From positions 12,586,001-12,650,000 of the forward strand of contig CM120640.1 in assembly GCA_051362555.1 (NCBI GenBank): DNA of 64,000 bases, written 5' to 3'. Each line of letters begins with the position of its first letter. The stretch's first letter is position 1. The translations under genes and the position numbers were made by a program. This document shows, one piece after another, positions 1 to 64,000 of this stretch. The stretch is from Lingula anatina (taxonomy: Eukaryota > Animalia > Brachiopoda). The notes beneath the pieces are model-generated. The model made no database searches. It was not told the origin of the DNA and saw nothing but the letters and a program-made list of their open reading frames with translations.

Positions 1-118
1 TCTCACATAATAAACCTTCTTTACAAGTATAACTTGTACTGAGATAAAATAGATAATCACTACATCCAAATACCCTTTGCTATCACATTCTGTCATAATA
101 ACATAGAAATTCACTTAC

Positions 119-3100
119 TTTGTGTTCCCTCTGGGGGTCCACATGGCTACTGCCCTGCTGTTTCTGTAGCAAGGCATAAGCCTTCTCCAGCTCCATGTGT
201 TCTTTATTCAGGCGTTGGTAGTTTCTCTCAAACTCCTCACGAGTAATCTAAACACACAACCTCAGCATTATTAATGAAATAAGCAAATTTCCATTTAATA
301 TGCATGCTTAACGGTGAGATTTTTTCTTAAATAATACATTTATCTTCAATAAGCATCTGTTAATATTTCTAGTATTAGTGTGAAATCTATGGTCTAGGGA
401 TAGAAGTGAAGACTGAATCAAAATTCGCTAGTCTTGAAATGGAATCAACATTTAAAGGAAAATTCATCCAAAATAACCACTAAAATATCTGCTATTCCAA
501 TCAGATGGGTAACTTTCAGGTATCTCATTTTTTTATTTACTAGACTGATACCAAATTTACTAGTCAATGGTTTCAAACCAGTAGCTAATGCCACAGACCA
601 TTTCAGAAACCTGACTATTGGGGTATTCTACAAATTATATACATATTCCTAAATCTTAACATCTTGTCTAGTATCAACACTCTATGGACATATTCTACAG
701 GCCAAATATCCTGTCTTCAGTCAGAATAAACAATGAACAAGATGGCTAGTCCACCCACATCATCCCAAAACTCCTCTTCTATTTGAGGGTCAAGGGGAAT
801 GGAAGCCACCGAAAATTCAGAGTCCACAGAACACGAGTCTTCATCATAGCCATAGTAGGTCTCCTTTATCCCAGCAGCCTGGAAATAGACAATAATGTAT
901 ATTTTAGGTTCCATATGTCTCTCAAATTTATATTCATCATGATTTTTTCTCTCCTTATTTTATAATACCGATTACTTTAACCTTTTATGCAGTCAAAAAT
1001 ATTCTGCTATAGAATTTTTTTGATAATTGAACCAATAACATGCATACTGTATGTAAGCTATCTAATAAAAAGTCTAAGGAGAATTAATTTGTCATTCTTT
1101 GGATCTAACTCCTTCCTTTTGAACATGAGTTGAGATTGACAATGACTCACCTTGTTCTGTGCTCGCAATGTATTGCTTCTCTGTCTTGCATGTTTTATGA
1201 TTTCTATTTTGCGATCCTTTTCCTACAATCAGTAATAAAACCAAAATAAATGTCATGGTCAAAAAGTTTGACATTAAGACATTGAATAACATTCTAAAAA
1301 GTAAAGTAAAAACAACATGCCACATTTAAAAGCATCCATTTTTTTCTGAATATCTTAAATAAAGATTCAAAACAAAAACTAACACACAAAGCCCGTCAAA
1401 ACATTGAATTGTGAAACAAAAGAGAGTTCTACATGCACACCAACAAATGATCACTAAACTACATGCACAGCAACACCTGAATACTAAAATGTGATTGACA
1501 TATAATAGTATTCATTGTGTAGGACTTCAATACAGTATCAGATAAATCCACTTGTGAATTCAAGAAAAAAAACCATAAATTTTGTGCATCACTGAGCATG
1601 AACCTGATACAAAAACTTCATATCCAGTTAACACCACACATTCTTTTATAACAAAACATGTACAACAGACTTAAAAGATAGTGTTACAAGCGTGTGATAG
1701 TTGGACCCTATCCACCATAAAAAACACTTTTTTTTTCAGGTACATGTCAAAATGATGAATACTTTTCTTAATGCAAGAGAAATTTTTAATTGAAAAATTG
1801 GATATGCCTTTGAAAAAGCTGTGTTAGATACTTTGTAAACCTTTATTCAAAAATAAAAATTCACATGGATTCAGTTTTGCCAAAACTGAGGACATTTAAT
1901 CCTGAATTATCAACATATATAGATAAGTCACAATGATAATGCTTTCAATAATGGTATATTCAGAAGTATATGATACCATTCAGATATTAAAGTTTGGCTC
2001 TCCAGACAGATACTTACAGTACATGCTTGCTTGAGAGCATTGATCTGTTTTGTATGCTCCAAGCACTGCTGTCTCAGGTCCTCCAGCTCCACACTAGGGG
2101 CAGGCAGGCTCTCTAAGGCTTCCATTTTCCCACCAGTTTTCCCAGCCCCAGTGTTCCCCAGTAACTGCTTAGACAATGCCAGGCTCCTCCTCTTGTTTAC
2201 ATTCATCTGGCTCTTGAGTTTGTTATTGTCATCTGTGAGGACCTTAATTTTTTCTTCAAGTTGCCTGTTAATGGAGGATAGTTCCATGTTTTTCTCCAGG
2301 AATTTTTTGTTCCTGTCCTGTAGTGGCTTCCATTTTTTGTCCAGATCATGAATTCTCCGTAGCTGAAAGAACAATTTGCAACATGTATAATCAGTATTTG
2401 GATGACTGCAAATAAACACTGAGGAACAACATTTTGATATCTTCACACTTTCAGCAGTTATTTTTTGCTGTAACACATAATCATGGAACTGAAATTTCTT
2501 ATAAAAATACATGTAAATAAAATACCTTCTCATACTTTTTTACTGATCTAGAAGTAGAAGTAGAGATTTTCATGTTAAAATTCCAAATTATAGTACTTTG
2601 AAACTAACCTCTTTTCTATGTATATACCTTTCCAAATAACCTGCCTTCTGCATTTTTCTCATAAGATGTAAAGAATGATACCAGTTCCAAAATTCCACAA
2701 CTGTTTCTTTCAACATGTGACAAAATGACACCTGGTGCAATATGCTTACCCAGCCACCAATGCTCACACATATTAAGATAAATTAGCTGAACAAAAATTT
2801 ATCATTCTGTTACTGAGACAATGATGTATTATGGCTAATTCATTGCATCAAAAATAACTTGTTTGGCAGAGGCTTAGATTGCTGATATATTGAGGTGAAA
2901 AAGATATTAAGTATCTCAACTGTACTTACAAGCAAAATTTAATGTATACTGAAACAACCTTTATTTATAATATATACCAATCCTATTTTCCTTTAATCAA
3001 TTTTTCATGTATCATATGATCTATTACCAATAGTTTTGTATATATGTATAAATACCATGAGCTATATAGTTGTTCAATATTGAAGAGGAAGAGGGTAAAA

Positions 3101-4252
3101 TGATGAATACAGCTAAGATGTAATGTAGCAACCAGCTGATATACCAGTAACTCAGTTCTCCAGCCTCACATTATCTCACCCAGACTGATCTTTACCCCAA
3201 GAAGAGAGATACAGTTTACGAGATTCAGGGTAATCAGGTGGATAGACACCATATGCTGGTGAAGAACATACACAGCTGTTACCAAGTCCATAGCTAGTTA
3301 TAAGCTAATGTAAGCTTCATTCTCTAAGGATCAATCATATGAATCCATAATTTGGTATTTGGCTATATATTTAAGTACTTCATCCCTGCTAAAACACTGG
3401 GCTTTATCTTTCAAGCTGTCTGGCAGGTATTAAGGAACATGAAGACTGGTTTATCACAAGATAAGCTATTCAGAATCATATCATACCTTTCATCATTTTA
3501 TTTCTATTTCATATCATTCTTAGAACTGTATATTTAGAGAGCTAACAAATGTAACTGTCACATTTAATGCTCGAATAAATTATTATTATTATTATTATTA
3601 TATATTGACATTAGCAGAAAATGTATTAACAGTACAGAGAGCCTTCTCTCAAGCATCTCAGACTACATATGCCTTTTTGACGCTCCTATCTTTATTCCCC
3701 TGACGTCATTCATTAATTATGATAAAAACTAGTTATATGTAAAGCATGAGAATTACAGGGCTTCAGTTCCCTGAGTTATTCATGGATCACTTTAACTGTT
3801 TACCTACAAACCCCAGCTACATCCCTGCAGTAAACAAATTACCTGGAGAAACAAGACCTCCTGCAACAAAGCCTATTATAACTATACTGTCTGCCATAGC
3901 ATGTGCTTGTTGTACAGGTGCTACTTGGCTTTGAAGGCTGCATTACAATAATTAACTCAACAAGTACTGCCTACCTGTGCCTGTATATATATATCAAGAG
4001 CTTCAGCTTGTTAAGACTAATAAACAAGAATGATAACCAGAAGATCTGATACATGTCCAGATTTGGATGAGCATACTAGTACCATCTCTACAAAGGAATA
4101 CCAATAAAAGTAAATAATCATTTTTCTCACTTCTTTCTTTTCTTTTCTTACCTGTTCTTCCCTAAAATACATGCACATATATAAAACATTTAGTGGTAAA
4201 CTGGGAACAAGAATCCTCTATCTTAACTTTTCAGATATTTGGGAAGAAGAAT

Positions 4253-4289
<37 letters not shown>

Positions 4290-7200
4290 TACTTTAAGAC
4301 TGTCATATTCATTCCGTAGTTGCATTATACCTAATTAATCAAAGAACCAAATCAACAGAGATAATTATAAATAACTGTAAATATAATTGGGGCACTTATT
4401 GGGATATTTAGAAAGACAGGGACTGCTTGGTACTGCTTGGTTTAAGGGCTAATTTTCTGTTGATATTGAGTGTCTGTGAAGAAATGCCAGTTCATTTCTG
4501 AAGGATGTTCAACCTTTATCTAATAAGCCTGTGTTGCCAACTTCTACATATATTGCTAGGATTTGGGGTTCATTTACTTTCTAACATGACTGGCAATGTA
4601 AGGGTATGTGAATTCCTCACTAAATTTCAGGCAACCTTTATTAGATCCAAATATAGGGTATTCATGGATGCATACATGCTTTGCCTTCAGAATTTTATCT
4701 CAATGATCTGAAAGTCATTGCTATGCTTGCAGTAAGTGCATTAGTTCAAAGGCAAAAATCTGATGTAAACTTCACCTTCAAAGATAAACTAGAAATTTCT
4801 CATCTAATATAAACACATGAAAGTAACAAGGAGCCAGCTAGTAAGCAGCCCACCAAGGCTGGGAGTGGTTGGGTCTTTAACTTGACTGACTTTCTAAAGA
4901 CTTGCAGGGAGTACCTCTTAGTGGAAAATGAAATACCCATTACCTCTGATGTTTCATAAGCACTGGCCTAGACACAGCATGGGTATCTGTTATTCATAGG
5001 AACTTCAGCTTTTATATCAACCATCAGTGATACAGAGGAAGAACTTATAAAATATGTTCAGAGCAGCACAAAAATGAAAAGAAGAAAATTGAAAGGTTTA
5101 TTTCACAAGAATATATATATCTGAGAGATAACCAAAAATACTCTAGGATTTCATATAAGTGCCTATAGGTGAAAACTCTTAAAATATAATACAAAATCTT
5201 CAGAATATGTGCAACTGGAGTGATCTTACCTCACCATATCCATATTAGTTGTAACTTAAAAGAACCACATTCAGCACATTAATTAAGTGTGAAGTACCTA
5301 AAGTTTGGTTTCTTATATATATAAGATTGACAGCCTCTATACCCTTTCTAATAAAACTGATCTTTAAACAATACTAGTACATCTCTAGGTTCAAACACTT
5401 TATATAGATCACATACACACATCCACTCATTACAAGTTACAACACAATTGTTCAACAGAGTTCAAAATCCATCAACACAAAAATCACTCGGCCACATGGC
5501 AACATTGCTTACCAGTTCAGCTTTTTCTTGGACAAGTTCTGCATTTTTGTATTCCAGCTTACGGATCTTGCTGTTAAGGTCTCCAATTTTGCTCCTTAAT
5601 TTGTCTCCTTCATCAAGTGAACTGGACATCTATGACAATCAAAGGATAATATTTTCACTAATCAAGTACAGGCATCATAATCATCTTTAAACATGACTTT
5701 ACAATCTTCTCAGAAGAGTCACTGTTCAATCTACAAGATAAAATCTATTTATTCACAGTTCAAATTATCAACTTATAAATTTCACAGTTACACTCAATAT
5801 ACTGCAGGTAACTTTTAAAATGCAGTGTAATTTGATATATTATATATTAAAGTATGAATATTCCATATGTCACAATATTACTACCTCAGAATCCCTGTCC
5901 ATTGGCTGTGGTGTGCTCAGTGTTCTTGGACTGCTGTTTTCAGATTTCCTTTCCAACTGCAGCCGTACATAGTTACCAGTCTGAAGACCCAGGTCTTTCT
6001 CCAACCCAGAGATCAACTTGTCTTTGGTTTTCAGTTCTTCAACCTATGAAAAGGCAATGATAAAATAACTGTGAACCCAATGGCAACTTTTTGATAGAAA
6101 AGTGGTCATGATTAAAATGAAAGACCTCATGGTTGAATAGGTTGAATAGATAGCATACTGCACACTAAATTGTCTACCAGTGGTGTCAAATATAATATGA
6201 TTGATCAGTGTGTTTACTTACAACAAATAATACCTTTTATGTGAATTATATAATAAACTGAAGTACAAATGCATGGTGAAATGTATATCTTTCACACTAG
6301 ATATATGCAGATTTTGTTAATTTCTTCTGCAAACTTTACTATTTGTATCATTGCACACACATGATATGTGTTGAAAGTAATGACAAAATAAGAAGAAACA
6401 AGTTGTGTTTTTCTCACTCATATATCCCACAAGAAACAAATAATGACTTAGTTGTAGCAACAAAACAATCAATTCCATGTATTATGCAAAATATAATGGT
6501 TTCTCCACAGTTGTATCAAATATAACATAGTCTAATAAAAAGCAAAAATGAAAATAAAGCAACCCTTAAACTTCCCCATGAATCAAATATGGACCAAATA
6601 AGTGGAAAAAAAACAAAGAAAATCTGTACATCATAATTACAAAATCTGTTAATGTTTTGTACCTAAAATGCACTTATTTACAAAAGCCTGATATGCCACA
6701 TCTGAAATTGATAGGCCCATGTCTTCCTGCTGAGATTAAGCAAGATTTTCCATTCTGGCATTGATAACATGGTGGGGGTTTGTATTTATATTGAGAGAGA
6801 TAAACCCCAATACAAGACAATGTATTTACACAGGGAGATATATGTCAGAATATGCTGTTGTATTAGCTCTATTTCTGGACAATGCAGAGCTAAACATGCG
6901 TCATAAAACAAAGTAGAAAAGTGTTTTATTTATTTAATTGCACAACAGAAATTGCACTGATGTGGACCAGGATTAGAACAATGGAATAGAATCTAGTATT
7001 CACTGTGGGAAGGAGAGAACAGGTACAGGAATTCTTAGTGTCAAGCAATGTGAATATTTACTGTAGATTCAGATTCTTTATTGACAAACACATTCACATA
7101 CAAGGAACAACCCATGACAAAACAACTAACTATAACAGAGCACAAATAAATAGATAAATATATAAATGATCATAGTGGTTATATAAATGGCTATAAAAAT

Positions 7201-8947
7201 GGATGTATATAGATATGCGTGTAGTGTTCCATAATCATTTACCAAGATTGATCTACATGCCCAGTCCCTGCTGGTTTTCCTTTCATAGCAGATAAAAAAT
7301 GCTGTTCACTTGTAACCTTATCCATATTCAAACCATTCTTTTGCATAATATTTTTCACTAACCCAACCAGGCCGAAAGTCTCACTTTTTCTCTTAAGATC
7401 TTTTAACTCTAACTACGCTTGTTTGAATCATTAAAGTAGGCTGCTGGTTCTGACTAACTGCAACTACTGGACCTGCCACGCTAAGTTGTATGACCCACAG
7501 GTGTTCCCCACAGGTGTAACATTTAGATAGAAATAAGCTTAGCCATCTACATGCTGCCCATGGGTGAATTCACATAAGATCCAGACGGATCAATGTGAAA
7601 TAATTATGTGGACTTCATTTTCATCACTGATGACTTTAATCAATCTGGTGTGAATTTAACTTATTTTGAGGAAATCATTGCAAAATCCATTTGCATGCAG
7701 ATAAATTGCAATTATAACTACTGGGTCAGGGATTACGTCAATTAGAGAGATTTCCAACAACCTAGTGTAAATGCACCCCATATCTGATCATCACCGATCT
7801 CACTACCTGACAATACACCCCTCATCTACACATCCATCAATCCTGGCACACTCCCTAAATAACCAGGATCACTCAGCAAGAGAAGCTCTCAAGAAGATAG
7901 GCAACGCAAATAGTTAACCTTCATACACTGCTCGTCTGGAGTATAAAATAATCAATATCAAGGTTGTCTTTTAAAAAGGTTGTTTTTAACTGGATATGGC
8001 ATTCTTGTAGGCACCTTGGATTATTGAATTTGATTTCACGTTAATTTATCTAATTTGTTTATTGAAGGATAAGAGAACATCAGTTCAAAATAATTAATTT
8101 GTGGCTAACGAGGCAAAAAGGTTTTAGTGTCTACAAAGTAATTGCAAAAACAAGGGATCCCCTGATGAAGTGCAGAACATATGGGAAATAGCTCATCATG
8201 AAAGCTTTTCAGCTATAAGTGACTCAAGCCCTTATCTCCTTCATAAAAGATTAGCTGCAATATAATACACAGAGGAAAGTCAGTTTGTAACATGTGCACT
8301 GCAGGCACATATGCACCTACCAATTTTCTGATCTCTTGCTGTAAATCCCTTTTGATTTTGGCAACTTCTATTTCACAGTCTTCTTTGGTTTTTCTCAGAT
8401 CACTGTGACGCTGTCTTTCAGCCTCTGATATTGTCTCATGTGATTCTTCTAATTGTTTATTACTCTGCTTCAGATCAGAGATTTCTTGAAGGAGTTTGTT
8501 CCTCTCGCTATCCAGCTGATCTTTAAATTGGCTTTTAATGGGTGAATCTGAGGCAGACATTGCTTTTATTCTGGCATTTTCTATCTCAAGTCTGGTAATT
8601 TCAACTTCTTTAAGTTTCACTGCCTTTTCCATATCATGATCATACTTTTTCATCAATGTCTGCCTCAGTGCATCAAATTCCTTCAGTTTATCTTGGTGCA
8701 GTTTCGTCTTCAGGTCACCCAGAGCTATGGATGCTTTGCGCTGTTCTTGTTCTCGAGCTGCTTTGACCTCTGCAATTTTTTCATGCTGAAGCTGTTTCAC
8801 GTTTCCTCGTTCTCTGTCTAAGTCGGACTTGGTCTGCTTCAGTTGTTCAGTGAGTGTTTCAATGGACAGCATTGTGGACATTGATGAGGACAGGGATCTG
8901 CTCATATCTTGGCCACTGGGAATGTTCTTTTTTGGTTTTGCAGCCAT
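119..8947 (-). CDS. JAKMIP: Janus kinase and microtubule-interacting protein (JAKMIP/Marlin-1)-like coiled-coil protein; 5' part only, continues beyond the left edge
   Basis: Coding exons 8321-8947, 5885-6043, 5513-5629, 2018-2362, 1151-1222, 759-878, 119-247; all introns GT-AG, phase 0. Peptides match remembered JAKMIP motifs: REQEQRK..LKTKLHQDKLKEF, VEELKTKDKLISGLEKDLGLQTG, KIGDLNSKIRKLEYKN, KPLQDRNKK, ETYYGYDEDS.SVDSE, YQRLNKEHMELEKAYALLQKQ. Confidence 0.85.
4256..4288. repeat. poly(T) tract
   Basis: Run of about 33 T in a JAKMIP intron. Confidence 0.9.
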
Positions 8948-9959
8948 GGTGGATCAGTGACAGTTGGTACCTTAAGTCAACTGATAATGATGGATCCTAA
9001 TTAGAAGATAAAAAACAAAAGTTAATTTTTCTTTTCAAGCCTGCCACTGTTATATAAGACCTTTTCTGCAAAATTTGCCAGATATTCACATTTGGTTCTT
9101 GACAAAAAAAAGTAAATGCAAAACCATGTGAAACAAAACCATGTGCCCCATTCATTCAGCTCCCCCTCCCCCTGCGATTTCTTGTATGTGTACAGGGTAA
9201 TTTCTGAAAAGTGGGTTTCATCGTTTGGTAACAACAGCGAAAAAAATACCATTGGAGGCAATATTAATGTTTAAATTGAAGAAACATTTTCTGGAAGAAA
9301 AGAGATGCCATATAAATTTGCAAGTATGTAGAAACTTTTTTCAAAACAGTCAGCGGGTTACAGTTGAGTTGCCATTTGACAGATCAATCAGATCGATATA
9401 CTTATCAGCATTCCAACACAGAAGAAGAAGAATTTAAATTGTTTTATAAAATAATTAACATAAATGACATAGAACTAACAAAATGCAATTTACCTTTGGT
9501 TTGAAAAGAGCTTATACACCAAATTTAAGCTCTTTTTTCCACCACCACTGCCGAAAGCCCTCCATTCACAAGCACCTTGTTTGTAACCTAACCACCTTCA
9601 AGAAGCAGTTTCATACGCCAAGGAACCATAGTCCCAGCTGTTTGTATATATCCATTATTACTCGAAGTTGGAGATAAATGGAGAGTCCACTCCCATGTTT
9701 CATTGGTAAAAGTATGAAAAAAGAGCCACATGCCATAAAAGTGCTTTGATATTAGAAAGATAATGTAACAAAATTTGACAATATTGCGGATGAATACATT
9801 CTTTTAGCATGCGAAAAATCTAACATCTATGATATTCTTTTGAATATAAAGGCTACTTCATTAATAATTGATGACTATAAACCAGTAATTTTTTTCGTTT
9901 TGGAGAATGTGCAGTTAATTTGGTTACTTTGGGTTTTGCTCTAAATTATTGCTCAATAT

Positions 9960-10130
9960 TAACTTAAGTCAGTGCACCTGCGCCACGGTGTTTACGGCTT
10001 GCATCTTACTTCTACACCACGTGACAACAATAATTTACGTCATTTTCACAACATCAACAAAGTTTACGTGCCACTTTGGATGTACTGCATTTCCAGGCCA
10101 TAGTTTGCTGCTTTTTAGGAAGCTTTTGAA
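9960..10130. promoter_or_regulatory. Probable bidirectional promoter shared by JAKMIP-like (-) and BNIP3 (+), with HRE/E-box/CRE-like motifs
   Basis: Locally CpG-containing patch between divergent genes. CACGTG 10018-10023 (GTCACGTG on -), TTACGTCA 10035-10042, TACGTG 10065-10070. A possible minus-strand donor near 9977 would fit a JAKMIP 5'UTR exon; the acceptor of the ATG exon is at 8997-8998. Confidence 0.5.
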
Positions 10131-13100
10131 ATGGCGGCGGTTCCGAAGTCTAGTCAAGAGGAAGCTCTAAATGGTAAACATAAATTTTGCAATATGATGA
10201 TAAGATCATAAAAAGAGATGGGTAGAAAACAGGGTGTACCATTTTTGACACTGAGACTGACAGGAGTGAATTGACCTCGTTCATGAACAGACCTGCTGAC
10301 AGTCATGTCCATATACTACGCCCTGAATAACAGACTAGTTTATTACTGTGTGTCACGTCTACAATATTATGTCAGTGTATTTTAAATAGTTAAAAATTTT
10401 CTACAATCCATTATTTAATGGTACGTGTTTCTTGTCGTGAACTTCGCCATTCTGTCAATTCTGTTGTTTTTCACTCATATATACAGTGCCGTGTATCTCT
10501 ACCCGTGCAGGTGGTTACCGCACCTGACCCTCGCTATCTTGATGAGATGTTATAAGGTCAGGTATAGGTCACACATTTTTGTCTGTGTCCCTGAACTGTC
10601 GCATATATTGCGCTGCTGCAGACGGATAAAATTACTTTCGTCTGTCATGTTTCACATTCTTCTAGATCCAAACATTGAACAAAATCCGAAATCCGTAATG
10701 TCTGAAAGGCCTTCTTTTTGGTTAGAAGAATTTTTTTGGCACAACAACTAATAGAATCAATATTGAATGAATAGATATATTTTGTCATAGAACAGTGGAG
10801 GTCAATCAATTTTGAAGTTGCTTATGACTATATTATCAACAAAAGATGGTTATATTTGGCAAAGATGTTGTATGAAGACGTGGTTTTGTGGTCTGCCCAG
10901 GACTCCATTTTGTAATATGTTATATGGAAGTGAGAAGGATGAAAGCCAACTACCATAGTTAATCCATCATGCCTATCAAACAACACCATAAATGCTGCAT
11001 GGAAGGGGCAAGCAAGTATGCTTAGAAAATGATCCCGGAGTTTTGAGTTGGCTGAATGCCAGTTTTAAGCAGACATGTTGAAAACTGAGATCTAATAGTT
11101 ATTATGCATATCATATTATGCATCTTTAAAAGTGGTATGCCACCAAAAGGGCTTTTTCTTCCTCAAAAGTGGTATGACACCAGATGGGCTTTTTCTTCCT
11201 CAGATGGTCTTTCCATGCTTTGATTGACAGAAAAGAAAACAAATGTAACATATTTTCTTGTAAATTACTTCTGTTACTTCTTCATAATGAATCAAAATAT
11301 TTAGTTTCAATATCATAGTACAAACTTCTTTCTTGATTTATATTTCAGACTCATGGGTGGAGCTGCATTTTCAGCAGAATGGAAGTGGCACTGGGTCTGA
11401 GACAAACGGTAGGCCCACCTCAGTATATACTGGGAACATGGAGAAGCTGTTGATTGAGGCACAAAAGGAAGGTTCCAGGGCATCATCTCGAGTGACCAGC
11501 TCATCATCTAGCCGGGGAAGGTGAGAAAGTTATATTTACTGGTACTGTAGATTTTATTTGCTAGACATACAACAGTGTCATGTGAAGGAGACACTAGCCT
11601 TATTCTTTTTAAGATCAGTTTGAATATTGTAAGTTTTAATTATGAAAAATATGGAACTGTGGTGTTGATAGATTTGTCACATAGCATATCATCCAAATCA
11701 CTCAATACCCAATGCATAAGATGCTGAAATTACTTTCTGTAGATCAGCCAGCTTAATTGTAGTATTTTATTGGGTTTTTTTAACCAGCTGATGTGTCTTC
11801 CTTTCCAAATTATGTTAAAAGATATGATTTAGCTGAACATCCTCTATTATTGCTTTGAATATTCAAAATAGTGTCCGGATATTTCCTAATATTTATGAGT
11901 ATGAGTGAAAAATGTTTGCAGTTTACTATTAAAAAATTGTCTGTTTATCATTTTAGTCCCAAGGGCCCTCCAAGTCCAAATGAGGTAGGTCTTAAGTGTC
12001 TATATTTTGATTTGGATACCAACTTACTACAGTATGTATGTAAAAACAAAGTATCTTGTGTTGTTCAATATCCTTATCTTTTAACTCCACACATGGGTCA
12101 AGGTTAGAACTATGTGACATATTAATCATAAATAGATTACATTCTTAATTTACACTTGAGTTATCTCAATGATAATTCAACTGGATTTCTCTTCTAAAAT
12201 ACATGGGTGTATTTTTTATACATACATTAGAACACTGAAAAAAATATGAATTTTTGACCTGATATATACACCCACAATCCAGATAGTTGTTGATGTACTA
12301 AAGAAGGCAGTTATATCTCTTATGTTTCAAATTAGGCACCATATGGTGCTGAAATACATCAAGTTGTCTGTAAACATGGTGTTTTTTTTCTCCAGTTATC
12401 TCTTTAATGCACTTTAGTCCATTATTTTACAACTTATGGCTATTATAAATGTCCATAAAGCTGTGACTGTTATACTGTTAAATTACGTTTGCAGCTGAAA
12501 TGAAAGCATAATACAGTGTATATAGATAAAAGGAGCAGAGAGTATGTTAAGGTCACTCAGATAAGTATCACTATTTTGGGAGAAATCTGCTCAGAGAAAG
12601 TGAAATATAGAATATCCAAAGACAATGTTAGATACAATATGTTTAGCTTTTCACATATTCAGTTTCAATCCTCATTCTTCAGAGTCACCAAGAACTACAG
12701 AATGCCGACTGGATATGGGACTGGTCCAGTAGACCTGAAGTGATGCCACCAAGGTAACAGTGAACCTGGCAAATGAATCAGTGACATGTTTAATTACACA
12801 GTCAATCTTTTAGATTTGACACCTAAAAGTATAACCTTACACAGCCTTGTGAAATTTAATTTACAAACTTCGTTAATGCTTTTCATTGTCATCCTAACCC
12901 ACTGGAGAAACCAAGATATTAATGTAGACATTATAAAGGGGGTAGAAAAAATACCATTATTTTCACTTGGCCCAGTAGGTCTGCACTTGATGGGTACCTC
13001 TGCTTTGTTCACGTTTGCCAGTAGCCACAATAAAAAAGTAGCAAAGTCTCTGTGCTGTGCTTATCTTCAACATTGTCTGCATCAGACCTACATTTGCAAT

Positions 13101-13770
13101 GAATTGGTATTGGTATTTTGAGCAAGGATACTATGTGGTGAAAGTTGTCTCATCTTGTAAATTCCCTGCATATGTTTTATCCACACCATGTAATGTTTTA
13201 TCTTTCAAGAGTCTGTTGGTGCTGATTTGATATATTTCCCTTCTCTGCAGTGACTGGCATATCCGGTTTAAGCACCCAGAGCATAGCAGAAGAGCCACAG
13301 TTCACAGCTCAGGACCCAGAAAGGCTGGCTTGTTTAGCATGGAGAACCTTAGGCTGCTACTCTGCACTCATGCTAGTGTCTTTGTCATGGGAGCAGCAGT
13401 AGGAGCAGCTATGGCGTGAGTAGTTAGGTTATACTTCAGTGTCAGATGTTAATGAATGTTTGAATTGAGTTAGTGCAAAATTTACGGAATTTTTACCTTG
13501 TTTGATTTTATTAAATGAACAGGCATAAGTACCATTCCAGTAAAAAGAAAAGAGATTACATTTCCATTGATTGTTTATTTAATTAAACATACAATTATCT
13601 CTGGTGATGCTTCTGAATTGTATATATGAAAGACACATGCTGTTAACTTATTGAAAAATGCAAGAAGAACTGCCATTCCTAAAATAACACATTTTAAGAA
13701 CAGATCTTTACCCTTTTTCAGGATTTTATATATCAAAAAGTATGCAAACTTGACAGTGTCCTCAAGCTAA
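10131..13770 (+). CDS. BNIP3: BNIP3/NIX-family mitophagy receptor, about 175 aa
   Basis: Exons 10131-10173, 11349-11520, 11957-11984, 12683-12753, 13251-13415, 13722-13770 join in frame. Motifs: EEALNDSWVELHF (LIR WVEL), YTGNMEKLLIEAQKE, Ser-rich segment, DWIWDWSSRPE, FKHP, GLFS and a C-terminal TM anchor (THASVFVMGAAVGAAMAILYIKK). Confidence 0.93.
11128..11201. repeat. 37-bp tandem duplication in BNIP3 intron 1
   Basis: aaaagtggtatg(c/a)cacca..gggctttttcttcctc present twice in tandem. Confidence 0.8.
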
Positions 13771-16761
13771 TTGGAATAAAAATAATCTTTGGACTGAATT
13801 GCTGGACTACAGTATTACCAAGAAGTGAAGATCTCCCCTTTCGTGAAAAAGAGCAGCATTACAGGACAGTGATGTAGGCTGACAGATTCCTTGCAAATGT
13901 TACAAATTTTTTGGCCCGTGGTGAAGAAATGAGGGGTATCATATCTGCACTTTTTCAGGAATCAGTCGAGATATCATTAACATGTGATGCGAAGCTTTTG
14001 AAATGGTCTTGACCAATGTTGATGTTTTTTAAACAAATTTTATTTTTAATTTCTCTGCACACTGAGAAAATGATCTTTTCTATAAATTATCTCAACAGGA
14101 AAAAAGATGTTTTACATGTGCACAATAGCTTTTAGTGGATTTTTTGTTGCTTAGAAGAGAAAATGTTGTTTTTACACTAGCTGGATACCTACACTGTCTT
14201 TTGTTTTAAACTGCAATAGAGATTAAATACAGGATATGATTGCACAGCATATATTACGTGTTTGAACCAAAACTAATTATTAAAAAAAAGACGCTTTTTA
14301 TATTTCACATTCAGTTATATTTTATGCAGGATCTGACTCAAACATTTTTACTGTTGTTTAAAATATGCCAAAATTTCATGTAAAAAATTAAAATCTAATT
14401 TGAAATGAATTGGAAACTGGTAGGTAGTTGTGTTATATATTTATTATTAACATTTAGATTATTTATTTATGTATGTCATAAGTAATATTGTGGACTACAG
14501 ATTTTTCAGTGGTATATGAAATGACTTGAATAGTCATATTTTGATATATTAACTGGCAATTATTCTTATATCTCTTGTAATCTTATATATTCTATATAAT
14601 GTATGTTAGTAGGCATAGGTTTGAGTGTCTGTATTTCAAATAGGTACAGAACCCTCGTCATGTGAAAGCTCAGCTGGGTACTATCTTTAATATTTGATAA
14701 GACTGAACTGAATAGTTGAAGCATTTATAAGGCAGTGCTTGCCTTTGACATATTAGCTATTACACTTCACCACATAGATAGAACAGTTGCAATGGTATAA
14801 GAAATAAGCTTTTATTGCAGGACATTTTACCAGTCCTCTCTGTGCCAAGACCAAGAAACCTTCATTGGCTATCAGTTGTTGTTACAGTGTTGTTTACAAA
14901 ATTTACAGTTTCGAAGAGATGGTTTTGCCAACCAGCCCTGTAACAAGGAATATTTACCTTAAGAAGGTGCCTAGAAAAAGGTCCGTGACTGTTTCTGTAG
15001 ATAGTTTTTGATAATATTCAAGCATCCTTGCTAAAACAAACCCTTTCGATTCAGCAATGTATCACACAGCTGTTGGTACTAAGTTTGATGAAGAGGAGTG
15101 CAAAAATTATTCAGCTTTCAGAAGCCCACGTTGTTTGTGCACAGTGAGCTGCTTTGTAGTCAAAAATAAAGATTTCTTCAGGATACACCCATATGTGTTT
15201 TCCCTATAAACTGTAATCTTTGCCCACAGGCTTACGTTTATTTTGATCTGAAAAGGCTTTGCGACTCAAAGGGTGGAATTTTATTTTTTATTTCTTTAAA
15301 CTGCACTTAACATGTGTTGCAGTGGCATTTACAGTTAAAGTAAAAATATCCAAATAAAAGACCAAACCTTAAAATTAAAGATGCAAATAATACTAAAAAA
15401 ATAGACATTCATTATGAAACTTAAGCTGGAAGCAAAATGCGAATTCCGTCAAAATGCATTGAAATATAAATGTGTTAAGATCTGAAGTATATCGGTAGGA
15501 GCTTCAGTAACTCAAAGTTAAGGCTGCCGATTCCATAAAATCGGGATAAACTGAGAATGCTCTTTATACAGTTATTCCCTTACATAGCATCAGTGAGCGG
15601 TAGAACTACTGTTTCTAGTACCAACACTGAGATTTCATGAGGCCGGCTTTAACATAATGACTAACATACTGTGGGATTTTAACCCTTATAAACTACCATA
15701 TTTGAAAAATGATTCTCTGGCGAGTTGGGAGTCGGTAAAGTTCTTCGAGAACCGGTGCGCTATGAGAACGGAGATAATTTTTATTATTATTATCATTATT
15801 ATTATTGCAATCGGGTGAGCTACAGCGTTTTATAGTGGGGAGCCAAATAATAAACTGAGCCGGGAACCACTTGGGCAGGGTACCTTGAGCGTTAAGATCA
15901 ACAAGACGACTCAACAGACATATTCATCAACTTTTCTGACGTCTCAACAGACACATTTTGTCAACGGTTCTCTGTCACAACCACGGGTTATTATGTACAT
16001 GTACCAAGGGTGTGAAAAAGTGTAAGGTATATTTTTAGAGATCAACACCTTCTTGGAAACCGTGAGCATCAGTTACGGATGTAATTACCATGTAATAAAC
16101 CTATGGTTGGACATGAAGGTTAGCTAAATGGCTATATAATGCCACAGAGAGAACCTGTAGAAAATTGACGTCAAAACGGGGGAGGGGGGGGGAGAGAGAG
16201 AAGGGGGAGGGACCGGTCAGTTTTTTAAAGCTTCGTAGTTGAAAACTATGAAATCGTTGAAAATGAACATTTGTGAAGGACAACTTCTCAAAATTTAAGC
16301 GAATTCCAGGAACGTTTGATCACTCACCATCATTTCTAACGTGTGCATAATTCGTAATCACATACTATATGTAAGCTATAAGATATATAAGTTGTGAATA
16401 AAAGCTACGATTTCATGTTCAGATAATTTCTTCATTTGTATTCGGCCATACGAAATTCAACGCAAACTTTCACAATAACAAGTTTTACAACTATTACTAC
16501 TACCGAAGTTAAAATATTTTAAACACCGCATAACTAAGTCATATAAATGCTTATCAATCAGAAAGCAAATTAATTTATTGCACTATTAATTGTCATCGAA
16601 AAATCTCGATAGGACGAGATATGGCAAATCGCAGCTGGCGGCCGAAAAGATGTGTTTTACTTTTAAATATTGAATGGGTGGGCTTTGTGGACCAAAAACC
16701 AATTGTCTTTCCAACTGTCTTGTTTATCTTCGTACATAACTAAAGCAAACATCCTCTACTA

Positions 16762-19336
16762 CTAATCAATAAAGGAACCAATCGGCGAATCTTTGTAAAT
16801 GAGAGGCGTTCCAATCACCAAGAATATGGCGCTACCTTGTAGTATGATGTAATTCCAGAACAGTGCTGAATCGGTGACCTTAGCAGCAAGAATCCACTCA
16901 GTCTCGAGCAAATTTGATTCATCGTTTGCTGCAACGGTTTCGGTTTCACAGTTTCCTTGGATTTTTCTGCTGCAACCTGGCGAATTTCCACTTTTTGGGA
17001 CTTCTCTGACGCCATGAGAAGGAGTGGAGGCTTGACTGTTTACCCGATTTTTGCTCAAGCGTCGTTTCTTCAGGTCACGGCGCACGTGAGCAGGGATTCT
17101 TATGCACAATATGTATGCTAAGAAATTGAAAATGAACTGCCGCGCCCACCTTGGTACACGTTGCCCTAGTTGGCTGCGATTCTGAATGTTGATGACAATG
17201 ATGGAAGATACCAGAGAAACCTTCGTACAGATTGTTAAGATGCATATGTAGACAACTGGAACAGATAGTGATAGGATTCAAATTACCATTTTTGATGAAA
17301 CCTTCCACATATGTTTTTGTAAACATCCAAACGAGATTTAAAAAAAGCTCAATGCCTCTGGAATATATTTTATTCTACAGCTTCCATCACTTCTGATGGT
17401 TTCTAACACATAATTTTAAGCAGATCAACAACCGAGGATACTTACTAATCAAAGGCATGTTTGTAGAGGACACAGGGACATAGTTCGCCACCAATTCTTG
17501 AAACACCATAAGGGATAGCAGCACTGTGAGGCCCACTGACACTCTTTCTCCTCCATCTGGTGGTAACCAGAAGCACATAACGGTACTGGCCGCTATTATC
17601 GCCGTTGGTACAATTATGGTAACAAAATGGTATCCCGCCATCCGTTTCCATCTAAACTTTATGACTGCCTTGCCATCGTTAACTATAAACGTCATGTTCA
17701 TGCCGTCCTTGCTATCAAAAGCACTGGTATTGGTGTCGGTTTCTTCAAAACCATATATATTCCAAGATGTTTCGCCCATTTCCCACTCAGAACTATTGGC
17801 ATAATGCGAGTTGTCTACCTCTAGGTTCTTTATCTTGACCAGACTGGGTAAGGAGATGCGTGGACGCACGTCAAATTCGCACACCTGGGTGTCCAGCGGA
17901 TACATAACCACGTTGAAGATGCAAGTAGTCGAGAAATGTGTGTGAAGGACATATGATGCCCACCCGTTCTCATGGACGATGACGTGATAGTTGGATAAGG
18001 GAAAGTTTATTTTGGCAACATCATCTGGGCTGATTAAATCAAAAATTAAAGAAATTATTTTGAAATCAATACACAACTCTTCCAAACAGAAGAAATCTCT
18101 AGTTGGATTGGTTGCCGCGCTCTTGCTCACACACACACACATGTGCACAAACATGCGCCCGCAAAGAGAGACAGAGAAGGGGCGGAAGAGGGAATTAAGA
18201 ACAGAAGCGTTCAAAAATACATGCAACTAGAAAAGCACTCCAAGAGCGCAGACCTCCGCCAAGGCAGCAAAGTCTCCACCCAATGTCGTTTCATCCCTAA
18301 ACTTTCATTCTATAATGATTTAGTTTTTTATTTTTGATTATTGATTGATTATTGATTGATTATTGATCCGGATCACCACCAAAAACTAATCATCTGTTCC
18401 TTGGCCCACTTCTGACAGTTCTTGAAAGTTTCATCAAAATCGGTCCATAACTTTTTGAGTTATGTTGATGACAGACAGACAGAGAAACAAACAAACAGGG
18501 GTAAAAACATAACCTCCTTGGCGGTGGTAATTAGCAAGTATGTTCTTTTTAATCAAAAATTACCTGCTGGTGAGCATTAATTCTGGAAGCCAGATGCTGG
18601 AACCGGAAAATGATGTGTATTTAATTCCATCGTAGTTTTTGCTATCCCAAGTAAGAAATTCGTCGTACCAATACTAAAATAGAACAGAATTGTGTATTGC
18701 CGTTTATGGAATTTGAAATTCAATTTATTTTATAAAAAGATGAAAAAGTATGTCGCTATCAAAAGTATTCTTTTTTATGTACTACTAGTAGAAGTATGCA
18801 CAGTGTAAGTCGCAGTGCGAGCATTACTTGCCACTCGCCATAAATATTTTAGCCCTTTAAAGCAGAACATCTTAAGTAAAGATCTTACTAGAACTAAGTA
18901 TTTGTGTCAAATGAATACGCCTGAGTTTGGAACAAAAGACGTCAAAGGTTTGACATCAATTATCATTCTTTACATGTTCCCTGATAATCACTGGATATTT
19001 TATAATTTTGTCTTTAATGGTTCACAAATTATGCTTAAAACCACCCGTGATCCAATCCTGAATAAGAAAATGGTCTTCAAATCATATAATGCTCGATGGA
19101 GCCTTGGCGAGAGCGGTTGTAATCTGCACAGCGGTTAATGTCCTCTTCTAATGGTTTTCTCAGTGACATTTATAACATCACGTAAATATATCGATTTGCA
19201 CCGATCTTCATTCTTACAGTGAATCAATCATTGACGTATACGTTTGATAGAAAAAGTTCATTGTGAAAACCAAATTCCATTCATCTTATATGTTAAAAGC
19301 ATAAATAAATAGAGACGTTGAAAAAAAATCAAATCT

Positions 19337-19371
<35 letters not shown>

Positions 19372-22300
19372 TTTCTGTAACAGGGTAAGGATCAAAACTG
19401 GTTTCAAGCATAACTGTAACCAGGTAAAAATCATGAAATTTTGGTGACTTTTTCAAGAACGAGTAATGAAAAAAATCTTATGCAAGATTTTTTTTATATA
19501 AACCATGTTCCAAAGTTATGTTCTCAGTATCCAATTGTTATCGATATGAGTGAAATACATTTTTTCTTTTAACTTTGATAAAGCCTGCATCACACTTTCA
19601 CTTTCTGTTTATGGAAAATATTGAGGTGCTATTCTGTACCGGATTTGCGAGCATTTCTACCTTTTTAAATAATGTATCAATATTAGTGTTATATTAAATT
19701 ATGTTTATCGACGCCTGCTACTAAATTGTTTGTTTAGTTGGTTTTTTGTTCAACGTTTAATTTTTTTTTTTTTACGATTGTATTCTCCTCGCAATTGTTG
19801 AAAAGATTTATTTAGTATTTTTTTCTATAGCCATACAATGTTGAAGAAATAATCAACACGTGACAATGAAACATCCACACTTTAATAACGCTGCGGTGAC
19901 ATCATCTGCGAGATTGTGGAAAGGCAATTTAATAAAAGTAAGCCTACGTAAGACATGCGATATTGTGCCCATTTCTGTATCAGCAAACACACCTTTTATG
20001 TTCTTGATAAAAAAGATATCAGTTTGATCTTTTATGCCGCCCTGTAGGAGGGAGGCTTTGGTTTCAGATACTGCACGATCTGAAACCAAACTGACAATAT
20101 TGTTACAACATTAACCTACCACCTCCAGCACCACCGATAGAGTGAGCACCTGCTCTTGCACCTCCTGAAAAGATAGAACAGACTTATCATTTAAAAAATT
20201 TTCATGTACTTGTGGTAAAGCAGACAGAGGCCCTACACAGTGTTTATATGAAGGAAAGGCTTTTTAAGATACAACTCTGGTGGATGAATCCTCATCGTCC
20301 ATATTTTCAAATAGGTGAAACAAAATACAAAGCAAAACTCTGCCCACGGTGAAAATTTAATTAGGTGATGACTGTCAGGTGCATGGTTGATTGACTCGGC
20401 AATAATAATGGAAATAATGCACCTGGGAAATTAAACGAAAAGCCATCGAGAATGTAATAAGAATGAACAAGGATAATTACAAAAACAAAACAATAATAAT
20501 GGTGGGCCATGTCAAAATGTTTTCTCTAAATTGAATACTTTAATTTTGAGCTGGACGCCAGTCTGAGGTGTCAAAACAGGGGCGGATCTAGAGATATTTT
20601 CTGACAGTCTTCCAAACTATCTTTGTTAATCCATCTTCCATTTTCTGACCGTCTTCCGACTTAAAAAATGGATACATGTCAATGTAAACTTGAAAATCTG
20701 ACCGTCTTCCGAAAAACCCAGAAGACTGCCTCAATCCGCCCCTGCAAAAAAACAATGCCTACATTCTTGATAACAGCCTTATAACGACAAGCATGTTGTA
20801 ACAAAGATGTCCTGGAATAAATTATTGGCAAACAATAATAATCATCATACTTCCAACAAAACGAAGGATGAAGTATATATATACAGAATATTGAAATCTG
20901 GTAGCTCAGTCAGTATAATTGTCTGGCTAGTTGTCCGTCAGTTTGTGGACGCAATCAAGCATTGCCTTCTCCCCATACGACCAACAGCTTTCATTCAATT
21001 CCATCGAAACCCGATTACCAGGAAGACTACTATACATCTGTGTCGTTCATTCAGAGACTTCTTCATTTTTTCTCCTAACTTTTAAAAGCTAAAATGCTAA
21101 TATAGCATAAAGGAAATTTCTTCGGACGTTTTCTATTACAGTTTTCAATCAATATTCCTGAAGATACACACGTGAAACCACCAGGCCCATACACGATGTA
21201 TACTATTGTCACCTATGTTTTTAGTTTAACCCGTTGTTGCATCATTCCATTAATTCCTTCATTTCAATATACATGGAATATTAATTAGAAATTTCTGGTG
21301 CTAAGAAACCAACCGTTCTCAATTAATTTGCTCAGGTGCAATACTCCCAGCTTTTTTGAAGTAATATCGACATTCCTAAGTTCACGACCACTCTATCTCT
21401 CTCTCTTGCTTGTGCTTCGGTAATTAAGCCTATCTTTGAAGAGACATACAAACTCTGCTTCTAAAATCAATGATGTGTTAGCTGCAAGCCTTTCGCCTTT
21501 CAGCAGGAGGTGCCAAACTTATTCTAATTTCTTATGATTTTGTTACATGCGCTAAAGAATCCCCACCTTCAGCAATGGTTATATGGTTCGAGGGGTTCAT
21601 TTGATGCTCGTATACAGATATTATTATTATCGTACTTCTACTGCCACAATCTTGCACGGCTTGATAGGCCAAATGTTCGGGTGAATGCTGTGGGTTTAGA
21701 TAACAAACAGGGTACCGTACATTCAGTGAAAAATTAATCTTGATGAATTGAGTCACGTCTTGTTCAAAATGTTCTTATGTGCCCTTTATGGAGTAGAATG
21801 TTTCCCTATCTTGATTATTAAGAGTAATTAACAATTATGTTAGTATGGAAGAAGGCCATTATCTAGGAGGCTATAAAAGGTCTTATCCTAGCGTTTCATA
21901 TTTGGACTAGCATTTTTTTTTCTATTGAATGTCGCATGGCGGGTATCATGTAAAGCTATACGAGCAAAAACTCTTGTGTACCAGAGGCAACGCCATTTTT
22001 AAATTAAAGTGCATAGTTTGTGAGAAATTGATATGCAAAAATCGGGACTTGTATTAATATTGTTCAAAGAGGTTTTACAATAATTCGATTAACTAAATTG
22101 ACAGCCGTGGTTCCAACAAGTGGAAGGACTTATAACCATTAGTAACTATTAAATAATTATCTAACTTATTAACATGGCTTTAGAATTCTGCACATCATTT
22201 TTGGAAAATTTAATCTACAAAAACTTGCAAACTTCTGAAATGTCCCCTAAACTGGAGTCTGATTTTGTCCGATAAAGTGACGTGTCTTTGAGCTGACCAT

Positions 22301-22808
22301 TTGCTGGACCAACCAGATCAAGCACTCACCAGACTAACAATTGATTTTGGGTTAATTCTCACGTCAATATCAAGTGCCTCTGAAGCGTTTATTTTTGGTC
22401 TGACGTCTCTATTGTATCCCGCCAGTAGATCCTCTTTAAGACGGTACTCAGCAGACTGGTTGAACACATCTGGCGATGTCAAGTAAAGAAGATAAAGAAA
22501 AATGTAGATTACGCCAAAGGTGTATTCTCAATAATTACAAAAACGCTGATATTTATTTTAACATAAAACCCCTAAGAATAACTTATCCGTCTTTATCTGA
22601 AATAAAATCGAACTTAACACCAAATGTGTAAAAAAATCCTAAAACTGAATTTTAAAATCGAAAACGAAAGGTACAGAAAACTTCTATTTATATATATTAT
22701 TAGAAGAAGTGAAAGCAAACCTCGTACTCCTGAACACCCATGGAAGAGACTCTCAAAAGTCAACATATGAAGAAACACATCAGCGACTAAAACGATTCCG
22801 AGAAACAT
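16762..22808 (-). CDS. Divergent nicotinic acetylcholine receptor-like Cys-loop ligand-gated ion channel subunit (non-alpha), about 486 aa
   Basis: Exons 22721-22808 (signal peptide), 22330-22469 (EYRLKEDLLAGYNRDVRP), 20120-20164, 18564-18673 (WYDEFLTWD..IWLPEL), 17446-18029 (Cys-loop CIFNVVMYPLDTQVC, M1, M2 GERVSVGLTVLLSLMVF), 16762-17255 (M3, EWILAAKVTD, M4). Phases are consistent, and the 140/45/110-nt exons are the classic nAChR exon sizes. Confidence 0.9.
18227..18532 (+). mobile_element. Non-autonomous Helentron/HINE (DINE-1-like) element, copy 1
   Basis: Subterminal inverted motif cctccgccaagg ... ccttggcggtgg, (GATT/TGAT)n core, (GACA)n microsatellite near the 3' end. Near-identical to 63736-64000. 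Confidence 0.7.
19336..19374. repeat. (TTTA)n microsatellite
   Basis: Direct reading. Confidence 0.85.
20577..20744. mobile_element. MITE-like element with 11-bp terminal inverted repeats
   Basis: CAGGGGCGGAT ... ATCCGCCCCTG termini; three internal copies of tctgac(a/c)gtcttcc. Confidence 0.6.
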
Positions 22809-25800
22809 GTTTTCTGTCCTCCAGTCGGTCTTGTTAGCACATTAGCTGTGGGAGCATCATAAACCACAAAGTGGCGCTTCCTAATGAACTACCTGCTGAG
22901 CTCTCTGTCCACAAAGTGCAAATGAATCAACTGTTGCAAACTGGAATGATACAGCAATTTTTATATCTGTTCTCGTTTTTTTTATATTAACCTTCAAAAG
23001 CACGGGCAAGTAGTAAGTATGTGCCTTTCTATTGTATGGTCTACCACCAAGTGCAAAATAACTAATGGGCTTTTTAACGCCAAAGGAAAGATAATGCAAT
23101 TTGTTCATGATAGAGATTGAAAATGAGACCATTGCATTTTTCAATTCATTTCGAGTGAATGGCAAACAATGAAATATACCCGTTAATAACAACGACTAAT
23201 GCATTAGGATCAGGCCATTATCAGGAGTATTGTTTGAAAACCTGGTAATTATATCACTGTCCTAATAAAATCAATGGTAGACGATTGTCCGTATCACCGA
23301 ACGTGCACTTCACTTCATTTTTCAATTTATACCTGTTGACTTTTGATGTATTTCAATAAGCCTTTATTTAAGATTTGAGGGAATCCAACCCTTGAAATCT
23401 TGATCTCAATACTTGAGTGAGATTTAGATGCAGACCACTGTGTTTGTAAAGTGAACACTATCCATTTAATTCTTATTTTTATTTCTGCTGTGATAATACT
23501 TACGAATTAAGTACGAATAGCGCATGAAATACAATTGCTTTAAATGATACTTACTACTATTGTTCTTTTAAGGAACGTCATTACCTGCATTAAGAAATAA
23601 GAGTACTGTGTTCTGGTCGGATAGAACGTCATATCGGAGCGTAAGAGTTTGAGCTGTATATTATTTAGCTTCGACTTGAATTCCATTTGGTCTAGAATTT
23701 AATTTATTTTTCATATCTAAAACTACTACCGTTATTTACATGTATGCATAGAACGTTTCAAATGTTATTTGATGAAACCTGAATAACTTGTTCAATAGGA
23801 AATAGAGTGCATTTGACCTTTTCCAAACGACGGTACGTAGGCAGTGATTTTCAAACAAAAACTGATTGCTTTACAAATGTGTCTTAACATCGTTAACAAT
23901 GTGACAGAAAGAGGATCGAGAGACACGTATTTATTGCTCTCAACGCAATGCTGCAGGTTTTTTATGTATCTGGAATCTTGTTTATGATCGATTAGTCTAA
24001 TGCGTTCAACAAAATGACTGAAGATTGGTTGGTTAGTTGGTTGATTGGTCTCTGGCATTTGTGTTATTGTCTGCTTCATGAAAAGACCCTATTAGTATTA
24101 AAGCCTTCCAAGCCAGGCTTTTCCCAGTGTAAACTTGGGGATAACAGCATTTTACCTCCAAACAACCTTTAATCTTCCTTTCTGACACTCTCCATAACTC
24201 TGTAACAATTTTTGGGAAAAAAGCCAAAGATCAAAACCCATTCAAAATCCAGATACCCCATTCATTCCATTGACTATACTTCCTGATATTTAGAAACTCT
24301 CTCACTTTACGTTTTAAAAGTTTTAACTGTCCTCGGATAAGTACAGAAGAAGCGTACATGAAATGCGTTCAAAATCCTGGCTGAGATCACTTTAATTTCA
24401 AAGGCACGATGGTCTAGTGAAAAAAAAACGAAAAGGGACTCAACTTTGTTCCAACTATTTACACTAGAAAATCTGCTAATAATTCTCATTCTATTCAGTG
24501 CAAGTAATAAAACAAGTAGATTTACGTATATTGACTCAGTGAAACCCTTGTAGTGAAAATTGACGCAGAAGATTGCTCAATGCTCAGTTGATCCGGGAAT
24601 GACAATCTTAAGCCATAAACGCAGAAACTGGGGAGGGGGGGTAGCAATGACCCTGGTTCGACTCCTAGAGACTGAAATCGTTTTTCATGGAATTTTATTT
24701 CATATCAATAAAGAAAAGCATATACGAACTTTCAAAGTTACAGTATATATTTATTCGAGGTTCCCAAACTGAATTTTCCATTTTAAAAGCACTGAAAACC
24801 ACACAAATGTCACGTAAGGTTTCTGACCCAGCAACTCGCCCACTAAATATTTCCATTGCATTGTAAGTATTTATCCACGTGTACGTGTGCGTGAATGATG
24901 GAGGGGTATGTACACACTAGACTTTCATGATGCCCGTGATCTCCCTCCTAAGCCCGTGAATACGTGCAACGATTTGCGCCTGTATATTATGAATGAATGT
25001 TTCAATAACATTATTTTCAGTGAATAAAAACTAACGTTATTGAGGCTGGGAGGGGGGGCGGGGTTAAAACCCCTTGAAATTTTTCACTCACAGCACTCAC
25101 AACAGGTTTTTCTCTGCTTCTTCACTTCTTTTATCCAAATGTATTAATATGTAATTTCAAAACATACAGCCCCTGTCGATATTTTTTATGGTCACCCCGC
25201 CAACACACAAGCCCTTAACTTTTGCTTACTTCAGGCTGTTATTCTCTCTACCCAATTGCTTAAAATAAGGGAATATTTCGAAAATTATAGATCATATTAT
25301 CATTGTTTATTTTTTTCTGTTGTCATACCACCTTGATATAGCAAGTTGTAATAATGGCAAATAACAGGGAGGGATTGGCCTTTGCTAGTGGTCCTATTTC
25401 GAACTTAACAGAGATGGTGCTATGCTAATTATAAGCAAGTTACGGGATAGGTTCTATAATATTACATGGTGAAATATTATTTTATGTGGTATAAGGGTAT
25501 ATTATATGGAATTACGATGTTTTTAAGTAATCTGTGTATTAAAAACGTTATATGTTGTAGCATTAAAGCAGGGGTATCCAGTTCACATAATGATAAACTG
25601 AAAGTCATAGGTCCCACTGAACGTCAAGTGTAGGCTTTCTCAAATGAACAAATTTGTCTCAGAAAAGCTGATTGTCCATTTGTGAAGCAAAGTAGTATGG
25701 TTCTTGTACACTGTATACCGCACTCACGTTTCATTGCGGTTTAGAATAGATAACAATATTATGCTATTTTTTGGTCTTAATTCAGACTAGGTGTAGACTT

Positions 25801-26060
25801 TCTCTTCGCCCTGCTGATGATAAGCTACCGTTTGAGGCGCTGAAAGCCAGCAAATGAATAAGATTATTTTACTGCTTGGCAGGTGCTTTATGAAGGATTG
25901 GTGTGTGTCTCCGGAGGCGGCCACTCTAACCACAAAGCCATCCAATCCATCCAATCGGTTATAAGAAGGAAGTGATAAAGCGCCTAAATGCATACTTAGG
26001 CTAAAGTATATGCACAAAATGAACTTTCTTCTTTCTTGCTTCAATCCCTCTCAATTTAAG

Positions 26061-29000
26061 TCAAATAAAAGCATACTCTCCACTGGCCGACCTATCAATT
26101 ACTATCCAAGTTCTTCGAATATTACCGCTCGTAGATTCACATCTAATTTGGTCACTGCCGGAAAATTGTGTAGATAATTTCCGTCTCAGCATACACAAGC
26201 AGATTCCCATGCGCCTGAGTTCAGATTGAAACCCACGATGATAGCACAAGTAGACAATTGGATTGTACAAAGCAGATGCCTTTGCCACCATGGCCGGGAT
26301 TGTGGACGTAACGCGGTCCAATTTCTCTTCGTAACCAAATATCCCCATTAAAGCTACGACTACATATGGCGTCCACGCTATGAGGTATATTACCAAAAGA
26401 ATCAAAGTCATCTGCACGATCTTGATCTCTGATCTGAGGTGAAACTTCTTATCGTGCTTTTGCACGTTCATTTTACGCATTTTGTTTGAGTGCGAGCGCA
26501 CGTGCACATAGATACCGATGTAGAATGACACAATGACAGAGAGAGGCAAAACGGCTCCTCCGGCCACCAGGGCCATTACAAAAGCGCGGTTGTTGGAGGT
26601 TTGAGTGAGAAAGTCAAAACAGCAAGCTGTGCCAAGCCCTTCGAGGATGTACCGGCCCCAGCCAACTACCGGCAAGAGGACCCATAGGGCAGAATTTATC
26701 CAGACCATAATCAGATATTTCACAAGTTGTTTCCACGACGTTTGAATCTGCGACATTCGAACGATTGCGTAGTACTTCTCTGCCGCAATGGCCGCCATCG
26801 TGTTGATTGTCATGAGGCCAAACCCTCCCATAATAACTGCATGGATGTCACAACCTGTGGAATGAGATAATTAAGGTTCAATAGGCAGAAACGGTGAGGA
26901 AAAAACTGAACGACAAAAACCGCAGTCTGTATCTCTGCAGACTGCCAGTGATACTTATAATTGCCGCAACACGCTTTTTGTATCAAATAAGCTCACGATT
27001 TTCCCCAAAGTATATTACTTTTCTGTACTAATAGTTCAATAATTTCGTGACCACAGTACTGGTCTAGTTGCGGTAAGTATGCAACAGAGGCTAGAGTGGC
27101 CCCAGCAGCAGTTTAGTGGGATGGTGGTGGTTTTCCTCGTCACATTTGAAGATCTGATTTCAGTTGTAAACTTCAGAATATATTTTCATTTAAAATATGC
27201 GGTATGCATATATTGCTGTGGTAATGTCAACTTTGACAAGGACGCAAAATTCATACACAACACCATATAAAATTCGCATCTTGCAGTTTACACACCTATT
27301 TTCCCATAAGGCCATCTACCTTCAAAGGAAGCCACTGTTACCATGGGCACTGCCGTTGACATCATTACATTGCTAAATGACATATTAACCAAGAGGAAAT
27401 TCCCTGGTGTTCTAAGAGCCTTGGATCTGAAATGAAAAATTGCTAACTGTCAAAACATAAAGTATCTCTTTAATTTACTTCTCTGATGACTATATAATGA
27501 CGACAGCTGTGTTGTTCTTTGTTGATTTTTTTAATCAAAATCTGTTTGCTTAATGTTATTGGTATTGATTGAAATGCGACAGTAACACATCACGAAGACA
27601 ACAAATAGCAAATTACATTTTGAATGGAAATATGAGAAATGAGTTTCGTGGAGCTGTTAACTTTGTGTTTTTTAAGTCAAGTCTACACAAACAAGGCACT
27701 ACGCACATAGGGGCCTATGCCGAGTACTTGGCAACCATGTAGATCTGTTTTGTCGTTCGATCTATAAGCTAATGTGTGTATTCTTTGATTATAAGCACTG
27801 GGTTTTATCAATGCTGTGCAAGAAATGGAGTTCCCTTGACAAGAGATAGAACTAACTGTAATACGAATCCTTACTAGCGCTCTTTCAAAGGATTTGCGAC
27901 TTTGGCGAAGACAAGGAACCGCACGTAAATGTTCTCTACATGTAACAGCTAGACATCAATAATGTTAATGTTTAGTGAAGAGATTATGGAGCCAGGAAAC
28001 GACTCCATTGAATTAATTTATTTGTTGAGACAAGTTTTTGGACTTGGCCATAGGTGTGTGAGTGCGTGTGCGCGCGTGTGTGTATGTGTTGAACACTAAA
28101 AATGAAAAGGTTGGACAAAAATGCCTTACGCAAATGCATTATGTACAGATACTTTTTAAAACCTCAATATACATAACCCTATCAACAGACTCAGACAGTT
28201 GTTAGGGTTTGCTCTTTCATTTTTCCTCTATTGATATATGCTAGTTGCACTTTAAAGTTTCATGCTCCGTTTTTTTCTTTTTTTTTTAATTCATTCCAAT
28301 CGTTATGTAGGCGCTTTTCAATTTTGATTCATTGAATCATGATGTTTTGATCACTTAATTGACAACCGAATTGGACTCAAACATCATGCTCTATTGTAGC
28401 AGTCATAGTCCGAAAAAGAACGAAATCTCGCTGTTTGTTTCATTTCTGAAATTTGATAAACAATTTGATGACGGGTAGCAGTGTAAAATACGATGGGCTG
28501 TTTGGTAATGAGTCTAATAAAATACGAGTGTTCAGCGTCTCTACGAAATCAATGATCCAGATACAGGCCTTCGACAGGATACACATTTGATATTTGATGC
28601 ACCTTAAGCCCTCCGTATCCATACTTATTCTTTTTGAACTTAATAAAGTTCCTTCGGGTATACTTCCCTGTGCACTGATAAACATTTGTCAATAATTTTG
28701 GAAGGATTGTATTTTGCTTTACGTGAAGTCTTGCCTTGGCAGTTTAAAAGTCTTCTGTGATTTTATGATATTTTTCGGCCTGAGGTGGTTACAGTGATCT
28801 GTCGCTATGTCATCCTGTAAAAAATGCTGCAACCTGTTGTAGAACTTTCAAATTTTTATTTTTCGCACACGGTCTACATCAGGTAGCCCAGAGGCAAGAG
28901 CGGCCTATCAGTGACTTTAATATCTTATATAAAAATCGCATGGGGCCCTGCGTGCCACACATATAGTGGATGTGTCTATGAATAACTACTTCACCAAGAA

Positions 29001-30113
29001 AAGGTATATACATAACTATGGCTTATACTTAGAAAATGACTAAAAGTTATTTTATAACGGAGCGCTATAGACCTACTAAAATAAATTTGTGTCCTTTGTG
29101 TAAACAACATTAATAAAACTGATAACTTGATACAGACTTTTACTAATATTGCCCTAAACGTGACAACTTCTACGGGTAGGACGGTTACATAACTCTTGAA
29201 CCTGGGACTGGTTTAAACCAGTTTACCGTTAGTGTAGTAAACGTGTTGGATTGGTGAGACCAAATACTAAAACGGTTTCTAATGTGAACTACATATAGTC
29301 TATCTATATTTCTTGCGACATAATTAGTGTTCATTTTCTTTTCAATTTTTATTTTAATCTGGTGTAGATTTGTTATCTAAAATTATTGGTTTTTACTCCT
29401 TCTTTTGTGATTTACATTGAATTTTAAAATGAGGATAACACCGTTTTTTTTTTAATCACCCTCGGTTCAGATCTTTGTGTGGTCTTTGTAGAACTTTAGA
29501 GTAGATAAAGGTAACCATATTGGATGTTCCAAACTTAACGTTTGAATCACTCAAAGTGTCAAGAAACGCGGAATAACAAGATAATGAATCGGATGAATGG
29601 ATAACTGATCTAAGGACAACGTGTATACTCGATCTGTAAAGCAACCGTTATGTTTTGTTTTTTGATGCAATATAACTTATAATAATTATATCATTGTGCT
29701 ACATTTGAATATTATATACGGTGAAGAATGATATGCCATGAATGATGATCAAAGTAATCTGTTGTTGAACGAACCCCTTTAGTTCTAAAAACACCTATTT
29801 AGAACAATAACGTTGTGAAATCTTACATGTAATCTTAGAGAAGGGAAGCATTCTACAGCAGTGTGTACTCAATGTGTGCTCCTGACTGGAAATTATACCT
29901 TGATACGAGAAGGATCGGTTCACCTTACCTGCAAAAAATCCATATAACAAAGGAATTTCCTCCTATTGTGGCTAAAGCTACGAGCAGCACGATTACTCCT
30001 AAGACGACTTTCACGCTGTTTGGTGCGTCTGGGAAATTGAGCCAAAAGCTATGTTCGTATGGTAACAGCGCTGTGCTTTGGTTTGAAGTGTTCACCATGT
30101 AATGTGATTCCAT
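26061..30113 (-). CDS. Opsin, rhabdomeric (r-opsin)-like but atypical, about 369 aa
   Basis: Exons 29929-30113, 27296-27426, 26061-26854 join in frame. 7TM features: HSFWLNFP N-terminus, GNSFVI, LRTPGNFLLVN, WPYGKIGC, YILEGLGTACCFDF (E181 and disulfide Cys), AWTPY, retinal-binding Lys in VAKASALYNPIVY. Start codon could be 30113 or 30098. Confidence 0.92.
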
Positions 30114-33100
30114 TTCTACCTGTGCCAAAAAAAATTACATATCTACATACATATAAAGCTTCCCCCTTTTCAACTGCTGAACGAATCATAAAATCTCCAC
30201 GTTTACGTCTTAACTGCGTAGGCAGAAGAGGTGAGGATGCCAGCATCACGGTTATGTTCCGTTGCCGCCGTCTTTGACTATTTTAGATGAAATAAGCAAA
30301 ACATCAAGCACGGCAATAGTGCTAAGTTGACCTGTGCATAGACTAAATGGTAGCTGTAAGACAATTCATGACAATAGACGCATTTAAAACAGATCATTTT
30401 CCCCACTTTTTGTCAATGATTAATTTGATGGTACTTCTTGTGAATTTCGCAAAATAAAATGTTCGTTTAATCCACTGCATTGTTTTTAACTTTTTTTAAA
30501 TAACCCTTTAACTACACCCAGTATTTTCATTTGTGGTAATTTGATACCAGTATTTCTGCTCTTCCAACCATTAGTACCAACTTTATAAGGGCACTGCAAA
30601 CGTATATCGTGGAACAGTAATTTTATATCTTCATTTAAGGTCAGCGAAGAACAATGTGAAATGTTTGAAATATATTATTTTTGATGTGTTTTCATTTACT
30701 TCACGAGCACAGCAATTACGACCAAAAGAAACATTAGATGCAATCAAGTGTGAGAATAAATTATAATTATTTCTTCTCAAGCACCGTCAGGTAATGCAGG
30801 CTAGTAGACTTAAGTATAATTTACAAACATGGACTTCTCTTACTTTGTCATTTAATCATGTCACACAAGGAACTTGCATTTTTGTCCATTTTAACTGGCA
30901 TTGTCTACCTTCTTTAGGACAACAACTGACAAAATATGTAATTGATATGCTTACCTTATCTTTTCGTTGTCCCTTTACCTTTATGGAATAGAAGTACTGC
31001 TCTAATCATTCCCACGTGTCCAAATGCAGACAGTATGCACTATGAACTGAGAAACGCCATGTAGGCTTTCCGTGCTGACGGACACATTGCATTTGACTAT
31101 TGCAAACGCTTCTCCTTTGAGTTTGATTCTAAGTTTGACAGTATAATTTCATAGCAAATTTTCCACAAATCGATACGAAAATGACCTATTTGTGGACGTG
31201 TATATTCCATCCTTATATTAAGATGATGTTTTGGTAGTTTCGATTTTCATAATGTGTTTAACGCAGGATTCTCAAAAGTATGGCACATAAGCAGCGGCGT
31301 GTCGCATATGAGCAAATTTGTCAGGCATGCGCAGGAAAAAAACAGGGTTAAGACTCAAGGAGGCGCCTCGTGTTTTCAAATTAACAAAGAAACATAAAGT
31401 AACCAAAAATGGAATAATCGATATCGTCGATATGGGGCGTGATGTCCATATTATGCAGATGCTTTGATTTAAATGTTGCTATGGATACATGAAAGCATAC
31501 GGAAGTCGCTATACACTGCTAACAGCAAAATTTCTACTTTATTTCATGACAAAAAGCAATTGCATTAGATGCAATCAAGTGTGAGAATAAATGTTGTACA
31601 CACTTATGTGTTGTCCATAAAGCTGTTTTCCCACAATTAACGATCTGGGGAAGTAAGTATTTGAGATTTCGCTGTTAATATAAAGCTGCAGAGTGATCCT
31701 GGTCAAATAGGAATTTGAGAAATTACAAATCTTGCTTGCAGTATCTACCATGGATACACTTTGATTCAATGCGGGATCAATGTAGAACCCACGGTTTCAG
31801 GCTTAGGTATTCTACGTGCATAGGTCAAACATGGAGCCAATCTTGGTTACAGGGAAAGCCCCAAAGGTCCCCATGGGAGCAATTTGGTATTATAGAGTCC
31901 ATGGTTGGGAAGCAGGATGAGAATGATGTGAGTTGCATCAAATTTGCTGTCGGTTTCCTGCGATTATTAGAGAAGATATGGCATTGGGAAAGAACAAAAG
32001 TTATCCTCACGTAGTCGTATTAAAGTTTAACAGCCTTCTAAACTATGCTCAAACGTAGAGTTTTGGTATCCATCTTCTCCATGGAAAACTGGATCTTTTA
32101 AACTTGTAAACTGTTTCGACGAACCGATTTTTAATTAGATTCCTTTTTGTTAAAGTGTTGTTTCTTTACACAGCATCTAAAATCAGTGATTGTATTTCAA
32201 TATTTCTTTATCATTAAAGTTTTATGTAATGAGGTTATAGATGCTAATATACCCTTCTACTGTACATGCACCCGTTTCTCCAGAGGTAGCCTATGTCCTC
32301 TGAGAAAGTGCACGAGGGTCTAGATAAAGATAAACCTGTTCCGAAACAACCCAGGCTGAAGACACAAGGCGGTAACAATCAGATAAAACTCCACTAATAT
32401 AATATTAAGTCTCTTGATAATTGTTGGTCATGAAAAATATATCCTAAATTTACCATCGATAGCTATCATGCGGTTTCCAGATAAACCCTGTAAACGGTTA
32501 GTTCATGAGCCGTTCTTTCTAATATTTCTAACTTTTCCTTCCTGGTTATTGTACGATCGAACTCACCTATGCGGTTTTCTGACGGAAGCACACAGAATCA
32601 TTCTGTAATGTGATTCCATTTCATATCTTCACAAATTCTTCAACCAAACCACTATTTACAGGGTCCATGTATACTTAACCATGTAAACATGTGCTTACTT
32701 ATTTTTCGTGAATTCAATTTGTGCTGTACTTTTACTTATCTATCTACCAGAATGCTACTTCATATTTTCATTCTCTCGATTTGCTTATTGCTAATTCGTG
32801 ACGTACTGTATAAATTAACACAAATTACACCCATAAGTACTGTCAAATGGCGTAATTAATCTCGATGTTAAAATATTTTACATATTCTTTTTCATAAATA
32901 TTGTGAACTCCTAATCTTTATCTGCTCGTCCGCTTTTCATCTCTAGCACACACTAGTCAGGGAAGGAAGGAGTAAATACGGTCCCTACATGTAGGCCTAT
33001 ATCTTGACAAAAGGGTATTTAATTATTCGAATCACCTAAATTGCTATTTCGAGAAGTGAAATAATAAAGAGGAAGTTATCAAATATAGGAACCATTGACT

Positions 33101-33718
33101 GGGCATGTATTTATTTGTACAATTAAAAAAAAAGACTTCAGAATCTTTTTGAAAACCTGTCGGGGATATTGCTAAATTTGTGAACAGTTTGTTTTGTGTT
33201 CAATTGTTCAGTTTAGAAGCGATTACTAGTTCTTTATTTGTGTTGCAGATACACCAACTACAAGAATGTTTAGGGACGTGTGAGAATGTTCAAGAACTCT
33301 CGCGTCCGCAGAGGTACGCTTAGAAAAACACGCCATATTCTATCTATGTGTCGACCATTCCAAATACTTTCGACACATGCCTATAAGGATGCTGATTTCT
33401 TTTACCTAACCAATCAGTGCAATGGTAATATAAATTTACAACACCTGGCTGTAGTTGAATAATGGAATAACCATGTACACCATAGTTATTGCATGTGCAT
33501 CTTTTGTGAGCCCGTTTCTCTTATTCGAAAATTAGAAATGACACAAATCGATATGTTCGAAGAATGGTGCTTGCAATAAACAAAACATGAGCATGATCAC
33601 GAAGAGGCGATGAGTATGGTTTTCAAGAATACTAAGAAATCCCTGAGAACAAAGCTCACGCTACATAAAACCAGTTCAGTTTGTGTAAAATGTCATTGCC
33701 ATTGTTATCCTTTTAAGG

Positions 33719-33824
33719 TACAGGTATTTTGTACAAATTTGACGTTTAGGAAATGTCGTACTGATATATATATATATATCAGTACGACATTTCCTAAACG
33801 TCAAATTTGTACAAAATACCTGTA
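33719..33824. repeat. Perfect 106-bp palindrome centred on (AT)8, with TA|CAGGT termini (possible Tc1/mariner-type foldback MITE)
   Basis: tacaggtattttgtacaaatttgacgtttaggaaatgtcgtactg-(AT)8-cagtacgacatttcctaaacgtcaaatttgtacaaaatacctgta. Confidence 0.85.
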
Positions 33825-35892
33825 TATTATATATATATATATATATGCCCCTACCAAGTGATGATGGGAATCGCTCAATTTGTTTTATAATTTGATTCGT
33901 GATGAACAGGACAATGGAAGAAAATAATAATGCACGACTCTTGTTCATTCCATGTATTTCAATTGTATTGAGAATTAGAAGCATCAGCATGTTTGCAATA
34001 TATATGACTATCGAAACCATGGTTATATTTGCTGGTACATATTTATTGTCACGTGATCAATATATCCTGTTCCCAAGTATCTCTGAAAAACTCAGTCCCT
34101 TATACTCTTCTATTGTTACGTGCAATTGCCTAACCTTCTACTCTTCAGTCGTTTTACCTTTACATAAAATAGCACGTGTTTACGTACTCTAATTTTACAC
34201 CAAAGCCACGACTCCCACTTGGGATTGATGATAAATCCTAGTTTTCCAAGAGCAAGCTAATTAAGTGTAAAGTTTTCAAATTAGGGTTATTCCGAGACAT
34301 TGTTTTTTTTTTTTCGCGATTTTTCGATTTTCTGTTTTAAACTGAAGATTGTTTTCAAACAATTACAAACTTTGTCACGCACTTTTTGCACTTAAGCCAA
34401 AACTAAGCGTATTTTTTATAATTACAGTTATTTGGAACTGTATTAGGAAATGTTAAGAATATACATGGTACCAGAGCGTTTTCTCATGGAATATAATCTT
34501 CGAAATTGAACGCAAATGTAAGACATAAGTTCCACTACTTTACTTCAATATTTCTGGAATAGCATGACTTTGAATTTTATCGACCTGTGGTTGGTTGACG
34601 TAAGGCTATGAGACGGGCGCAATGCATTTGAAAGTTCTGCTAATTATGTTATGTTGCTCATTATAACTCGGAGAATACGATATATTTCATCATTATCACA
34701 AACAAAGTTTAATATTCGTGTCTCCAAATGTCAGCTACACATTGCTTTGCTAAACGATGTAACCACCCATCCAGCCGCACTTGCAAAAACAACACAGCGA
34801 GGGCCATATTCGGAAATAAACGTGCAGTGACTAATATGCGTGCATGAGAGGTTTTGATAAAAGACAGCCGCTTTTTTAAGAGGATGAGTATTTATCATCA
34901 GATTAGGCTGTAAAAATCGCCTTTCAAGAAACCAAACGGACTCATTAGGATACCACGATACCAAGATATATCGATGATTATTGTGGTTTCTTCGTGTATC
35001 GCTTATTATTATTATTGCGCGGCCGTTTCTGAGGCTACTGTGCTAGGCTGCTTTATTTAACATTAGAAACACCTGCATTATTTCTTCACAAAGCAGTAGA
35101 AATCTTTAGCCATTCAAGACAATTTTTATCTTTTAGTCGTCATTTTTTAGTGCTCGTAGTTTTTACATTAAAGATATTTTTAAAAAAAGGACTTTAGGTT
35201 CAAGCTTACTTTTTACCTATAAACCTCAAGTTCCTTACCGACAGCAAACTCCTAATTGCCAAAGCCATTAAGCAACACGAAATAATATTCCTTCTTATAA
35301 ATCAAACGAAAATATGAAAACCCATTTCGCCTAAAGGCGAGAGGAGTAGCGGTCTCAAAGTCGACTATTCTTTGGTCAGTGCAAAATTAATCTCTGAAGA
35401 TAATGTTACCTCTCTTTCCGAATCTTGGTGAGAATTTCCACGTTATTTCTGCACAGCTGATAAAGAACTCCCGGCATCAATTTCCTATTTTCTATTAGAT
35501 CACCGGTGCAATTAACTTTCAGTGCGTGTCCCAATTTTCGTCTTTATCGTCTAATAAGGCGAAACATGCCGATATTAGTCTGTTCACATCTGGAAATTGT
35601 ACATTTTATTAACCACCGGCCATGTGCATCCATTTTACAACAATCGGTGAAAGTCCAAAAATTTATTCCATGCTTTTTAATGAGAAAAATCAAAGCGTAG
35701 GCTTTGAACCTACATGTACTTCGAAACTGGATAGGTTTTAATTTTCATTTTATGGACTTTTATTCGAGCAATTCTCAACTTAGGTGTCAAAAGACAAATA
35801 AATATTCATTTCAATATTGGATATTGTATTTAACAACGTAACAGGACATGATATATATATATTTATTAATTATATAATATGTGTTTGTACAG

Positions 35893-38800
35893 TCATAGTC
35901 TGCAATCAGCTTGACGAGAGCCAGACTCCGAGTCCGTCGTTGGTTGATCATATCGAATACTGCTTTCCTCGCGCTCTGGGTGACTAAATCTTGGGAACAC
36001 TTCTCCTGACGTGCTTGGGTGATCTCCTTCCTCCAGCCTCTCGGACTTGTTACCTCGGGCGTTTGCCCTACATTGTGTTATAACGATAACGAGGACGGCC
36101 ATTAGTGCCACGCCCACCCCTCCGCTAATGATGGTAAGCCACAGGCCAAGGTCTGTCGAATCTATTCCCATCTGCCCAGAAGCTGAAATATTAATGTGAT
36201 GGTCACCAAACCTCCTACGATATCATGGGTGTACACATCTTATAATGTTAAACCACTGAGCAACTAAATGTTCATTTTAACATCTCTTATTTATCTTCAA
36301 AGAGGTGACCTATGCAGAAAAACTGTCTAATATACAGACAAAGCAGAAAAATAACCCGTTTTTAGTGCCATAAATCACTCTGGTAAACTTGAGGTAAATA
36401 ATGCATCGTGTGTTTTCTACTGATAGCATAAACGATGATCCTGCACAAAAAAGATGTTTTTGTCGATTCTGATGTAATATTTAATAATGCTTCACTGCAT
36501 AATTACAACTAAATTTCAAGTATACACTACTGTTAATACGGATATTTAGAAAATGCAACTGATGCTTAAAATACCAATTTGTTAAAAATAAAAACATTGC
36601 GTAAGCAGTGAAGAGCGCATGAAAACGACCCCGACAGCCAGGTGATGGCTATATGCATGGACGCCGTCTGTACATAAACCTCCATGAACATGGGGCATAA
36701 GCAAGAAAACACGAACCGCGCGTTCAGTTACACGACAAACTTACCCTGCCTACTTGGTAGAGCTCTTACACCACTCGTACGATCTGAACAATAAAAACTT
36801 CCATACTTGTTCTCGCATGTGCCGTTGCCACATACGCCAGGAATTTCGTTGCATTCATTGATATCTGAAATGCAATATAGTTCAATAATAAACATGCGCT
36901 GAGTCAGTTTGAAAAGAATTATAAGGCATAACCTGAACTTTAATTAAATTACAGCAACGGAAACTATTGTTGACTTGTCCAAACATTTTTCGTAAGAAAA
37001 ATTAAACTCTGCATATTGCAATGACAAGTTTGCCGAGATGGTAAATTACCAAATAAAATCTATATGAGTGGACTCTAAATGCGCCCTGATAACAGTGGAA
37101 GACCAATCTCGCCTAAAAATTACGTTTAAGATCAGATCAATTGATTGTTAAATGCTTATCAAAGAAAATTACTCAGATTGTTCCCTTTAATAATGTTTCC
37201 CTGGGGAGATCTTTATGCTTCGTCTATTATAATTCATTAAAAATAAGAGATTTAATCATACGGTCACGATGAAAATATTTATCAATTGACGTAAGCTGTC
37301 ATTGTCACTTATATCGCCTGTTAAGTCGTTTAGTGTCACCGTATTCAAAATCTCTCAGGACCCATCACAAAAACAATTAAGTAAAGATGTAATACATGTA
37401 CCACGTTGATCTCGATATCAAGGTTGCACAATGACAGCCAACAAGGGCAATGAAATAACATGGCGGAGGAAATAGTCTTTTCGAAAGGTTAATACGGGTA
37501 ATAACTTTGTAGATGCATTACTGTATGCGGATGAAGTTGTTTTGAAAGAAAATTGAAAAGCGATGTTTGATAGATTAAGTCAATGGTCTCTAGATGGAGT
37601 TTGCTTGCAAACCAGAGAAAAAAATATGCATCGCCGATATAAAATTTAACTGTGGATGGTCGGTTCTTACTTATGAAACGTTTTTAATACCTTGGCGTAC
37701 CTTTGTCAGAGACAATTTAAACATGTTGAGAATTACGGGTGTGAGGCCAAATGTCGCAGATACACTGTATGACATTTGATTCTATAATTGCAAAGGTACA
37801 TGTATTCCACATAAACCAAGCTTTATTTTTGTGCCAGTAAAAATACAAGGATATGGGTTGGGGTTATACTGACCACAGGCAGTTAGATAACATTCAGTAC
37901 AGAACTGCCATAACATTCTTTGGGTTGCACCGGTTTACACCTCTTGGTGATAGAAGGTAATATGGGGGATGTGTACAAAATATAAAAGAAGGGTGCACCT
38001 TTGGTTAAATCTTGGAAGACGTGGAATAGGTTGATAAGCATGAATAATGAAATGATTACGCAAAATCGTTCTTAGAGACTGATCATGCAAGAGAAAGGGA
38101 CAGTAATTGGTCTGACCAAGTTTTTTTCATTCTTTGTCGATTGATAAATTGAGCCACTTGCTTTTTGACTTAGATACCTGTGGCATTGCCCCAGGAGAGC
38201 TTGTGTGAAGAAGAAACTAAACTAAACTATGGGTTTAGAATATTTCAAGCAAATACCGAACTAAAAATTATCTAAGATTTAATCCAAAGCCAACTGAAAG
38301 GTCAATCACTGCACAGCTAAAAAAAGTACCGTATTGCAACAGCGTGATTTGTAAAGAAGATCGAAGAAGGACTTTGTACGCCTGTAGTAGCTAAGGAGTA
38401 GAAGACAAGTATTACTTAAAAATTTGCTCCATCCATGATAATCTCATTGAAAAATTGAAAATTGGGTAAAATTATTTTTTCTGAAGTGAGGGGAGACGTC
38501 GTCTGCTCTTTACAGAGCTCCATAGAAGTACAGCGAGGTTTCTAAGGCCAAAGAGTTGTATAATAGGTGACTTCGTAAGCCCATAGGGCTGGATCACTGT
38601 TTGCTACTGTTACGATCATAAATATATAAAACTAAAAATAATACGTGTAAGGCGACCAAAAACGTATTTGTTCAACCATATTATATATGAATCAAGTATA
38701 TAGCGATGTGTTTCTCAAAGTGTTTCATTTACTGCTCTATTTTAAACTGTCAAGGTCAAAACAGGTGTCACATAAAAACTATTCTACAAAAACAATCGTA

Positions 38801-41800
38801 ATATTTTAAACCCATAAATTACTATCTTGACGAAAATTGACGCAAACGCTATTATTGAAAGGTCAGTCTTACCGTCACACGACCTGCCATCGACATTCAA
38901 CCTGAAACCATTTGTATCACACTCGCAGCTAAAACTTCCAACAACGTTCTTACATTTATGCTGGCAAGGATAACTTAGCTGGCATTCATTGACATCTGAA
39001 ACAGAAGATATTCCATCCAGTACAATTTCAATTCAAATTTAGATCATTGTATGGTGAACATGGTAACGTCGATATTATTGTCAATACCCCAACGTTAGCT
39101 TTGAACACCCTTAATTTATTGTTATAGATTTGGCTATGACAATGTTATCATCAATACTCTTTGTAAATACAGTTCGCATTTGGTTTTGACCGCCTTAGCT
39201 AGCAATACGTAAATGTCCCTGGCGTATTGTTACTAATATTGCCGAATTTCGAATCGCAGAAACTATTTAAGTATAGGCCTACTATTCACAGCTTAGAGCA
39301 TAGCAAGGTACCACGTTCACTTTTGATAACTCAAGGATAATGGTAATATCTACTCCACCTGTGCTACAATATACGGTGAGTGAGTTCATTATCTTTATTT
39401 TGAAATAGTAAACAATGTTCTAACCATCACCGCGATTATACTAAGAGACTTGTACTATATAAATCACACGAAATCATGAATAAATCAGTGAATATTTTAT
39501 ACTGATAGCTTTTGGGGTGTGGCACCTCAAACCTATTCAAAGGTCACTTCTTTGTACGCACCTGTAATTACTTTGTACGTAGGCAAGGACTCGCTTACCT
39601 GTGCACGTAAAATTATCTTGTGCTAGTTCGTAGCCCGGATCACACTCGCATTTATATGACCCCGGATACACGTTGACACAACGGACCTGACACAATCCTC
39701 TTTCCACGCCGCAGCGGTCCTCTGAGGATACAAAAACAAAGTACAGTTTATTTTCAAATTTTTCACACAAACATTCAAGTGCCTGTAAAGTTCACTACTT
39801 TTGTACCTTCAAATAAATGTTATACACGTTTTGATTTTAAGCGACGCTTAGCTATTCATACTCTTCAATGTGCACCGCCCTTTGATGCTACGTCAAATAT
39901 AACCACCATATTTCTGCTCATAAAAAATCCTTTTTCATCGTACTACCAGTACATAATTGATCATAAATGAAAATTCTACAAACCTGCCAGACATAAGTGT
40001 CTGTCCGCTGCCAGCATGTATCCATCCTTGCACTGACAAAAATAGCTCCCCACCGTATCATTGCACATGTGGGCACAGCCTCCATTGTTTATCTCACATT
40101 CATTGGTATCTTTAAAAAAATCGCCACCGATGAGTCTTAAACTTTCCAACCTCAAATATTTCAAGAACAGAGAACTTGAACACACCATTTACAAAAGAAT
40201 GTTGAACAGGTTAAATTATAATATAATTGAAAATGTGTAAGGCCAAGTAGGACATTAAATTACTGGGTATGTCATTTCGTTACGTGACAGAATGTGCAAT
40301 TACATTTAGAGTCAACACACATGATATATATAAAGATGGTATCTCTTTTAATATCCGTCGTGACAAACAAATCGATAATCTGGACTTACTTTCACAGTTG
40401 CTTTTATTAAGTGGGATGATTCTCCCGTCCACATGGCACGCACAGTACTTCTCGTGGTATTCCGGGTGCCAGCAATGCACATCGGAAACTGTGAACACAT
40501 GAAATATTTAACATTATTTCAAACAAATAGTATCTACTGCTATAAAACGGACAAAAGTACTTTACTGGCTACCATGAACGACATTTAATTAATGAGTGTC
40601 ATCTAAAAGAAAGTATGAATTAAGTAGAGGAAACAGACTCTTAGGCCTACTCATTATTATTATTTTCATTTCTGTTCTCCATTTTTCTGAAATATCTAAG
40701 GAGCGAACGTAGGGATTTGTGTTAATAAGTGTAAATTTTGAACCGGTTATTCGTGCTTGTTTCTAACAAAGTCCCAATTAACCAAAAGAAAAATGCAAGC
40801 TTGGGAAGGATATGAGCAATTTACCTTTACAATATGTGCCATTAAATGGTAACACGCGGTTTCCGACAGGGCAAGTGCAATACTCCCCGACTTCGTCCTG
40901 GAAACACTGCACGGGAAGGGGAATCCTGTTGATAATCTCTAGCCTTGTGCCAATGGGATAGGCGTAACTTTCCCTATCCCCAGCTCCGTAGAGAATGCCC
41001 ATAAAGGTCACTTCAGGGTTAACATTGGTCAGACTGTGATAGGGAACATTATCGTTCAACTGGATATAGCCACCAGAGAGCGGAGGGTTGGTGTTCGGGA
41101 TATCGGTCCAACGTACGGAGGAGAGGATCTTCTTGTCTAACAGAAGTTTGTAACGGTATGCATAAGGGATGACGATCATGAAGAAGTTTCGGTATTGCCC
41201 TATGGCGGCAGAGGTTGTGGCGAAGTGATAGTTGTTGCTGTATTGCTCAATGGGTGGGATGAGAATCATGGCAGGATCCGCCTCTTCTGAAGCAGTGGAA
41301 CTTACTTGGCTCTGAACAATTTGAACGACCAAAATGGGCTCACTGGCAGTGATGTAACTGTAGTCCGTGGAGTTGAAGATCATTTCGACAAAGCCCCCTT
41401 TTTTCGCTATGACTTCCTCTCGGTTGCCAGAATTTTTATAAATATTAACACGAGTATTTGACTTGCTGGATACGATGCGAAACACGTCACCGATTGTACG
41501 CTCTGGTATTGGCACTGTCGCAAACCGCTTGCCCCAGGATTGAATGGGTGGGATTTGCTCAACCAGATGGTCGCGTGAACCGCCTGTGCCTACGCTAGTT
41601 CTCACGTTGCCACTGAAGACAGAAACGGGGTCGCTTGAATGAATAAATGTCCCTGTAAGATCTCCTTTATTGTTGCTTTGTAATTGTATGGTCTGGAATC
41701 TATTGATGGTTGTCTGAAGGGTATTTCCATTGGAGTACTCTATGCCTTCGTAAAACACAGAGATGGGAGGTTCGGCGTCGTCAGGGAATATTATGGTGAG

Positions 41801-44800
41801 CTGTGTGTTGTTGTGAACTCCGGCAAGCCCAATTTCACAATTTGTAGTCGGTGGAGCGTATGTAACAACAAAATAGTCATCTCCGAGAGCGTCGACTGGT
41901 AAACCTAAAAAGCCATCGGTGGAATATTCTTCTTTGTTGATACCGTATACAACCAAGTCATCGCTTGCCGTTACCAAAATACCTTGGTTGGTCTTTCTGG
42001 TTCCGCTCATTCTTAATTCATATGGAAGGTCTATTTTGTTCACCGTTTCAGGGCTTACAGTGATAGAACGGACGACACTACTCATTGCAGTTCTCACGTT
42101 CACCGTGACGTTATTTGTGACCTTGCTACTGGGGGTAACCCAGAGTTCAAGGGGATTCCTTTTGGGAAATTCGATGCGGTTTTCCATGAACATCAGCATA
42201 AAATCCTTCCCACTGCTGTCCACAAAAGTAACAATTTCTGAAAATAATTAATGCAAATTTACTTAAACACAGAGGGTGCGATATTTGTACATCAAAACAG
42301 TTGGGGAACATTTGACAACAATTCATAAATTAAATCTGCTAAATATACAGATTTCAAAAAGTCAGGAATCAGAGATGAAAAAAAAACTTATGATCGCGAC
42401 AGATGGTATATTTTTATGGGAGTGATCAAGTACGTTTGGAAAATACGCCTGCAAATGGGCGTTTGAGTGAAAAAACACTGGAAGTCAATATTTTCTCAGT
42501 TAAAAATTTAGTGTGAATGATTTCTTGCGACAAATCACCTGAAAGTAAACGTGCAATGGGTTCTTACAGTCGCATTAAAATAATCTTTTTGCTCGGAGTT
42601 TATTAATATTTAAGTTACGGCTCCTTTCTCTTACCAGAAAAAGCAGATCGTTTTTTCCTAGTTGGCGCAGCAGCGATTTCACACTTGTCAGCTGTAGTTT
42701 CGTTGTCCCACACTGTAACATTAGCACGCGAGAGATGGTACCCGCTAGGACACGCGCAGTAGTAACTTCCCACTGTGTTGACACAGTAGTGGGAACAGCC
42801 GCCGTTGTTTATTGCACACTCGTTGACGTCCGCGGCTTGTGGTGGTGGCGCTATGCATTCGTGCATATCGCTGCTAAGTTGAAATCCATCTCGACAAGAA
42901 CAGAAATAGCTGCCTACCGTGTCGTTGCAAAAGTGTTCACACCCGCCATTCATCCTTGCACACTCGTTTACATCTAACAAAAAAATGTGGTATGTAAGTA
43001 GCATTAAAATGTCATAACCAAAATTTGGAAGTGTCTATCAACTGTTACGTGTTCCTCGATTCAAATTTATGTGGTTGGTCCAGCATTAACTACTTTTAAG
43101 GTACTTACTGTGACAAGTTGACATATTCAGAGGCACTACGACATTATATGTTGTGCGGCATTCACACGTTGTGTATTCTTGTTCCCGTGCGACACAGTCA
43201 ACGTTTTGATCTAAGAGAAATACAAAGTAGTCATCCGTCAATAATTAGAATGGCTATATTACAAGGGGCGACAAACGACCATTAGGCCCCATTCCCATAG
43301 ACACGTAGGTCTACGTGGAGACCAAATTCTGCGGGGATTCTGTTTGAGTGCAATCATTTTAACAGGTACTACGACATTATATGTTGTGCGGCATTCACAC
43401 GTCGCCTCCTCCTGGCTTTAAGTAGAATACAGATAAGCTGGTGATTATACGAGTACGTTGAAAACAAGAGGAGGCGTTTTCAGTTAAGCTGATTGTACTT
43501 AGCGAGAATCCACGCAGAGTTTGGTTGATCTACGTAGATCAGTGGTGTGTCTGTGGGAAAGGGGTCTTAGACTAGAATGGCAAACCTCAAACTGGTTTTG
43601 GTGCTCCTTTTCCGGTTTTTATTACAACACTAATCAAATTAAGTGGTGGTTATAAACAAAAGAATAAATGATGAAAAACCATATAACCGTACGTTTACAC
43701 CTATCAGAAAAGATACCGCATGCGAGTGCACTTTAAATAAAATTATGCATGGATACCGTTTCCAAATTTAGATTTGAGAAAAGACAAGTGAAGCGGTTTA
43801 TCAACAAAACTATATAGATTACGATATGGTGCTAGCGGGTCTCACAATTGACAATCACTACCTTGTTATTGCTTACCTAAGCAATAACTGCCATTAAACG
43901 GTAACGAGGTACCATCTCCCATCAAGCAAGTGCAGTAGGAGCCGCTTGCGTCATTGTGGCAGGTGACTGAAAGATAAGACGTAACTGTCACTGAGCACTA
44001 CTATCACCTATGGAGCCTCATTCTTCACCCAAACCCAATATAGAGGTACAAATTAGGTCACAGGCATGCTCTTAAAAATATTTAGTGCACAGATTACAAA
44101 CTATGTTTGATTATTTTATGGTACCATTTCAAATAGTTTGTATCAAAGTTTTAACTCTCCTGTAACCATGAATAATAAAAAATAATTCATCGTTTAACAA
44201 ATGCAAAACGTCCGGCTGTGGAAACGTTTAACTCAATTTGAAAAATCAATCGTCACTGGTTTTGTTCTTTAATTTATCTCCTACAAGTATAACGTTGTAA
44301 AAAATATGATAATCTTCTGCATGGAGCAGTTCATATTTTTTGAAAGACTAAAGTTTGCTTGTTACCCTACTGACAGTAAAATAAACACTAAATATTTTCT
44401 AAACTATTTTCCATTCGCGGTCCAAATATTATATCAGATGTGTTAAACTTTTATAAAATCACAGTGTTTTTCAGTCAGCAACAAAAACCCCGTTTCCTAT
44501 AGCAACTAGTACTTGGGCAAGATGAAGCTTTCCGACATTTTTCTGGGGAACATACGTGACGTAGTATTAGCCATGACGCAAAGCCCGTGAGTAACAGTTT
44601 AAAATATTTATAAAAACATCCTTACGTCACATATATTTACTTTGACTAAATCACTACAAAATATATAGGAACGCGATATGAAAATTTAAATAAATAAATA
44701 AATAAATTTAAACATACGTTACCATTTAGGCTCCTTAAATAATGTATAGATGTGGTCAAAAATAAATGTCGGTGTAAAATTCAAACAGCCGTGGATTTTT

Positions 44801-47800
44801 GTTCTATACACTTGTTGAAAAATTGAATACAACTTCGGATTCATTCAATTTTATTCTTTGATACTTAAACATGTGAAATGCACTTCTATATTGGTTTTGG
44901 ATGTCGTATTAAAATACTTTATACCAGGATCACTTCACAGTATTTCCCGTATGCATGAAAAGTAAGAACTCAAGTGGAAGCAAATCGGAAGAAAAGATAA
45001 AAATAATTACGGAGAACGGATGCTACATGATTACACGCTTTTTCACAAGTATCTAAGCAAATACGTAAAACAAACCGTAAAACTGAAAAATTTTCATAAT
45101 AGAATTAACCGCGACTCTATAGCCACAAGAATATGAAATGTTCCCATTACAACTTACCTACAGGTCCCTCTCCCAGCTGGAAAATGAAACCGCAACAACA
45201 AATAAAATTTATAACGCAATTTTCAAAAAGAGTTATGGAAATATCGGTAACAATTAATATTATAATGTATTATTATATGTATTAGTTTTTTTTATACCAG
45301 TGAATGGGTTACTTGCTACATGTATATTCTGGTACAAAGTTTCTTAGTTCTAAAACAAGGGCGACTTACCGGATTGATAATTTCAAGTTTGGTGCCTATG
45401 GGATAGGCATAGCTCTCCCTGTCTCCACCGCCATACAAAATACCCATGAAACGAACAGAAGAGTCAGAGTGAATCAGAGTCTGGGCCTGCTCTTCAGTGC
45501 CAGCGGGCAGAGTAACAAAACCACCCACATAGTCCGTGTCTCCTATCGTAGTCCAAGTTGCTTGGATGGTCTGTCCGTTTAGTTGTAGTTCAGTCTCCTT
45601 TCCCCTCGGAATGACCATCATGAAATAGTTGGTGTAGCTGGTGCTGGTTGCAGAAGATGTAGTGGCGAAGCGATAATGTGAAGAGTACTGCTCGATTGGA
45701 GGGACGACAATCATGGATGGATCTGCAGGTTCGGACGGGTTTCTCTGGCTTTTCACAAACTGCACTACCAGGATGGGTTTGTCGGACGATATATGAGTGA
45801 ATTCTGAAGAGCCAATGCTTAGCGTCCTGAAACCGCCAGCGTCATTTATATTGTAGATCTCTGCGGCAACACTTGCTGACCTCTTCAGCGTTACCTTGGT
45901 ATTAGCCTGGCTTGCTATAATCTTGAAGTGGTCCCCGACGGTTCGTTGGGGAATGGGAACGGTGGCGAAATTTTTACCCCAGGACTGAACGGGGGGTATT
46001 TGTTCAACGAGATGGTCCCTTGATATCCCAGTGTCAACAACAGTCCTGATGTTTCCACTAAATAAGGCAATGGGTTTGTCGGACACAATGTGGGTACCTG
46101 TCAGATCGGTGTCCTTGGCACTTTGGATTTCCAAACTTGAGTATCGGTTTACTGTGACATTGATGACTCCGCCATTACCGTACTCGACACCGGCGTAAGC
46201 AACTTTGACGGGAGGAGAGGCTTTGGCAGGAAGCGTTATCCTCACAGATGTCCCATCGTGAACACCAGCTATGCCAAACTCACAAGCGTACGTCGCTGGC
46301 GAGTAGCAGACAGTGTAGTATTCCAAACCCAGCACACTGGCTGGAAGACCAAGGAAACCGTCATTGGAAAACTTGTGCTTGTTGACGCCGTACACGACGA
46401 TCTCTTGTTGTGACTGTATCAGTATTCCTTTATTATCCAAAGCGGTGCCTTGCATTCTCATAGCCCATGGGATAGTGACCATTAAAACTTTATTGGGTAA
46501 GAGTTCTTTTGACTGCGCAATGTAATTACCATTGAGGTGGTACGATATATTGAATGTGAAAGGTGGCGTTGCATTGAATCCCGGGGCGATGAAAAGCTCA
46601 AGATCCAGCGTTGTATCATATTCGTCGACTCGATTTTCCATGAACATAACGGCGAATTCTGTGCCTGCACTATCCTTTATTGTTATTGAAGCTGGAATCC
46701 AATTCAAGGTTGAAAACTTAATTTCTAATTCTTATAAACATCTACTAAAGAAGCTACTGGAAACCTGAACTTTGGATATCGCACATTGCCTAAGCTATTA
46801 AACAATACCTCAATGTCATTTTGTGAAGAAAAAATTGACGATACTTCTTTGTTCATCTTTAGTGATATATATTATTGATATAAAACTTGAAAAACCGGAA
46901 AAAAAATCAAGGGCTAACCTGGGATGTCTCGTTTTCTCCTATTTCCTGGGGTTGGGAACCCTAACAAAAATCAACAAAATATTAACTGATACACGTAAAA
47001 CTTATAGACCGATAACAATCAAGATTTGAAAATGTATGTAGAAAAATATCTGCTTTTGGTTTTAATTCTTACAATACTATAATACATGTACTGTAACTTT
47101 CATCTTTTGGTTTCTTTTAATTGTATATGGTTCACACATTTCCTGAAAAAAAAACAGGATATATATATATATTTTTTTTTTTTTTGGGGGGGGGGGTGTT
47201 CTATATTTTTCTCCAAAAGACATACAGTCCTTGCTTAGTACCAGACTCGATTATATAAATAAAATCAAACATAAAAGTAACAATACATACTTGCACACCC
47301 GCTGGCTTCTGTATCTGTGGGCCATACTGTTAAGTCCGCTAGGGTTAAGGAATATCCCTGACGACAAGCACAGTAAAAGCTGCCGATGGTGTTCACACAG
47401 ATCTGGGAGCAACCGCCATTGTTCACAAGACATTCGTCTGTGTCTTCTGTAACCTCGCCTGCAACGCAAAAGGACAGTTAGTGTCGGTATCAAGTCGTCA
47501 TAACAAAACAAATGCCAGTTGTAGTTTGCAATCATCATGAACACAAAAGCACTTCGAGCTACAATTTTTTAATGAAAAAAATGTAGTCTGTGAAACAAAA
47601 TGAATGTACGTGGAACTAATGCACAATGTGTAAGTTGTTCAATTGCCAAAAGAAATTACCAGAAGGTCCAGTAGGGCCCATCGAACCAGTGGCTCCAGAT
47701 ACACCTCTATCACCCTTTAATCCGGCAGCACCTGTAGGGCCACGGACTCCAGAAACCCCAACTTCTCCCTTGGGTCCCGTGGGACCTCTAGCTCCAATTT

Positions 47801-50194
47801 GTCCAGTAAAGCCAATGGGACCTGAAATCCCAGTGCGTCCAGCAGGCCCTGTCGCACCTGTAGGGCCTATGTTTCCAATTGGGCCAGTTGGACCATGTGG
47901 TCCACTTATACCCTGCTCTCCTTTTTGCCCGGTTGGGCCCGTTGCTCCTGTTCGACCATGTGGGCCGCTTATCCCAGTGCTACCAGTAGGGCCAACAGAT
48001 CCAGTTAAGCCATTCGCACCCCTTGCGCCGGTTGCTCCTACTGGACCTGTTTGACCAGTGTTCCCAACTGGTCCAGTGTTGCCTGTAGCGCCAGTTACAC
48101 CGGACTGACCCTGTGCACCTGTGAGACCGTTTGCGCCTGTTGGTCCTGTGCTACCCGTCCTACCCACTGGCCCAGTATTCCCAACTGCACCTTGAGCACC
48201 AGTTTGACCTGTGGGACCTATAAGGGGAAATATTCAATCATTTTTTATACTTACTATTATTTGCACAAATCTGACAATACAGTCTTAAATCTGATAACGA
48301 ATTGTTCAATAAGAGATATACAGAGGGGGGATATATATATATATATAAGGGAAGGCTCACCGACTGGTCCTGTCGTTCCTTGTCTGCCAGTTGGGCCTTC
48401 AGCTCCTGTCTGTCCAGAAGCGCCCGTGTTTCCAACTACACCTTTAATTCCCTTGGCTCCTTTCTCTCCAGTGCCGCCAGTCGGCCCAATAAGTCCACGT
48501 TGTCCTGATATACCCTGTTCACCTTTCATTCCCTTCATTCCTGTGGGTCCTGTTGCCCCTGTGCGTCCAATTGGTCCAGTAGGCCCCTGGGCGCCCGTCG
48601 CACCAACCGCACCAGTGGGCCCTGTAGCGCCCGTTCTTCCCGTTAATCCAGGGACACCCTTTACACCTTTACCGCCCGTTGTACCTTGTGCTCCAGTTGG
48701 TCCAGCATTACCAGTTATACCTTGCGGTCCAGTGGATCCTGTTCTGCCGGTTAGCCCACTCTGCCCCTGGCTGCCTGTGGGACCATCTGGGCCAGTAGGT
48801 CCCAGTCTTCCTGTTATACCAGAGTTACCTTGGACACCTTTAGCACCTGTTGGTCCAACTGGTCCTGTGGGCCCGGAATTACCTTGAGCTCCTGTTGATC
48901 CTGTCAACCCCTGTATCCCTACTCTACCCATGGGTCCTGTGCTTCCAACTGGCCCTGTCCGTCCAGGAACACCGGTCTGTCCTTGGATCCCTTGCATGCC
49001 TCTCTGACCAGTTGGACCTGCTGAACCTGTGATACCAGACGCTCCTTGTTGTCCTCTCATTCCAGTGGGTCCCATGGCCCCGGTTAAACCACTTACTCCT
49101 TGTTGCCCTTTCGCCCCTTTTGCACCAGTAGGACCAGCCCGTCCAGTTATTCCAGAAACACCCTGAGTTCCCTTTTGGCCTTTGGGTCCTGTAGTTCCAG
49201 TGGGGCCTGACGCACCAATCATGCCTTTTGCTCCTGTAGGTCCAGAAGCGCCAGTTATTCCAGTCTGTCCGGTTCGTCCTTGAGGACCTGATGACCCCAT
49301 GCTCCCAGTCCGGCCAGTCGGTCCAGAACTTCCTTGAGCACCTGTAGATCCTACAGCACCTTGATGGCCAGTAGAACCAGTTCTTCCCTCAGGGCCACTA
49401 ACGCCCTGTATACCTTGTGTTCCCTTTTGACCTTTTTGTCCTGCGGCCCCGGTCGGTCCAGATGCACCAACATCTCCTTGTGCGCCAGTGCTCCCTGTGG
49501 GTCCAACCACACCAGAAACACCTTGTGCCCCCTTTTGGCCTTTCTCCCCAGTTCTCCCCTGTGCGCCAGTGGGTCCTGTGGCTCCAGTCCTACCAAATGG
49601 GCCAGTGACACCTTGACTGCCCTGGTTGCCTTTTTGTCCTGTTGCTCCTGTTCTGCCGACCGGACCTGTGTTTCCCTGTGCTCCAGTTGATCCAACGGGG
49701 CCGTTTGGTCCGGTTTGCCCGGTATTCCCAGTTACACCCTGTGCGCCAGTTGGACCTTAAAAGGTGTAAAGAAACTTAGAAATCTTAGCACTGAAGGGAC
49801 CACTGGTCACGAAGTGCAAACACTTATAAGTCAACAGCGTGCTTTTATTGAGATGATTGGAGTTAGAGAATTGAATCAAACATCCGCTTTATATAAAACA
49901 GATACATAAAGAAATCTTCAAATGATTATCCTGTTCTTCGCTCTAAAAACTAGCCTGACAAAAACCATTTAATATATATAAACACATTCACGACGCTAAT
50001 TATGCAGCTCACCTGCCAATCCTGTTAACCCTGTTTGGCCAATGGCACCTTTTTGTCCAGTTGCTCCCGTTACTCCAATCATACCTCTCTCCCCTTTAGG
50101 TCCAGTGGCACCGACTGAACCTGTTGGACCAGAATTACCTTGGCGACCTATTACAATAAATAAACTTGTATTAAAGAGCTGAATAATACTGCAT

Positions 50195-50257
<63 letters not shown>

Positions 50258-53200
50258 CGGAGTTGGAAACAGCCGAACAAAATAAACAAATAGAGGAAGA
50301 TGCCTGCCGGCTTGTAGAAACCACACCTGGGCCCTCATATTTTGGGAAGACTGGTGCTTGAAAATTTAATTACCAATCACATATAGTGCACACAATGTGA
50401 AGATCTAGCTGAATGTTACAATTATGAATTATTCTGAGTGATAGATGCCACAACAAGGGTTGTATGCTTTAAGCACGGCAGAAATTTATTTTGAATTAGA
50501 AAATCTAAAGATCGTTAAGCGCTCGAAATGGTTCAATTACATCAAGCTATAAATCCTTTATCCTAAATACTGAAGGTGCATAATTCACCTATTTAACATT
50601 ATGTTTATGCCCATTAAAAGATTGTAGTATAATTCTAATTTTTACAGAAAAAGAAAACGCACCTGTCTGACCAACAGCACCCGTCTGTCCAGCGACACCC
50701 CGCGCACCGGTGGATCCAGTTGGTCCCGTTCTCCCCTGAGCACCGACAGCTCCAGTCTGCCCCCGCTGTCCTGTGGCACCAGTAGGCCCAGTCCTTCCAG
50801 CCACTCCGTTCAGACCAGTCTGGCCAGTGGGACCGGTTCGTCCTTGAATTCCTATACCTTCATCACCTTTAGCACCAGTAGGGCCGCTTGCACCTCGTGG
50901 GCCGGTGTTTCCGACTTGTCCAGTTTCGCCCCTTGGGCCTTAAAAAGGTTTACTTCATTCTGATTTTTATTATCTAACAAAATTTTACATATCAAGAAAA
51001 GGCAAGTTTAGAATGTTAGCCGTTTTAAAGTCGCACACTAAGCATAACAAAGCAAAGAAGGACGCCGTTAAAAAAAAGCGTTCCATTAACATAGGAGCTC
51101 CCCACTGGTGAAAATGATTTATATTTGTCTCCTATACACGCTCAGCAAAGGCGTAACATGTATAACTTAGGATCTTACCGGTTTGGCCAACACGACCTGT
51201 AGCACCAACTGCCCCTGTTTGTCCGGTTTGTCCAACTGGACCAGTATTACCTATAGCTCCCGTCGGCCCTGGCCTTCCATTAGTGCCTCGAGGACCAGTT
51301 GGACCTGAAATTATATGAAAAATACACGAATATTCATCATAAATGAAATATTTATTTTGCTTTGAGATTTTGGGGTATGTAGAGAGAATCTATTTGGAAA
51401 GGTATCTGAAGGAAAAATCAAACATCCGATCGATGTAATACCTTCAATTATGTGTATCATAACAAACCGAAGGATGTGCTTTTAAAACTAATTGAAATAA
51501 TTCCTATATCATTCATCATACATTTAGAATTAGAATAATATAACCATCTTCACTATTCCATGAGTAAATCAATTTTGCGAAAATTGCTGCATCGCACAAA
51601 AAAAACTTTATTATTTATTAAAGACAAAAGTTTTTGTAAAATTGTTCCTTACCTTGAATTCCCTTTGGTCCAGTCATTCCGTTGAGCCCTGCCAGGCCAG
51701 GCGGCCCTGTAGCTCCTGCCCGACCTTTCTCACCTTTAGGGCCAGCATTTCCAGTCATTCCTACGATGATTCAAGAAAATACGGATACACTTTGTTACAG
51801 AATGTTACAAGTAGGAAATCCTTCAACAATACTATTCCCGACATGCAAAATTGGTATATTTTTATCATCACTTAAATAAATAAAAACTGAGAACTTCTAC
51901 TTAATTATAGAATCAAAAATTCTCAAGAATCGTTCGATTGCATCCGCCATGGGCTGCCTCAAACCGTCACGTCAGCGATGGCTGTCAGCGGTTGATAACC
52001 AATTCTTGCTGGTTTTATTTAGTGAACTATTCTTCTTCAGCTAATATTTTTTTACTTGGGCTTATCATTATGAATAATCTGCAAAGATGTCCCTCCACTT
52101 TTCTATGGCTAAAGAATACATTACAATGCAAATCTCCACTATGAATACAAAAAAATAATAATAATAATAATTTATTGAGCACTAAAATGTTTCAGTACAT
52201 TTTGCAGGCCCTCTTAACTAATTGTGTTATACATACATGTAAAATATATCTAGACCTATTATCACACTTATGTGATATCAGGCTTACATGCATAAATGTA
52301 ATTATATGTTTCATAATTACGTTATATACGTAATCTACACTATCTAGAGGCACTTAAGAAAAAAAATTGCCTGTTAAATACTTAAACAGCCTCTGGCCAC
52401 CAGTTGTACCAGTACCTCTGAATGCAGAAATTACCTTGTACACCTGGGTTACCACTTTGTCCCGTGGGTCCGGCTGCACCAGTTGGTCCTGCAACTCCAG
52501 CGGCACCTGATGGTCCTGTAGGTCCCACAGAGCCAGGGCCACCTTGAAGGCCTGTGGGTCCCGTGGGTCCAGCGGCCCCTGTGGCTCCAGCAGGCCCTGT
52601 GGGTCCGGTGGCACCAACAATGACAACAGGGCTTGGGGTAGTAGGCTAAAATTAAGAGAATAAGTAATAAAAAGAAAATGTTCAAGATACCCGGTGAAAA
52701 TTTAAAGTATTGAGTTTCACTGTCAAAATGGTTAAAACATGTTTTAAAAATTATTCTGAAACTTACTATTGGGTTGAGGGTCACGAGTCGCATCCCCAGT
52801 GGAAACCCATAGCTTTCTTTGTCACCTGCTCCGTACAGGACACCCATGAAAGTTACACTACCACTAGTGTGAGAAAGCTCAAACGATGCAGACGAGCTTG
52901 GGATATTGAAGTCGGTCCCCATATATGGTGTCCCAGGAATGGGCTTCCAGTCAATGCTAGTTATTCCGAACGCCTGGAGCGTTTTGCCATTAATCAGCAA
53001 CCCAGCAGTTTGGTCTTGGCGAATGGTGACCAAAAAGTGGTTGACGTAAGTGCCCCGCGCAGCCTGCGGTAGAGAAAATTGGTACTTGGAGTCATATTGC
53101 TCCATCGGCGGGACAATGATCATGGACGGATCGGCCAAATCAGCATTGCTCGTCTGGCTGTACACAATTTGTGTCACCAAAATTGGTTTGGTGGCAAAGA

Positions 53201-54335
53201 CATAGGAATTCCCGGATATGATGGTTTGATAAAAGTCACCGGCGCGTGCAATATTGTGGAGGAAAGTACCACTGGTGTTGGTTATGCCAACAATAGTATT
53301 GGCAGAACCACCGATAATTTTAATGAGATCTCCGGTCGGTCGATCCGGAATTGGAACTATTGAGAAGTTTTTACCCCAAGATTCAACAGGTGGGAGCTGT
53401 TCCACCAGATGATCGCGAGAGACGCCATTGACACTAGTTCTCGCGTTACCGCTGAATACAGATATTTTCTTCGTTGACATGATGTGGGTTCCAGTCAAAT
53501 CGGCTTGATTCCCGCTTTGAATTTGAAGAGTATGATGTTTGTTCATTGTAATATTGAAAGAGTCGCCATTTGTGTAGACTTGACCTAAAAAGTTGACTCC
53601 AATGGATTGTCCAGTTCCTTGGCGCTGGGGAAACGTTACCGTAACCACGGTGCCATCTTCTAAAGCAGCAAGACCAAATTCGCACGTGTACGTTGGTGGG
53701 GCGTAAGACACCGTGTAATATTCCTGACCAACGGCATCAGATGGTATAGCTAAAAACCCGTCGGTGGAGAACTCCTCTTTGTTAACCCCATAAATAACCA
53801 CATCTTCTGAGGCTTCTATATGGACACCTCTATTAGATAATGACGAATCGCGTGGCATTCTGAACTCGGCTGGTATGAGCATGTGACCCACCGTGTTGGA
53901 TGAGAATGTAACAACTTGATTTGAGGAACTGCTTTGAAAAATCTGATGAAGTGCCACGCTAACATTTCGTAAAGGTAGGGTGTTGGAATCCACCGGTGTG
54001 ATGAAGAGCTCCAGATTAAAACTGTTCGGGTTTTCGACTCGGTTTTCCATGAACATCAGCATAAACTCCCGCCCCCCACTGTCTATTTCCGTGACAATAA
54101 AATCTGGAAAGGGATAGCAGATTTTAAAAAAGAGCCTGTGGATTAGGGGAGACAGGGGCTAGTTGGACCCCGGGTTAAGTTGGCCACCATCAATTCATGA
54201 CAAAGTTACTATGGGGTAAAAGAATTTATCACATTTTGTAAAGTGACCGTATCCAATAGTGCTAAGAAAGCGTCGGCAGTGAGTCCAAATGAAATAATTT
54301 AGCATCTGAAAGTAACTTTATTAAAGAACCTTGAT

Positions 54336-54376
<41 letters not shown>

Positions 54377-54805
54377 ACTTCCCCCGGGGTCCAACTAGCC
54401 CTGGTCTCCCTATGTATTATTTACCTTTAATTTCAAACAAATCCACGGTGAAGGATATCTTTAAATTTTACACGCGCACTAAGTTTTCTAGATTTTTTTC
54501 AGAGATATACCTTGCGAAATTAATAGTAAAAGTCAAATTTATAATTTTTTATTCCATCTTTCTATTAAATACAGATACCCTATAACTGATAATAAAAAGG
54601 TTACAGTGTTACTTTTATGCAATTCACAGAAACGTCACAAACATTACATTACCTGATGACCTTTGAATTGTCAAGAATGCGCGTCGTTTTATTTCATGGT
54701 TTTAAAACAAGTTACTATATATCATTAGTTTCTATACCTACCACCAGCCAACGTGATAGTGAAAAAGACTGCTGAAAGTAATGTTACTTGCTTCCAACCA
54801 GCCAT
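35893..54805 (-). CDS. Large predicted type I transmembrane collagen: SP - FCGBP-N - Gly-X-Y (about 926 aa) - EGF - FCGBP-N - Cys modules/EGF - RKKR - FCGBP-N - Cys modules/EGFs - TM - short tail; about 2,847 aa
   Basis: 22 coding exons, all GT-AG with compatible phases: 54742-54805, 52767-54103, 52435-52645, 51653-51760, 51179-51304, 50663-50938, 50013-50147, 48361-49755, 47660-48217, 47291-47458, 45370-46691, 45158-45176, 43877-43966, 43109-43210, 42635-42973, 40825-42237, 40390-40488, 39984-40109, 39599-39721, 38873-38995, 36745-36864, 35893-36182 (sum 8544 nt). One signal peptide ([21 protein letters not shown]) and one TM helix ([22 protein letters not shown]). Confidence 0.8.
37330..38600 (+). 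mobile_element. Decayed non-LTR retrotransposon (LINE, CR1/L2-group-like) fragment, antisense in an intron
   Basis: Broken-frame peptides: [12 protein letters not shown]...MFDRLSQW (YADD-like RT motif, about 37510-37590), [15 protein letters not shown] (about 37915-37970) and an EEGLCT.C...VED C-terminal Cys motif (about 38360-38430); multiple stops and frameshifts. Boundaries approximate. Confidence 0.55.
40825..42237 (-). CDS. Exon encoding FCGBP N-terminal (IgGFc_binding-like) domain 3 plus a 4-Cys module
   Basis: [77 protein letters not shown], then [26 protein letters not shown]. Confidence 0.85.
43285..43566. mobile_element. PIF/Harbinger-like hairpin MITE with TTA target-site duplication, containing a 35-bp copy of the adjacent exon
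   Basis: TTA at 43282-43284 and 43567-43569; long imperfect inverted arms (ggccccattcccatagacac / gtgtctgtgggaaaggggtc, aattctgcggggattct / agaatccacgcagagtt, cgcctcctc / gaggaggcg). Confidence 0.75.
45370..46691 (-). CDS. Exon encoding FCGBP N-terminal (IgGFc_binding-like) domain 2
   Basis: [79 protein letters not shown]. Confidence 0.85.
47660..52615 (-). CDS. Collagen triple-helical region over 7 exons, about 308 Gly-X-Y triplets with one G-I-G imperfection
   Basis: Gly at every third residue. Exons of 108, 126, 135, 1395 and 558 nt are exact multiples of 9 and the introns split the Gly codon (phase 1). The 276-nt exon contains GDE-GI-GIQ. Confidence 0.92.
50198..50256. repeat. (TA)n microsatellite
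   Basis: About 29 TA units in a collagen intron. Confidence 0.9.
52767..54103 (-). CDS. Exon encoding FCGBP N-terminal (IgGFc_binding-like) domain 1
   Basis: [76 protein letters not shown]. Confidence 0.85.
54144..54412. mobile_element. TA-flanked MITE with about 28-bp terminal inverted repeats and an internal G39 run
   Basis: ta-ggggagacaggggctagttggaccccggg ... cccggggtccaactagccctggtctccc-ta; poly-G at 54336-54374. Confidence 0.7.
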
Positions 54806-55618
54806 GTTCTATCTGAAATATATGCACATGGTTAACGTTACAAATCAATTTACCAATTTTCCTAAAACCCTACAGAATACTAATTAAAACTTGCTGCGGT
54901 ATGAAATAAAAAAGGCGAAGGCAATCAGGGCCCCTTAACTCGAATAGCGATATCACAGAGGCTACAGTGTATTATATGAGGCGAGTATGGGCGAGTTATG
55001 GAATCGAGACGCTTGCGCTCGGTCGCAATGCGCGATGCTTTAGAGTTACGGAGCCCTGAACTTCACTGTTCAAAACGAAAAGAAATCAATTGAGATAAAA
55101 AGTAAGCTTGTAAAAGCAAGAGATGGCGGTAGGTTTCAATTTTGTAGTAAATATAGGTCAAAATGACCAAAAATAATTCTACGCCGAACAGGCCCTCCGA
55201 CGTTAACAAATTTAGATTCAGAAAACGTGGTTGTCGTTGAATGATTGTGTAGCGTTATCAAAATCCTTTGCATAGAGAAGCATAGAGAATGTCTTTGAAA
55301 AGATTCCACGAAGAGGTCGGGTTTGAAATCAGATAACCAAAAGGTTGCACATGTTGATCAGAAACATATCAGTTAGGTAGTTAGTTTATTTCTTATTATT
55401 GTCTTGGCAAAACGATACTTCATGACAAAACGGAAGCTTAAGAAGGCCCAACGGTCACTTGCACATGTTGCTTTCACCTTTGCAGAAGCTAAAAAGCAAT
55501 GATAACCACGCCCTTCCCACCGTCACTTGTGATATAGTATATGATACTGCACATCTCAAAGCTGTAGTTTCTCTAAAGATATAGACACATCATGAGTGCC
55601 AAAACAACAGAAAACCTA

Positions 55619-55810
55619 CCTTTGGATGACACTCTCAAGCTGAGAACATAGCAGATGGCAAAACGTGGAAGCAAACCCCTTTCCCTCCAAACGACGGACC
55701 CTTGAAAAGGCTCAAACTAAAGTGTTGCCCCACCTGCTGTTATTTGACTGTTCCCCGACCAACTTGAATGAACCGCCTTTTAAAAACTGCTCACCTTGAT
55801 GACGTCATAG
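55619..55810 (-). promoter_or_regulatory. Putative 5' non-coding exon and promoter of the collagen/FCGBP-N gene
   Basis: Minus-strand donor AAG|gtaggt at about 55619, acceptor just upstream of the ATG at about 54813, TATA-like TTTAAAA near 55780 and a perfect CRE palindrome TGACGTCA at 55800-55807. Confidence 0.35.
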
Positions 55811-57456
55811 TGTCACTACTACTTGGGGGTTTCAAGGTAGTAGATTGTGACTTTTTCATATTTTATGTCACAAGTTGCAAAGAAGGGCACTGAATTTTAA
55901 TATCTGAAATAAATTATCTGAATCGATACTTCCGTTTTATTTCTTTATAAGATCCACAATAGTGAACCCACGCAATTATCTTGCTGGCGTGGCTCCCCAA
56001 GATAATGTGACACAATTCACATGGACCCTGCCTGGAAAGGATGTCAGTCAACTTGATCCACTGATCATTTGTTTTTCTTAGAAGAATCGAAAAGTAAATC
56101 AGTCACGCCCTTTTGTCAACAAAAGATGGCAGACGGCACTTTTTGATAGTTCAAGGTGTAAGTTTCCTTCTTCAGACCTAACGCTAACATTGTTCTCCCG
56201 TTGCTCTACCTGCTTTATTGTCATTTGGGGAGATTTTGAGGTAAAAAAGTACTTTGTAGTATTCTACGGCCCTTTAAATAATTGAATTGAATCACAGCAG
56301 TGATAAAATCGCGTATTTCCCTTTTTGGTCAAGTGACATGACTGGGTTCACATACCTAGATCGAACTAACAGAATCAATCCATCTCCAAGGGGTTTCTCG
56401 ATAAATTGCTTTCAGCTTAAGTGGCTTAGATCTCTGGCACGCTTACTGAAACGATAATTAGGCTACCCCCTAGCAGCTTCAGTAGGCGTGACAGATATCT
56501 AAGCCGCCCAAATGGCTTATATGTCATGCAAGTACGTGTTGGAGATATGAAAACAATAATGATATATATTTCTTGTATAGCGCATTGGTTAAAGTTTTAA
56601 TGCACATTCCAGTTTCCAGTACATACATAAGACCAAAAGTATTCTTAGAAATTAAAAATACACTAGCTCACTTTAAAATTTACTTTAAATCTATAAAATA
56701 CAACAAAATAATTATGATAATATAATTTTAAAAATCATAAAATAAAAATATTTAAAAGGGGTTTTTAGAGACCTTTTAAGTGTCTACTATTACTTTTGGC
56801 TATAATATAAAAGGAAAGTATTTTCAAATTTTGGGCATAAACAATAAAATCCCTGTCTCCATAAATCTTGTCGCATTGCTGGCATTGTGGAAAAGTAGAT
56901 TAACAGAAAGCGGCTGTGAAAACCATTTTCTAACCAGGTTGTTGCAAAAGATTAGGCTAAAAAGTAGTCGTGCTCAAATTGTCTGACAGAGAGATGTTTA
57001 CCACGGCACACAATTGTTATCTCCCCTGGGAACCGTCAGGGAAAAATCAATATCACCCGTTTTACTTTTCGCCATTGTATACTATCGTATGTATCTTGTT
57101 TTTTTATAGCTCCTAGAAAGCTGCAGCGCCTCTTCGCATCTATAATACCAGTGGAGCATAATAACAGGCTTTGTCTGACGCATGAAACATCGTTGATTTC
57201 AAGCAGTCTTCAAATTGCACCTTTGAATTTAATTGCGTAATGTTAGATCTATTCGCGTTCATCCAAGTAGAAATCCTGGTTTGACAATTTGATATAAACA
57301 TATATACTTGACGTTTGATTTCTTGATCATCAAAAGAAATGCTTAGGGATGGCACATACAATTCGCGGGAGGAGCCGCCATGATCTTCGCAACTAGCGCA
57401 TTTGAAACCAACACCTAGAAAACAACATAAGAGAGGATTTCACTCTCCTGTCATAT

Positions 57457-58042
57457 CATTGGCGGATTTTTTTTTTTGGGGGGGGGGTCAGGGGAGTCCT
57501 GACCCTCCCTTCAGTTCCTGAAAAAAAACCTCACTAATATTCCCCTCTTGGAATTAGAATTTTGACTGATTTATATTTTTTAACCTTCCAAAGGGCACTG
57601 TTTGCCCTCCAAAACACCAAAATATTTTTGGGCATTTCATTGGGCCTCGAACCCCACCACAAGGGGCCGAGGGTCGGCTTCGAATCCAAGGCCTTTCATT
57701 TGTAAACTGACCCCCCCTCCCCTTCAATTCCTGGATCTGCCTCTGTCATGTACCACCTGTAAACTGTGCTCAACAGACAAAAATGGTATCTTCTTGGCAG
57801 AAATATTTGTCAAATATGTTTTTTCTCAAAATTTGCATCATAGCAATTGCTTTTACATGTTTGAACATTTTGTAATGATTGCCTCTTCTTATAGCGGCTT
57901 GGTGGATTTAGGGAGGGTGTCAAGGGGGTCCTGAATCCCCCTTCGACTTCTGAAAAAAATCCCACCAATGGCCCCTCTTGAAATTAGAATTTTGACTAGC
58001 TGAATCATTGTTCTAAACAAAGGCACTGTTCGCCCTCTAAAA
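57457..58042. mobile_element. Two adjacent copies (one truncated) of a GGCGGAT-ended MITE family
   Basis: 57457-57745 (ggcggat...ggatctgcc) and 57898-58042 share tcctga, cccctctt(g)gaattagaatttttgact and ggcactgtt..gccctc.aaaa blocks. Confidence 0.55.
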
Positions 58043-58425
58043 TAGTTATCTAAGTGATATCAAAGGCTGGTGCCTTTAGTTTCTGAAGTGAAAATTACTA
58101 TTATATGAAAAACAGCCTGAAAAAAAAAGACAATGGAATAAACGAAAGCAAATTTTTTATTATGCAATATGCAACACAATATCTGAATTACACCATCATA
58201 GGTATACATGTCCTTATTTATGTACAAAATATGACTTGTCAATGTGAGCTCCAGAACTAAAGATGTCTTCAACCAAATGTTTTCATTGACTTTACATTCA
58301 TATTACTACTTGTATAAATTACTTATTGGTTAATACATTTTCTTGGATATATTTAGAATATCTTTGTAATAAAATGGTGGTTTGAAAATATAGTAACTAG
58401 ATTCAGACAATCTGTTTGGTTGCAT

Positions 58426-58692
58426 CCCTATACGTCCCTGCACCGATACTGCCCTCACCAATACTTCCCCGCACCGATACTCCCCCACAATTACAGATAT
58501 ACTGAGGGGGAGTATCAGTGCGGGAAGCATCGGTGCAGGGATGTACCGGTGCGTGGATCTATCGATATGGGGTTGTATCGATGCGCATAATACAAAAAAT
58601 TTCTAAGGGGGATTATCGGTGCCGGGGAGTATCGGTGTGGGGGAGTAACGGTGCGAGGGAGTAACGGTGCCTGGGAGTATCGACATGACCCC
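58426..58692. repeat. Foldback-type element built from about 15-16-bp units (GGGAGTATCGGTGC and its complement)
   Basis: Several gcaccgatactcccc-like units on the left, followed by about eight ggggagtatcggtgc-like units in the opposite orientation. Confidence 0.7.
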
Positions 58693-59343
58693 ATCTGTTT
58701 CATACAGCTGTATTCCTGCATGGTCTTTGTGGGTTAACAGTGTTAAAAATCTCTGAAATGCTTGAATGAAAACAAGTAAATACAACTCAAGAGTGGGAAG
58801 CCCATATAGCCACAGACAGTCTGATTTTGTCCAACTTTGGAGGACTGTTGGCCTGTGCACCATGGTTGTAGCACTACACTGTTTTCTGGGGTGTGTGAAG
58901 GATCCACTATATTTAAAAATAATCTACCACCACCTCTTTGCAATTCATCTTTACTGTAAGTCAGCAAGTACTATTTACATTTACAATAAAAAAGTGCCAC
59001 TGTATTCAAGTCACATTAGTTTAAAAAAAAATTAATTACATTTTTTTGGTAACATATGATAATGATTAAACTCATGCTATGATTTGGCAAAAATATACAA
59101 GTGCAAGTTTATACAATTATTATGCAGCGGTTGACCATTACCTGATCTGGGCATTGCTTTGGTGTCACAGTATTACGTCCGCCTTATACATGTTGCGACA
59201 ACCATCCACTCTGCCCTCCTGTCACTGAATATCAAATTACAAATACATTTTGCTCACACTTTTTGGTTACTGAATATGTCCATTTCAAAAAACTTTCTTT
59301 GGCAGCGAAGACATCAAATATTTAAGAGTTAACACAAGCGTAT

Positions 59344-60249
59344 CTAACAAGACGTTGCTCTTGATCTAGCCTTTGGTTTCACAAGAATATCAAGCATAGC
59401 AATATACTGCTGTAAAATCTTTGGTAGGGGAAGGCTCCGAAATACAAACATGACCTGCTGGCCCAGGCCTTGGCGGATGGCAATTCTACAAAGCTCTATG
59501 AGAGGTGGAGGTTGTCGACTGTTCTCATTGAGAAGCATTAATATCTCTGGGTTTCTTTGAAAAACCTGTTGAACCCCTGGTAAGCTGTATATATGCTGAA
59601 TATTTACTTTGGCCCCAGCAAATAGGAGATATCTAACATTTTCAAAACTTTCCTGACACACTGCCATATCTAAGGGTGTGTGATGGTCCACATTGGTCAC
59701 ATTGGGGTCTGCCCCATGCCGCAACAAACATAGGAGAGACTCTGTGTGATTGCGTTGGGTTGTGACATGCAATGGGGTCCAGGTGCGGGTTGTCTCATTC
59801 ATATCACACCCAAGTTGAACCAGTTTTTCGATCATAGCCACATGATTTCCACAAGCTGCTACATAGAGCAGGGTCTCATTATACTGGTTTCTTCCCCTGT
59901 ACTCAACACCCCACTCTATTAACAACAAGGCAATATCTGTGTGGCCCTTCAACACTGCCAGGTCCAAGGCCTTAGATTTTCGATCTTTTGGGATACATCC
60001 ATAATCCAATAGCAATTGCACAATGCCCAAGTCCCCTTTGGCAGCTGCTTTTTCCAGTGCTTTCATATCATTTTCAATCTTACTATAGCCAGCAGTCAAG
60101 ATCTTCTGGACTTGTCTGTAGTCACTCTTCCATATTGCCTTGTACAGAATACGCTGCTTGCCATTAGAACTCCCTAACTTGAGAGTTAAGTTATCCAGGC
60201 GATGGTTTAGAGTGTGAATGAACCTGAAGTATTCTTCAACAAAGGACAT
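59344..60249 (-). CDS. Ankyrin repeat and SOCS box protein (ASB family), 301 aa, single coding exon
   Basis: Ankyrin repeats (ALEKAAAKGDLGIVQLLLDYG, TLLYVAACGNH, WTPLHV, TPLDMAV..LLFAGAKVN) and a C-terminal SOCS box (PPPLIELCRIAIRQGLG...LPLPKILQQYI). Splice acceptor in the 5'UTR at about 60423. Confidence 0.9.
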   Translation of the reverse strand: MSFVEEYFRFIHTLNHRLDNLTLKLGSSNGKQRILYKAIWKSDYRQVQKILTAGYSKIENDMKALEKAAAKGDLGIVQLLLDYGCIPKDRKSKALDLAVLKGHTDIALLLIEWGVEYRGRNQYNETLLYVAACGNHVAMIEKLVQLGCDMNETTRTWTPLHVTTQRNHTESLLCLLRHGADPNVTNVDHHTPLDMAVCQESFENVRYLLFAGAKVNIQHIYSLPGVQQVFQRNPEILMLLNENSRQPPPLIELCRIAIRQGLGQQVMFVFRSLPLPKILQQYIAMLDILVKPKARSRATSC

Positions 60250-61643
60250 GGTAAGTCAGTTACACATTCCCCACTGCATAATTTAAAGCTGCTCTAAACA
60301 GCAATATGAGCTTCATCTCTTTCTGTGCTGAAGCTATTCTGCACTACATTTTTTTTTTGAATGATTACTTTTCCTCACAGGTATAAGCTCTTGCTCTTGA
60401 GCTGAAGAGGTTGTTTGCTTTCCTGAAAACAGAAATTCATCTCTTGTATTAAAAAGTGACATAAAACAGAATATCACACAGAATGTGTGCATCACTGAAG
60501 TGACTGAGGAGATTTAATATTTATCTTTTTACAGAATGACCCTTACAGACACTTGTTAGAGGTATGACATTCTCAACATGAAAAAAAAGACTATTAGGCT
60601 CTTTTTTTAGTATTATGCATAAAAATATTACATATATGATTACAATATAAGCATTACTTGGCAATCACATTAAGATGATTATGTTTCAATGCATTGTTTC
60701 TTCTAGTTAATGCTTTTGACACTGGTCACATTAAACTGCAATTCTGCTATGATAAACCCTTTAGGGCACTGAAGTCCAAAGTCCCATTACTAATACAAAA
60801 TATGAAGTCAAAACACATTCTTAGCATAACCTGTTATGTTGTGTTTCATGAAGAAACTCAATGGCTTCCCACATGTACTGTGCATGTACCTATACATGTA
60901 CCAGTAGTTTTTCTTCTTGTTTCACAATTACACAGTAAAAGCTGCAAACCAGTTTTTAATGGGCAAACCGTTACTATAAAGGCCTAAGACTGCTGCTGTT
61001 TTGGTGATTATGCAAACTAAATATAGCTAAATGACTTTGGCAGTTCTTTTTAGTGTAAAAAATGTTCCCAAAATACTTATACCTGTATGTGAGTTATTCT
61101 GATTAGCAGCCACACCCCATACCCCTGTATGCTGCCACTTAAAAGTGAAATGCATTGCTACAGTGACGGTGATCTGAGATTGTTAGTGCTGTTCGAGCTA
61201 AAGAGGAAACTTAAATAACGAGATCTCGTCTAACCCTTAGCATGGGTACATGCATGCACTTTCTGTACAAGTACATCCAATGATCGATCAGCTGATAAAA
61301 AAAATATTCTAAGCGTGAAACTAAAAAAATGCCAACATGCCCATTGCTGAGAAAGTCTATAACACCTTGTTTACCTTATGAACGCGTGTTTCAGCGATTG
61401 CGATCAAAGATATAGTCTAGGCGACTAGGGAACCGTTCATACTGCCAAAATTTTGGTGAACCACGTCGTGTTAATGTTTACGTCGCACTCATAACATTTT
61501 AACCAATTGGCGTACGACCTTATATTTTCTCCTGACCGATCGGTTAGAAATTAGGTCAAAGTAACCAACACGGTCTAGCGATCGGTAGAAGGAACCATTT
61601 ATTTCGTGTACTACTGAACCCACTAAAACGGTGGCTTTTTCAG

Positions 61644-61972
61644 GTCGCGTACAACCAGTAGATGATAGAAGTGCTTACTCAGACTACGGTAATAATTTTC
61701 TACATATCTCGGGTCCGTTTCCAGAGCGAGTAGAGTCCAGATCATCCGGCAATCTTACCCCAGTGGAAGCGGCCACTGACGACACACCCAAGGCAAAACA
61801 AACCCACAAGATGCCCAGGGGAAGTGTAGATTTCTTTGTTCCAGAGGGTGAGCCCGACGGTGCCTCGAAAAGGAGTGTCCCACAGCACGGCAGGGATAAC
61901 ATGGAAATGTCGACCAACATTGGGTTGCGGAGAGTAGAATCCATGGAAACTCTTAACCTAACGCTCCACCAG
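61644..61972 (+). CDS. Probable first (coding) exon of an unidentified gene divergent from ASB; continues beyond the window
   Basis: GC- and CpG-richer open frame ending in a strong donor CAG|gtaagt at 61972/61973; possible ATG at 61811 (MPRGSVDFFVPEG...) and possible acceptor at 61643. No domain recognised. Confidence 0.5.
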
Positions 61973-63735
61973 GTAAGTTGTTTGTTTATAAGGTATAGAG
62001 TTAACTGACGTCTCTAGAGATAGTAAAGGCATGTAAGATTTGTAGTTCTGGGCATTTACTCAGTTTTGGGTATAGCTTGAACTCTGATTCACATCATTTC
62101 CATGCTAAGTAATACGTCCCTACTTATTATAATTTATATCCTGTTGAACTGTTGTGTTTGCTTATCATTTTATGTGAGACCAACTGCCTGTCCCCAGCAC
62201 TCCTATTTTGTATTAAATATACATTCATTGTAATTCAGAGTGAAGTGCCAGGGCTTTGCTGATACCAGAATTAGCCAAATGTGATCATTACGAAAACATC
62301 TACCATTTGTTTTCTCTTTTGAACTTCATCCAAAAATCTGTTGAATAGACGAAAATTTTCTGCCCCAAACTGTAGATTGTCATAAATTCATTCATTCCAT
62401 AATATAAAAGTTTGCACTGAAATAAACGATGGGTAGTAGCTTAAGACTACCTTGTATTTGAGGGTAATGTTGGAAAGTGAGATGTAAAACATAATGCCCC
62501 ATTAGATGTTGCTTATTTAGGCCATGTCAACACACTTTAAAACAAAAAATGAGGGGTATGTGGTATCATACATTTAAAATTTAATCATTAAAATTATTTC
62601 CTGTATTGTACTAGTATTTGTTAATCCGACATACTAATTCTTTCTTTGTATATGACAAAGAAAATAAGAAATGATAGAAGAATTATTTAAATTTTATTCT
62701 TAGGAGTTAAACCAATTAAAATATTTCTTAATGATGATTAAATGAAATATAAAATAAACCTTGATTACACTAAGGGAGCCTTTAAGAACCAAAGCTTTTC
62801 AAAGTTCATGTATTTATACCTTTACATATTCTGTATATTGTATTTCATACCTATTGCACTGTGCTGGTAACATGATGAATAAACGTTTACCTATGCATCC
62901 ACAGTGTCAACAGCACCACCCATGCTCTGTTAGCACATGACCCAATTCAGCCGATATAGTATTTATTGACAAATTGTCTATTGTGAAATGTGGTGAAAGG
63001 GTGAAATGAGGGGTTTTAATAGCATTATATATTATATATTATACCTTCACTGGGATTAGTCTTACTATCCAATTCTTTACTGTTAAATGAGAGTGGTCAC
63101 TGCCAGCTGTAGCTTTTTATGCTATGTTGTAAAGACCAGTAGGCATATGTGTTACAGGTGCTATATATTCTGTTAGGTCAGGTATATCAGATTACTGACA
63201 CCTCTGTAGTAAGAGGATATAAAGTGGGTTGTGCCAGGTAATGGGAAATATCATGTAGGTGTGCCCTTCCCTATTTGTCAAACACCATCTCTGTTTATAC
63301 TTGTTACAAAAGAGAATTTTACTTAAATTATTTATTTCTTAATAAAGTCTGATTCTACCTTTTTATCTGATATGATTAAAATCACAAAAAAAAAACAAAC
63401 AAAACATAATGACTAACACTTTAGTGAAGACTTTGCAATAAAGTATCTGCTGCATTAGATTCAATGAGAGACTACATAGCTGAGGCTGAAATACCTATAT
63501 CTGCATATGTGCTAGATGGAACAATTTTGATGGATAGGGCCTCATCCATATTGAGAAAATGGGATTACATCATTTGTGGGTATACCCTGATAGTCTGAAA
63601 ATCCTTGGTGGAAATATCCTATGGCCTTAGTTTGAAAGCCCAGAAATTGGAGATTAGTCCAATAATTGACTAGTCTTAAAGATAATTAGTCCATCAATAT
63701 ATCAGTTGTTTTTAAGCATGAAAGTATGAATATAT

Positions 63736-64000
63736 TAGAAAAGCACTCCGAGAGTGCAGACCTCCGCCAAGGCAGCAAAGTCTCTACCCAATGCCGTTTC
63801 ACCCCTAAATTTTCATTCTATAATGATTTAGTTTTTTGATTATTGATTGATTACTGATCCTGATCACCACCAAAACTAATCATCTGTTCCTTGGCCCACT
63901 TCTGACAGTTCCAGAAAATTTCATCAAAATTGGTCCATAACTTAGTTTTTTGATTATTGATTATGGATTGATTATTGATCCGGATCACCACCCAAAACTA
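63736..64000 (+). mobile_element. Non-autonomous Helentron/HINE-like element, copy 2 (truncated by the window edge)
   Basis: Near-identical to 18227-18450; the core (gattattgat..gatcaccaccaaaaacta) starts a second tandem unit at about 63945. Confidence 0.7.

Follow-up and report, generated by a model that had tools for sequence, protein, structure and literature searches.

What would a collagen held in the membrane by its C-terminus be, and what would it do? The question is raised by a minus-strand locus of Lingula anatina lying within the 64,000-nucleotide stretch of DNA analyzed here (the window). According to a 2025 survey, human proteins with at least nine Gly-X-Y repeats are either secreted or type II membrane proteins only (PMC13138384); type II is the opposite of the topology predicted below.

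Gene structure and expression

The exons running from 54805 to 35893 on the minus strand form a single open frame of 2,861 aa, opened by an ATG that has an in-frame stop two codons upstream. All exon ends are AG/GT, with compatible phases. An initial annotation had read 22 exons in one frame of about 2,850 aa. The single frame and the length stood, and the count rises to 23 coding exons, separated by 22 coding introns; the overlooked exon is most likely the 14-codon one at 46960-46919, without which the product has 2861-14 = 2847 residues. RefSeq holds a Lingula anatina model of equal length, XP_013406006.1 ('uncharacterized'), with 18 substitutions relative to this protein. The features are as follows.

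55620..55711, minus strand: first, non-coding exon; 5' end approximate (molecules end at 55711); joint 54812/55620 in 113 and 80 reads
54742..54805, minus strand: coding exon 1, encoding the predicted signal peptide (aa 1-21); 118 and 79 reads carry its joint to 54103
52767..54103, minus strand: exon 2, FCGBP-N domain 1 (aa 22-467; PF17517, E 6.5e-58)
47660..52645, minus strand: exons 3-9, Gly-X-Y region (aa 478-1406), junctions read-supported; exons 3-6 at 52645-52435, 51760-51653, 51304-51179 and 50938-50663, exons 7-9 at 50147-50013, 49755-48361 and 48217-47660
47291..47458, minus strand: exon 10, an EGF of the calcium-binding type whose last loop is long; joint 47457/47659 to exon 9 in 25 and 43 reads
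46919..46960, minus strand: exon 11, 42 nt, with the furin-type motif RRKR (aa 1467-1470, bases 46940-46929); 47-92 reads at the flanking joints
45370..46691, minus strand: exon 12, FCGBP-N domain 2 (PF17517, E 1.9e-60)
43109..45176, minus strand: exons 13-15 (45176-45158, a micro-exon; 43966-43877; 43210-43109), a linker and two small four-cysteine modules without a Pfam match
42635..42973, minus strand: exon 16, a pair of EGFs, of which the second has the long loop, followed by RKKR (aa 2090-2093, bases 42659-42648); joint 42237/42635 in 19 and 21 reads
40825..42237, minus strand: exon 17, FCGBP-N domain 3 (PF17517, E 3.1e-57) and the first four-cysteine module
36745..40488, minus strand: exons 18-22 (40488-40390, 40109-39984, 39721-39599, 38995-38873, 36864-36745; joints in 22-182 reads), a four-cysteine module, three EGFs and a final EGF with only four cysteines
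35893..36182, minus strand: exon 23, predicted transmembrane (TM) helix (aa 2777-2802, bases 36150-36073; hydropathy), 59-aa tail and stop
35867: AATAAA signal, 3' of the stop; depth in the bin below 35893 drops to 3-6

Short RNA reads were examined from seven of the nine runs under the species label Lingula anatina, with per-exon depth taken from binned tables. The gene is single and expressed: three of the seven runs carry it, and all 22 coding introns have read support. Listed joints account for twenty-one introns; a single joint serves the two that flank the 19-nt micro-exon, and 53 and 62 reads carry the micro-exon letters between its two sides. Intron 6 is supported from both sides by loose read ends that match the partner exon. 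In runs X1 and X2 the two junctions on which the initial annotation would have its one-gene model checked are both covered (47660/47458 by 25 and 43 reads, 42635/42237 by 19 and 21), and depth stays at 76-147 in fully exonic bins from exon 2 to exon 17, with no step past the collagen exons. A chance fusion of two neighboring genes, or an assembly artefact, could be imagined because an internal duplication makes up the C-terminal half and no short read covers the message from end to end. Read support at every junction, even depth, the absence of AATAAA from introns 9-11, the one signal peptide with one TM helix, and the identical-length RefSeq model make it exceedingly improbable.

Runs X4 and X7 have no reads on exons 7-23, a stretch without a control gene; X5 and X8 have none on exons 1-6, yet cover the neighboring ankyrin gene 1-4x. 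Run X8 also shows more differences at the ankyrin gene and possibly comes from a different population. An AATAAA at 42604, inside intron 16, could give an anchor-less form; the depth bin there shows no surplus indicating polyadenylation within intron 16.

Domain organization and topology

The protein consists, in order, of a signal peptide, an FCGBP-N domain, 309 Gly-X-Y triplets, an EGF, RRKR, a second FCGBP-N domain, EGFs and RKKR, followed by a third FCGBP-N domain, further EGFs, the TM helix and the 59-aa tail. The bulk of this order had been described before; the RRKR directly after the collagen-EGF portion had been missed. Pfam assigns IgGFc_binding (PF17517) three times (each at E 1e-57 to 1e-60), as the initial annotation had proposed, together with Collagen and EGF_CA/cEGF. 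The families found in the full protein include no COLFI, C1q, C4, VWD or VWA, and VWD-C8-TIL repeats are absent, which agrees with the earlier reading. At a threshold of KD19 > 1.6 the protein shows just two hydrophobic stretches, one at aa 6-28 and one at aa 2776-2807; with the upstream in-frame stop, this hydropathy profile agrees with the predicted type I layout, with the signal peptide at the N-terminus and the TM helix at the C-terminus. The tail is acidic and Ser-rich and has no Pfam match. Much of the second half arose by an old internal duplication of ~620 aa, in which residues 1406-2030 and 2031-2645 are 46% identical over 624 columns.

That FCGBP-N normally precedes VWD/C8/TIL holds for chordates only; most invertebrates have FCGBP-N with no VWD alongside it (PMC4948705). 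Vertebrate and amphioxus FCGBP share the PF17517 domain and the secretory path with the Lingula protein, and carry VWD, C8 and TIL where the latter has collagen and a TM helix instead. The AF2 model of domain 1 (pLDDT 95) is nearly all beta. Sequence searches of the PDB gave no match, and the matches from fold searches with the model were all generic beta-sandwiches (Foldseek TM < 0.2; best VIA Z 7.2), which neither identify a fold nor exclude one. A complex prediction for three copies of part of domain 1 (aa 103-435), made with the alignment not used, scored 0.00 and speaks neither for nor against a trimer.

The collagen helix

The Gly-X-Y region (aa 478-1406) comprises 929 residues in 56 + 253 triplets with a single 2-residue break and no cysteine, and would span a predicted ~265 nm, close to the ~926 residues and ~260 nm first estimated. 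Threonine occupies 131 of the 309 Y positions and proline six, whereas at X proline is found 76 times and threonine six. The preference of threonine for Y over X (131 versus 6; Fisher p 8e-39) is spread evenly over the helix. The Thr-rich Y position had gone unmentioned in the initial annotation.

The cuticle collagen of Riftia pachyptila, several times longer than the Lingula helix, likewise has threonine dominant at Y and proline nearly missing there; its glycosylation has been shown, whereas that of the Lingula protein is a prediction. Riftia cuticle collagen depends on glycosylated threonine (PMC11766948), and (Gly-Pro-Thr)10 is helical only if galactosylated (PMC11923368). By analogy, the Lingula rod is likely stabilized by glycosylated threonines.

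Fibrillar collagens share a nearly unbroken helix of ~1,000 residues (929 with one break here), but carry a C-terminal COLFI propeptide that the Lingula protein does not have. Neither RGD nor a strong triplet repeat was found in a scan of the helix. In a scan for the charge and hydrophobic stagger of a D-period, a method unchecked on a true fibrillar collagen, the best z of 2.5 fell below the shuffle mean maximum of 3.1; at 234, z was 1.4.

Furin-type motifs and proposed cleavage

RRKR (1467) and RKKR (2090) are the only R-x-[KR]-R motifs in the protein. They occupy one column of the duplicated unit, just ahead of an FCGBP-N domain, and both are full R-[KR]-[KR]-R although the duplicated copies differ at 54% of residues. 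Each lies 9-10 residues before the first conserved motif of FCGBP-N; in domain 1, 7 residues separate that motif from the predicted signal cut. When the non-collagen ectodomain was shuffled (n=5000), two R-x-[KR]-R motifs occurred in 1.6% of cases and two R-[KR]-[KR]-R motifs in 0.04%. Across 52 multi-domain proteins (isoforms counted separately), a motif lies within 30 aa upstream of 2 of 123 internal FCGBP-N domains; both belong to this gene, against none of the other 121. A need of FCGBP-N for an N-terminal position, hinted at in PMC4948705, was considered and dropped: since 121 of the 123 internal domains have no site, FCGBP-N can do without a free N-terminus.

The placement of RRKR between the collagen-EGF portion and the remainder means that a convertase would free the collagen, so that a stalk bearing a head at each end would exist as the precursor. 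The initial annotation had proposed just such a cell-surface stalk, a view now weakened. To stand intact as an adhesive or sensory tether, the stalk would have to leave its motifs unused or keep the cut pieces bound. The first would match three related type I models that have no furin-type motif and would remain anchored; for the second there are unpaired cysteines, C162 in chain A and C2231 in domain 3, and a precedent in human FCGBP, which is cut and held by disulfides (PMC8267560). However, both motifs are kept at one place in copies that have otherwise diverged so far, the EGFs ahead of RRKR and of RKKR have all six cysteines each, which leaves none to bridge a cut, and the tail offers no recognizable Pfam domain, so that we regard the intact stalk as unlikely. 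To judge from the motifs, a membrane-tethered precursor shedding a ~265-nm collagen is likelier than a standing stalk.

A proposed model for assembly and release

We put at about 0.5 the probability of the following reading: a membrane-tethered precursor would be cut at its furin-type sites into three pieces, each headed by FCGBP-N, and would shed a predicted trimeric rod with likely glycosylated threonines. First: guided by its signal peptide, the chain would enter the ER, and transfer would stop at the C-terminal helix, leaving a type I protein. Second: the anchored C-terminal half would gather three chains at the membrane, and the helix would zip from its C-terminal end, with the anchor acting as a substitute for a C-propeptide. 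The anchor is proposed as the trimerizing part because COLFI, C1q and NC1 are absent, and a TM domain is able to replace the procollagen C-propeptide (Bulleid 1997, cited in PMC7015688). With ~1,370 residues between it and the end of the helix, the anchor can concentrate the chains but hardly register them. A crude heptad scan found its best windows (0.6) within Cys-rich EGF sequence, in contrast to a heptad-like stem near the TM helix in two Lingula paralogues (0.70-0.77). Third: threonines at Y would be O-glycosylated, in place of hydroxyproline. Cleavage would then yield piece A (aa 22-1470, 140 kDa, pI 9.9), with head, rod and EGF; piece B (aa 1471-2093, 68 kDa), which would be soluble; and piece C (aa 2094-2861, 85 kDa), which would stay membrane-bound. 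Piece A may enter an apical unmineralized matrix, a cuticle or mucus coat, where its basic rod and heads could bind acidic glycans or one another.

The same cuts could instead release a soluble defense collagen, a trimer whose clustered heads bind microbes. FCGBP-N derives from a mucus protein and is present in secreted bacterial proteins (PMC4948705), and the Lingula paralogue LOC106178224 combines FCGBP-N with a Thr-rich collagen and no TM helix. Against this, FCGBP-N function is stated to be unknown in PMC11796319, and solved structures include no clear relative of the domain model (best VIA Z 7.2), so that no ligand can be named. Collectin stalks are far shorter than the 929-residue helix, which also counts against it. 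A defense role of this kind, in which the trimer would work as collectins and ficolins do but with its head at the opposite end, seems quite unlikely to us.

A natural C-terminally anchored collagen without a known trimerizing domain would mean another route of triple-helix assembly. The gene also adds a full-length animal sequence to the material on helix stability through glycosylated threonine, as well as a setting in which FCGBP-N function can be tested.

Relatives and comparison with known systems

The known TM collagens (the MACITs XIII, XXIII, XXV and C. elegans COL-99, and others such as XVII, ectodysplasin, gliomedin and MARCO) are likewise made on a membrane anchor, and cuts at furin-type motifs lying between this anchor and the helix release the ectodomain; the Lingula protein has motifs of this type in the corresponding place. 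MACIT shedding is by furin (PMC4678570). Their type II topology, in which a cytosolic N-terminal domain and the TM helix precede the collagen, is opposite to the signal peptide and C-terminal TM helix predicted here, and the Lingula protein differs further in its nearly unbroken 309-triplet helix with globular domains on either side and, apparently, in its lack of the membrane-adjacent coiled coil that helps type II forms to trimerize. Streptococcal Scl1/Scl2 combine an N-terminal head, a hydroxyproline-independent collagen stalk and a C-terminal anchor; being bacterial, with unrelated head and anchor, they are an analogy only.

Closer in layout are two Lingula paralogues (LOC106163541 and LOC106153735) and one bryozoan model (Watersipora XP_067936654.1), which share FCGBP-N, collagen, EGFs, the last four-cysteine EGF, a C-terminal TM helix and a short tail. 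In these, all FCGBP-N is N-terminal and a helix of 51-53 triplets lies near the membrane; the Lingula pair also has TSP1 repeats, unlike the 2,861-aa protein. R-x-[KR]-R is absent from all three, so that furin shedding is not a family trait. The C-terminally anchored layout thus recurs in two phyla, and type I topology looks like that of a small family. Quick trees cluster the three FCGBP-N domains of this protein with LOC106178224 and three Logan fragments (SH-aLRT 99) but do not resolve the Watersipora collagen model together with this cluster, and thus do not show a common origin of the layout. A type I membrane collagen family of brachiopods and bryozoans, with the anchor serving for the C-propeptide and this member cut by a convertase and stabilized by a hydroxyproline-independent, Thr-glycosylated helix, is a tentative proposal with the odds somewhat against it. 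If true, the anchor half would seed a helix of fibrillar-collagen length and then be cut away, a natural parallel to the TM-for-C-propeptide swap that has been engineered.

No orthologue with the full layout was found outside Lingula among the best 120 of 466 matches. P0257, considered as a relative from another animal, was rejected as a Lingula paralogue, and the ESM Atlas gave no usable match for it; the C-terminal domain of the paralogue P0320 matched unnamed clusters only. A narrow search of open papers returned none linking IgGFc-binding to Lingula and no description of a type I transmembrane collagen. The remark in the initial annotation that it knew of no described protein with this architecture therefore survives within that search, with the qualifications that a RefSeq model exists, that Lingula collagens combined with EGF have been described as a class (PMC4595640), and that FCGBP-N, collagen, EGF and TM recur together elsewhere.

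That class shares with this protein the species and a long Gly-X-Y region followed directly by calcium-binding-type EGF without COLFI, to which the present protein adds three FCGBP-N domains, two furin-type motifs and the C-terminal TM helix; the gene may be among the 17 Lingula EGF-domain collagens counted in PMC4595640, the main text of which does not contain 'transmembrane' or 'IgG'. It might be one more EGF-collagen of the phosphatic shell matrix, given that four of the 17 genes are in the shell proteome (PMC4595640) and that two mantle-specific genes have FCGBP as best match (PMC4595640 supplement; ids unmapped to this gene). Yet the EGF-collagens of the 2015 shell list, of 795, 774, 781 and 1548 aa, include none of this size or domain set (PMC4595640), and the accession is not in the supplement file of a 2026 proteome, whose nine collagen-domain proteins have other accessions (PMC13425148); we consider a shell-matrix role improbable. 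Heavy glycosylation could mask peptides in such proteomes.

Gene model and protein layout

The collagen gene runs on the minus strand from window position 54805 to 35893. Rebuilt from the window, it comprises 23 coding exons with AG/GT ends and matching phases in a single 2,861-residue frame, whose start is fixed by an in-frame stop two codons upstream. The initial annotation had already recognized one open frame but counted 22 exons, having overlooked a 42-nt exon (46960-46919) that supplies the basic motif RRKR directly after the collagen and its EGF. A protein search matched Lingula anatina XP_013406006.1 (LOC106170605, ‘uncharacterized’), also of 2,861 aa, with 18 differing positions and 0 gaps; the model is therefore public, yet undescribed. 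Pfam returned three IgGFc_binding domains (FCGBP-N, PF17517), each on one exon, together with collagen and EGFs, with no COLFI, C1q, C4, VWD, or VWA among the matches listed, in keeping with the domains first read from the sequence. The hydropathy profile has one hydrophobic stretch at the N-terminus and another at aa 2776-2807, the latter followed by basic residues. The predicted type I layout, proposed earlier, agrees with this profile and is a hydropathy call rather than the output of a dedicated predictor. Intron 14 holds a 48-nt copy of part of exon 15 (43355-43402, minus strand; 92% identical), to which none of the listed joints leads.

RNA support and neighboring features

Seven of the nine listed RNA runs were mapped, with X1 and X2 used for exons 7-23 and X2 and X3 for exons 1-6. 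All 22 coding introns have read support: 21 as joints (11-182 reads per listed joint) and intron 6 as loose ends that fit the partner exon on either side (73, 122, 149, and 90 reads). For the junctions initially singled out for checking, 47660/47458 and 42635/42237, the counts are 25/43 and 19/21 reads. A division into two genes is highly improbable given this intron-by-intron support; short reads, which link the exons joint by joint rather than as one full-length molecule, lend it no support, and the single gene originally proposed stands. The gene is real. Other features of the window are as follows.

59344-60255 (-): ankyrin-repeat and SOCS-box reading frame, upstream of the collagen gene on the same strand; control gene
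61600-62004 (+): exon on the other strand, expressed in X2/X3 at depth 12-21
26061-26870 (-): rhodopsin-family 7TM fragment whose last helix contains a lysine
16762-18226 (-): Cys-loop ligand-gated ion channel subunit exons
11291-11524 (+): BNIP3-family exon
1928-2539 and 8213-8953 (-): long coiled-coil protein exons; weak RIMB1_N match, under cut-off

Fully exonic bins from exon 2 to exon 17 reach depths of 76-147 in X1/X2, versus ~8 in X2 for the ankyrin gene, which is read at low depth in 4/4 runs. No exon reads of the collagen gene were found in X4 and X7 (exons 7-23) or X5 and X8 (exons 1-6), so it appears to be expressed in certain tissues or stages only. The exon at 61600-62004 has no Pfam match and likely belongs to a divergent neighboring gene. 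A lysine in the last helix is a feature of opsins.

Head domain, duplication, and basic motifs

Residues 1406-2030 and 2031-2645 are the products of an old duplication (46% identity over 624 columns), each copy comprising a long-loop EGF, a basic motif, FCGBP-N, two four-cysteine modules, and an EGF, with the basic motif in the same column. These furin-type motifs, RRKR (aa 1467-1470) and RKKR (aa 2090-2093), are the only R-x-[KR]-R occurrences in the protein; across 5000 shuffles, a pair of such motifs arose in 1.6% of trials and a pair matching the tighter pattern R-[KR]-[KR]-R in 0.04%. The three predicted cleavage pieces would each start 7-10 residues before the first conserved motif of FCGBP-N. 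Among 123 internal FCGBP-N domains from 52 multi-domain proteins (isoforms counted), only two have an upstream motif of this type, both in this protein, which shows that elsewhere the domain can do without a free N-terminus.

An AlphaFold2 model of the head (72 sequences; pLDDT 95, pTM 0.94) is confident and almost all-beta, and neither PDB sequence searches nor fold searches with the model returned a clear solved relative. The role of FCGBP-N in human FCGBP is called unclear in PMC11796319. The earlier statement that FCGBP-N normally precedes VWD/C8/TIL does not hold for most invertebrates, where, according to PMC4948705, it occurs without VWD. A run of ~32 nearly identical bases is common to exons 17 (42170-42202) and 2 (~54036-54068); it showed up as loose read ends and is possibly a short conversion tract, although the FCGBP-N domains of these exons are only 45% identical as protein.

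Triple helix

The Gly-X-Y region spans 929 residues, in 309 triplets interrupted once; a rise of 0.286 nm per residue gives a length of ~265 nm, close to the ~260 nm first estimated. Threonine occupies 131 Y versus 6 X positions, and proline 76 X versus 6 Y. The usual 4-hydroxyproline route of stabilization would be nearly closed, because proline at Y is so scarce. The rod is basic (64 K/R versus 16 D/E) and devoid of cysteine.

Proposed precursor model

The favored reading, to which we give roughly even odds (about 0.5), is a membrane-tethered, procollagen-like precursor whose C-terminal half would be cut off to release a head-and-rod trimer. At the ER membrane this half would bring chains together; its later cleavage at the basic motifs would free the trimer into an apical matrix and leave two further FCGBP-N pieces, one soluble and one anchored. 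A TM segment can stand in for the procollagen C-propeptide (Bulleid 1997, as cited in PMC7015688), and type II membrane collagens are shed by furin (PMC4678570). The standing stalk initially envisaged, retained on the membrane, is a minority possibility, and a soluble defence collagen is unlikely. A shell collagen is distinctly unlikely, its role weakened by the absence of the protein from two proteome lists.

Furin-shed membrane collagens and a Lingula collagen-plus-EGF class (17 genes; PMC4595640) are already known. Narrow searches of open papers found no description of the type I topology, FCGBP-N heads, double-motif polyprotein layout, or Thr-rich helix, nor any described protein of this architecture, as the initial annotation had supposed; a human survey lists secreted and type II collagen forms only (PMC13138384).

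Relatives

Lingula LOC106163541 and LOC106153735 (three FCGBP-N, TSP1 repeats, 53 triplets, EGFs, TM) and Watersipora XP_067936654.1 (FCGBP-N, 51 triplets, EGFs, TM; a single gene prediction) have FCGBP-N, collagen, EGF, and a C-terminal TM in common with this protein, and in each of them a four-cysteine EGF comes last before the stem. All three lack a furin-type motif, and threonine occupies 10/53, 9/53, and 17/51 of their Y positions, respectively. No full-layout orthologue outside Lingula appeared among the best 120 of 466 matches.

In the Lingula paralogue LOC106178224, whose FCGBP-N groups with the domains of the collagen gene (quick trees, SH-aLRT 99), collagen directly follows FCGBP-N, threonine fills 58/71 Y positions (about 80%), and there is no TM. 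Its interrupted collagen is followed by a basic stretch and a ~140-aa C-terminal domain, a candidate trimerizing domain with no Pfam match and only unnamed structural look-alikes. A 3227-aa protein of the shark Scyliorhinus combines seven FCGBP-N domains with a ZP module and has a hydrophobic stretch at its C-terminus.
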